Counted from the stretch's first letter, positions 1-64,000 are shown. The stretch is DNA of 64,000 nt from Callorhinchus milii (GCF_018977255.1 NW_024704742.1:34474001-34538000), one strand, 5' to 3'. The notes: generated from the sequence alone by a model not told the origin. Program-made: numbers and translations.

Positions 1-2850
1 CATGGTCAGCATTGATGCCAGGTTAAAATGAAACTCATGAGGAAACACATCTGGATTTTATATCACAGGTGAGGTATAACCACAGTAAGTGAAGTTAGTC
101 CACACCATTCACTAAATCGAGCTCATTCATTCAATTGCAGAGAGCTGTTCTGATTCTTTCTCCAGTATGAGTAAATTTGTCATTGTGTGCTTATAATAAC
201 TCTCGTAAAATGTTCTGTTTATAATATAACTAATATTTTACTGCAGTTATTCATGAGCTCAGAATGACAAATTTACCCAAACAAAAGAGCCAGTACACAG
301 ACAAGTTAACTGCACGTAGAAAAAGATAGCAGGATGACTCCAATATTTACTTACCTTGTTTATTTGTAAAATTATTCTAAATAAAATAAAAATTCAAATA
401 GTAATTATGCAGATGTACAGGAGATTGACCTTGATATTGCTCTTAATATGGATGCCCATGAACCAGTGTTGGTTCACGGTTTTGACATTCGGCTGCTAGT
501 TAGAATGATTACCCCCTCTTGTCTCCCAACCCCAGCTCGGGTGTCAAGCCAGGACTGTCAAGAGCCTTGGGACATTCTCCTGACATGAAAGGCATTATAT
601 AGATGTACATTTGGATTGTGTTCTATTATTAAAATTAACAAAAAAAGATTAATTTTTATAAACCTTTGATTCCAGAAATCAATTGAGCAACTGGTTTCTT
701 GGACATTGACACTGAGATCAGTGTCTGAGACTCACAGGTAATTCCTATTTGATAACTGTAGAAATGTCTATGTGTAAACTACATGGTGTAACTAATAGAC
801 CCCATAGTGATACATTGCGAAGATCAGAACATTTCTTGACAAACAAAATCATATGTGTGCAGGACAAAGATTTGTGAATCAAGAAGAGAATCCCCCAAGC
901 CTCACAGAGGCCTGGCTGTGATGCCCCCATGGGTGAATTGCCTACCGAGGGCTGATACCCACTGTCCGGCTCACACATAAAGAATGAACATTTGAGCGAG
1001 GGAGGGGAGTTCCACCAGCAGTATGGCGTTCATGGACAGAGCGTGTAGGTCAGTACTTTCAGGAGAAGAGAGGTGTAACAGTTCAAAGACAAAATAACAG
1101 AATCATCATCAAATTCAGAGACAGCAAAATTCATAGTAAAATGCTGTTCAAAATGTAATTTTGTAATATTTGGTACATTCACCACATGTTTCGGTTCAGG
1201 CTGAAAATATATTCTCATCTGAAAATTGCAACAGAGAAAGGTAGTATTACAGTTATAATATTATTGAACTAATTTTATTCTGCAGGAGAAACATTATACC
1301 CTTGTGAATGGGAACAGACACTTGGTCTCCTTCACTTACAGCTAACAAATTCCAGATGTATGATGGGTTCCATATGTCAACTGGTAAACTGAACCTAAAT
1401 AAATGTGTCTAAGCTGAAAGGGCAGTTAATATTATCATCAGATATCAATTTTGTTAGAGATGCATAAACCTGCTGGTGCAAGAAGCTATGCAACCTATCC
1501 AGGATGTTTAACTTTATAGCACCCCTTGTCCTTTTGTGTTAATGGTGTAACTATCTCCTGTTGCAGGTTTTCACTAGCATAGATGGCGAAATCTGCTGGA
1601 ACAAGTCCTAGTGTATTTTTACTGCACTTAAAAAAAAGTAATGCACAAAATAATTCAGAAACGTGAACATTCTACTTTATTGGATTCATCATCTCATAAA
1701 TGTGTCAGCCTGGCTCGGTTGGTAACACTCTCACCTCTGATTCAGATGATGATGCTGACACTCCATTGCAACGCTGGGAGTGTGCTGCAAGGTTGGAGTT
1801 ACCGTCCTTCGCATGAGACAAGAAAAACGAGGTTCCGTCTGCCTGTCCAGGTGGACGTTAAAGCTCTCATAGCACTTTTTGAAAAGAGAAGGAAGTTTAT
1901 CCTGGTGTCCTGCCAACAATCCCCAATTAAAATTGCTCACCTTCGCCATGACTGCTTGTGGGATATTGCTGCACGCAAACCAGCTGCCACATTCGTCCAC
2001 AAAGTACACAATCCCATCACTTTACAGTATCCTCTGAAGCTCTTTGAAACATCTCAATTGATGTGATAAGGGGCTATATCAAATGCAAGGATTATTATAC
2101 ATTAGAAATTGCTTTTAGCATTAAAGCTCTTTTTATAGGTAATGGGATCACATTCAGAAGTGGCAAGGACATGATGGAAACCATTGTAACAAATGCATTA
2201 AATTGTTTGCAGCTTTCTTCTTTGCGATTTACTTCATAGATGTTTGTAATGTGTGCAAGTATGCTACTGTGTTCACTAAAGTAAATCCTGTCAAGCACTT
2301 TGACATGCTGTTGACATGAAAGGCTATGTTAAAAGCCTGAGTACTATGGCAGCAAGTATACATAGTAAAAAGCAGAGCAATGATACTGCAAGATCACAAG
2401 ATTGGTTTGGATAAAGAAGGCCCTTTGGCCCCATCTGATCTCATCCTTCCAAAACATACATCCTACCCACCCACTCAACTCCAACATAGCGTCAAGTTGT
2501 TTCTTAAATTAGTCAAATGCCCTTCCTAGCGATCTGTTCCATTTGTTAATTGCCCTCTGAGTATTGCCCGTGTCTGTGGAAAAAAACATAGCAGTGCAAG
2601 TGCGTCAATTTCTCATGGTCTTTGCAATCTTAAAATATAAGATCATGTAGAGTTTTGGAAAATTCCTAAATTCAGACTTTATTTGGAACCCACTTTTGTG
2701 GTGGTGCTAAACTAGCTTCCAGGTGGCTTCAGCAATTTTTATTTCTGATGGTAATAACTGTACATTTCAGCATCCTAACAATAATAGCAAGAAATATTTA
2801 GAAAGGTGCTAACAGGACAAACAACATAGGGGTTCATGATGCAATATTTG
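1..2850 (-). pseudogene. Highly degenerate, compact ENPEP-like tandem paralog (relics of exons 1-5, probably 7 and 9, and 10; runs off the left edge)
   Basis: 1110-1218 encodes MRIYFQPEPKHVVNVPNITKLHFEQHFTMNFAVSEFD, which aligns to exon 4 and has an intact acceptor. Collinear weaker relics: exon 1 (about 2100-2850), exon 2 (about 1495-1607), exon 3 (about 1340-1413), exon 5 (about 664-854), exon 10 (about 1-125). Confidence 0.75.
1701..2097 (+). mobile_element. Deu-domain-type SINE (SacSINE1/AmnSINE1-like)
   Basis: GTGTCAGCCTGGCTC head, central GGTGGACGTTAAAG core, L2-like tail. Related copies at about 3786, 8730, 15690, 31330, 34100, 44643, 47930(-), 49238 and 59340(-). Family name is from recalled similarity, not a search. 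Confidence 0.75.
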
Positions 2851-3240
2851 CAATGTGGAAATTGAGTAAAGTATTGGAGGGCCCCTGCCATGACCCACTT
2901 TGCCTAAGTAGGAGTGCAGATAACTGGGGCAAGACGTGTTTGTAAACCAAGCACAACATGATAAAAGGGTTACCTCGAAGTTCAAGCGATTGCAATTGAT
3001 ATAAGATCAGAAACTCTTCACGTAGCAACTAAAGCTGAATTTGAAGCCTCTTCGACCTAATTTGGTGAGGTGCCATTTGCCTGTTAAATTTAGATATCTA
3101 AGTCAATCTGAGATCCTTAAATGTAAAATTTCTTTGACGTTAACTGGTTCTGGTTCAGTCCCACTGTCTTATATTCCTGCTTTTTATTTATGTGAGTTGA
3201 AGACATAAGCATCCCAATGTTAATACTTGATTTTCCATTT
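2850..3240 (-). pseudogene. Decayed leucine-rich-repeat coding segment with LRRCT cap
   Basis: Frameshifted translation: TVGLNQNQLTS / NFTFKDLRL / LRYLNLTGKWHLTKL ... LQSLELRGNPF / SCCAWF ... PVICTP. This fits the LxxLxLxxNxL and NPFxCxC consensus. Confidence 0.6.
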
Positions 3241-3785
3241 CACAATTTGCTTTTGACTTATTGTGGTAACCTCCTTACTGCGGAGCAGTTCTGCTTTCTT
3301 CAGTCTCTGTACAATATCTCGTATTGTTTTTACATAGCACCCACTATTGTTAAAATAGCAAGGTATGTTCCATTGAAAACGCATGACAGACTTTGGGCTT
3401 CTTTCACTACAGTAAGGTTGGGAATGTTTGGCTCGCACTGAATTCTGCCAGGAGTAAATAGTAACCAGGCAGGATCAAAACACACTGCATTAACTTTTGC
3501 TGGTTCCTGTTTTACATGTGGAAACTTTGTAAATCTTTTGCACAGTAAATTTTGAAAACGCATATTTGTTTCACAGCAACTACACTAAGCTTATGTACTT
3601 AACTTCACTCTTAACTTCCTGCATTTATTGTTGCTCTGGTCAATTGTTATATTTATTTGCTACTCACAATTCTCTGTTCCATTTACTCACTTTTAATCTC
3701 ACACTAGATCACAGAAGATTTTGAAACATGTCTTCGAATCCATTGCTGAGGTCATTTATATTTGTGTTCCCTTTATTTTCATTTT

Positions 3786-4180
3786 GTGTCAGCCTGGCTC
3801 AGTAGAGCTTTCGTCTCTGATTCAGAAGGTTGTGGGTCCATGGCCCAGGTTGGAATTTGAAACCCATATTGAAACGGGGTGTGCTTCACTTCGGAGATGC
3901 CTTCTTCCGCTGAGATGTTAAACCAAGGACATTAAAGATTCCATTTTTCGTTAAGGGAAGGGATTTTTTTAATCAGTTTCCTGGCCAACAATCCCCCAAA
4001 TAAAATTGGTCACTCAGTTCATGGCTGTTTGTAGCACATTGTTGTATGCAAATCAGATGCTTGTTGCACCCACAAAATATACAGTCACTGCACTTTACAG
4101 TATATCCTGTGAAGCACTTTAAGATGACTCGGTGACTTGATAAGGCATTATATTAAATGCCAGCATTATTATTATTATTG
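3786..4180 (+). mobile_element. Deu-domain-type SINE
   Basis: Homologous to 1701-2097. Confidence 0.75.
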
Positions 4181-4704
4181 CTGATTGGTATAAGATTTCA
4201 TTCAGATAGTGCAGTCTATCTCTAGTTACTACCTTTCATATTTGAAGATAATCCTTATCCACACCTTACCCATTCTCTTTTTTTGTCTTTCAGACAGTTG
4301 GATTCTTCACTTATTTTCTCAACACTGTGTCCTACCCACATTATTCTCTTGTGCCTGACCTTATGTGCTGACCAGTAAATCTGAATTATACTGCATTTGT
4401 GCCCTGAGAACATCAGACACATTTTTCATTTCTCAACATTTGTGAACTATACCAGTAATAAATTTGTTCCAAAAAATACTTTATTTAAACATGTGGTGTA
4501 AATAAAATATGTCATGGCCAGCAGGGGAATGTAATAAATAACCCAGCCCATGAGATTGACTGGAACACCAGCCATGACTTCACCCTTCTTGAATTGTACA
4601 GGCAGCCTCTCTAATGTATATATTTATCATATCTCATTGACCAAATATGGAGAGGATATTTACTAAGAACAAAGAAGGTTCAGGGGTGACCTGATAGAGG
4701 TCTT

Positions 4705-6220
4705 AAGAGCAAAAGAATTTGCTAGGCGAAAGAAGACCAAGGTCCATCCAGTTTGCCTTCCCCCTTCCTGGAAGTCGCATGACACGTCGTGTCCCAAACT
4801 ATATACTGTATCCTGAGATATTATTTCCTAACAAAAATCTATCTAATTTTTCCTACATGCTCCCGCTTGGTGACGTCATCCGCAGACATGGGGTCAATTT
4901 CCACATGTATGCGAATGACACTCAACTCTACCTATCTGCCTCCACCCTGAACTCCAGGACTACTGGCGTCCTGACTGACTGCCTGTCCGACATTGTCCTG
5001 GACGAGGGCCAACTTTCTCTAACTCAACATCAGCAAGACCGAGGCCCTCCTGATTGGCTCGCCAGCGCCTCCCCACCTCAGACGCTGGCAGCGTCAGCTT
5101 CCACGGCTGCACACTTAACCTCACTAAGTCAATCAGGAACCCGGGTGTCTTGTTTGACCCTGAATTGTCCTTTCTCCCCCACATCTACGCCATGACCGGC
5201 ACTGCCTACCACCACCTCCACAACGTTGCCAGACTCCACCAGTGCCTCACCCCTCAGGCTGCCGAAACCTTCACACACGCATTTGTCACCTCAAGGCTTA
5301 ATTACGGGAACTCCTCCTCATTGGCCTTCCCAACTCTTCCCTTCACAAGCTGCAGATCATCCAAAACTCTGCAGCTCATGTACTCTCCCGCACCAGGCTC
5401 CGTGACCCCATCACTCCCACCCTCGCCCGACTCCACTGGCTCCCCATCCCCCAAAGGATCGAGTTCAAGATCCTCGTCCTCACCTTTAAGGCCATCCATG
5501 GCCTTGCCCCCTCCTACCTCGCTGACCTGCTGACTCCCTACCAACCTGCCCGCTCCCTCCGTTCAGCGGCCTGCTCCATGTCTCCCGCCTGACCATCGGT
5601 GGCCGGGCTTTCAACTTCTCTGCCCCACGGTCAGGAACTCCATCCCACGGCCCCTTCGTATCGCTTTCTCCCTTGCCTCCTTCAAGACCGGTCTCAAGAT
5701 CCTTCTCTTCGACCGTGTCTTTGGTCGCCCTCCCACCTCTCTGCCTTCCCTCACCCCTACACCACCCCTCCCCCATGCTAGGGTCCCGACATCTGACTGT
5801 TCAGCGCTTTGGGACGTCCTCCCGACATGAAAGGCGGTCTATAAATGTCATTTTGTTGTTGTTATTGTTCTTAACTGAATCAACACTTTCTGCTTCCACC
5901 ATCTTCCTAGAGAGCCTGTTCCATACATTTATTACTCGCTCACTGAAGTAGTGTATCCGCAGATTTGTTCCGAATTTAGCCTCCTACATTCTCAAGTCTC
6001 TGGTTCTCCTGTTCTGGACCAGATAAAACAGCTTAGCAGGTCTTCATTATCTAGTTCCTTTAGAATCTTAAAGACCTTAATCGTATCGCCCCTCAACCTT
6101 CTCTTCTCCAGTGTGAACAGGCTCAGTTTACCCAATCACTCGTAGTCCAGCACTCAATCATTTTGGTTGCCCGCCTCTATCCTCTCAATCGCTGCAATAT
6201 CTCTTTTATATTGCGGCAAC
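4705..6220 (-). mobile_element. CR1 LINE 3' fragment, split by the L2 at 4852-5868
   Basis: CR1 tail at about 4705-4850; sequence resumes at about 5870 with reverse-strand RGDTIKVFKILK-type C-terminal ORF2 sequence. Confidence 0.75.
4852..5868 (+). mobile_element. L2-clade LINE 3' fragment
   Basis: [41 protein letters not shown]-like segment; tail TGAAAGGCG..TATAAATG..(TTG)n. Confidence 0.9.
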
Positions 6221-6530
6221 CTTTACAATTCTCAGGGGTTTTAACAGAGTCAATAGGGAGAAATTATGTCCACTGTTTGGTGGGTCAGTCACCAGAGGAC
6301 ATCAATTTAAGATAGTTAGTAAATGACCAAGTGAGGAAACTAGGAGGATTTTTTTTCATGCACAGAGTAGTTGGGATATGGAATGCCTTTACTGGGAGTG
6401 ATAGTTGAGGCAAAATTCGTATCACAAGGGAGCTAAAAAGGATTAAATGGGAATGAAAGGATTACTCTTAAAAGAGTACAGACACGATGAGCCAAATGGC
6501 TTTCTTCTGTGAATTTCTATGGTTCTAAGA
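6221..6530 (+). mobile_element. CR1 LINE 3' fragment (continuation of the piece at about 4665-4704)
   Basis: RGDLIEV at 4682-4704 continues as ILRGFNRVNREKLCPL..SVTRGHQFKI after 6221. Confidence 0.7.
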
Positions 6531-7772
6531 CAACATTTTGTTTTGGTGATGGAGGAGGATGTAAGAGAATTTTCTACTTTATATAATAAAGACAATAGAT
6601 AGGGCATATTGTTAATATCTGTGCTGATGTGTGAGAAAATGTAAGATGTTCAAAGTATTAATCTGAGCAAAACTATTTTTTGTTTGTTTTTGTAATGCTT
6701 AAAACAGGCACATGATGGTTATGAGTAATAATAATAAGCCTTTGATAGAGCACCTTTCACTTCATTAAGATGTCTCAAAAGATTTACTGTGAAATAAAAT
6801 GACTGTGTTTGTAGGCGAAAATGTGGCAGCCCAATGTCCCACAAACAGCCATGTAAAGCAGCAAAGTAATTTATTTCCTATATTTCCAGTAACTTACATA
6901 TTACTTGCATCCTAGAAAATGTGTATGTAGGGCAAGACATTCTATCTGGTTCTAGACCTTGACTATTTTCTTAACATGTTGAACTGTGCAAATTTTGGCC
7001 AATTCTTAAATTCAGTCTTTACTTGGGAGTTGGTTTTCCATAACTCTTAAAAGAACCTGCAGAAAAAAAACTCAAAATGTGCATGCTATGAAATGGTAAG
7101 AAAATAGTCTAGTCTAGATGTGCAGAACTCGGTGGAATTTCTGGCCCATTGGCGGGAAATGTTCACACATAACCTGTGCATAACTTTGAAACATCTTGTA
7201 TAAAAAAAGACACAAATGCATACACAAACACAAAGCAGAAATAAATGTCAATCATTCATTATACAAATCTAAACCATTAGTATTCCAAAACAAAATGAGA
7301 TTAAAATCAAAACAGATTAAAATCATTCAAAGCTAATCAGAGGTATGCTCGGGAGCCTGTCAGATCTAAAATTTTAGTTGTACAACATATTCCCAGCAGA
7401 TGTTTTCAACTTGATTACAAAAAAAGGAATAAATTGATCAATTCCAGTCATATTGGCTGTGCATTATACACACCATCAATCATGCATAGCAGCAGTGTTG
7501 TGAAAACAGAAGGTGACTCATCATTTCCTATGCACACTGCGTTGGATTGTCTGGCTCATAAATAAGGCTTTCTTTGAAAAAATTGTCATTATCTGTGCCC
7601 CAGAACACTGAAACAAACAACAACAACAATAACAAAATTACATTTATAGAGCACCTTTCACGTCAGGAGGATGTCCCAAGGCACTGACACATACAAATTA
7701 ATTGGGATCCAGAAAAATGCTGATACTTTCTTATTACTTGATGTTCATAATTGTACTCCTATTCCACTACTG

Positions 7773-7922
7773 TTAGGCATTGACATTGTCCTGTAGCCAT
7801 TGCGCTATTGTGGCCTTGTTGTTTTTTAACCAGTTGATATTTGTCTCTACAGTTTCAAGTGCCTGTTTACGGGGTACCTTTCCTGCTCCAGCATCCGGGT
7901 ACTTGTAAAATAATTCGTTCAT
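7773..7922 (-). CDS. ENPEP: ENPEP exon 20 (terminal coding exon)
   Basis: [57 protein letters not shown]; 150 nt. Confidence 0.95.
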   Translation of the reverse strand: MNELFYKYPDAGAGKVPRKQALETVETNINWLKNNKATIAQWLQDNVNA

Positions 7923-10900
7923 CTGGAAAGGGATAACAGTAGATATATTGGAGTAATGAGGCAAGCAAGGTTAAATAATGGTAATCTACCAACAAAAAAG
8001 TTTTGGAGGGAATTCTGGTGCATACCTGCCATAATTGGAGTTCAGTGTTATATGAAGTTGTTATTCTTGGAATTAGTCTTCCCAGGTTTCTATCATTGAT
8101 GGTGAATCTGAAAATTAAACAGAATGTAATTTTAGTAACAACAATTTGCATTTATATAGTGCCTTTAATGTTGGGAGGCTATCTCGAAATGCTTCACACA
8201 ACTGACTGGGAGCCTAAGATGGGGGTGAGGGGAGTTAAGGAGTTGGGGTGGGGGTGGGCAAGAGATGAAAGGTGGAAAGGGAGGGTACAAGGTGGAGGGG
8301 CTCTTGGTTGGAGTTATAGGGAGCAGGGAGAGAATGGGCTGAAAGCTCATTCACTAACAGTGGGGCGGGTCAGGCCAGGATATGAAGCAGGCCTGTGATC
8401 ATTGAACAAATGGAGTGACCAGGATGATAGATGTCAGTTAAAGAAATACACCAGGATGCAATCAGGATATACCGATGATAGCCTTACCTGAAGACTTGAC
8501 TGTAATTGGCTGCTTATAATTAAAAACAATACAAAGTTATCAGCCTGATCAGGGCCATAATTGTCACCTCATTTCCTATTAATAGCACTGAAAGATCATG
8601 TAACTTTCCTGACTATTGATTCCAGCAAATCCTTCATCCTACACTTCCAGATGTTTATATCCAGCAACACCATTGGGCCAGTCCCAGTTACATAGAGGAA
8701 TAAAGATCCCACTGCTCTGCCCAAACAATCAGGTCCTTCGGATGAGATGTTAAACCGAGGTCCTGTCTGCCTGTTCAGGTGCACGTTAAAAAATCCCATG
8801 GCACGATTTGAAAAGAGAAGCAAGTTTCTCTCTCTCTCTGTCCTGGCCAATAAATCCCCCCAAATAAAAGTTAAAAATTAGTCACTCACTCCATGGCGGT
8901 GTGTGAGACACTGCCATGTGCAATTGGCTGCCGCGTTTCGCCCACAATATATACAGTCACTCCACTTTACAATATATTCTGTGAAGCGCTTTGGGAACAT
9001 CTCAACAACGTGATAATATGATAAATCAAATGCGAGGATTATTATTATAACAATCAGGTGGGTCCAATTTCTATTTCGTAATGAGATTCTTTAATAGGGA
9101 ATCAGTGTTACCAAATGGGGACTCATTCCAGTAACTGAAATTACAGCACACTGACGGCAGGAATTCTGCTTCAATGCAATATATTTATAGAGGAGAATTC
9201 ATAAGGAACAACAGGAATTATAATCTGATTCCTGATTAAGGAAGATTTCTGTTTTGAAACAACAGAAATTAGACCCAAATATATTTTAGTTCCTTCACTG
9301 GAGTGATCATTTCAACATTATGAGGAATCCCATAGCTCAGTGGTTAGAGCACTCACCTCGCAAGCGAGAGGACTTGGGTTCAATTCCAGACAGGGCGAAA
9401 TGTTGTTCCTTACTCAACATGCCTCTGTTTACCTAGCAGTAAGTAGGAACCTGGTTATTATTAATTGGTGGATCATTTTTCCGGGGGAAGTAATCCCTTC
9501 AAAAAACAATAAGGTTACTCAATCCACGATTGTTTGTGGGATACTTCTGTGTGCAATTGGCTGCCGCGTTTCACCCATAAAATATCCTATCAATTCACTT
9601 TACAGTATATTCTGAGACGTCTCAAAGACGTGATAAAGTGCTATATCAAATGCAAGGATTAGAATATATTATACACTTTACAGGACTTAACTCGGGAGTT
9701 TTGGTTAGTCTTGGTTTTCAAATACCATCTCTCCCTCCAACTTCCTTTGCTGTCAAAGTCTATCCAATTCCATACTACCTGTTTTCACTGCCTCCCTGAG
9801 CAAACTGTTCCACATGTTAACCCCCTTCTTCATAAAGTAGTTAAATCTAAATTGTCCATCCAACTTTCTCTTTTTTAGTTTAAGACAATGAACCCATTGT
9901 TATGGACCTCAGATTCGGGCTGACATTGATAGATGGTAAAACCATTTATATCTTTGTGAAATTACCTTTCCACCAAGTATTCCCAGTTCATTCGTGCCCA
10001 ATCAAAGGCCATTGTTTTCCCGTACTTGTTGAGTGAAATGTAACGGAGAACAGTGAACACGTCTTGACTTTTAATGAGACTTTCATTCTTGATATAGTTT
10101 AAGTATCTGCATGACAGAAAAAAACATGAACATTTTAACAAGTAAAGCAAACAGAATTATTTTTTTCCCCAGTGAGTTATTCTCGATAAAGAAATTCATA
10201 ATGTATTCTAGAAGCCTCATACATGTGATCAAAATTAATGGTATAAATATATTAACATATTGCTATTCCTTGTTTAAGGTATGTTGTTCAAATATGTGTC
10301 TCAAACAAACCCTCCTCTGCCAATTTCTAAAGCACGCAGATTTGGTTGAAACTGCTTGGATTTGTTATATTGAATTTCTGTTCTGTAGGCCTGTTATTTT
10401 CAACATGTGAGCAGATTTTCAGTGTGAGCAGCCACACAAGAGTATTGCTGTGGGTAAAACATGTTTCACATTTCTATGGATGTGATGTATGAATGAATGT
10501 GAGGCGGGGGAGTGGGGGCGGGAAGCGGGAGAAGTTATCAACTGAATTCAATCCTGTTCTGAACTGTTGTCCAGACACTGTACATTCCAACAGGGAATGG
10601 GAGTCTTGTCCAGTTTTACTTTCCTAGTTTGAGTGCACTGAAGTACTCTGAAGTACACAGAAGGCATGCCAGCCTGGCTCAGTGATAGCATGCTCGTTTC
10701 TGAATCACAAATTTGTTGGTTCGTAACAAATATACAATCATTCCACTGTAAATCCTGTGAAGCACTATGGGTCATCCTCCCGACAAAACACGCTATACCA
10801 ATTATTATCATTATTAGATACAGCTCTCCTGTTTTCTGCCTGAAATCAGCTATCTCAGCATAGGCCAGACATCAAACCTGGGACTTACCCAGAACATGCC

Positions 10901-13900
10901 AATTAATAGAAGGCCATCAAGGAATCCTGATTACAATCTTTATTTGTAAAGCTAGGTACAGCCCTTGAATCAGTGCCAGTGCAGTATTTAATTCAAGTTT
11001 ATTTATGAGTTGGAAGAAAAACCGTAAATAGAAGGTTGTGCAGTAGAGCAACAGAGAGGACAGTGATTCTCTATAAAGTATGCAATATTGTAACTACCTC
11101 CCCAACAGCTGGATATTCTCCACCGAAGCCAGGCCATACATTAGTTTGTCTTTCTCCTGAGCAAGTGGTGTCTCCTGGTAACGTTTAAACATATATTCCC
11201 ATGAAGATACATTTCCTGAGGTCTGCATCCCATATCGGTACACAAGTAAACGTAAATTTGGTTCGACCCTGAAATGGAAACAGACATTCTACCATTACAG
11301 CAGCAACAATAATGTGCACTTACATAGCAGGTTGCACATTACACCATTCACCTACAAAATATGCAGTCAATACACTTTACAATAAATCATGTGACTCTCT
11401 TTGAGACATTCTCCTAACGTGGAAGGCCCTTTATCAAATGCAAGGATTATTATTAAGATATGATAAACATTTTTGCAAAGGCAATGGGGGAATCATTAAT
11501 GTCAATGGTCTTTTCATTTTTAATTTACTCAAGTCTGGGTGACACTAATACAAAAGGTTGAATGGCTTGCTACTGTGTTGTAGATTTCTGTGGTTTCCTA
11601 ACAGCTAGTGTTAACACTGAAGAAAATCTATTCACCTGGCCCCTGTTAACCATCTGTTAAACAATTGAGAGGCATTGCTTAGTGCTTCCTCATCTCCCAT
11701 TTGACACGCAAGTCCCAAAACATCTGTCCTCAATAACCTAGGAACAAAACAAAAGTATATTTTTACAATGAGTTACATGAAGTAACAGAAGCCTCATATC
11801 ATAATTGTCTGACAATGAAGAATTTAAAACCTCTCCAAGTGTTCCCCTTCATCTTTCCAGCCAAGACTATGGACGATAGGTTTAACCTGATTCTTCCAGT
11901 ATTCCTACAATACAAGAGTTAATTCATACAATCAACAAAATGTTACAGCACAAATAGACACCATGTGGCCCATTGCATCTATGATGGTTCACCTCAATGT
12001 TGAGAAAAAAGTGCAAATACTTTGAACTTTGTTTTACCTGGAACATAGGGTAAAGAGTATTATCGTCCTTGAGCATGTTTTCAATATACAATGAGGATTT
12101 CACCGCTGTTACCCAGGGTAAATATTCAGTTTCATTCTTCAGATACTTGGTCAGATTTAAAGGCACAAAGTAGTTCAGGAGAGATGCTCTGTAACGGCAG
12201 TAAAAGTTAACGGAAGTACCATTTTGATAATGAAGGTGACCTATTTAGTCTAAGGAACAGCAAACATCCTTCAAAGGATGTTAAAGCCAACATTATTGGT
12301 TTGTGCAAGCTTTATACGGTTCCTACTCATAACAGTTATGCCTGCATCATACAGCCAATTAACATACATAAAATCATACTGAAGTATGTTAAATTAAAAG
12401 AAAATACATTCCATTTTCCTACATCCTTTCTCATTATACTATTGCCATAATTAGTATGTAAGTCAATTGTAGCTCCCCTGCCTCAGAACGATTACAACTG
12501 AACACAACATGAATAAGTCCTGGGACTATTCTGGTCTGCACATCTCATTACTACATCATGCTATGGATTTCACACTGAAACATTTGTGGAACTTGACCGA
12601 GAGGTATTATTAGGGTGCATTTTATTGATACTGGGCCTTCTATAACGACTACAATGAGACTCCCTCTGTACATATGGTTCATATTCACTAGAAAGTGTGG
12701 TTTGTCTGCCCTTTGCTCATATTGTATAGGACTTGTATAGTAGTAGAGAATAAAGATTGTCTTCCTATCAGTCTGGGGTGGATTTAAACCCAAGTCCTAG
12801 TGTGAAAGTACAATGTTCCAACACTATACCACAAGCCTTCCAACCTTTCCTCCCCCCAAATTGTCCACTAAATGCTTTCTAGTTTAAAAAGTAAAGCGTT
12901 GTGTTGCTCAGGCTTACCTTCCAAGTGAAAATCCGTCATCAATAAGTCCTGTCCGATCAGCGACTGAAAAGACCTAAACACATAAGGAGGTGTCAGTCAG
13001 TTGCAAATAGCTAGTGTTAAAATAAATGGTTATGGTTCCTGTTGCTTTAAACTCACTTTGAAACCTCAAGTGAAGAAAAGAAGATCTGTCCTACAATGAC
13101 AACAACTTCACCAGTTACCCCTTTTACATAGAGTAACATTGTGAAGCCATTTTCGGAGACGGGAATAATTACAATGGTTTGTTACCATGTGACCCAATGG
13201 TTTGGGTCTGAAATGCTGTACACTGTCCAGCGCCTTGGGATGTCCTCCTGACGTGAAAGGCGCTATACAAATGTAATCTTGTTGCTGTTTTAAAGGAGCA
13301 ACATGGGGAGAGGAGAAAGTTGACTGAGGGTGTAATCCAAAAGGTGGGTTTTCAGAAGGGTTTTAAAAACCTTGAGTGTAAGGTGACAAGATTTTGGGAA
13401 GGAGTTCCAGAGAGCAGGGAGATAGTGTTTGAAAGCTCAGCTGCTAAGGTAGCAGAGCTTAGAGTGTATAGCAGGCTTGAGTTTGTGATCTTACCTCATG
13501 CTTCTTTATGATCTGTTCTATGATTTTATCCCAGGTTGGTTCTTCATAGTTTGCCCTGTAGAACCCCACATGGTTTGTATTTATTTTCAGTAACCCATCA
13601 GTAGTTGAGTTATAAGGCAAATCAATACCTACATATAGAACACGTAAGAACATTTAATAGGGACACAATTCACACCGGCATGAGGTACACTGCATCGGTT
13701 CTTTTATGCTATACACCATTTATTATTTAATGTACAGTATTATAATATAATAATAATCCTTGCATTTAATATGAGACAGCTCAAAACGCTTCACAGAATA
13801 TACATTATTGACTGTATATTTTGTGGGCAAAATGCGGCAGCCAAACAATCAATCGTGGACTGAGTGACCAAATTATTATTATTATAATGTTTTTCTTGAA

Positions 13901-16900
13901 GGAATTGATTACCCCCAGAAAACGATCCGCCAATCGACTAACAACCAGGTTCCTACTTACTGCTAGGTAAACAGAGACGTGTGGAATAAGGAAACTTGCC
14001 CAACGTTTCGCCCTGCCCGGGAATCAAAGCCAGGTCCTCTCTCTTGTGAGGCGAGTGCTCTAACCACTAAGCTACAGCACTTCAGTATACAATATTGTGA
14101 GACATAATTAAAATCCTAGAATGTTTTTTTAAATCTTACTACTTCCCTACCATAAAAGCTATTTTTCTGATCTGAGCACTCCCTAATATTGGGATTTATC
14201 AAGACAGTATTTAACAAGTGGAATGGTTAACTAGGTATCGTTGTTGATATCAGGATGCTGGACTCATTTATTAGTGCTGTGAAGAGAGGAGAGTAGGTAG
14301 GGTATTCTGGAAGGATAAGATCAAATGGGCCAAAGGCTACCCTGCATGGAATCATAGAATCACATAACACAGAAGGAGGCCATTCGGCCCATCGTATCTG
14401 TGCCTGCTCTTTGAAAAGAGCTACCTAAATCAATCCCACTCCCATACACTCTCCCCATAGCCCCGCAAGCTTGCTCTCCCCAGATAATTATCTACTTCTC
14501 TCTTAAAAGTTGTTATTGAATCGGCTTCCACCACCCTTTCAGGCAATGCATTCCAGATCCGAACAACTCGCTGTGTGAAAATATTACTCCTCACCTGTTT
14601 CTTTTAACAACTATTTTAAATCGGTGCCCTCAGTGGAAATAGTTTCTCCTTGTTCAGCCGATCGAATCCCTTCATAATTTTGAAAACTTCTAATAAGTCT
14701 GTAACTGGAGGGCGCTATGTAAGTGCAAGTTATTGTTGTTCTTCATTTGAACCCTCCCAGTGACCCTGGGTAATTTTATGAAAGGTGCAACCTGTGATGT
14801 GTTAATGATCACTCTAATATTTGGCCAGTTAATAACTAAAGGCAACGTTTCGTCTGTGGAAGTGACCTTACCCCACGTCATTCTGTCACATTGTCTGGGC
14901 CACAAGCCAGTTATAACACACACTGGATTTCTGGTTAGCAAGGGCAGGATTGGAGTGCTAGTAAACTAGCAGGATATCATCTTAACTCAATGAATAAATC
15001 AGAATTATAAGATCACAAGAATGATCTGGATGAAGAAGGCCCTCCAGCACATCCAGTCTCTACCACCTTTCCTGACTACTATACCAATTGTTGATAATGC
15101 ACTCCGTAAAGAAAAACTTACTGGTATCTGTCCTGAAACTCCCCTTTACAACTATAAACCTATGTCCTCTACAATAGTCTGTTTCTTCTTTAAAAATGTT
15201 TGAATAAGTAGATTATGAAAAATAGCATTTCAAGAAAAAAATAAATAAAAACTGTCAATTTATAAAGCACCAATACAAATCTGTTACTAAATGCAAATGA
15301 GTCACACTTGATAATTTCATATCTTTGAAATCTCTCCACGATGTGATAAGGTGCTGTATCAAATTATATTATTATAAGGATTATTATTATAAACTTATGA
15401 TTTCATGCATACCTGTTGGTTTTGTCAAATTGAGAAAATCTGTCCCATTCTTTCCTGTTAGTGTATACCACTGGAGAGGAATATTCCACAAATAGCTGTA
15501 ATTGAAAGATTAGTATAAATAGTCAGTATGTTATGAGATTTGTCAGACTTCTTTGCAAATATTTAATGCAAAAAGAAAGATAATTTGGAACTTCATCATT
15601 TGTGATCTTGGGTAATCTTGAGAAATTTGCTGCCTCTGTTGTATTAATGATCACAAAATTGAACAATGTGGGCAGTCAATAACTAAAGGCAAGCTTAGCT
15701 CAGTTGGCAGCAATCTCGCCTCCGAGTTAGAAGCTTGTGGGTTTAACAACAAATTACATTTGTATAGTGCCTTTCACATCAGGAGGACACCCCTTTAAGC
15801 CCCATTTGTGACTTGGAACTCATGTTCCAATATAGTTCTGAGGATGTGTTGCATTGTTGGAGGAGCCATCCTTTGAATGAGCCGTTAAACTGAGGTCCTA
15901 TCTGCCTGTTTGAGTGGACATTACAGATCCTGTTAGGGGGGATTCCTGTGCATAAATGGTCTGCCACGTTGGCCCACAAAATACACAGTCACTCCACTTA
16001 ATGGTACATCCTATGAAGTGCTTTGAGACGGCCTCCTGATGTGAAAGGCACCGTACCAAGTACAAGGGGTGTCATCTATTAAGTGTAAAATATATAATAT
16101 TTTATATATAATTTTTATTTATCTTTAAGTATTTTTGTTTAGCCTACCCTCCCTCCCGTCCACCCTTCCTGATCCCAACCAGCAGCTTGGGTATGGATCC
16201 CTGACTGTCAGGCGCCTTGGAACTTTCTCCTGACGTGAAAGGTGCTATACAAATGTAATGTTGTTGTCGTCTAACCTATATGATATAGGACTCTGTAATA
16301 TCTATATTTATAGTGATAGAATCAGCACTCTCTCCCTGGAGGTATTTATATGAATTACTTCAAGCCCTTTGGGACATCCTCCCGACATGAAAGGCGCTCT
16401 ACAGATGTAATTTTGTTGTTGTTGTTGCTGTTCAAATTAATTATATATTGGCTACAATATCTTACTTGAAAGGTGAAGGAGGTTCTTCTGGATTAGAGCT
16501 GGGGTCTAAAATGAAGCGTGATTGTATGATTGTTGATTCCTTTTGAACTTGCAGCACTGGATACCCCATTTGGTTAGTCCAGGTATCCATCACTTCTTTT
16601 ACTTGTTTACCACTGACCTAGACGAGGAACGGAAACAAAAGACGTGTAAGGAGAGTAGATCGTCTGGGAAGCTCCCTCGCAGAACATTCATTATCAAAAT
16701 GTAAAATGTCACCAATGCAAACAACAACTTGCATTTATTTAGCAACCTTCATGCGGGATCTTGGAGCGCTTGCAATAACTCAAAAATTTGGTCTTACCTC
16801 AGCTTGGGCTTTCCAGAAGTCATCTGTTTTGGCATTCTTAAATTGGTTATCCTTCAGATATTTCTGAAGATAGAATTAAATATTTCAATATGTTTTGCCT

Positions 16901-19900
16901 TAACAGTTCATACATAAACATATTTGTTGATAAGCTTACACTATTGTTTTCCTTCTACTTTCTTTGTCGTCTCATGACTATGAACCTGAACCTGAAGACA
17001 GGTGGGTAAACAGCTACCAGAATTCTGCCACCATCACTTCAAGGTGAACATCAGATATTCTCTCAATCCCTGCAGGGGATTATCTGGCATCACTTGTTGT
17101 CCTGAGTGTGCCTGAGATTGGGAGCTCACCATATGGAGAAAGCAAAGGAATTGACCATTGAATCGTACCACTTTGTAAAACCACATATTGGAGCTCTAGG
17201 AGTCCATGCTGCCATACTATCCTCCTTTACTATGAGCAGAGCAACCTCACCTGACATCCCCGCTGAAACAATTCTGGAGTCATCCAATCCCTCAGCATAC
17301 GTAGAATTGATGCTCCCTGGATAAAAAAATGTGCTGTGAACACATCTATCTACAGCAATCCGCTTATTATAACAGACAGTATTATTGCACTTAATAAACA
17401 CATGAACACTCAGGTCTACCTGGCAGGTCCCTAAGTTTGGTAAATACCACACAATGCTCTTTTCTTTTCAAATCATTCAATGTCTTCTTCCTTCCAAAAT
17501 AGGTTTAGCTCTATGGCAGATCAAATATTAAAACGATTAGGAGTTGGTCCAATAAATACAAGTTACACTACAAAACAGTGTTGATTCAAACCAAAAAGGT
17601 AACTGAAAGAGAGATAGAGGGCAATACCACTTAACTGGAAAGAGTGCACTCACCCGGTGTTAGTTATTGAACAATCAATAACTAATAATAACTAATAATC
17701 CTTACATTTAATATAGCACCTTACATATCAGTACACTTCACAGGATTTATTATAAAGTGTAGTGACTGTATTTTGTATCAAGTTTTTTTTGTATCTGTTT
17801 TTTTTAAAAGTTAGTCATATATTAATAATCCTTGCCTTTGATGATAATAATCCTTGTATTATTATAGTGCCCGTCACATCAGGATGACGTCTTAAAATAT
17901 GTCACAGGATTTACTGTAAAGTGTAATGGCTGTATATTTTGTAGGTGAATGCAGCATCCAATTTGCACATAGCACAAACAGCCAGGAGGGGAACAACCAA
18001 TTTTATCTGGGGTCTGTTGGCCAGGACAACAGGAGAAACTCCCTTCTCTTCACTAAGAGAGCCAATATAGCCAATCTGACACCTAACACAATAAATGCTA
18101 AACAAAGTTGCAAATTCTACCCCTCTCTGAAATATCCTCTTCACAACTATTTTCTGTGGTTCACAAATATAACACCATAGAGAAGGTGTAATGTTAACTC
18201 AATCATAATTAGTAAAACCAGTTCTTACCTTGCTATATGAGATGCCATCAAACACAGAAGTAATTTCCGCTGGTGTTGACACATTAACAATTATTGGATG
18301 GGAAGATAACAAAGCGTCATCAACCATGACGGACAAGACATCATCTATAAGAATCTGATCCAGCTGTAAACAAAACCACCAGAGGTTTCACTGAGAATTG
18401 AGGGACAGAGAGTTAGAACAATTTTCTATCTCTGGGATTTAGTCTTTAATTCTACCCAGTCTGATTCTTTGTTAGGCGTATGGGGACTATGAGGAATAAG
18501 CTTTAGCATTCTTAACCCAGTTCCTGGTGAGCTTGGGGTCAACAGTGCCAATTTAACAACAATTTAGCACAATTTGCCAATCTAATTTGAAGAGAGGACA
18601 CTGTTGACAGCTTTTGTCCAAACCAGCTCCATCCATTCCTCAGTGTTGAACTTGCTCACCTTAACAAACAGAAAAATCTACAAACAACTTCAAGTTGCAA
18701 AGAGAAACTTCTTCCAGTTACCATGAGTACATAATGCCAACCCATGGGAACGCCACTCCGACACAATGTACTTCTGGAGCAGAGTTTCCACAGATCAATA
18801 TTACATATTTCCAAGTTCCTCTTTGAGACTGAGAATCAATATTAAGCAACCCTACCAGAAATGGCTGCAATTTAGTTCCAATGTTCTTGTTAAGTGCTTT
18901 TCAGGAAGAGTTCTCAAGTCAATTTCAGTAGGCACCTTGTTAGCTATTTCATGCTATTGGCTCTCATTCCATTATTCCTGCTTCCTCCCTTGCTGCTTTG
19001 CACACCATTTGCGGCTCTCTTTCAATTTACAGACAAGACCATGAGCCATACATATGTCTGTAATTGCCATTAATACAGATGCTTAATTGACCAGCAAGAA
19101 AAGCAGTCAAAGTGGAGTGAGCATTGCAATAACAAGATCCCAGAGATAGTCCATTCAAACAGCTTGGTTTAGCTGCACACCACACATTCAGTTAATTTTT
19201 GCTGGATTATCTTTTAACAAATTGTTCACACCCACAATAAATTAAAGTAATCCCTGTCATTTATCTTTAAGGGATTTCATTCTGTCAATCTTTCTCCTCT
19301 TTGGAAGACATATTGGTAATTCAACTGACATACAGTTTGACAGGCATCACTGGCCCTCTGGTATGTCACCTAAATGATCGTTACCCGTGAGCTTTGACAG
19401 TGAATGCTAGGAGTCTAGTTGACCACAGAATCCATTAAAGCCAAGCTCAGCCCTGTTCTCATTCAATATCTGTACACACGCACACCTCCAGAGATCTGTG
19501 GATATCTCTGAGTAGTGTAACTGAAGGGTGCTGAGACCTTGTCACTTTGCACACCATTTGCTGCCCTCTTTCGACTCATGGACAAGACCATGTGCCATAC
19601 TTGTCTGTGAGTGCCATTAATTCAATTATTTAACTGTAGCATCCAACTGCTGCCCCGACTGAGATTCTCCAACTCAGGACATACCAGAATAGCATCTTTT
19701 CACTTTGTATGTGCCAGTGCTAATTTTATCCACCAGACCATCGGATGATCTATTTTGATATTCTGTTTGGTGTATTTTCTATTTTGATATTTTATTTGGT
19801 GTATTTTCGTTTTCCTAAAAACTTTTCGCACTTAAAAGAAGTGGAGAGGAAGATCTGAACAGTATGAAATACAGGAGTTAACTTACCATTTCCCATTCAG

Positions 19901-22900
19901 ATTCAGCTGCATTTACACCAATGTATTCAAAGAAACTGGCGAATCCCTCGTTCAGCCATAAATCATCCCACCAATTCATGGTCACAATGTTTCCAAACCA
20001 CTAAAAGTATAAACAGACATTTAATTGTATTGGTTGCTCTGTGGTAGAATTCTTGCTTGCCAAGCACATACAAGCACATGTATGTGATTCTATGAAAAGG
20101 AAAAATATAAAAGAATATTTGGGGATAATAATAGTAATCTTTGGATTTGGTATTACGCTATTCACATCATAGTGGTAAGTTCTTTTAACAACTGCAGTAA
20201 ACCAAAAGTTAAAACTGATTTCAATAATTTGGCATTGTGGAGTCCTGTAGCTCAGTGGTTAGAGCACTCGCCTTGCAAACGAGACACCTGGGTTCAATTC
20301 CAGGCAGGGCGAAACCTTGGGCAAGTTTCCTTACTCCACACGCCTAATAATAATCCCTCCAAAACAAAACAATAATAAATTGGTCATTTTCAATTCATGA
20401 CTGATGTGCGCAATTGGCTGCCGCGTTTCGCCCACAAATATACAGTCAATTCATTTTACAGCATAGTCTATGAGACGTTTTGAGACGTCTAGAAGACGTG
20501 AAAAGCGCAATATCAAATGCAGGATTATTATTATTATATGGAAAATTCTCCAAAATGCCTCATAAATAGAATAAATATAGCACTTTGTCACATCATCAAA
20601 ATGTTTCAAAGTGTGTCACAGGTTCTTAATGTGAAAGCACATTCTGAGCAGCCCACAAATAATATCCGCAAAGGAATTTTTTATGACCAAAAATTCCTTC
20701 TGAAGCAGATCTCATTGGGAGTTTCTGTCTGAAGCATCTTTGGTGAGACATCAGTGAAACTCATGTTTTGATGAGCACTTTTCAGCCCCATTATTACTGC
20801 CCCAGCAATTGGCCTGTCATGTAACTTGGAAGCTGAGTATTCCTGTGATTTAATCTTTTGTGCTGTTACTATACCTGGTGAACAAGTTCATGAGCAACAA
20901 CTGAAGCCACACGCTGCTTATTAGTGGAAGAAGATTCTGCGGGATCATATAGCAGGTTGGTTTCCCTGTAGGTGATCAGTCCCCAGTTTTCCATTGCACC
21001 AGTACCAAAGTCTGGTATGGCAATCATATCTGTAATGCAGAGAACATCATAAAAAATATCAAGAAATCGGAGTTCAGATGGCAGAACTGTGTTCATTATG
21101 ATCATCCTACAATTTATGAAAGATATAACATTTACTGTAATACCATTCAGGGAGGATTAGGCACTGTCATAAACAAACTCTCACACTAGCACGGATCAAT
21201 AACTTCAATCCTGTTAGAAAGCAATAGTTTGGGTCCATAAAATTAGACATTGATTAATAATAGTAATAATCTTTGCATTTAGTATAGTGCTTTATCATGC
21301 AATAACAACAACAAAATTACATTTATAGAGCGCCTTTCACGTCGCGAGGACGTCCCAAAGCACTGAACAGTCAGGTGTCAGGGCCCGAGCATGGGGGAGG
21401 GATGGTGTACAGGTGAGGGAAGGCAGAGAGGTGGGAAGGAGACCAAAGGTTCAGTCGAAGAGAAGGGACTTGAGACCGGCCTTGAAGGAGATAAGGGAGG
21501 AAGTGAGGCGAAGGGACCGTGGGATGGAGTTCCAGAGTGTGGGGGCAGAGAGGCTGAAAGCACGGGCACCGATGGTAGGGTGGGTCAGGCGGGAGACCTG
21601 GAGCAGGCCGGAGCCCAATAAACGGAGAGAGCGGGCAGGTTGGTAGGGAGTCAGCAGGTCAGAGAGATAGGAAGGATGCAGGAAGGATGTATCAAAGAGC
21701 TTCACATTATGTACATTTGCGCACATATGTGGGAAGCTGGCCAGTCAGTGTATCACACTGTTGATACAGTGCGGGTTGACAACCTACCCTCATTATAACA
21801 AATCACATTATATCAGGGTCTGATGAGATGTTAAACCGTACACGTAATGTTAAAGATCTCTTCACACTATTCAAAACAAGAAGAGAATTTCTCCCCGCTA
21901 TGTTGCCAATAATGCCCAGATAGAATTGGTTACTCGCTTCACTGTGGGAAACCATACAATGTAATATATTGGACATCCAAAAGGCATTTGACAAAGCACC
22001 ACATGAAAGACTCATTCACAAACTGTGGTCACTCAGTTTCAAGGGCAAAACATGGACATGGATTCAGAATTGACTAAAACGGAAAGAAGCAGAGGCATTT
22101 GTTATGGGAGCTCGTTCAAAATGGGAAGAGATGCGGATGATCTGTAGCCTATGGAGGGAGGAGTTGGGGAGGCTGACAAGCAAGGAGTTTGAATGGTCAA
22201 GCCTCAATGTTATGAATGCATGCATGAGGGTTTCAGCAACCTGCGGTGTGAGATAGTGGCGGAGTCAGGCGATGTTGCAAAGGTAGATGAAGGCAGAGCG
22301 GGTCATGGCACAGATGTGGGGTAGAAAGGATAGTTGAGGGTCAAACAAGACACCAAGGTTCCAGACTGGCTTAGCAAGGTGGAGTGTACATCCATGGATG
22401 GTGATGCTGTCAGCGCCTGAGTTGTGGAGGCGCTGACAGGAGCCAATTCAGAAGAACTCGGTTTCGTCGACGTTCAACTGAAGAAAGTTAGCTCTCATCC
22501 AGGACTTGATGTCTGACAAACATTCTGTCAGGGCATCAATGGTCCTGGAGTCAAGGGTGGAGGCAGAGATATAGAGTTTGGTGTCATCCGCATACATATG
22601 CAAGTTGACCCCATGTCTGCAGATGATGTCACCAAGAGGGAGCATATAGATGTTGAAGAGGAGGGGACCAAGGACAAAGCCCTGAGGAACACTGCACGAG
22701 ACAGTGCGGGGCTGGAGGAGATACCGTTTGTGGAGGTGAGTGGAGGCGGTGTGAGAGGTACAATCTGAACCAAATGATCCAAATGAATTACCCTGGTATT
22801 CCAAGCAGCAAGGACTGAAATGCAACAATTGTGGTGAATGCGGGTGTCAACAGTAAAAATGCTGGCAGATGCAGGACATTTCCATCTTGTCAAAGTACTA

Positions 22901-25900
22901 GGAGGGGTCAGATTCACTCCCTAACCTGTGAATAACTGACAAAGGGTCAGATCATGCCGTTGAGGTTATGTGTTGCATAAAATGCCGCCGGTGTTAATCA
23001 TCACGTCACATACCGCAGTTTTCACGCCATAATTGTATTAAGACAAGTCAATGAATGGCAAACAACATACCTAATTTGGGAAGGGAATAATTTATGGCGA
23101 AATACTCCTCAAAGAAGTCAAATATGATTTTTGTAACATTCGCTGCATACACTGCCGTGTGTTTCTGTTGAGGTTGGACGTAAATTCTCAGCTAAGAAAT
23201 GCAAGATAAAGAGAAAAGTAAGGTAAGTTAAGGTAGACAACATTATCGAATTCATTTTACTCTGTATGTAAAAGCATTGTAGAATTATATCCTTTTTTGG
23301 TGGTTCCTTTAGTTTGCAACAGTTAAATCCCAAGTGAATGCGGAACTCCATGATTGTTTTTTTGTTATGAAAATTGTGCTCATCGGGGATGTGGAACAAC
23401 TTCCTATTTTGGCAACCAGTAACAATCTCAAAGAATCCCAGGTCAGGTACAGCATTACTGTATGAAAGTAGCTCCCTCTACCCAGCAATGTGCATTGGCT
23501 CCAAATTCAGTGGAGTACCCATTCCCTCAATACACTGCACTCGGGTATACAAGCCAGTGTAAGACCTATTTTGAGAGAAATTATCAATTTAGTGTTGGAT
23601 TATGGCAGTTTGTGCTATGAGCCTCATTCAATTAAAAGCTGGGCTGAGACTGTCATTTCACATTGGAGCATCCAATCCCATTAGTGTGACCTGGATTCAA
23701 ATCTAGAAGCCCAAAAAGGAAGAGCCTAATCCACTGTGCTGACCTGTTACCCTTCAAGTTCCATCTGTTTCAGTGTAGGTATGGCTATAATGCCTCTGAT
23801 GGTCTCCACATCCCTTCTCTCTCTTTCCCCCCACCCCCCCTTTCCCCCCCATCTGTTTCTCCCCCCCATCTGTGTCATCACCCCACCCCCGTCTGTCGTC
23901 GTCGTCCCCCACTCTCCATCTGTCCCCTGTCCCCCCGTCTATCCCCCGCCCCCTCGACTGTGTGTCCCCCGCATCTGTCCCCCATCTGTGTCATCCTCCA
24001 ATCCCCCCCACCGGTCTGTTGTCCCCCTCCCGTCTGTCGTCCCCTTCCCCCCGTCTGTTGTCCCCCCATCCCCTCCCTCCACCGCCTGTCCCTCCCTGTC
24101 TTCCTTATTTAATAAATATATATTTAAAAATATACAATCAATATAATTTACAGTATATCCTGTGAAGTGCTTTGAGATGTCTCAATAACATGATAAGGCG
24201 CTATATCAAATGCAAGGAATAATATTATCATTATTTAGTTACATTATAGATGCATATTAAGGACCATTGCCCATGATATTCATTCTTTGTTTTCTATGCC
24301 TACAGATATAACACTAAGAACAGTATGTGTCGCTCATGGAGTGTGCAAACAATACCATACAATATACATTGATGCAGTAAAACTCACATAAAGTCATATC
24401 AGTCAGGACCACAATATTTAATATGACTTACGCAAAGTCCCAATTGCAGACACGCTGTATAAATCATATAAAGTCCAATTTAATCAATAATCTACACTGC
24501 GCATACTTAATTCAAAGCAGCCAGTCCTTTGTCACTGCCAGCCGGTAAGTAAAGATAATAATAATAAACCTTGCATTTGATATAGCATCTTATCACGTCA
24601 TTGAGACATCTCAAAGGGCTTTACAGAAAATACTGTAAAGTGAATAGACTTTGTGGGCGAAACTCGGCAGTCAATTGCGCACAGCAGTGTCCCACAAACA
24701 GTCATGAGGATGTTATGTCGGGAAGACATCCCAAAGCACTTAAGCTCAGAATGGGTCATTTGATATTGGAACATACATAACACATTGGTCCAGCAATCTT
24801 CAACGGCTTACTGATACTGTTGATATTTTCAAAGAACTTACAGGGATTCCTCGTTTTGAATTGCTTTCTATAAAGTCAAACTGATGAACAGCAAAACAGA
24901 CTAAGTAGGTGCTCATTGGTACAGATTTTTGAAATATCGTTTTTTTCTGTCCATTGCCCAAGTCTTCAGTATGCTGAAAGGCAAAATGAAATTTTATTAC
25001 AAGTACGACCCATAGCTCTCTTTGGAACTCATTTCAGAAATGATCCAATGTAAAACTAAGCTAAATTTGTATCCTAGTTCAGCTCTTGTTCTTTGCTGAG
25101 TGAAGTAAGTGACAGTGGGGTGCTATGATAGACTTTAGCACCAGTGGGCTAGGGAAAGGAAGAATCAGTCATTGGTGAATAGCCCTTAAGTGTTCACTCT
25201 GTGAATTCACGGATGAACAATGAGTACTTGGGTGAAGTATAGTAGGACAAGCAAAAGCATATGGAACTCCATCCAGTAGGTTTCAGCACTCTCAACAGAG
25301 AAAGAGTTCCTCAAAAACAAAACTGAGCTTCTCACCATTTACGATTCTAAAGGCATATTAATTTTAAAGGTATATTAATTTTATTTTTTTCAATGTTCAC
25401 CTCTGGTGGCATGTTTGAAAGAACGTTATACAGCTCGCTGTATATTAACGAGATGGTGTATGTTGCCTTCTTATTGGGTTCATCAAAACAGGGGAAAGAT
25501 TTCCGTGCATCAGTTGGTTCGTGATCCGTAGCTGCAATGAACCTGTTAGGAAACGAAAAGATCAATATAGGTATTTCACAATAATGAGAAAAATGAAACA
25601 CGACTACTGTATAAATATGGTCAGTAATTCAAAAAGCATTTCTGATGTGACCGACATCATTGCTCCTAGATACAGTAATAGGAAGGCAGCACCAAATGGA
25701 ATGCCAAATCTTCCTCCTTGGGGAATTTCTAATAATCTGTTCTGTGAAAAAAATTGGTCAGTCGGGAGCCTGAAACAAATGAAAACCCATCACCGTGCTT
25801 AAGAGCGGCTAAACCAAACTGAGAATTCCATGCATACCACATACACATGGGAATTCCACAGATAGATTGTTGGAATGATATGCACACTCTCTTCCTGGAG

Positions 25901-28900
25901 GGATGCATCCTGTTTACCTAATTCCAGAAAGTATTGGGCGCAGGTTGGCAAGAGCCAAGGCTTGGGTACCCCCAAAGTGTGCTCTGGGGTAATCCTGGAG
26001 TCTAACTAGCTAAAACCACATAGCTTGCCATTGATATCACATCTGGCAAGCTTTCCTGCTGCGCATCGAGCTAGAACCACCCTACCCATTAGGGCTTTGG
26101 CTTGCAGGATTAACAGGAGCTGAGTGGGATGACTCCCTGCCCCAGTGACTAGTCTACCCTTCCAGGTCCTGCCAATGTGCCAGACTGGCTGTGCTACCAT
26201 CAACAGTGCTCTGCAATACTGCAGATCCACCTGGCTCAGAAACCAGGCCCCTGAGACCACCACAAACCGCCACTCAATTCTGACATTCCGTTGTCAAGCA
26301 AGTCACCTTGAAGCCAGCTTAGCTCCCCTCCCAGGAGGATCATCCTGCCCATGCTATGATCCGTTCTACCTTCGCCACCTCCACAACATCGCACTGGCTC
26401 AACCACTGCCTCTCCTCTTAGGCCACTAAGACTCTCATCCACACATCTGTCACATCTAGGCTTGACTATGCCAACTCCCTGCTTGTTGACCTTCCCAACT
26501 CTTCCTTCCACAGTTGCAGATCATTCAGAACTCTGCAGATTGTGTCCTTTCCCGCACAAGGCTCTGTGACCCTATCATCCCCACCCTCACCCAGCTCCAC
26601 TGGCTCCCCATCCCCCAGAGGATAGAGTTCAAAATCTTTGGCCTCGCATACAAAGCTCTCCAGAGCCTTGGTCTGTCCTACCTCTGACATGCTAATATTA
26701 TATCGAACTATCCTCTCCCTCCGCTGACCTGCTCCACATCCCCCGTCCAGCCTGGACCACCTTAACATCAGCGGTCAGGCCTTCAGCCTCTCTGCCCCTA
26801 ACCCTCGCTTTGCTCCCTCCCTTGTCTGCTTCAAGGCACGTCTCAAGACCTTCCTCATGGGTTTTCCCTTCACAGCTTTTTATGGGATACTGCTGTGTGC
26901 TAATTTGATGCCATATTTAACTACAAAATTCACAGTCATTGCACTTCACAGTAAATCCTGTGAAGTGCTTTGAGACAATGTGATAAGGCATATGATATCA
27001 AATGTAAGAATTATGTCCACTAGATAATGTAAATACAGGTTCACTTATGGTCTGTATAAGGCGAGAATGATTCAAGTCCAATAAACAAAATTATTTCCAA
27101 AAGGCTAAATATGTTTCAACAGTATTAAAATTAGGTAAATTAAGAAAAAGTCAAGTAAATTATTGTCAACGTATTTTACTGTGTTTAAATAACTTTATTT
27201 GAACTTATCTTCCAAGAAATGCCTATAATATTACCTCCCAATTTCCACATTATATCATAGATAGTTACTTTATTACCAAGGATTGAAAGAAAAATCTTTT
27301 GAAAGTTACTCAAATGATAATTGAATTGCACATTAGATTTAGATACATTGTGTAAACATAACTCCAGCCCAGCAAGATCAAATTGACATTTAAACTATTA
27401 TGAGAAAATAGCTAACCTCATAATAATGGTCAATAACACACTTGCATTCATTGCACAGTGAATCAAAAAGGCCAGTGAAAAATATCATTGTGTAGAAAAC
27501 TAGTCATGCAACCTCAGCCTGATTATGATGTATATGTACACAGGGACAAACATCATTCTTAAATTCAATCAACAATAGCCTTTGATTATAGCAATATTTA
27601 TTTATAGTCCCTTCTGAACCTTTGTCAGTCTATAGGGTATTTGAGTTTGACGTTGGATTACACAAACTCCATTAGAATGAACACCTGTTCAAAGCAAATG
27701 GGCACCATTATAATGAATTTCAACCCCAATATTTGGAAGTGTGTTGCAGTGTATTATTTTAGTGCTCCCAGCAAATCTGAATGTCACCAAACACTTCCCA
27801 GATGCAAATGCTATCACCAGGTGCAAAACGTGGAAAATAAAGAAAGGGAAGGATGGAGACTGGCTGTTGGGAATAGTTTACAGTTTAATAAAGTAGGAAA
27901 ATGAAATCCTGACTTAAACACAGAAACATTTGGATAAATAACTATGCCCTGACTAGCTCACTGAGTATTCTGTTTAATACTGTGAAGCTAATCATATTCA
28001 TTCATAAGTGAGGGAGAGGAGAATAAAGGGGTATTCGTGAGGGGAATAGAAGGGATTGAGCATTGCATGGAGTAGTTGGGCTGAATGGCTTATATCTGTG
28101 CTATATTACTCTATGTAACGCAATGTAACTCAGCATTTAATTCTATGTTTTAGATTTGAAGCTTATCCACCACAACCAGTATCATAGTCATTATCTGGGT
28201 TCTTCAAACTCTCATTGTAAAACTTTCTCCATAATAGTATCAGCAGGTTGGCAGGAGCAAAGGCTTGCCCCCAGAGTGTGTGTTGGGGTACTGCTGGAGT
28301 CTAACCAGCTAAAATCGCATAGCTTGCCATTCATATTGCTGTCCGGCAAGCCTTCCTGCTACCTGTCCAGCGAGGTACACCCTACCCATTAGAGCTTTGG
28401 TTTGTAGGGTTAACAAGAGCTGAGTGGGATCCCTGCCCCCAGTCTGCCCTTGCAGGTCCTGCCGATGAGCCGAGCTGGCTTTGCTGTCATCAGCAGTGCC
28501 CTGGATTACTGTGGACCCACCTGGCTCAGGAACTGGTCTACTGAGACTGCTACTAAGGCCTGGCTCGATTCTGATATTCCATGGCCAGGCATGTCACCTT
28601 GGATCCAGTTTAGCTCAAATGGGACTTGCTTACCTCTCCCACCCACCAACTCCCCACCCCAAGGTGGATAGTCACCATTTGGTTGTTTGACATCCGGCAA
28701 GCACATAATAAAACCAAAATTATTAACCATAATAAATAATAATTATGAGACATAATAACATCACAATAGTTAACACACTTTAGTGCCCATTTACTAATAC
28801 AGAATATATTTATAAATATTTCCACATATCAGTTTGATCAAGGCTATTAAAGCTGATAAGAAAAATGATGAGGCTTTGCATACACTCATGCCACACTGAT

Positions 28901-31900
28901 AATAGTATGTTGTAAGTAAATATCAGAATAATGCTATTAATATAGCATTAGGGTAGCCACCACTTCAGGGTAGAGTGATTCAGAGCATGGCTACTGCTTA
29001 ATGACATTAAAAGATGTAGTCTCTGTAAGTTCTTGCTTATTTTAAATGAGTAATTCTGAACCGAATTCCAGGCTCAATGCTTCAAGACTCTGCCCCGCAA
29101 GAAGGGTTGTTGTTGTTGGCATTTATACTGTAGCATTGCAAATCTACCTGCTACCGAAACTATTCCTGAAGGTGGTCTCAGCATCTAGCCATGGGCCATA
29201 AAAAGTACAGTAGAAGTGTGCATAACATTGGAAAAGTTGGGGTGAAAACTGCCCTCTGGTTTGTTAATTATTGCTGGTGATCATTATCACATCATAAACC
29301 ATTCTGACCTGTTAATGTCCGACCACAAATTTTACCCCCCCTCCCCCACAACTCCTTCACAATGGCTAGGCTGAAAGAACAACCCGGTCCCACTGACTGA
29401 TGTGCTCGTCTGGAGATCTGAATTGCAAGATAAAGGCTCAACTCCTGATTTTATCTTATTGTTGAGTTGAACAAATTATTTCACAAGTTATTGTTCCAAT
29501 GCCGTGTGCCAACCAAATATTAACAGGAGAATTTTTTGTATAATATAATTATCACCACTGATAATTATCACATCACCTGTTGCGATTTTCATCCCAGTGT
29601 TTCCATGTCGACAGCTTGCTTCTGTAATGTGCTTAAAGTGCCAAAATGAATGAACGTTTGCTGGTTTTACAATAAATGCTGCACTCATGACACAGAAACA
29701 TCTATAAGTCTTGGGGTGGTTGAGCCTTCAGCCTCTCTGCCCCCACCCTTTGGAACTCATCTCACAGTGCCTTCGCCTTGCTCCATCTCTTGCCTCCTTC
29801 AAGGCACATCTCAAGATCCTCCTCTTCAACGTCACCTTTGGCCACCCTCCAACTCCCAACCCTCCCTGTCCTGCCAGCCCTCCACCCCTCCTGATCCCAA
29901 CCCTCTGCTCGGATACACACCACTGACTGTACAGCGCCTTGGGACATCCTCCCAAGGTGAAAGGCGCTATACAAATGTAATTAGTTGTTGTTGCAATGGT
30001 CACAGGTCACTGCATGCTTGGCATTAGACCAATGCAAGATTTTGCATTGCACAGCACCCTCACCCTCAGACTATGTGTCTCTCAGATCAGGTTATGTAAG
30101 TGAAACTATTTCCACGATACACTTGTAAATGAGAAGTCTCTTAGTTGAGACTTGGTGACAGTAATTTCCATGGGAGGTGCTTTGTGGAGAATGCCAACGA
30201 GCTGGAATTGGATCTTACACTATTTCCAGTGTGACCAGCTACTCTCATGTGTGAGATAGTGTCAACAAGAATATTTATCATCAAACAAAACTGTTACAGG
30301 ACAGAATGTGCTTTCTTATTAAGGTTTGCAAAAAATTCTGATGATCACCAAAATTAGTGTAAGATAATATAGGATCATGAACTAATATATTTAAATTTTA
30401 ATGTAATAAAATGCAGTTATCGGATCTGCATACTGAGTCTAACCACAGGCAGCATATGCCAAAGTTCAACTTACAGTATTATGTTTAAGATGCAGTCAGA
30501 TTCCTAATGTTGAAAAGAAATTTCACAGACATATGGGGCACTGTACAGAACTGTGTTTATATATACAAGTTCACATCTATGGAACTCTGCTTTCCCTAAG
30601 TGAGCTGTGGGCCAGGCAGTATAGTACAGGCTCATCTGCTGTTCACACCACTCTTAGGAATGGTTCAGGTCACACCCATGCTCTCAATTACATATAAGAA
30701 ACACAGTGTTGTATCTACACCCAGCTATTGAGCTCTCACTTCTAAATGTGTCAAGCGCACCATGTATAAAAATGACACCAGACCCTCAATATTTATGGCC
30801 TGAAGGCACTCGCTCCTGTTAGCCTGCAGCACCACCTGGTGTTTATTCATGGCTGACTCATGCTCAGACTATACATGGCCATTGATTTCAAGAAAATAAT
30901 GAGCATGTGTCCAATCCATAAATTCCACAGTTTAATAAGAAGTAAAAGCTTGTCTGGACTTTAGACACTATGTGTAGTTCTTCCATCACTCGCGGTCAGG
31001 ATACTAATGTAAATAAACATTGCTGCTTTCTGATCTGTTTTATGCTCAAAATCATTCTAGCCTCATCTCAGCAGCAGACTCCTAACACCTTAATACATTC
31101 TCACAAAGCGCACAAAAAAAGCCGTGCTGCCTATTCATTCTTAAACTGAAGGCACATCCTCCTCTCCATCAGTCATTTTTTTTAGAAAGAATACTCTTCT
31201 TGAAGTCCTCCTAGTTTGGAGAAGAGCCAGGCACAAACCAAATAAGGTTATTTTTCCCTCATCAGCCCATGGAAAGTTCTATTACAAAAGTCCAGTACAA
31301 AATGTTGATAAATACATCAACAAAGATCATGACTTTGAACTCACATTGTCTAGGCCAGGGTGGTCCAAGCTTTTGGCTGCTGAGGGCCAGATGCTGGATT
31401 TAAGAAACGTTCGCAGGCTGTATAAGCAATATTTTTGTGTTTCCCTTCCAAAAACATAACATTTACACAGTGCTTTTTTCATGTCAGAAGGGTGTCTCAA
31501 AACTCTTGGCATTGCCGGTTGGGCATTCGAGCTGGAGGTGGGAGCCGATGGAGTTGGGGTGGGGAAAAGTTGGTAAGGAGATACGCTTGCCTTCCTCTCA
31601 GCTCAAGAGGGACTACCTGACAGACTGCAGCAATGGGTGGCATTATTTCCCATTCCCTGCACATTGAGCTGCTGTAATGAGAGGACGATCCGCGAGGGAG
31701 GGAACAGGTGATCCAAAGTTGGAAATGGTTTGCGGGCTGGATGAAATCATCCCCCGGGCTGGATGTGGCACATGAGTCGCCAGTTGGACCACCCTAGTCT
31801 TGGCTAACATTCCAATGCAGTGCTGGAGAAGTGCTACATGTTGGAGGTGCTGTCTTTCGGAAAATAAGTCAAACTAAGGTCCAGTCTGTGCTTGTTCAGA

Positions 31901-34900
31901 TGGACATTCAGTTCTACAGCACCATTCAAAAAGAGAAGGGAGTTTTTCCCGGTGTCCTGGGGAACAATCCCCCAAACAAAATTGATCATTCACTCCATGA
32001 TTGTTTGTGGGACATTGTGTGGAAATTGTTTGCTGAATTCACCTACAAATACGCAGCTCACTTTACTTCTGAGTATATCCTGTGAAGCACTTTAAAACAT
32101 TCTTCCAATATGAAAGGCACTATGTCAAATGTAAGGGATGTAATTATTTATGATATGGGCTGCATGGCAAAGGTCAGTAAATTTACCTACATCGGGGAGA
32201 ATAATCCTCAAAGAGTCCATTGGAAATCTGTAACCTTTGGAAGTTTAGGAAGAGAGTAGCAGGAACTCTCCAGTAGATAAAATGTGTGTGTGTGTAGTGG
32301 TGGGGGGTTCGGGGGGAAGAAAGAAGAATGTCCATAATGCAAACAGAATTGATGATCCAACTATTCTTATCTTCTACCAGGGTTTCCAGTGATCTTATTT
32401 CACATCCAGTTTCAGCAAGTTGGCATTTTTGATAAATCACCTCCCATGGGATTAAGTCTGAGCAAACCAAAGTTTCACATTTAAAACAGTCTTATGGAAA
32501 CAGTATCACTTATAGAATCTGAGCTGGGAAACATCAAACACACACAGAAGATATTTTCTTCCACATGATATACAACACAATTTATATAGATAGCACCTCT
32601 CATTTTGGGAGGACATCTCAAAATACTTAACAATTTTAATCGGCACCCAAGATGGGGTGGGAGCCGAGGAGGTTGGAGAGGGGCAAGATGACCAAAAAGT
32701 CATCGAAGAGGTATGTTTTGAGATGTGCCTTGAAGGGGCAAGGGAGGAGCAATTCAGAGGGACTCTGGGATGGAGGCATAATTGGGAAGGTAAAACCAAA
32801 AGAAATAAAATGAGAAATGATCATGTTGCAACATAATTCTGATTGTAAACATAATAATGACTCAAATTTGATATAACACCTTATCAAGTCGTTGAGAACA
32901 TTGCAAAGCACTTCACAGAATATATTGTAAAGTGGAATGACACAGAATATATTGGAACTGTGTATTTTGACTGGAGGATGTAATTCTTGATCTAAACCCT
33001 CTGCAGTTTCAGTACTATAGTGACAAAAGCAATGAAGGATCCTATCGTTGCTTCTGAAGCATAAGCTGTGATCCTCTCAGAGGGAAAACTATAAATGAAA
33101 TCTAAAACCTTGACTTCATTGATCGAACATAAACATTTATTATTCAGTGTGAAAATCCAGAATTCTGAAAATATTGTACCCAGTTAAATTCAGAGTAACC
33201 CAAATTCTAACAAGAACATTCCTGTAACCTGTATCAATCCGTCATAGTTCCGTGAAACAAGCAAAAAATCAAATGCTGTACACACCAGTCTTTGTGCAAG
33301 TTGTGTGACACAATACTTTTACTGGTCACCAAGCTGAGGCAGACAAACTAGGAAGGGATTGCACAAAGAGGCAAATATTTGCACCAAGCAAGGACAGTAT
33401 GTTGCAGGCATTTACAGTTCAATGACACCAGCCAAAGCAGAATGCACAATAAGTATACACAATAAGCATACTGCCTTCTAGCAAATGATTAGTTTGTAGA
33501 TGCCATCCTTTGTGGAAATTAACATTGCCAGAATATGTGTTTATTTGTTCAAAATATAATCAGGAAATAAACCTGAAAGAGAAAACGTTTTGGAAAATGT
33601 AAAAAGTAACTTTTAAAAATTGTGCCAACTTTTATTAAAAAACTAACATGTAGATTCATTTATTCATGTGCTTATGTATATCCTACATAACATACATTAT
33701 TTCAAAATTTCTATACATTTTGGCAATCATCAATTGTTCCACCATTGTCAAATTAGTAACAAGTGACTATTCTCCTTGAGGGAGGTAAGTGGGGATCTTC
33801 TTGGAGCTGAACTGGCTCCAAGGTGACATGTTTGGCAACAGAATATCAGAATTGAGCCCACTCTCTGTGGCAGTCTTGGTAGTCCAGTTCCTAAACCAGA
33901 CAGGGCCACAGTACTCAAGGGTACTGTTGATGAGAGCCTAGCCAGCCTGGTTCATCGACAGGATTTGAAAGAACGGACCAGTCCCTGGGACCAGTCCCAC
34001 TCTGCTCCCACGAACCCTGTAAACAAAAGCCCTAATGGATAGTGTGGTCCTCGCTGCACAAGCAGCAAGGAAGCTTGCCAGACAGTGCTTTCAATGTCAA
34101 GCTGACACTCCAATGCAATTCAGGGTGTGTTCTGCATTATTGAAGGAGCTGTTCTTCGTATGAGATTTTAAACCGAGGCCTCTACGTCTGTTCATGTGGA
34201 CATTAAAAATACATATGGCACTATTTGAAAAGAGAATAACAATAACCTGCATTTATATAGCACCCTTCATGCCAGACAGCATGCCAAAGTGCTTAAAAAG
34301 TATTTTCTGGGGATCCTGATCAATTATCCCTCAAATAAAATTCATCATTCACTCCAAGGCTGTTTGTGGAACATTGCTGTGTACAAAATTGGCTGTTGTA
34401 TTCATCGACTAAACACATACACTTTCCACTTTACAACATCCTGTATCCTGTGAAGCGTTTTGGAATACACTCCTGAGGCTATACCAAATGCAAGGATTTT
34501 TATTATTATATATTTATGCTAATAGCAAAGCACAATTTGTTAATAGCAGCTTAATGGTTAGACCACTCGCTTCGCAAGCGAGGACCTGGGTTTGATTCCC
34601 AGCAGGGCGAAACCTTGGGCAAGTTTTCTTACTCCACACACCTGATAATTATCCCTCAAGAAAAAAAATAATTTGGTCACTCAATCCACGACTGTTTGTG
34701 GGACACTGCTGTGAGCAATTGTCTGCCGTGTTGTGTCCACAAAATATACAGTCAATTCACTTTACAGTATATTCTGTGAAGCACTTTGAGACGTCTTGGA
34801 AGATGTGAAAAGCGCTACATCAAATGCAAGGATTATTATTATTATAAGTTTAAAAGTTGGTTTAGATTTGGAGAGTCATAACTCAAGTCATGCTGTAACC

Positions 34901-37468
34901 ATTGACGTTGATTCATTTCCGAAATCACTTCATGGAATAATTTAGGGGAATGACGCTCAACATCAAATCCACACCATCAGGCAGCTTTATACTACACTTT
35001 TAGTGTCAATTTGATGTTGAGTGCCCACTTATCAACTCTGGATAAGTAATGTTAAAAATGGCAATCATGTTAGATCACCGGGAACCAAATTGTCATCACT
35101 GGGATCCAAAACACATCATTCACAACCAGGATTCATTGGTATCTCCAGCTGCTGATGGCGAACTGCTAATTTCAAGACAGCAAAGTCCGAGAATAGTTGT
35201 GAGGGAGATTATTGTTTGCTCTGGATCTTTAAGATTCAGTGGTTAAGCTACAGTGGCTTAGTGGTTCATGCAAGCGAAAGGATCTGGATTCGATTCCCGG
35301 GCAGGACAAAACGTTGGGCAAGTATCTTAACCCCACATACCTTGGTTTATCTAGCAGTAAGTAGGAACCCGGTTGATGGATTGCTTTTCCCGGGGTAATA
35401 ATCCCTTCAAAAAAAATAATTCGGTGACTCAACCCACAACTGTTTGTGAGGGACTGCTGTGCGCAATTGGCTGCCGCGTTTCACCCGTATAATATTCAGT
35501 CAATTCACTTTTCAGTGTATTCTGTGAAGCATTTTGAGACGTCTCAAAGACGTGATAAGACGCTGAATCAAAAATCAAGGATTATTATTATTATTTGCTG
35601 AGAAAATTGAAGGCTTTGTGGCAGCTCCTTGACCTGAAATTCACAATTATTTTTATATCTTTATATCAACCTCTCTGCTCCCTCCGCTCAGCAGGCACCG
35701 ACCTGCTCCACATTCTCCACCCGGCCCACCCCACCGGTCTCTGCCCCCATCCTTTGGAATTCCATCCCACATTCCCTTTGCCTCGCTCCCGCCCTTGCCT
35801 CCTTCAAGGCACATCTCAAGACCCTTCTCTTCGACCACGCCTTCGGCCACCCTCTCTCTGATCCCAACTCCCGGCTCTGGTCCAAATCCCCGACTGTCCA
35901 GCATCTTGGGACTTCCTCGCAATGTGAAGGGCGCTCTACAAATGTACTTTTGTATTGTATGGCATAATAATAATACTTGCATTTGTCATAGTGCCTTATC
36001 ACGTCATTGAGCGGTCTCGAAGCTCTTTACAGGACATACTGTAAAGGAAATTGAAAATGTAGCGCGTGGCGAAACCGGGCAGCCAGTTGCACACAGCAGT
36101 GTCCCACGAACAGCCGTGGAGTGGGAGATCAATATTATTTTTGTGTTACTGTTGCCAAAGGTCACCCGGAGAGAGAGAAACTCCCTTCTCTTTTCCAATA
36201 GTGCCATGGGATCTTTGGTGCCCATTCCAGTCATAAATATAACCTCAATCAAGAGGGAGGGAGGGAGGGAGGGAGGGGATAGTTGCCATTATCATGAACC
36301 CCAATACCTTGAATTGAATCAGAGGCGTTAACATGAACCCCAATACCTTGAATTGAATCAGAGGCGTTAACATGAACCCCAATACCTTGAATTGAATCAG
36401 AGGCGTTAACCCTTCAATCTCCAGTAACCCCCCCCCAAAAAAAAAAATCTTACAAAAACCCACTGCGCTGCTCTGGAGCAAAGTAAGAATAGGCGATCTG
36501 TGTGGGTGTGAAAAGCGAGTGAGAACAGCTCAGAGAGAGGGAGAGAGAGGGAGAGAGAGAGAGGAGAGACAGACAGACACACAGACACACAGACATCCTG
36601 AAGGATGTGAACAGTAAAACCCTCCAGTCACCGCACTCTGGATGCAAACCCGAATCTGCAGCCGGACCCCCCCCCCTCCACCACACACACACACACACAC
36701 ACACACGAGAGAGAGAGAGAGAGAGGGAGAGAGCATAGGCGATGATGATGATGATGATGATGAACATTATTATTATTATCATTATTCTCACTATCATTGC
36801 AGAAGAGCAAAACACCGCACTCACTTCGTCACCCCGTTCTCCACGTAGGTGGTCCTGTAAAAGCCGACCAGGGAGCCCAGCAGAGTGCCCCGGAACCGGA
36901 GGGTGAGGGAGTACCCCTCCGCGGGCTCGAGCTCCCGCTCCAGCTCCACCACCACGTACTCGTGCGCTCGGTACTGGAAGCAGCGGCGGACGGGCAGCGG
37001 GTCCGAGCCCCGGCGGACCCGGGGCCGGGAGGTGATGTTGGCGGCCCTGCTGTGCAGCCACAGGTACCGGGTGGGTTGGGTCACGTTGAGGTGAACGACG
37101 CTGGTCCCGGCGTACGACCCCCCCTCCAGGTCGGGCTGCAGCTCCAGGTCGTAGTGCAGCGGGTGGATGTGGTCCGGGAGGCGAAAGTCGCTCCAGGGTC
37201 CGTCGGCGTCCAGCGCAGGCGGGCACTCGCCGGGCGGGGGCGGGGGCGCCGAGGGGTCGGGCTGGCCTGGGCTGGGGCCGGGGGGGCCGGGGCCGGGGGT
37301 CGTGCCCTGAGGGGTCGGGGGGTCCGCGCAGGCAGCCCCGGGTTTGGTCAGTCCCACTCCCAGCCCGACCGCCAGCCCCACGGCCACAGCCGCGCCGCAC
37401 ACCAGCAGCACCACCTTCCACCTCAGCCCCGGCCGCTTGGGGATCTCGTCGTAGTCCATGTCCAGCAT
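7773..37468 (-). CDS. ENPEP: Glutamyl aminopeptidase (aminopeptidase A, M1 zinc metallopeptidase), complete 20-exon gene span, 956 aa
   Basis: 20 exons placed by hand with GT-AG junctions; phases chain into a stop-free 2871-nt CDS. N-terminal signal anchor, [34 protein letters not shown]-18X-E and DGISYSKG are present. Human ENPEP has 20 exons and 957 aa. Confidence 0.97.
8026..8107 (-). CDS. ENPEP: ENPEP exon 19
   Basis: [39 protein letters not shown]; 82 nt. Confidence 0.95.
9324..9662 (+). mobile_element. tRNA-derived SINE, long subtype
   Basis: Same head and tail, plus the internal CTCTGTTTACCTAGCAGTAAGTAGGAACC block. Confidence 0.88.
9966..10106 (-). CDS. ENPEP: ENPEP exon 18
   Basis: [53 protein letters not shown]; 141 nt. 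Confidence 0.95.
11098..11268 (-). CDS. ENPEP: ENPEP exon 17
   Basis: [56 protein letters not shown]; 171 nt. Confidence 0.95.
11636..11737 (-). CDS. ENPEP: ENPEP exon 16
   Basis: [47 protein letters not shown]; 102 nt. Confidence 0.94.
11831..11904 (-). CDS. ENPEP: ENPEP exon 15
   Basis: [37 protein letters not shown] (weak donor); 74 nt; phase matches exon 16. Confidence 0.9.
12038..12188 (-). CDS. ENPEP: ENPEP exon 14
   Basis: [55 protein letters not shown]; 151 nt. Confidence 0.94.
12918..12973 (-). CDS. ENPEP: ENPEP exon 13
   Basis: [31 protein letters not shown]; 56 nt. Confidence 0.94.
13495..13628 (-). CDS. ENPEP: ENPEP exon 12
   Basis: [50 protein letters not shown]; 134 nt. Confidence 0.93.
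13742..14083 (-). mobile_element. tRNA-derived SINE, long subtype
   Basis: Reverse complement of the same family. Confidence 0.88.
14350..14690 (-). mobile_element. CR1 LINE 3' end fragment
   Basis: GAATCATAGAATC tail; AGGAGGCCATTCGGCCC 3'UTR motif; reverse-strand [13 protein letters not shown]. Confidence 0.8.
15413..15495 (-). CDS. ENPEP: ENPEP exon 11
   Basis: [40 protein letters not shown]; 83 nt. Confidence 0.93.
16466..16617 (-). CDS. ENPEP: ENPEP exon 10
   Basis: [22 protein letters not shown]...[24 protein letters not shown]; 152 nt. Confidence 0.95.
16798..16863 (-). CDS. ENPEP: ENPEP exon 9
   Basis: [32 protein letters not shown]; 66 nt. Confidence 0.95.
17251..17316 (-). CDS. 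ENPEP: ENPEP exon 8
   Basis: [33 protein letters not shown]; 66 nt. Confidence 0.95.
18229..18363 (-). CDS. ENPEP: ENPEP exon 7
   Basis: [50 protein letters not shown]; 135 nt. Confidence 0.96.
19887..20000 (-). CDS. ENPEP: ENPEP exon 6 (third zinc ligand Glu)
   Basis: [44 protein letters not shown]; 114 nt. Confidence 0.97.
20239..20537 (+). mobile_element. tRNA(Ala)-derived SINE, short subtype
   Basis: A box TAGCTCAGTGG, B box GGTTCAATTCC, body, L2-like tail, (TTA)n; head nearly identical to the copy at 52198. Confidence 0.9.
20875..21029 (-). CDS. ENPEP: ENPEP exon 5 (GAMEN and HEXXH motifs)
   Basis: [30 protein letters not shown]...[13 protein letters not shown] flanks; 155 nt. Confidence 0.97.
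21301..21690 (-). mobile_element. L2 LINE 3' end fragment
   Basis: Reverse complement of the L2 tail seen at 5500-5868; [16 protein letters not shown]...[13 protein letters not shown]. Confidence 0.85.
21955..22130 (+). mobile_element. CR1 reverse-transcriptase internal fragment
   Basis: Degenerate [14 protein letters not shown]...WIQN motif. Confidence 0.6.
22140..22790 (-). mobile_element. L2 LINE reverse-transcriptase fragment
   Basis: [40 protein letters not shown]...[10 protein letters not shown]. Confidence 0.9.
23071..23191 (-). CDS. ENPEP: ENPEP exon 4
   Basis: [52 protein letters not shown]; 121 nt. Confidence 0.96.
23812..24103. repeat. C-rich low-complexity degenerate tandem repeat (CCCCC(A/G)TCTGT units) in intron 3
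   Basis: Directly visible. Confidence 0.85.
24842..24973 (-). CDS. ENPEP: ENPEP exon 3
   Basis: [56 protein letters not shown]; 132 nt. Confidence 0.96.
25401..25542 (-). CDS. ENPEP: ENPEP exon 2
   Basis: [59 protein letters not shown]; 142 nt. Confidence 0.96.
26340..26855 (+). mobile_element. L2 LINE 3' fragment
   Basis: [10 protein letters not shown] and [19 protein letters not shown] sequence, homologous to 5200-5700. Confidence 0.8.
28243..28616. repeat. Unclassified dispersed repeat of about 300-390 bp; other copies at 25940-26325 (same orientation) and 33804-34103 (inverted)
   Basis: Shared blocks GGAGTCTAAC.AGCTAAAA, GGCAAGC.TTCCTGCT, CCCTACCCATTAG and GTCACCTTG. Confidence 0.8.
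31356..31796. mobile_element. Non-autonomous hAT (Charlie-like) DNA transposon / MITE
   Basis: TIRs CAGGGTGGTCCAA and TTGGACCACCCTA; 8-bp TSD GTCTAGGC / GTCTTGGC. Confidence 0.8.
34548..34845 (+). mobile_element. tRNA-derived SINE, short subtype
   Basis: Family homology; (TTA)n tail. Confidence 0.85.
35246..35595 (+). mobile_element. tRNA-derived SINE, long subtype
   Basis: Family homology; internal CTAGCAGTAAGTAGGAACC block. Confidence 0.85.
36293..36409. repeat. 39-bp minisatellite, 3 perfect copies
   Basis: (CATGAACCCCAATACCTTGAATTGAATCAGAGGCGTTAA)x3. Confidence 0.95.
36530..36790. repeat. Compound microsatellite cluster (GA)n, (CA)n, (GAT)n, (TTA)n at the start of ENPEP intron 1
   Basis: Directly visible. 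Confidence 0.95.
36825..37468 (-). CDS. ENPEP: ENPEP exon 1 (cytoplasmic tail, transmembrane anchor, Pro-rich stalk, start of domain I)
   Basis: [40 protein letters not shown]...[14 protein letters not shown]...[14 protein letters not shown]; donor AA|GTGAGT. An alternative in-frame ATG lies at 37459. Confidence 0.92.
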
Positions 37469-37750
37469 GTTCCTGCACTGGCACTGCACTGCACTGGCAC
37501 TGGCACTGCACTGGCACTGGCAGCTGGGGGTGTTGGGGGTGTTGGGGTTGGGGGGTTTAATCAGCAACAGCCTCGGCTCTGCTCTGCTCGGCTCTGCTCG
37601 GTCTCGGGTCAGATACAAATCGAGTAACGTGTCGGTCAGCAGTATTTGCAGCTGATGGGTTCCTCTCCCATCCGCAGGGGCTGAAGTGCACTCGGTTTCC
37701 TCCCCGGATCGGGAATGCAACAACGCAAATCCGATCCGTTCTGGGCTCCT
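36825..37750. promoter_or_regulatory. CpG island over ENPEP exon 1 / 5' end
   Basis: Very GC- and CpG-rich stretch in an otherwise AT-rich, CpG-poor window; coincides with the first coding exon. Confidence 0.75.
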
Positions 37751-37763
37751 TTTTTTTGTTTTG

Positions 37764-38277
37764 CTAACCCCAACCCCCAAACCCCCCCCCCCACACCCAC
37801 ACACACACACCACACCCCATCCCCACACCCACACCCCCCCCACACCCACACACACACCACACCCCATCCCCACACACACACACACCCCCCCCCCCCACCC
37901 ACACACACCACACACACACACACCACACCACCCACACACACACACACACACACCCCCCCCCACCCACACACACACCACACCCCATCCCCACACACACACC
38001 CCCACACCCACACACACACACACACCACACCCCATCCCCACACACACACCCCATCCCCCCCCCCACCCACACACACACACACACCACACCCCATCCCCAC
38101 ACACCCCCCACACACACACCACACCCCATCCCCACACCCCCCCCACACACCCACACACACACCACACCCCATCCCCACACCCCCCCCACACACACCCACA
38201 CACACACCACACCCCATCCCCACACCCCCCCCACACACACCCACACACACACCACACCCCATCCCCACACACACCCA
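37764..38277. repeat. Complex C/A-rich minisatellite (CACCACACCCCATCCCCACAC units plus (CA)n) upstream of ENPEP
   Basis: About 510 bp of almost only C and A, with a recurring CCCCATCCCC core. Confidence 0.95.
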
Positions 38278-38989
38278 AAAAAAAGCATCGTTATTGACTT
38301 CCAGCACAAATTGATGGCTCAGTATCGAACTTCATCTTTGATGTATTGTTATTATTATTGATGCTCAATAATTTCCGGAACTTTCGTGTTTTTTTCTAAA
38401 ACTTTGAAAAACAGACATCTGCAGAACTGAGTAAAATCGCGTTTAATCGGTGAATTATTTCCCCACCCTTTCCCTTTACGATTGGTCCTTGCGATTGCTG
38501 ATACTTTTTCTTTCTCCTTTGCACGACTTACTTCAAAACCGGATCCATGTCCAGTTGAGGTCGAGGACATAAATCAGCCAGAAAACATATATTTATGAAC
38601 TCAGAAACTAAGAGGTTTTTTTTTTGCACCAAGTCCTTCCGACATAGAGGCGCCTTCCGACATTTGCCTTCATAAATCTAGAAGTGGCTAATTCATCACC
38701 AACTAGACTTTCTTTTGGGTACATACATTAACCCTAAGTGAAATATTGTTTTCCCTGATCTCAGAATCTTGCTGTTTGGCCAACTATCCTAAATGAGTCA
38801 CTGTTTCATGTCCCAATTACACTTCTGTTGGCATTTTTTCGCCAACTTAATACAGTCAATCCACTTTACAGTGTAACCTGTGAACCGATGTGAGACATCT
38901 CAATGATATAAGATGCTATATCAAATGCAAAGATTATTATTATTTTCTTTGTCTCTCACCGATGCTCCATGTAACTCTGCTATTTGTTG

Positions 38990-39495
38990 CATCATCCACC
39001 ATTCAGAAGTACAACTGACTCAAAACTCCGCTGTCTGCATCCCCACCCACCCCAAACTCCGCATCCCCATCACTCCAGTCCTTGCCAGGCTCCATTGGCT
39101 TCCTGTCGCAGAACTGATTGATTTTAAGATCCTCACACTCACCTGCAAATCACTTAATCTCCTATCACCTCCCAACCTCTTCAACCTGCTCACTCTCCAC
39201 TCCACCCAGCTCCTTCGTTCGGCTGTCTTGGTCTTCTGAGTGTCCTCCTACCTTTCCACTCCATCACCGGCCATGCTGCCTTCAACCACTCCATCCCAAG
39301 CTTCTGGAAGTCCCCGCCTCAGGCCCTCTGCCTTGACCCTTCTTCCCCATCTTCGAATCTCACCTGAAGACTTTCATCTTTGATCGTACCTATGATCACT
39401 TACCTTTCTAACTCGGCATCAAACTCCACCATTGTTCAGCACTCCGAGATGCCACCCTATGTGAAGGGCATGATATAAATGCGAGTTATTGTCGT
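38990..39495 (+). mobile_element. Old L2 LINE 3' fragment
   Basis: ITPVLARLHWLPV...IDFKIL; degenerate tail. Confidence 0.75.
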
Positions 39496-39899
39496 TAATT
39501 TGGAGTCAGTTTTCCCTCAGTTGCTAACATGGAAATGGTCCTAAGGCTAAGAGCATGAGAAACTTCAGGCCACAGATTTCTATCACAGAAAGAACTGATT
39601 GTCTCCACAGTTGTTTGCTAAGCAGAGAACTATAACAGGCAGTCCAAAGCCAGGAGCAGAATTGCAACCATAAATTTTAAGTATTAATGTGTGAAGCTCT
39701 GTTTCATTTTGGAGCATTGAACAGTAAAACCACACTTGTACTGTTTAACCATTTGCCACTTCCTCCAATGATGTACATGTAGAAAGTTTGAAACAGTGTT
39801 CTTTAATGTTGTGGAAGAATTTGTCAAGTGACCAATTCTTTAATAGCATTAAAAAGATCAGAATTCCATTTATTGTATGGCTCAAGATTGTCAATGGAC

Positions 39900-41515
39900 C
39901 ATGGGGAGCAAGCCCGAGCGGAGGCAGCAAACAGGCTGATATGGGATAATGAGGTCAGAGAGGTAGGGGGAGCAAGACCGTGGATGGCCTTGAAGGTAAG
40001 GAAAAGGGTTTTGTACTTGATTCTCTGAGGAATGGGGATCCAGTGAAGCTATGCAAGAACAGGGATGATAGGTTCCTGGAGCCTGGTGCGGGAGAGGACA
40101 TGAGCTGCAGAGTTCTGAATAATTTGCAGCTTGTGGAGGGAAGAGTTGGGAAGTCCAGTGAGCAGGCAGTTGGCGTAGTCAAGCCGAGATTTAATGCAGT
40201 GAGAGGCAGTGGTGAATGTGGGCATTGCGGCAGAGGTGTGGAAAGGCGGAATGGGTCACGGCACAAATGTGGAGTTTGAAGGATAGCTGAGGGTCGAAAA
40301 GGAGACCGAGGTTTCGGATTGGCTCGGTGAGGTGAAGAAAGCAGCCATGAATGGTGATAGTGCCAGAGGCTGAGGCTCTGCCTGGAGCCAAGCAGGAGGG
40401 CCTCTGTCTTGCCAACATTACTTGTCCAGGACTTGATGGCAGACAGACAATTAGCCAGGACATTAACGGTCATGGAGTCGAGGGTGGAGGCGGAGAGATA
40501 GAGTTGGGTGTCATCCGCATACATGTGGAAATTGACCCCATGGCTGCGGATGACATTGCCGAGGGGGAGCATGTATAGATTGAAGAGGAGGGGACCGAGG
40601 ACAGAGCCATGATGGCCACCATACATGACAATGTGGAGGCTGTAGGAGAAGCCATGGGTGGCCACGAAGTACAGATGGTGGGATAGGTAGGATTGGAGCC
40701 AGGCAAGAACAGAACCATTGAGGTGGAGATGAGAGGAGAGGCGGTGGAGAAGTATAGAGTAGTCAATGGTATCGAAAGCAGCCGAGAGGTGAAGAAAGAC
40801 AAGGAGTCAGAGAGAGCCCTGGTCTCAGGTGGACAGAATGTCATTTGTCACTTTGACCAGGGCTGTCTCTGCGCTGTGAGCAGCACGAGATCCAGATTGG
40901 AGGGGTTCATGGTGGGAATGCAGGGAGAGGAAAGCGAAGTTGGGAAGCGATGACTCATTCTTTGACCTTTGATCGAGAAGGAAGGTTAGAAATGGGGCAG
41001 TAGTTGGAGAGCAGAGATGGGTGAACGGAAGGCTTTTTAAGGATAGGGGGATGGCAGCTGTCTTTAGGGGGATGGGTACAGTGCCAGTGGACAGGGAGAG
41101 GTTAACAAGGTCTGTTAGGAGGCCAAGGAGGTGGAGCTGAGACATGAGGAGAGGGGTAGGGATGGGGTCAAAGGAGCAGGTGGTGGGTTTCATTTGGGAA
41201 ATAATGGAGGTGAGGGCCGAGGGGGAGACAGGGTCCAAAATATAGAGGGAGGCATGGGTGGGGGCTTGAAGAGGAGCGGGAGGTGGGAACAGGGTGCCGG
41301 TAGAGGGGCTAGAGGTGGCAGAGCAGATCACCTCAACTTTGGAGTCGAGGAAATGCATCATCTCCTCGCATTTGGTGTTGGAGTAGAGGATGGCAGAAGG
41401 AGTTGGTTTATGGTAGAAGAGAAGAGTTTGGGGTTGTCCTTAGCTTCCAAGATGATTTTTGAATAACAGGATGATTTAGCTGAGGCGAGGGCAGCGTGGT
41501 AGGTCTTGGTGCAGT
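39900..41515 (-). mobile_element. L2 LINE ORF2 fragment
   Basis: [50 protein letters not shown]...HMYADDTQLYLS. Confidence 0.9.
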
Positions 41516-42825
41516 CCTCGCTTTCCTCTCCCAGCATTCCCACCATGAACCCCTCCAATCTGGATCTCGTGCTGCTCACAGCACAGAGACAACCCTGGTC
41601 AAAGTGACAAATGACATTCTGTCCATCTGCGACCAGGGCTCTGTCTGACTCCTTGTCTTTCTTCACCTCTCGGCCACTTTCGACACCATTGATGCCCACC
41701 CCCCACTCCTTGCCCAGCCAACCTCCAATCTGGTATCGAAAGCGGCCGAGAGGTGTCCTCCATGTGAAAGATGCTATATCAAATGCACCGCTTATTATAT
41801 TATTATTTCATTATTTGTTGAGAATTTCATCTGAATATCACGTCAATACATTTCCAGATTAATGCATAGTTGTTATCCTTTTCTCTGTCTTGCTCAAAGG
41901 CAGCTCTGAGGAATTCTCCAAAACACAGCAGTTAAAAGTGATGCAACACAAGTAAGTATGTATTCCCAATTCCACAAATAGTGAGCCTCTGACTTCAATT
42001 TAACTGCAGAAAATGTATTCAAACACTTCCCACAGGAGGGGAAAGGACGTCTAAAAGGCCAATATTCTTTTAAAGCTATTACTCCTATAGTTTTAATAAA
42101 GTCCACTGATCTTCTTTTGAGATTCTACAATAAGTCTTTCTCCTAATAAATTTTCTTCCCTGAGCAGCAGAGGAGAGTAAACAGCATTGAAAGCCAACCT
42201 TGGCAACATCTTCTGGCCAAACAGTTCATAATGGATCCAGAAAATCAGGCAGCACATATCCCGAGGGACAGTTAAAATACTGGGTTTCATTACAATATTA
42301 ATATTGTTCTTATGTTATGTCATAAATTTAAAAAGGTGTTATTTGGATTTGGAAAATGCTGCAACGCTCATTAAAAAATGTGTTTACCCTGAACAAAGCA
42401 ATATTAAATTTAAATATGTAACCACTCTGCAGTCTAAGAAATATTAATCCATCAATGGTTACTTTTTTTTTACAATTATATTGGAGGCAAGCGTCAGAAA
42501 GAGAACGATTAGGTTGAGGTTCATAAGAAAGAAAAATCCCCACAACTCTAATGGTTTGATGGCTGGAGTTGAAGCTTACTCTGCTGAAGCCCTCTGCCTC
42601 CTTGTCCTCCTAGATCTCTCTGCCGTGTTCGACACAGTTGACCAAGCCACCTCCACTCCCTCATCCACCTTAGTGGGACTGCACTCGCATGGTTCAAGTT
42701 CTACTTAACCAACCCCCTCCAATTCATCTTGGCAAATGATTTCTCCTCCCATCCCCGCCTGGTCACCTGCGGGGTACCCCAGGGCTCCATCCTTGACCCC
42801 CTTCTTTTCCTCATCCATGATGCAT

Positions 42826-43139
42826 GGAGTCCTGTAGCTCAATGGTTAGACCACTCGCCTTGCAAGCGAGAGACTTGGGTTTGATTCCCGGCAGGGCAAA
42901 ACTTTGGGCAAGTTTCCTTACTCCACATGCCTGATAATAATCCTTCAAAAAAAAAATAACAAAATTGGTCACTTCAATCCACGACTGTTTGTGGGACACT
43001 GCTGTGCGCAATTGGCTGGTATGTTTCACCCACAAGTATACAGTCAATTCACTTTACAGTGCATTCTGTGAAGCGCTTTGAGACATCTAGAAGACGTGAA
43101 AAGCACTATATCAAATGCAAGGATTGTTATTATTATTAT
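42826..43139 (+). mobile_element. tRNA(Ala)-derived SINE, short subtype
   Basis: GGAGTCCTGTAGCTCAATGG head, CTCGC-CTTGCAA-GCGAG arm, (TTA)n tail. Confidence 0.9.
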
Positions 43140-44642
43140 ATGTTCATTTGTAAAGTGCCTGTGCGATGCTCCCCACAGTCAAATAATCCGCCGGGTCCCA
43201 CAGTGATTGATGACCTAGGCACGTTATTGGTAGATGGCGTTTGCGAGTGTAAACGTACTCCAGGATGTTTCAGCACTTTTAGGGATAAGAGAAAAAAATT
43301 GAAGGAGGAAAAAAAACCATCCTTATTCAGAATAAAAGCAGCAAGAACTCATAAACAAATAAGACCCCCTAGTGATTTTTACTCTGAGAAAAGAAAGATC
43401 TGATGGCAGTGTAATAACTTTCCCGTCCTAATTCTTGAAGACTTGCAGGGACTCGCTCCCGTGCTGGTTAGATGTGCACTCTGCTCTCGAGGCCACTCAA
43501 CGAGATGACTAATCAGTTTCTACACGGCTTCCCATGTCGATAAGAATCATCCTTATTGCTCCTCAACAGCACAAACTGTCTCCCTCTCAACTGCAATTAC
43601 AAGTAATCTGATGGACTTTGTTTTTTATATGATTAGGTTACTTAAGTTCATATCAATGCTGTCCATTATCTCAGTTCTTCATACCAGGTTAATATAAGAT
43701 ACAGGATCACAAAGATTATAATGCTTTGCTTACGAGCGAATCTTTTACTGATGTAGACAGAACTGTGTGTAGATAAGACCTTAGAATTACCAAAATCTCA
43801 TTTGCACATAGCTGATTGTTCATTCTGAAAACAGATATTGTTTGGAATAAGAATCTAATACAAGATCACAAAATTGGTTTGGATGAAGCAGACATTTCAG
43901 CCTATTTGATCTCATCCTCATTGTATATGTTTCAATCTACATGCCTTGTTTGCTCAAATAATGCACGGATATATGCATTCTGCCACACATCCTTAGAAAA
44001 TCAGCGCTTCAATCATGGATGCAAAGTAATCATGTGCCTTTGACTCAATATCCAAAAATGTATATGAAAGCAAAACTCTGGATTGGTCTCCATTACAATA
44101 ACCATTTGCGGAAAGTAACACAAATATTTTGTAAAGTTCCAATCAACTTTCACTGTGGTCCAAATTTTTTTTTGTAAATTTTTTTTTCTCTTATTTGTTT
44201 GATCATTTGTACCATGTGTGGCCAAGGGATGAAATGAGTAACCTGCATCCGAGTATCAATCAGTGCCAGTCTGAAACTGGGTGCTGAGGGCTGATTTTCA
44301 GAAGTAGCCTCAGAAAGGATCCTTGCTTTTTCCATTTCCTGTGGGTAATTCTACAATTTACTCATTATTAAGGTCAAAATCAGTAACTGCTCTTAGTGGT
44401 TCTGGATTCACCTCCATTTTCCCTCCTTTCTTGTAAGGAAGAGCCTGATCTCCACCTATTGCCATCTAGAGAGTACAGCTATAGTCAATAACTCAGCACA
44501 TGGAACACAGGAAGCGAGCACAAGTCCAACTGATTTGTGATGCACCTGACTTTTAGTGATGTCCTTCCATTTAGAATTGTATTTCTGCTGATTTGATGTG
44601 GAATTATTGTATAATAATTTTCCTTGCATTTGCTTACATTGG

Positions 44643-45262
44643 GTGTCGGCCTAGCTTGGCTGGTATCACTCTCACCTCTGATTCTGAAGGTTGGGGATTC
44701 AAGCCCCATGTAAGATCTTTGAACTCACATAGTCTAGGCTGACATTACAATGCTCTGCTGGGGTGCACTGTATTGTTGAAGGAGTTGCCTTCAGATGAGA
44801 TGTTAAACCGAGGTCCACTTTTACATCTCCAGTCTGGGTGCACTGAAATCCTCTGAAGTGTTTGTTAACCCGACACTCTCACCTCTTGAGTCAGAAAGCG
44901 AAGGTTCAAGCCCCACTTTGCGACTTGGAATCACATAGTCTAAGCTGACATTCTAATGCTGTGCTGGGGGTGTGTTGCATTATCAGAGGTGCCATCCTTT
45001 AGATAAGAGGGTTAAACCTAGTTTGTCTGTTCAGGCGGACATTAAAGATCCCATTGCACCATTCAAAAAGAGAAGGGAATTTCACCCAGTGTCAAGGCCA
45101 ATAATCCCCTAAATAAAATCGGTCACACATTTCAGGGCTCTATGTGCAAATTGGCTGTCATTTTGGCCTGCAACATAGTCACTACACTTTGCAGTAAATC
45201 CTGTGAAGCACTTTGAGACATCCTTCTGATGTGGAAGGTGCAATATTAAATGTAAAGATTAT
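44643..45262 (+). mobile_element. Deu-domain-type SINE with two tandem 5' halves
   Basis: Head to GTTAAACC at 44643-44815, repeated from about 44873, followed by a single 3' half. Confidence 0.7.
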
Positions 45263-46453
45263 GATGTGATCTCCGTATTCAACTTTTCTAATGTTTTGTT
45301 TGACAGCCTTTCCAGCTCTACCCTCCACATATTCAGACCATCTAGAACTCCACAGTCCACATCCTCTCCTGAACCAGGCTCCCTAACTCCCAGCAACTTT
45401 AAAATTGTTGCCTTTATCTTCACATGGCTCCATGGCCTGTGACCTTATTCCTTTGGCTATTCTCTCCTGGCCATCAACTTTCCCCATCATCCACCTTTCC
45501 CTTCCTCTGGATCTCTCTTTCCAAAACCATCTGCCTGTTCCCCACCTCGGTTTTCAAAACCTGCCTAGAAACCAGTTACTTTGACTTTGGGCTTTTAGCC
45601 ACCTACCTCTCCTATCTCCTTCCTATGTCAAGCTTCCTCTTAGTTTTTGTAAAGAGCTTTGAGACGTTCTCCCTTGAAAGGTATATATAGATACCAAATG
45701 TTGTCGTTGTTGAAAGGTTAAAAGAACATCATCAGGAGCAAAAGTCTGCCTGATTTTCCCTTTAGTAGCCTGAAGCCAACTGTACTGCCTAATTTTGTTG
45801 CCAGACTACAATAAGCTAACTCAGCGATGAGATAGGACATCGAACAGGACTGCACAGTTTCAGGCTCATCAGTAGATGTAATGAATGACCGAGCCAAAGA
45901 AGGAAGGTGTTTAAACAGCTCCCAATCCACCTGTTCTGCCAAATTGAGATAAAATGTAAAAACTGCTGGCTCATCTTGACCTTTATATTGACAGCAGTGT
46001 CATGGACTTGCAGGCCAACTTTCTAAAAATAATAAAGGTGCTCCTTCCTCTTGCTGCCCATCTCTTTTCTTGGGGATTTCATTGGTGGAGACGGCATTTG
46101 GCTGTGATAACACTGATGGATCCTCTACAAATAACTAAGGACGTTATTCTCGAGCACTGTTAATATTGTGATATTTTTAGAATATTAGCAAATGCTGATT
46201 TAAAGTTATTAATTAAAAAAAACTTTGCCAAATTGATGTTTTTAGTCAATTTTCTTTTAAAATAAGGTATAGTTATCAAATTGTGAAACCAAGTGAAAAC
46301 ATAAAGTAGCTGAGGAGACGATTTGAGAGTGCTCAAGCCATCACTTTATACGTAGGGCAGAATAGCTTAGAAGCAGCTGTCTCCATTCTTCAGATTTCAT
46401 GTCATTGGTGGGTAATTTATCACCAGTAACTGTGCCCACAGGAGCTCCGCACA

Positions 46454-46816
46454 TAATAATAATAATCCTTGCTTTTGATATAGTGCCTTATCACGTCTTC
46501 AAGACGTCTCAAAGCGGTTCACAAAATATACTGGAAAGTGAACTGACTGTACATTTTGTGGGTGAAACGCAGCAGCCAATTGCGCACAGCAGTGTCTCAC
46601 AAACAGTCGTCAATTGAGTGACCAGTTTTTTTAAGGCATTATTACCCCCGGAAAAGCGATCCACCAATCGACTAACAACCGGGTTCCTACTTACTGCTAG
46701 GTAAACAGAGGAGTGTGGAGTAAGGAAACTTGCCCAACATTCTGTCATGCCCGGAATCAAACCCAAGTCCTCTCGCTTGGGAGGCAAGTGCTCTAACCAC
46801 TAAGCTACAGGACTCC
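46454..46816 (-). mobile_element. tRNA-derived SINE, long subtype, full length
   Basis: Reverse complement runs from GGAGTCCTGTAGCTTAGTGG to the (TTA)n tail. Confidence 0.9.
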
Positions 46817-48525
46817 ATAGAAAGAATTTGTATCTTCTCAGTGAGTTGGCTTGATTGGAAAGTTTTGTTCTCATGAACCGGAATTCAACTTGAAGAGCAC
46901 TAAAAGATTTAGTGTCTCCAGTGCTGACAATCTACAGGTGCCTTTAGATTCTCTGCTTTGCCAGGACTTGAATCCCTTGTCCTGGACTGCAGGAAGGTGC
47001 AGGGGTGATGGTCCACATCTCACTATACTTGTGATATTCTGGGTTTCTGTAGGTCAGGTTAGTCATTCGGTGTATTTTTATAGCAGTTATGAAATCTTTC
47101 ATTAAATATTGCACTATGATATGATAATCTATATCCAATGACTGTATGGGGAATCATGCTTATCAGAAACCTTGTTACAAACTATAGTACCATTTCAGAT
47201 AACTTATTTTCTGTCTCATCAGTTTCACAACTATCCTAAAAATAGTTTAGGTGCTTTTCTCAGAGGTAAGTTTTCAAATTAGCGATGTTCAGAACATTAA
47301 TGTTAATATAGTTTTTCATTGAAACAAGAACACTGTATAATGAAATACACTTGTGTTAACACATATCCTGTGAAGTGCTTTGAGACCACTTGATGATGTG
47401 ATAAGGCACTATATCAAATGTAAGGATTAGGAAAATTATGATTCACTTGGCCTTGAATGTTTAAAGGACTTTAACTATCTTTCTTAAGGATTGCTGATAT
47501 CGGAATAATTTTGCTTCCTGCAGGAAAATAACAATGATGGTCTAAAAGACCTTTGTGCCAATTGCATAGTATAAGCAGTAAGCATTTGTCAATCATTATA
47601 TCACAGGGAGATTTAGATGAAAATTAATTAATCTTACACCTCATAAATATCCTTTGTACGCTCTCACTGCAGCATCAAGTTGTTTCTAAGATGAATCCTA
47701 GGTCCTTGCCCAAATCACCCATTCCGGTAACTCATTCCTGCCATTATCCTCTGTATAAAGAAATACTTATTAGTGTCAGTTCTAAAATTGCCTTTCAGTC
47801 TTGAACCTGTGACTCTTATCCTAGTGCTCTTTCGTTTTTGGCAGATGGGTGTCTGACACATGTGGAAACCTATCACTGTGCTTAAGAGTATCCAAACCAA
47901 ACTGAAAGTTCCACATATTTATATCATTGAGAAAGTGGATTGACTGTATGTTTTGTGCGTGAATGTGGCAGCCAATTAACCCACAGCAGTATTCCACAAA
48001 CAGCCTTAGAGTGAATGACCAATTTTATTTGGGGGTTTACAGAACTTTGGTTTAACGTCTCTTCCAAAGGACAGCACCTCCAACAGTGCAATACATCCAC
48101 AGAACTGTATTGGAGTGTCATCTTAGACTACATGCGTTCTAAGTGCTCATGTGGGCCTTGAACCCACAACCTCTGACTCAGAGGCGAGAGCGTTACCAAC
48201 TGAGCCTTGACACATGCAGTCATGTGCATAGCAGGTGAACAGGAATAAAGAGGCCAGATTCAGGCACTTTAATAGTCAGGTAATCGTCTTCAGAAATTTG
48301 TAAATCATTAATGTCAAGATAAGCGCTTTTTCAAATAATTTAACCTTTCTGTTAGAAACCATACTTACTGAAGCACACACACACACACACATGCAAACGT
48401 GTCTGCACATATACACACACAAACATATTTATACATACACAGTGACAGTAACAGATAATGAAGAGAATAGGTTAAAAAAATGAAGACAGAGTCTCAAAAC
48501 AGGCAAATATCAACTTATATAATAA

Positions 48526-49828
48526 AAACACTATGAAAAAGCAGTCTATCCTGCAATATAAATAAAACGTGAAGTAATCCACATTGTACCATATCCAATA
48601 TCCTGTTCACAGCACATTATGTGCTGGTCAAAGTATTGTCTCTTTGTCAGTAGGTACTGAATATATGTAGTCATGACACTTGGCAGTAATCTTTTAATAC
48701 ACATGATCTATATTGTCTTGCCCCTTTAGAATCATAAAGACAGCAATCATGTTGCCTTTAAATCTTCTCCAGATGAACAAGCCCAATTTACTTAGTCACT
48801 CCTCATAGTCCAGTCCGTCCATTCCCTCAATCATTTTGCTTGCCCTCCTCTGTACCTTCTCGATTTCTGCAATATCCTTTTTGTACTGCGGTGATCAGAA
48901 CTGTATACGGTACTCCAAGAATGGACTCAACAATGACTTATACAGTGACAGGAATACCCCATTATTTTGGCTAGCCATTTATCTTTTGATACATCCCAGC
49001 ATCTGGTTTGCTTTACTCACTGCCACAGAGCATTGTGGGAGGGTTTCAATTTATTGTCAATCGGATAATTATTATTATTATTAAATACTGCTTAAAATTC
49101 CAAATATTTGTAGAAATCTCTTCTGAAAGCTATTATCAACTTTGCTTCAGGCAAGATTTTTAGCAAGTAAATTTTCTGCTAATTTGCTTTGACATAAAAT
49201 TGGATAGTCTTACTTAAAAGCGCACAATAGTTCCTATTGTCAGCCTGGCTCACTTGCTTGTACTCTCGCCTCTGAGTCAAAAGATTGTGAGTTCAAGCCC
49301 CACATTTGGGACTTGAAATTCATCATGCAGTATAAGCTGCCACTCCAATATAGTGCTGGAAGTGTGCTGTATTGTTGGAGATGCTCTCCTTTGGATCAAA
49401 CATTAAACTAAGGCTCTGTCTGACTGTTCAGATGGTATTACGTAGCTAAGTGAAGTCCTGCAGCTTAGTAGTTAGAGCACTCCCCCCACAATTGAGAGGA
49501 CCTGGGTTTGAGTAACTGGCAGGGTGAAACTTTAGGCAAGTTTCCAGTAGGAACCCAGTTGTTAATCGATTGGCAGATCACTTTTCCAGGGGTTAAGAGC
49601 AACGGGACGCTAGCCAGGTTGTTGGTAATAATTCCGTGAAAAAAAAAGAAACACTATGAAAAAGCATTCTATCCTGTAATATAAATAAAACGTGAAGTAA
49701 TCCACATTGTACCATATCCAGTATCCTGTTCACAGCACATTATGTGCTGGTCAAAGTATTGTCTCTTTGTCAGTAGGTACTGAATATATGTAGTCATGAC
49801 ACTTGGCAGTAATCTTTTAATACACATG
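48526..49828 (+). repeat. 180-bp direct duplication (48526-48705 and 49649-49828)
   Basis: Hand alignment: 3 mismatches, no gaps. Confidence 0.95.
48720..49050 (-). mobile_element. CR1 LINE fragment
   Basis: Reverse-strand LYKSLLSPFLEYRIQF-type ORF2 C-terminal sequence. Confidence 0.65.
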
Positions 49829-51439
49829 CATTTTACTGAGAAGAGAGAAAGGTAATGTACAGTATACCAGTATATATCAATAAGATGTGCTATTCATGGT
49901 TTCCTGAAGGTGAAATCACTTATGAATATATTAATAATGATCCTTGCATTTGATATAGCACCTTATCATGTAATTGACAAGTCCTAAAGTGCTTCACAGA
50001 ATACAACAACAACAACAAGATTACATTTGTATAGCGCCTTTCATGTAGGGAGGACATCCCAAGATGCTGAATATATTAATTCTGTCATTTTTAGTAAATG
50101 TTAAGCATTGTCAGTTTGTTACTTTCTAATAGAAACACACTTTTAATGGTAATTTCATTGAAACAAACCTTTCTAATATATTTAGAAATGTGCAGAAGCG
50201 TTTAGGACACAGGGGATATGTAATAAGATAGCCCGGTTGTTGGTAATAATTTCTTAAAAAAATGTAGTCACTCAATCCATGACTGTTTGTGTCCAATTGG
50301 CTGCTGCATTTCACCCATAAAATATAGAGTGAATTCACTTTACAGTATATTCTGTGAAACACTTTGAGACGTCTCAAAGATGTGATAAAGCACAATGTCA
50401 AATGCAAGGATTAATATTATGATTAAAGTTATTGTTATTAGTGAAAGTTTGAATTTACAGTTCTGAAAGACAAAAATGTGGTGACCTCATTTATAATTGT
50501 CTTCCTGCTTTCAGAATAAATGAGCTGAACATGTGTAAGACACCATTTTATCATTAATGGTAACACACTATGCAGTACAAATTATGAAACTTCAACAGGT
50601 ACAAACAGATAATCTTGCTTTAATTCTGCTTTTACCTCTTCTTAGCAGCAATTCCTCCTGCTCTATTTTTAAAAAGGAGTCAGTCATCAGAGTTCCAACT
50701 GTTCCGTGCAAAGTGTGTACCATTTGTGCCAAAATAGTTTCTGGCTCATGCCAAGCTCATTTGGTCCTAATGCATTGTAAATGAGGTAACCACATTTGTG
50801 TTTCACTACTGAAAGAACACAGTTTGGCATTAATCCAGATTGTTTGTTGGTACTTATTTCCTTTGCAAAGGTTGAATAACTCCAGCTTGTTAGCACTCAT
50901 TAAAGGAACTGTCCTCCCTGAGGTTTCATTTGTCATAGAAGAATTGTTAGAAAATATAAATATTCTAGCACAAATAATCTATAAACATTGCTCAATTAAC
51001 TAAAGGAATCTGGATTGATAGTCACATTACCTAGGTTCCAAGGCTGCTGGAATTTGCCATGTTATATTTATTCATTACAAAACTGAGGGATGAGCATTCA
51101 AACTGAACATCAACACACACCCACTGTATGTCTCCCAGTGTCTCTCATTCCCTTCATGTTCCCTGGAATATGCATTCTTCTCCTCGCAATCAACTGAAAC
51201 CAGACAATGGTGAAGTGTTTCCATCAGAATCCACATCAGTAAGTTAAATATTGAGAAATATTGTTGGATGTTTCAACTGCATTGGCATACAACAACTTGC
51301 ACTTATATGGCACATTTCAAATAAGATAAAGCCTTGAAACATTTCACAGGAGCCTCAGAAAGGTTGGGAATAGGAAGTAGGGAGAAGGTGACCAAAGGAG
51401 CAATCATATGGGTAGATTTTTAGAAGCTGAGCAGCGCCA

Positions 51440-51750
51440 GTGGAAGAGGGGATAAAGCTGTAGCTTACAGACCAGGGTCTCGCTGGTTCAAACCCAGAGT
51501 TTGCTGATCTCAGCCAGGCTGCACAGGGAAGTTAATTTGTCCCTGGCATTTCCAGGGTTAGGAAAGGGAATAACAGCAAGGTTTCCTGTTCCTGGTCTCT
51601 ACCATGTGTGGCAGAACATGCTCGGCTGTGATGCTCACTCTAGCTGAATGCCCTACACTCACTGCACTCACTGTCAAGACTCAAATGTGAGAATGGCTAT
51701 TTGTGTTGGATACTGGAGGGCAAACAGTGCTGGTGGAACCACACGTCAGG
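51440..51750 (+). mobile_element. Old SINE of a third family (AmnSINE2-like)
   Basis: GGTTCAAACCC B box, GCTGATCTCAGC, GGCTGTGATGC, CACTCACTGTC. Related copies at about 900-1025, 19330-19690(-) and 25085-25290. Family name tentative. Confidence 0.55.
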
Positions 51751-52197
51751 AAGAGGCCAGGAACAAAGGGGGAAGAAATATTGCACAGAAGAAAATTAGA
51801 AAAGTAAATAGAAACATTAAAGTTTTTTAGGGAAAGTCTTTTAGAAGTATTCTGAAAGCAGCAAGAGAGAGAGAGGGCAAAATGATTTTGAGAATGAGTT
51901 CTAAAGATTGGGGCAAAATGACTTAAAGCTCACCTACTGATGGTGGAAGAAAGGATTGGCAAACTTGAAACAAGCCTGAGTTAACAGAGCAGAAAGAGTA
52001 GACAGAAGTATGTGGAAAGTTAAGTGTGATAGATTTACATGATTTACATAGATTGTACAGTAAATAAATAGGCCATTCAGCCTAACCAGTCCGTGCTGGT
52101 GTTTGTATTCCACATGAGTCAAGTTTCAGTTTTGATAATCTTCAGTTGAAGAAAGTTAAAGCTCACCCAGAACTTAATGTCTGTCAATGTCTGTCAA

Positions 52198-52510
52198 GAG
52201 TCCTGTAGTTCAGTGGTTAGAGCACTCGCCTTGCAAGCGAGACACCTGGGTTCAATTCCAGGCAGGGCGAAACCTTGGACAAGTTTCCTTACTCCATACG
52301 CCTAATAATAATCCCTCCAAAACAAAACAATAATAAATTGGTCATTTTCAATCCACGACTGTTTGTGGGACACTGCTGTGCGCAATTGGCTGCCGCGTTT
52401 TGCCCACAATTATATGGTCAATTCACTTTACAGTCTTTTCTGTGAAGGGCTTTGAGACATCGAGAAGACGTGAAAAGCGCTATATCAAATGCAAGAATTA
52501 TTATTATTAT
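52198..52510 (+). mobile_element. tRNA(Ala)-derived SINE, short subtype
   Basis: Family homology, full length. Confidence 0.9.
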
Positions 52511-54199
52511 AAGACAGCAGTGGAGTCTGCTGTCCATATTACCAAGTCATAACACACAGATGAAGAAAAGTTGGAAACCAAAAATAGAGCCATGAACAGT
52601 ACTGCAAGTGGAGAAGAAGGCAGCAGTGAAAACATAGTAAAAACTGTGGAACGCGTAAGAGTGTAACCAGGAAAGTGTGGAGCCAAGGAGGAGAAACATT
52701 GGAAAAGGCTTGAGCATTGACATTGTGGAAGGCTGCAGAGAGATCAAGGAGCACAAGGAGAAAAAGGAAGAGACAGTAAGCTTGGTGTGGCGCAGCTAGA
52801 TTTGATGGTGGTCCATTAAGCTAGATTTGAGCCACGTGTGCTCCGACAAACAAGCATTTGACTCCTATCTTATCTCCACCATTCCCCCATCACTGCATCA
52901 AGCTGCTTTTTAAATGACTGCAGTGTCCTGGTTTCAATGACATACCTGGCTCTGTTCCAGTCATTGATTACTCTTTAGATCAAGAAAATCTTCCCTGAAA
53001 TGGTTATTTTGAGCATACCAAATTCAAATAATAAATAAGATAAATTTTGAAAGTCTGAGAGGAGCAGCCCCATTATCCAACCAATTGTTCTTTACACAGA
53101 GGAACTTTCCCCTCTTTTTCAAGATTATTTTTATGCTATTGCAATAGGAGCTTTGGTAAACCATTGAGGTTAAACTTTAGCTGATAGAATTATTATTAGC
53201 AATTTTATTGACAAACTTGTGCTGCTTTTAGGCTTGCAGATTCTGCACTTTGCACCCAACGGGTGAAACTTGTCAGATAATGGCTTATCTAATAATTGTA
53301 TGAACAGTACACTGGATGCCTGACCCACATATTTATGTGTTTACTCTATTGCAGCTTGCTGTAAGGTCACATGCGAAACATTAACCTAGCTTTCTCTTTC
53401 AGATATTAGTTTATCTACTGAGGACTGATTACATTTTTTTCTATCCCATAAAGGATCTATCTAGTCTTTAATCTCCAATGCAAAGCCAATATTGATAAAT
53501 GCCTTGGGATAGTCTCCTAAAGTGCAAGATACTATATAAATGTAAATTTGCATTGTACTGTACATTATAATCTACTGCTGGCATCACTGATCATATCTTC
53601 GGGCCTCACCTGCTGCCTACATTCTGTTTTTTACCCTTTCTTACTTTCTCTCATATTCCTTTTTGTTTAGTCAATTGTCTTTCAATTAACTTCCAATCTT
53701 CACTACCCTTTATTGCCTTCTGTCTTTTAAAATCTTACAGTGTTCCTTTTAGGCTACTTTGATTTTATTTGTGCTATCTTTTTCTTGTTCCCTATTGTAC
53801 TATATTACAACAACAACTCACATTTATATAGTGCCTTTCACGTGGGGTAGCGTCCCAGAGCACTTGAAGTGTTAAGTTTTGTTGTTGTTCCATCAGATTT
53901 CATATTTACAATCTTTATTCTTTTCATTTGAATTGTTGGCCAAAAAATCAGTTGTACGTCTTCGAACCATTTGCCAGCTATCTTTGATTTAACAGGTGAG
54001 GTGTTTTGCACCTGCATTTATACAATGTAAAATGTTTCATACGATGAGGACATCTTAAAGCACTTAATACATATAATATTATATATGCCTTGATATTATA
54101 CTGTTATTTATTAATTTCCGAAAAGTAAAATAACTTTGACTGAATGCCTTCTTCCAGACCTTAGAAGAAACATCTGTCATCCAGCCTTGTTATTTATTT

Positions 54200-55035
54200 A
54201 TATATCAGACATCAGGTCCTGGATGAGAGCTAACTTTCTACAGTTGAACGTGAACAAGACTGAGGCTCTCCTGATTGGCTTCCTTCAGCTCCTCCACATC
54301 TCAGGCATCACCATCCATGGATGCACAACCCACCTCACTGAGCCAGTCCAGAACCTTGGCATCGTATTTGACCCACTCTGCCTTCCCCCATCTCTGCAAC
54401 ATCGCCTGTCTCCACCACTGTCTCACCCCTCAGGCTGCTGAAACCCTCATCCACGCATTCTTTACATCTAGGCTCGATTACGCCAACTCCCTGCTGGTCA
54501 GTCTTCCCAACTCTTCCCTCCACAAGCTGCAGATCATCCAGAACTCTGCAGCTCGTGTTCTGTGAGTACATCACCCCAACCTTCGCCCAGCTCCACTGGC
54601 TTCCCATCCCCTAGAGGATAATGTTCAAAATCCTCGTCTTTGCCTTCAAGGCTCTCCACGACCTTGCCCCGCCCTACCTCTGAGACCTCCTGACCCCCAT
54701 ATTAGACTGTCTTCTCCCTCTGCCCAGCAGGCTGTGGCCTGCTCCACATCCACTGCCTGGCCTGTCCCATCATTGGCAGTTGGGCCTTCAGCCTTCTGAC
54801 CCCACCATATCGATCTCTATCCACAGTCCCTTTGCCTCACTCTCTCCCTTACCTCCTTCAAGGCCCATCTCAAAACCCTACGCTTTGACTGAGCCTTCGG
54901 CCAGCCTAGTACCCTCCCTGCCCTCCACCCTCCCCGATCCCGACCCCCAGCTCGGGCCCAAATCTCTGAATGTCCAGTGCCTTGGGATGTCCTCCTGACG
55001 TGAAAGGCACTATAAAATGTAATTTTGTATTGTAT
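54200..55035 (+). mobile_element. L2 LINE 3' fragment
   Basis: [30 protein letters not shown]...[12 protein letters not shown]2 tail. Confidence 0.9.
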
Positions 55036-55584
55036 TGTAACTATATACATTTTTTGACCCTATCAGGCCCACCTCAGTTGCAAATGCTCCACAGGTGTGC
55101 AAAAAGAACCTAAATGAATATCTGGAATACAGCAGCAACCTGAGAAATGAGAGATCCATGCTCCTTAAAATGCAGTTCGAATGTTGCGATGTCTGCATGA
55201 CAGATGTTTCTACCAAGTTCTGAAAGAGGGCATTCGGTCACAGTAGTTTTACTTCAAGGAATTATATCCATCCAATAGTATTTTAAGTTAAACTAAGTTT
55301 ACTTGTGCATCAATTATTTTATGTGTTTGTAAATTGTTTAAGATAATAGCTACAGGTTTGGTGATGCTACAATATTCAGCTTCTCTATATATAACTGACC
55401 CACAGTGGTGAACATACTTAAGGTCTTGTTGCAATGCATTGGGGAGAAGAGGCAAACTGTAAACCTGCAATTCATAATCCACGCATGAAGTACAATGACG
55501 GAAAAACTATAAGTTTACACAACGTATTTTGAACATAACATTTCATTGGGAAAACTGTAGCAGATAAATGCAGGAAGACGTTAA

Positions 55585-56000
55585 GAATAACAACAACAAC
55601 AAAATTACATTTATAGAGCCTCTTTCACGTCGGGCGGACGTCCCAAGGCGCTGGACAGTCAGGGGTCAGGACCTGAGCATGGAGGAGGGGTGGGGTAGGG
55701 GTGAGGGAAGGCAGAGAGGTGAGAGGGCGACTGAAGGTACGATCGAAGAGGAGGGTCTTGAGACTGGCCTTGAAGGAGGCAAGGGAGGAAGCGAGGCAAA
55801 GGGACTGTGGGATGGAGTTCCAGAGTGTGGGCGGGAGACATGGAGCAGGCCGCAGCCCGCTGAACGGATGGGAGCGGGCAGGTTGGTAGGGAGTCAGCAG
55901 GTCAGCGAGATAGGAGGGGGCAAGGCCATGGATGACTTTGAAAGTGAGGACAAGGATCTTGAATTCGATCCTCTGAGGGACGGGGAGCCAGTGGAGTGGA
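55585..56000 (-). mobile_element. L2 LINE 3' end fragment
   Basis: [28 protein letters not shown]; (CAA)n tail on the + strand. Confidence 0.88.
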
Positions 56001-58802
56001 GAAGAAACTGTTGTGTTTTGCATGGCAATTCAAATTCAGCTGAATAATTTTGGCATTTTGGATTAAGTACCTTTGAAGTTGCCTTTTTTAATGTGGTCTA
56101 TTCTTCATTTATAACAGGAAAGAATGGGAGGCCTGGACATATAGGTAGGGTTACTTGTACAGTCTTATTTAATCTAGAGTGTTCCAATATTAATACTTTT
56201 TAATACAATACCATCATAACATCTTACAATTTCACAGAATAATAAGAATCCTTACATTTAAAGTATCACCTTTCATTGCCGTTAGATCTCAAAGCACTTC
56301 ACAGGAATTACTCTAAAGTGAAGGAGCTGTGCATTTTGCAGATGAACAATGAGGTCTGAATTATAACGAAACATAATGATTCTGAATTTCAAGCAGTTGG
56401 AAGAGTAACATGAGAACACTGCTGCAACGTAGACTACTTCCAGAGGAAAGTTCCTATGGATCAATGTGATATGCTTCTATTTACCAGGAGTCACTATTTG
56501 CAACTCAGAATCATTCCAGGTAGGAATCATCACAATACATTTCCCAATGGTTCACATAAGTTAGCAATCACAGCGACTAATCTCACCATAGATAGGCCTG
56601 ACTAAATTATTCATTTAGCATCAGTTGAAGTATTATGTCCAGTTTTGGGCACCTCACTATAGGACTGATATTGACTTGCAACAAAGATTCGCTGGAATGA
56701 TTCCAGAGATGAGAAATTTTACTTATGAGAAAGACTAGAGAAATATTGTTTAATTGTATTGCAGAATTAATAATAATCCTGTATTCTCTGTTCAGATTTA
56801 CTTAACTTTTATCATTGTGGTAGTTTTATCACCTGGTAATTAGCAGATCAAACAAGACATGTTAATAGCAACAAATTGCAATGATTCTCTAAACAACATT
56901 AAACGGAATGGAATTAATGTATCTTGCACTGATTTCAGTTTTGCTTTGCTCTGTTAGTACAGCTATATGTACTTTTTCTTTAATAAAGTGGTACTATACA
57001 CTGTATGATTGCTACATAAACAGGTTACAAATCTATTGGTTTGGATGATTTGACTTTACTAAACCATGTGAGGTCAATATTTTACTAATATTACTATAAT
57101 ATTACTGCACTCCTCTTATTCCACTTGAAAAACAGAATTCAAAATGGAACCTCTCTCCTCCGTTGCTTTGGATTGTCCTGGTTAATTCATGCCTCCTTTC
57201 CATTGTTTGAACTGACAAAATATTTCAAAACTCATTGTACGTATATAATATTTTTCTCACAAAAGAAAAACACATTGAATCAAGAATAAAGGCTTTAGCC
57301 ATCTTGCAAACTAAAAATAAAATGTCGGCAGTTTGAATTCTGGTCTGTTGGTGACTGGTGCTGTAAACAAACTTATTCTATAGCAAAGCACACTATAACA
57401 GAGTCTGGCTGCAGGTCCAGTGGTCACAGCAGCACAGACCCATTGGGTTCCTTCTATGCTGCAAACCTTCAGAATCTTATGTAACCTTCTGTGGTTCTGT
57501 GAGGAATAATTAATAACTCTTAACTCTGCTGAAAGTGCAATTATTCTTTAATTCACTTTAATTTGTTGGTTGTTTGGACTCTGCTTTAATTAGATATCTA
57601 CCTTGATAGGTTATTTGTCACTGAATACTCTGTCATTGCCTCAATTTGTCAATGGGTCATTAATTTATTTTCCTAGAGAGTAGCTTGAATGCCACTCAAT
57701 CACTTTGAAATATGTTTAAAATCACACGACTTTATGAAAAGAATTACTTTTGTTCTTAGTATTTCCCTCCCTTCCTCTGAGATGTTCAGGCAAGTAAAAA
57801 CTAAAATCCTTTTATTTGATATAGTGCCTTATCAGATTGTCAAAAAAAGTTTCACACACATCTACACACATTCACAGTATTGCTGAGTAAGGTGAAAACT
57901 AACTAATAAGGTCAGCAAATGTACTGAGGAATTTTGTCCAGATTGGTGAGTTTGTTCTAACTAAAAAGATTGTATGTATTATTGTGCTGTAGAAAGCATT
58001 ATAAGTTTGAAGTAAAAGAGCTGCAAAAAAATTGATCAATTTGGCGAGATGACCACATAAATTGGGTAACCTTAAGGTGAGATAGTATAAGAACAGGAGG
58101 TAACAATCCGGTGATGAAATGAATAAGGAGCACTGCACAGTTGGAGGGGCTGTCCTTTGCATGAGATGTTAAATTTTGGCCCTGTTGCCTGACCTCAGTT
58201 GGACATTAAAGATCCTGGTGATTCTATCCAAAAAGAAAAGGGGGTTTTACTCTGATGTCCTGAATTACAGTACAATGCTCCAGATTAGAATACTGTTTGT
58301 GGGACCTTGTATTTTTACAGTAGCTTATATATTTTGAAAAAAATGGTTAGACTAATTATTGTCAAATACAATGATGGTATTTCATCTCTATGGGAAAATA
58401 AAACATTTCTTCTAATTCTGTGGATCATCCAATTCTGTGAACTCGCTTGCCTTTGACCTAGTCGCCATGTGAATGCTAGCATTTCAGTGACCATTCAGGG
58501 AATACTGGCTAAATACAACTTTAAAAAAAATTTCAGCTCTCAATAAGGAATCTTGCTAGAATTCCCATTGACCCTCTGAAACACTGCTTCAGAAATAGAT
58601 AGTATCAGGGAACAATTCAGAATGTTTATGTAACACACTTCTGATTACCAGAAGGAGTCCCCATTTCCTTATTAAGGAACAATTACACCAAATCTGTCCT
58701 GCTTGACGCCATCCAATACATCAGAAGTACCACAAATTAGATGCCTGTGTTTCAATAATAGAAATGTTGGATAAAAAAAAGGTTAGATTGCCCTCTGGTG
58801 GT

Positions 58803-59108
58803 ATAATAATAATAATAATAATAATAATCCTTGCATTTGATATAGCACTTTTCACGTCTTCTAGATATGCAAAGTGCTTCACGGAATATACTGTGAAGTG
58901 AATTGACTGTATACTTTGTGGGCGAAACGCGGCAGCCAATTGCACACAGCAGCGTCCCACAAACAGTCGTGGATTGAGTGACCAATTTTATTATTGTATT
59001 TTGTTCTTGAGGGATTATTATCAGGCATGTGGAGTAAGGAAACTTGCCCAAGGTTTTGCTCTGCTGGGAATCGAACCCAGCTTGCGAGGTGAGTGCTCTA
59101 ATCACTGA
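58803..59108 (-). mobile_element. tRNA-derived SINE, short subtype
   Basis: Reverse-complement copy with a long (TAA)n run. Confidence 0.88.
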
Positions 59109-59339
59109 GGAGTCGCTGAATGAGAAATCAAGATTGTTGATACTGTGTCCCGTTGATTTCAGTTACATTCTGCTCTTTGACACACCAGTTCCAATTCAGC
59201 GCTAAAAATGTGCACAAATCATATTTCAGGAGCACTGATTCCAATCTCCACTCTGATGCATCAGCTGCCGTAAAAATCCAGATTATGTAATACCTGATTT
59301 TAACAAAAAAAACTCATATAATAACAATTCTTGCATTTG

Positions 59340-59812
59340 ATTATAATAATAATCCTTACATTATTGTAGCATTCTTCACATCAGGATGTCTCAAAGCGCT
59401 TCACAAGATTTACTGTAAAGTGTAGTGACTGTATGCTTTTGTGGGCAAATGCTGAAGGCAAGTTTGCACCCAGTAATGTCCCATAAACAGCCATGAAGTG
59501 AATAACCATTTTATTTGGGGGATTGTTGGCCAGGACTCCAGGAGAAACTCACTTCTTTTTTTGAATAGTGCCATGAGATCCACCTGAACATGTAAACAGA
59601 TGGGACCTCAGTCCCATTCAAAGTGGAGCACAAAAGGCAAAATACTGCAGATGCTGGAAATCTTTCTTCAGAAAGTATTACACCTCTGGTATTCCTGTGC
59701 TCCACTTGTGCCGAAGTGTCAGCCTAAATTATCAGTTTAAAGTGCCATTGTGGAGCTTGAACCCACAAACTTCGGACTCAGAGCCCAGAGTAATACCAAA
59801 TGAGACAGGCTA
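59340..59812 (-). mobile_element. Deu-domain-type SINE
   Basis: Reverse-complement homology to 1701-2097. Confidence 0.7.
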
Positions 59813-60284
59813 TACTATTTTTCGATAGTATATAATTAGTGGCTATTAGTTACTAGCTTTATAACACTTTCCTCTCTTCTCTATTTTGCGTGTTTTTGGT
59901 TGTCTGTAAATTGTATTTCATAAAGTTTCACTGATACCTGCGTCTTTGCTTGCTATATTGGCTGCTGCAATCCTACAAAATACCCAGTCAAGACATTTTT
60001 AGTAAATTCTGTGAAGCACTTTGAGCTTTCTTCTCAACAGGTAAAGGCACTATATTAAATACAAGTTCTATTGCACTTATAGAGTCTCTGCACTCAAGAA
60101 GAAACTAAACCAAACATGCAACATAACTGGTTTACCCCTTAGAGCTGCACTACTAGAAATGATGCCGTGATATATCCCAGGGTACCAACAAGCCTTACTT
60201 GTGTCTGAGCTTTCAATCAAGAGCTCAGAGATTGACAAACCTATGCCACCTTCAACCAAATTATGCTGAAGTATCTGCCTAGAC

Positions 60285-60357
60285 CCGTGATGGCCAATTT
60301 GCGATCCACATGACTATCCCACGCATGCGTAATGCAACCCGCGGTTGGCCATCAGTT
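60285..60357. mobile_element. Very small hAT-type MITE
   Basis: Imperfect TIRs CCGTGATGGCCAA and TTGGCCATCAGTT; left flank GCCTAGAC, right TSD degenerate. Confidence 0.5.
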
Positions 60358-61362
60358 GTTATAGAGTTGAGCCCAAAGTTTCAATGTGTGACTTGAACCC
60401 ACAACTTTACAACTCAGAGGTAAGAATGCTACTACGGAGCGAATCCGACACTTGAATTCCAGTCGCACAGTTAAAAGGTTGATCAGCCAGCTTCAGTAAA
60501 GACAACAACTATATAAGTAACTAGTATCCAGCATCTGTCGGAAAAGATGGATTTGAGTTTATTGGGAATTATGACTTATTTTTAGAGCGTTTTATTGAAT
60601 GTTTTTAACAATGAGATAGACTGATGCAATTTCTGTCATTTCTATTTCTATTTTTTAATCTGTTAAGTGATTTGTATCTAATTTTTAAACCAGATTAGTG
60701 CTAACATGCTCATTTCTGTAGCATGAATTCACAAAAAGAGTATTTTTTGTCAAATGAGCAGATTTTTAATCCATCATCTCTTCATTCCAAATATTCATAA
60801 GTACTGATCCCATAAACCATTTATCAGATCAAATCACTTTGATTACCTCACTGTCTAAGACAGTGTAAATACTCTTTTTATACACTGACTCGAATGCTAA
60901 ATTTTGAAGCAAAACTAAATCTTTCCGATACTGTACACCTAACATATTAGGAATGGAACATTCATTTCATATTATACTTTTAAAATTTGTGTAAGTCTCC
61001 ATTTCTTCTCTTGGGAAATAACTACTAATAGCTATTATTAGGTTGAACACAAAGTTGAAAGCATTCACACATTCTGGTGGAAGCAAAATCCTGGCAGAAT
61101 TCCAAACACACTGGGACGTCAACCCTTAACTAAGCTCCTGTGATGGACATTTTATGCTGCTTTGATCTCTTGTGTCTGACACCATTCTTTGGCCCTGGCA
61201 ATTGGCAGGTGGCTGTAGCTGGCGATTGTGAGAGATCCACACATGGCCTAGAGCCTTGGATCTTCAGAACTGGCTCAACAGTCGACAGTGTTGGCAGATG
61301 CAACCTGAATAAAAGAGGCCTGCAGCTCAGTCGTCAGCACATTGTCAAGTGGGATTTGATAT

Positions 61363-63672
61363 TAAGAACATAAGAATTAGGAGCAGGAGTAGGCCATTCG
61401 GCCCCTCGAGCCTGCCCCGCCATTTGATAAGATCATGGCTGATCTTCTGACCTAACTCTAATTACCTGCCCTATCCCCATATCCCCTAAACCCTCTATTT
61501 TTAAAAAATCTATCAGTCTCAGCCTGAAAATGTTCAAGAACAGAGCATCTACAGCCTTCTGGGGTAGTGAATTCAATAAATTCACTACCCTCTGAGTGAA
61601 GAAATGTTTCCTCAACTCTGTTCTAAAAGGCTGACCCTTAATTTTAAGACTGTGACCCCTGGTTATAGATTCTCCTACCAAGGGAAACAATCCCACAGTG
61701 TTTACTTTATCCAACCCTTTAAGAATCTTATACGTTTCAATAAGATCTCCCCTAATTCTTCTGTACTCTAGAGAATACAGCTCTAGTTTATTCAGCCTAT
61801 CCTCATAAGTCAGTCCCCTCATCCCAGGAACCAACCTAGTGACTCTACGCTGCACCCGCGCTAAGGCAAGTATATCCTTTTTTAAATAAGGAGACCAAAA
61901 CTGCACACAATACTCTAGGTGCAATCTCACCAAGGCCTTATACAGTTGCAGCAAGACTTCCCTACTCTTGTACTCTAAACCTTTTGCAATGAACGCTAAC
62001 ATGCCGTTCGCCTTCTTAGTTGCTTGCTGCACCTGCAAACTAACTTTTTGAGACTGGTGTACAAGGACACCCAAATCCCTCTGAACGCTAACACTATCTA
62101 ACCTCTCTCCTCTAGAAAATAATCTGTTTTTCTATTTTTGCTACCTAGGTGAATAACTTCACACTTCCCCACATTAAATTCCATCTGCCACCTACTCGTC
62201 CATTCCCCTGGCCTATCTATATCCCGTTGCAATCTTCTTGCATCATCCTCAGAGCTTACTCTCCCACCTAGTTTAGTATCATCAATGAATTTAGATACGT
62301 TACGTTCAATGTCCTCGTCTAGATCATTGAAGTAAATTGTAAATAGCTGAGGCCCAAGCACTGATCCTTGTGGCACTCCACTAGTCACATCCTGCCAATT
62401 CGAGAATGACCCGTTTATCCCTACTCTTTGTTTTCTACCCGTTAGCCACTCTTCAATCCATGCGAATATGTTCCCATTAATCCCGTGGGCCTTAACCTTG
62501 TGCAATAGCCTTTTGTGTGGCACTTTGCCAAATGCCTTCTTAAAATCTAAATATCTACTGGTTCCCCCCCCCATTTAACCTGCTAGATACATCTTCAAAA
62601 AACTCTAAAAGATTAGTTAAGCGTGACTTCCCTTTTGTAAAGCCATGTTGACTCTGCCTAATCTTGTTATGGTCTTCCAGGAATCCCATAAAGACATCCT
62701 TAATTAAGGACTCAAGAATTTTCCCTACCACTGATGTCAGACTAACTGGTCTATACTTCCCCATCTTTTCTATCCCACCCTTCTTAAATAGTTGTGTTAT
62801 GTTTGCCATCTTCCAATCAATGGGAACCATTCCAGAATCCAGAGAATTTTGGAAGATCAAAGACAAGCCATCCACTATCTCAGTAGCCACCTCTTTTAAA
62901 ACCCTAGGATGTAGGCCATCAGGTCCAGGGGATTTATCAGTTTTAAGACTTGACAATTTACCTAAAACCATTTCTTTACTAATATTAATTTTTCCAAGTT
63001 GTTCGCTAACATTGTCTTCTTTGTTCCCCTCTATTCTTGGTAGGTTTTCAGTGTCTTCTAAGGTGAAGACAGTAGCAAAGTACTTGTTTAATGACTCTGC
63101 TATGTCTTTGTCCCCTATTGTAATTCCCCCCGTCTCTGTCTCTAATGGACCCACATTTACCTTTGACAGCCTCTTCCTCTTTATATATTTGTAAAAACTC
63201 TTGCAGTCTGTCTTTATGTTCCTTGCTAGTTTGCCCTCATATTCCACTTTTTCCCTCTTAATCACTTTTTTGGTTCTCCTTTGTTGATCCCTAAAGTTCT
63301 CCCAATCCTCGGGTTTACTACTCATCTTAGCTGTTTTATGGGCTTCTTCCTTTAACTTTATACTTTCCCTAACTTCTCTAGTTGAGCCACCTTTCCCGTG
63401 GCATTCTTATTCCTCAAAGGAATACGTGCTCGCTGGGAATTTTGCACTATCTCCTTAAACGTCTGCCATTGCTGATCTACTGTCAAATCCTGAAGTCTAA
63501 TTTCCCATTTTATTTTAGCTAAATCCTCTCTCATATCAACAAAGTTGGCTCTACTTAAATTTAAGATCTTTGCTTCGGACTTAACTACTTCTCTCTCTAA
63601 CTTAATGCTAAATTCCATCATATTATGATCACTTTGTCCTAGAGGAGCCTTAATTTCCAGTTTGCTGATCTG
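61363..63672 (-). mobile_element. CR1-clade LINE, 5'-truncated, ORF2 (end of endonuclease plus reverse transcriptase) broken by frameshifts
   Basis: ORFs with LGQSDHN, KSPGPDGLHPRVLKE, YRPVSLTSVVGKILE, YLDFKKAF, GVPQGSVLGP, FIDDTKL, LEYCVQFWSP and RGDLIETYK; CR1 3' end with TAAGAACATAAGAA tail. Confidence 0.95.
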
Positions 63673-63675
63673 CAT

Positions 63676-63950
63676 GCGTGGGATAGGAAGTTTGTTGCGG
63701 GAGAGAATGTGGGTGGCGGGGTTTTGAATGAGCTGAATTTTGTGAATAGTAGAAGAGGGGAGACCAGCGAGGAGAGTATCAGTGTAGTCCAGCCGAGAGG
63801 TGACAAAGGCATGGACAAGGGTTTCGGCCTTTGGGTTGAGGTATTGTAAGGAGACGGGCAATGTGGCGGAGGTGGAAGAAAGCAGTGCTGGTCAGGGACC
63901 GGATGTGGGGGAGGAAGGATAACTGAGGATCGAACCTGATGCCTAAATTG
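63676..63950 (-). mobile_element. L2 LINE fragment abutting the CR1 5' end
   Basis: AETLVHAFVTSRLDYTDTLLAGLP...IQLIQN. Confidence 0.8.
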
Positions 63951-64000
63951 TCCATGCGTACAGAGAGTTTTAATGACAGGTCGGGTAGATTGAGGAGGTC

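Follow-up and report, generated by a model that had tools for sequence, protein, structure and literature searches.

Does the DNA immediately downstream of the Callorhinchus milii (elephant shark) ENPEP gene hold the remains of a second ENPEP gene, and how much of such a gene is left? Here, we analyse a window of 64,000 nucleotides (G000:C1:34474001-34538000, in a genome of 991 Mb), numbered from its first letter, with positions to its left given as negative numbers. A preliminary description had proposed that relics of exons 1 to 10 of a dead tandem ENPEP paralogue are packed into positions 1-2850. The live gene was mapped by tblastn with 120 M1 aminopeptidase queries, gathered using one exon, and the ENPEP exons of the window are 100% identical (tblastn) to the C. 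milii ENPEP models P0036 and P0037. The live gene and the two parts of it that matter below are these:

7776..37468, minus strand: live ENPEP, 20 exons (tblastn with ENPEP orthologues)
37468-36824, minus strand: live ENPEP exon 1 (Pfam Peptidase_M1_N match, E 1.1e-18)
7925-7776, minus strand: last coding exon of live ENPEP (tblastn)
23069..23281, minus strand: parental segment comprising live exon 4 (23191-23069) and the last 90 nt of intron 3 (100% to P0036/P0037 within the exon; splice sites read)
18208..18370, minus strand: parental segment comprising 7 nt of intron 6, live exon 7 (18363-18229) and 21 nt of intron 7 (tblastn, splice sites, alignment)

The claimed region 1-2850 is read on the same strand as live ENPEP and lies 4.9-7.8 kb downstream of its stop codon. 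Neither the 21 long open frames in the 40 kb to the left of the window nor 3 more at 4707-5948 match a Pfam family at E<=0.01, and the next gene was not found among them.

One part of the proposal is borne out directly. The peptide claimed as exon-4-like is encoded at 1218-1108 on the minus strand, within an open frame at 1260-1033, and homology to the live gene runs from there into the neighbouring intron:

1108..1218, minus strand: exon-4-like pseudo-exon (tblastn, ENPEP profile, DNA alignment)
1219..1298, minus strand: copy of the end (~80-90 nt) of ENPEP intron 3 (identical to 23192-23281 at 61 of 80 aligned bases)

Against the window's own exon 4 peptide, the block has 39.0% identity over 41 columns with 4 gaps (tblastn, E 0.001). 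At E<=1e-3, it is matched by eleven of the 120 M1 aminopeptidase queries, with no other match in 1-3500. It collects 35 HSPs at E<=1 in a search from -40 kb to +8 kb, over which the other clusters outside the live gene have 1-7 each. A profile built from 52 full-length ENPEP proteins (930-980 residues) scores the exon-4-like frame at 8.7 bits over profile positions 299-342; elsewhere in 1-3300 the profile attains no more than 0.1 bits, shuffles of 1-3300 reach at most 5.9 (0 of 200 reach 8.7), and 69,900 bases of neighbouring real DNA reach at most 4.9. All shuffles in this work are first-order Markov resamplings rather than exact dinucleotide shuffles. At the DNA level, live exon 4 aligned to the minus strand of 1-3300 scores 39 (maximum of 27 in 100 shuffles). 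With its flanks included, live 23281-23118 aligns to 1298-1148 with 114 identities in 165 columns, for a score of 47, where 300 shuffles reach at most 21 and 336 tile-strands of real DNA at most 19. The exon copy itself is identical to live exon 4 at 76 of 111 aligned bases (68.5%). Searching the whole genome with the 76-residue relic frame gave live ENPEP exon 4, 22 kb away, as the best non-self match (E 0.11; 8 candidates scored).

The intron-3 copy closes with a pyrimidine tract followed by a CAG acceptor, which stands immediately before the homologous first codon; the homology of this copy ends abruptly at 1298, inside intron 3. Beyond these limits the homology does not extend on either side, with the observed flank scores reached by 193 and 187 of 200 shuffles. 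Where the homologous donor would be, the exon copy lacks a GT. It contains no stop over its 37 codons, its gaps are net in-frame (12 nt in total), and the parental frame continues to a stop at 1033. Chance may account for this intact frame, or it may reflect an earlier coding phase or present use. In Pfam, neither the relic frame at 1033-1260 nor any of 3 further frames in 1-2850 matched a family at E<=10, in a test under which the 43-residue live exon 4 by itself obtains only E 0.003.

The remainder of the ten-exon map did not survive comparison with random expectation. When exons 1-14 were aligned singly as DNA to the minus strand of 1-3300, exon 4 alone beat all 100 shuffles; the best scores of exons 1, 2, 3, 5, 7 and 10 were equalled or exceeded by 3, 12, 34, 66, 47 and 95 of 100 shuffles, respectively. 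The order claimed for them fails as well: their best places are at 3165, 1691, 652, 3243, 1112 and 32, out of order, and only exon 10 falls where it had been put. Protein alignment of exons 1-3 to 1299-7700, upstream of the exon-4 copy, and of exons 5-6 downstream of it gave scores reached by 21-97 of 100 shuffles. A relaxed tblastn search, which the preliminary description had proposed as a check, returned equally weak matches on both strands of 1-1300.

Several of the short words on which the map was drawn are present, and they carry little information. The two exact 9-mers cited for exon 10 exist, at 102 and 32, and the 3 shared 9-mers amount to chance: a count of 3 is reached in 55% of 500 shuffles, whose mean is 3.1, and 7 are shared by the opposite strand. 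As for the exon 1 words, PLPVRR, to which PLPIKR at the locus had been likened, does occur in the real exon 1 peptide, whereas KYCI and YSGF are absent from it. Of the words read as exon bounds, GTAAGT is present twice and TTTCAG 3 times in 1-3300 on this strand, where the window averages per 3.3 kb are 0.83 and 1.88, and an isolated splice-like word therefore counts for little. Part of the zone assigned to exon 1 is interspersed repeat, and the supposed NIAFHV motif (2310-2345) lies mostly within repeat-homologous DNA:

1700..2104, no strand assigned: high-copy SINE-like repeat, not ENPEP-derived, in the zone claimed for exons 1-2 (33 of 49 blastn matches of 1-3300 elsewhere in the window)
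2277..2337, no strand assigned: repeat fragment under the YSGF/NIAFHV motif (matches 4096-4161 and 45193-45250)
2389-2470, no strand assigned: interspersed repeat (blastn of 1-3300 against the rest of the window)

A paralogue whose exons 1-10 all survive in order within 1-2850 would account for the genuine exon-4 block and for the cited words, such as the two 9-mers and PLPIKR. Given that the other exons score at chance and out of order as DNA and protein, that the profile finds nothing above 0.1 bits besides exon 4, and that the true copy of exon 7 lies elsewhere (below), we give this reading almost no credence.

The second genuine piece lies outside the window. In a comparison of the 40 kb left of the window, with repeats masked, to the live gene locus, the first match joined live 18258-18370 to -465 to -354, and repeats aside, only the exon-4 block was also matched on the same strand. 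The full alignment, live 18370-18208 to -354 to -508, scores 36 compared with a maximum of 17 in 300 shuffles:

-354 to -508 (L002:9646-9492 = G000:C1:34473492-34473646), minus strand: exon-7-like block (DNA alignment)

Its exon part occupies -361 to -487, and the exon 7 proposed near 355 is not supported. The copy opens at a CAG acceptor and closes at GTAAGAACTG, both splice sites being at homologous positions, and it is identical to the live gene at 83 of 124 aligned exon bases (66.9%) and at 17 of 21 bases of the intron-7 flank. Indels of +2, -3 and -7 nt disrupt it, and the parental frame meets a stop after 35 codons. Homology ends abruptly at -508, and a repeat begins at about -523. The exon-4 and exon-7 copies share a strand and stand in parental order, 1461 nt apart as against 4705 nt in the live gene, a minimal test of order with two pieces only. 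The preliminary description had allowed that the exon-4 block might be an isolated duplicated exon with no other collinear match; this holds inside the claimed interval, and it fails once the left flank is included.

Further scans found only these two exons. All 20 exons with 60-nt flanks were aligned to -15 kb to +7.6 kb, where exons 4 and 7 alone stand out, scoring 36 each (shuffle maxima of 16-22, 20 shuffles per exon). Exon 6 scores 19 at 7548-7501 compared with a shuffle maximum of 18, a marginal match that is out of order. Control scans with the 20 exons gave, besides exons 4 and 7, scores above 21 only for one flank repeat, at 25-27. No exon match reached 21 on the gene's strand from -40 to -15 kb or in 38-64 kb by the same alignment of 20 exons. 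Altogether, DNA alignment over -40 kb to +7.6 kb and over 38-64 kb detected no relic of exons 1-3, 5, 6 or 8-20, and targeted protein alignment detected none of exons 1-3, 5-6 or 8-12. Three kinds of candidate were rejected along the way. An intron-flank match of exon 19 with a score of 25 is an interspersed repeat. The segment 3417-3322 (minus strand), resembling ENPEP residues ~582-613 (7 HSPs from the 120 queries at E<=1; 4.9 profile bits), is attributed to chance, being within the shuffle range, out of order and without DNA support. Finally, live-intron matches to the left flank that looked collinear (8137-8227, 13296-13440, 14207-15164 and 20234-20535) are interspersed repeats with several or both-strand matches.

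What kind of copy left these two blocks? Both keep intron sequence and splice junctions at homologous positions, which identifies a genomic copy and not a retrocopy; the exons are not fused, and the copies of exons 4 and 7 are 1461 nt apart without exons 5-6. Homology beyond chance, retained introns and junctions, one strand with parental order, and disabling lesions in the exon-7 copy are together the features of an unprocessed pseudogene. Features of a functional M1 gene are lacking: there is no homology to exon 5 or 6 (GAMEN and the HExxH...E zinc site) between or around the relics and no Pfam Peptidase_M1 or Peptidase_M1_N match, and in place of a complete collinear set of open exons, 2 of 20 exons are found, one of them frameshifted. 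With the catalytic exons 5-6 missing, exon 7 broken and no Pfam family matched, the copy does not amount to a functional paralogue; it is unable to encode an aminopeptidase and most likely has no function.

We consider it highly probable that the two blocks are fragmentary remains of one unprocessed (DNA-level) tandem duplicate of part or all of ENPEP, lying downstream in the same orientation. The proposal of a dead, ENPEP-derived relic in tandem, on the same strand and immediately downstream of the live gene, is to this extent upheld by the copies of exons 4 and 7. Part or all of ENPEP would have been duplicated at the DNA level beside the live gene and in its orientation, in a single event giving rise to both blocks, and the remainder of the copy, including exons 5-6 with GAMEN and HExxH, would then have been deleted, overwritten by transposable elements or decayed past detection. 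Only 2 of the 20 exons are detectable, although uniform decay of a whole copy should leave more at ~67-76% identity, which points to a partial duplication or to later large deletions. The intron flanks are slightly more alike than the exons (61/80 and 17/21 versus 76/111 and 83/124), the opposite of what simple neutral decay of the copy alone would give, in numbers that are small.

Copying on a smaller scale would also leave two blocks. Without any gene-scale duplication, short segments of ENPEP, of about 190 and 155 nt, may have been carried downstream by templated patch insertion during break repair, or by capture or transduction with a mobile element, in one composite event or two. Just two short blocks are detectable, each ending abruptly, the exon-7 block is bordered by repeats (about -523 to -569 and -745 to -1113), and 400 nt upstream of the exon-4 block there is a SINE-like element, all of which such copying would accommodate. 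It would not predict that the pieces share a strand and the parental order, 1.5 kb apart and beside their source gene, and their similar exon identity (68.5% and 66.9%) fits one event. An own-genome DNA search with the parental exon-4 and exon-7 segments gave self-matches only; this finding of no other close copy of either segment is a weak point against small-scale copying, for the search is blind even to the relics and so excludes close copies only. On balance we regard copying of this kind as unlikely.

Under the preferred reading of a tandem duplicate, the apparent compression of the relic probably has two sources. The relic does span less than the matching part of the live gene, as had been claimed, with 1.46 kb compared with 4.7 kb for exons 4-7. 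Between its two blocks lies the following:

1..1107, continuing 353 nt past the left window edge, 1461 nt in all, minus strand: spacer between the relics, with no copy of exon 5 or 6
513..632, no strand assigned: interspersed repeat in the spacer (10 matches elsewhere in the window)

Alignments of exons 5 and 6 to the spacer gave protein scores reached by 38 and 96 of 100 shuffles, and DNA scores at chance. The loss of exons 5-6 makes deletion one part of the compression. A reverse-transcriptase fragment sits in live intron 4 at 22451-22846 (RVT_1, E 1.2e-13), and repeat-masked sequence makes up 28% of the live interval from exon 4 to exon 7 compared with 6% of the relic spacer, so that another part is probably growth of the live gene. 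The size difference would accordingly combine deletions in the copy with transposon growth of the live introns, the later growth of those introns being probably a further part of it.

The retained splice sites raise the question of use. A strong acceptor is still present in the exon-4 copy, with an open frame of 62 codons running from it, and CAG and GTAAGAACTG persist in the exon-7 copy, as might be the case if both copies were exons of an unannotated transcript, either a long non-coding RNA or a read-through isoform of ENPEP. Against this, the exon-4 copy is missing the GT of the homologous donor, the exon-7 copy carries frameshifts, and the 62-residue frame has no phmmer match at E<=0.001 among 1.84 billion representative proteins, which is weak evidence with a query so short. 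Incorporation of the two copies into such a transcript is therefore very improbable. There is equally little to favour the view that the splice signals were kept through use, in a chimaera-specific non-coding or read-through transcript downstream of ENPEP with the 62-codon frame as a past or present short coding segment. Assembled contigs of four runs, guessed to be RNA, cover 835-1251 at low summed depth and show a loose end at 1076. This end was rejected as a splice; the loose sequence maps to another contig (C28) and shares only 19 nt with the window, at 1076-1094.

How old is the dead tandem copy? The K2P distances between the copies are 0.29 (intron 3), 0.42 (exon 4), 0.44 (exon 7) and 0.22 (intron 7, only 21 nt). 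A rate of 1.0-1.1e-3 substitutions/site/Myr is given for C. milii SINE copies in PMC5499810, which also quotes a rate six times slower that its authors discarded. Taking K2P of 0.29-0.44, one published rate, a strict clock and few sites, the duplication would date to roughly ~140-210 Myr ago. The 76-81% intron identity between the copies likewise suggests a duplication within the chimaera lineage, and the estimated age falls after the holocephalan-elasmobranch split, placed at 421 Ma (PMC5499810). The expectation that an intact orthologue survives in other fishes is consequently unlikely to hold for sharks, rays and bony fishes: the introns of the copies are still 76-81% identical, and with an age of ~140-210 Myr, after the split at 421 Ma, no such orthologue would be expected in those groups. 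The C. milii genome has been described as the slowest evolving of known vertebrates (PMC3964593), and such slow evolution helps explain why so old a fragment still aligns.

The significance of the locus beyond annotation is small. It records a local duplication of ENPEP in the elephant-shark lineage, with a copy that died and eroded to two recognisable exons, and it shows how long exon-sized fragments with intron flanks remain detectable in a very slowly evolving genome. For gene predictors it carries a caution, as the ENPEP-like exon at 1218-1108 should not be called. It also serves as a worked example in which short words and splice-like motifs picked out by eye were mostly chance, and one true match led to a real but different structure. 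Our literature search found no publication joining ENPEP, pseudogene and tandem duplication.

Comparison with known systems places the relic readily. Tandem clusters of M1 aminopeptidase genes exist, as with ERAP1-ERAP2-LNPEP in mammals, and local duplication of M1 genes occurs; those duplicates are intact and functional, whereas the ENPEP relic is a dead fragment. From live ENPEP (glutamyl aminopeptidase, aminopeptidase A; M1 family) the relic is derived, with 67-69% exon and 76-81% intron-flank identity, and it differs in having no detectable exons 5-6 (GAMEN, HExxH), no Pfam M1 match and no continuous frame. Processed pseudogenes (retrocopies) are dead gene copies too, but the relic keeps introns beside both exons, and its exons are unfused. 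The closest resemblance is to unprocessed pseudogenes and their late fragments, with which it shares a DNA-level copy beside the parent in the same orientation, retained introns and junction positions, frameshifts, a stop and missing exons, while differing in that only 2 of 20 exons are recognisable and the spacing has shrunk to 1.46 from 4.7 kb. The ENPEP relic is an ordinary duplicated pseudogene of a known kind, at a late stage of erosion.

A copy of exon 7 of ENPEP lies immediately beyond the left edge of the window, in the 40 kb fetched on that side (L002; negative window coordinates), and hence was invisible in the preliminary description. A stretch weakly resembling the ENPEP protein lies within the window:

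L002:9492-9646 (window -508 to -354), minus strand: decayed ENPEP exon-7 copy, both splice sites kept
3322-3417, minus strand: weak resemblance at the protein level to ENPEP residues ~582-613, out of order

The similarity at 3322-3417 was returned as 7 HSPs with 120 queries (E<=1) and scored 4.9 bits by the ENPEP profile, and was taken as chance rather than as a relic of ENPEP because this score falls inside the shuffle range and the order is wrong. Among the sequencing-run contigs, a misleading loose end results from an exact match over 19 nt between window 1076-1094 and an unrelated locus on another contig of the same genome (G000:C28:4151121-4151139).

Interspersed repeats in the window include LINE-like and SINE-like elements, with 65-93% identity between copies of the latter in the window:

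1700-2104, and ~30 further sites in the window: high-copy SINE-like element
22451-22846, minus strand: RVT_1 (reverse-transcriptase) fragment of a LINE-like element, within intron 4 of live ENPEP
39958-40806, minus strand: RVT_1 fragment, LINE-like element
62101-63406, minus strand: RVT_1 fragment, LINE-like element

Below the stop codon of live ENPEP, contigs from four runs guessed to be RNA cover 6772-7660 at a depth of 5-23; this cover, from contigs only, is consistent with, and no proof of, a 3' UTR of ~1 kb. Two further features lie within intron 1 and around exon 1:

25808-25930, minus strand: alternative first exon of P0036, within ENPEP intron 1
36450-38360: GC-rich stretch (59% G+C) surrounding ENPEP exon 1

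In P0036, a C. milii ENPEP protein model, the start at 25808-25930 replaces exon 1 at 37468-36824. Upstream of the GC-rich stretch are long, GT/CA-rich low-complexity tracts, which produce spurious open frames of very great length on either strand.
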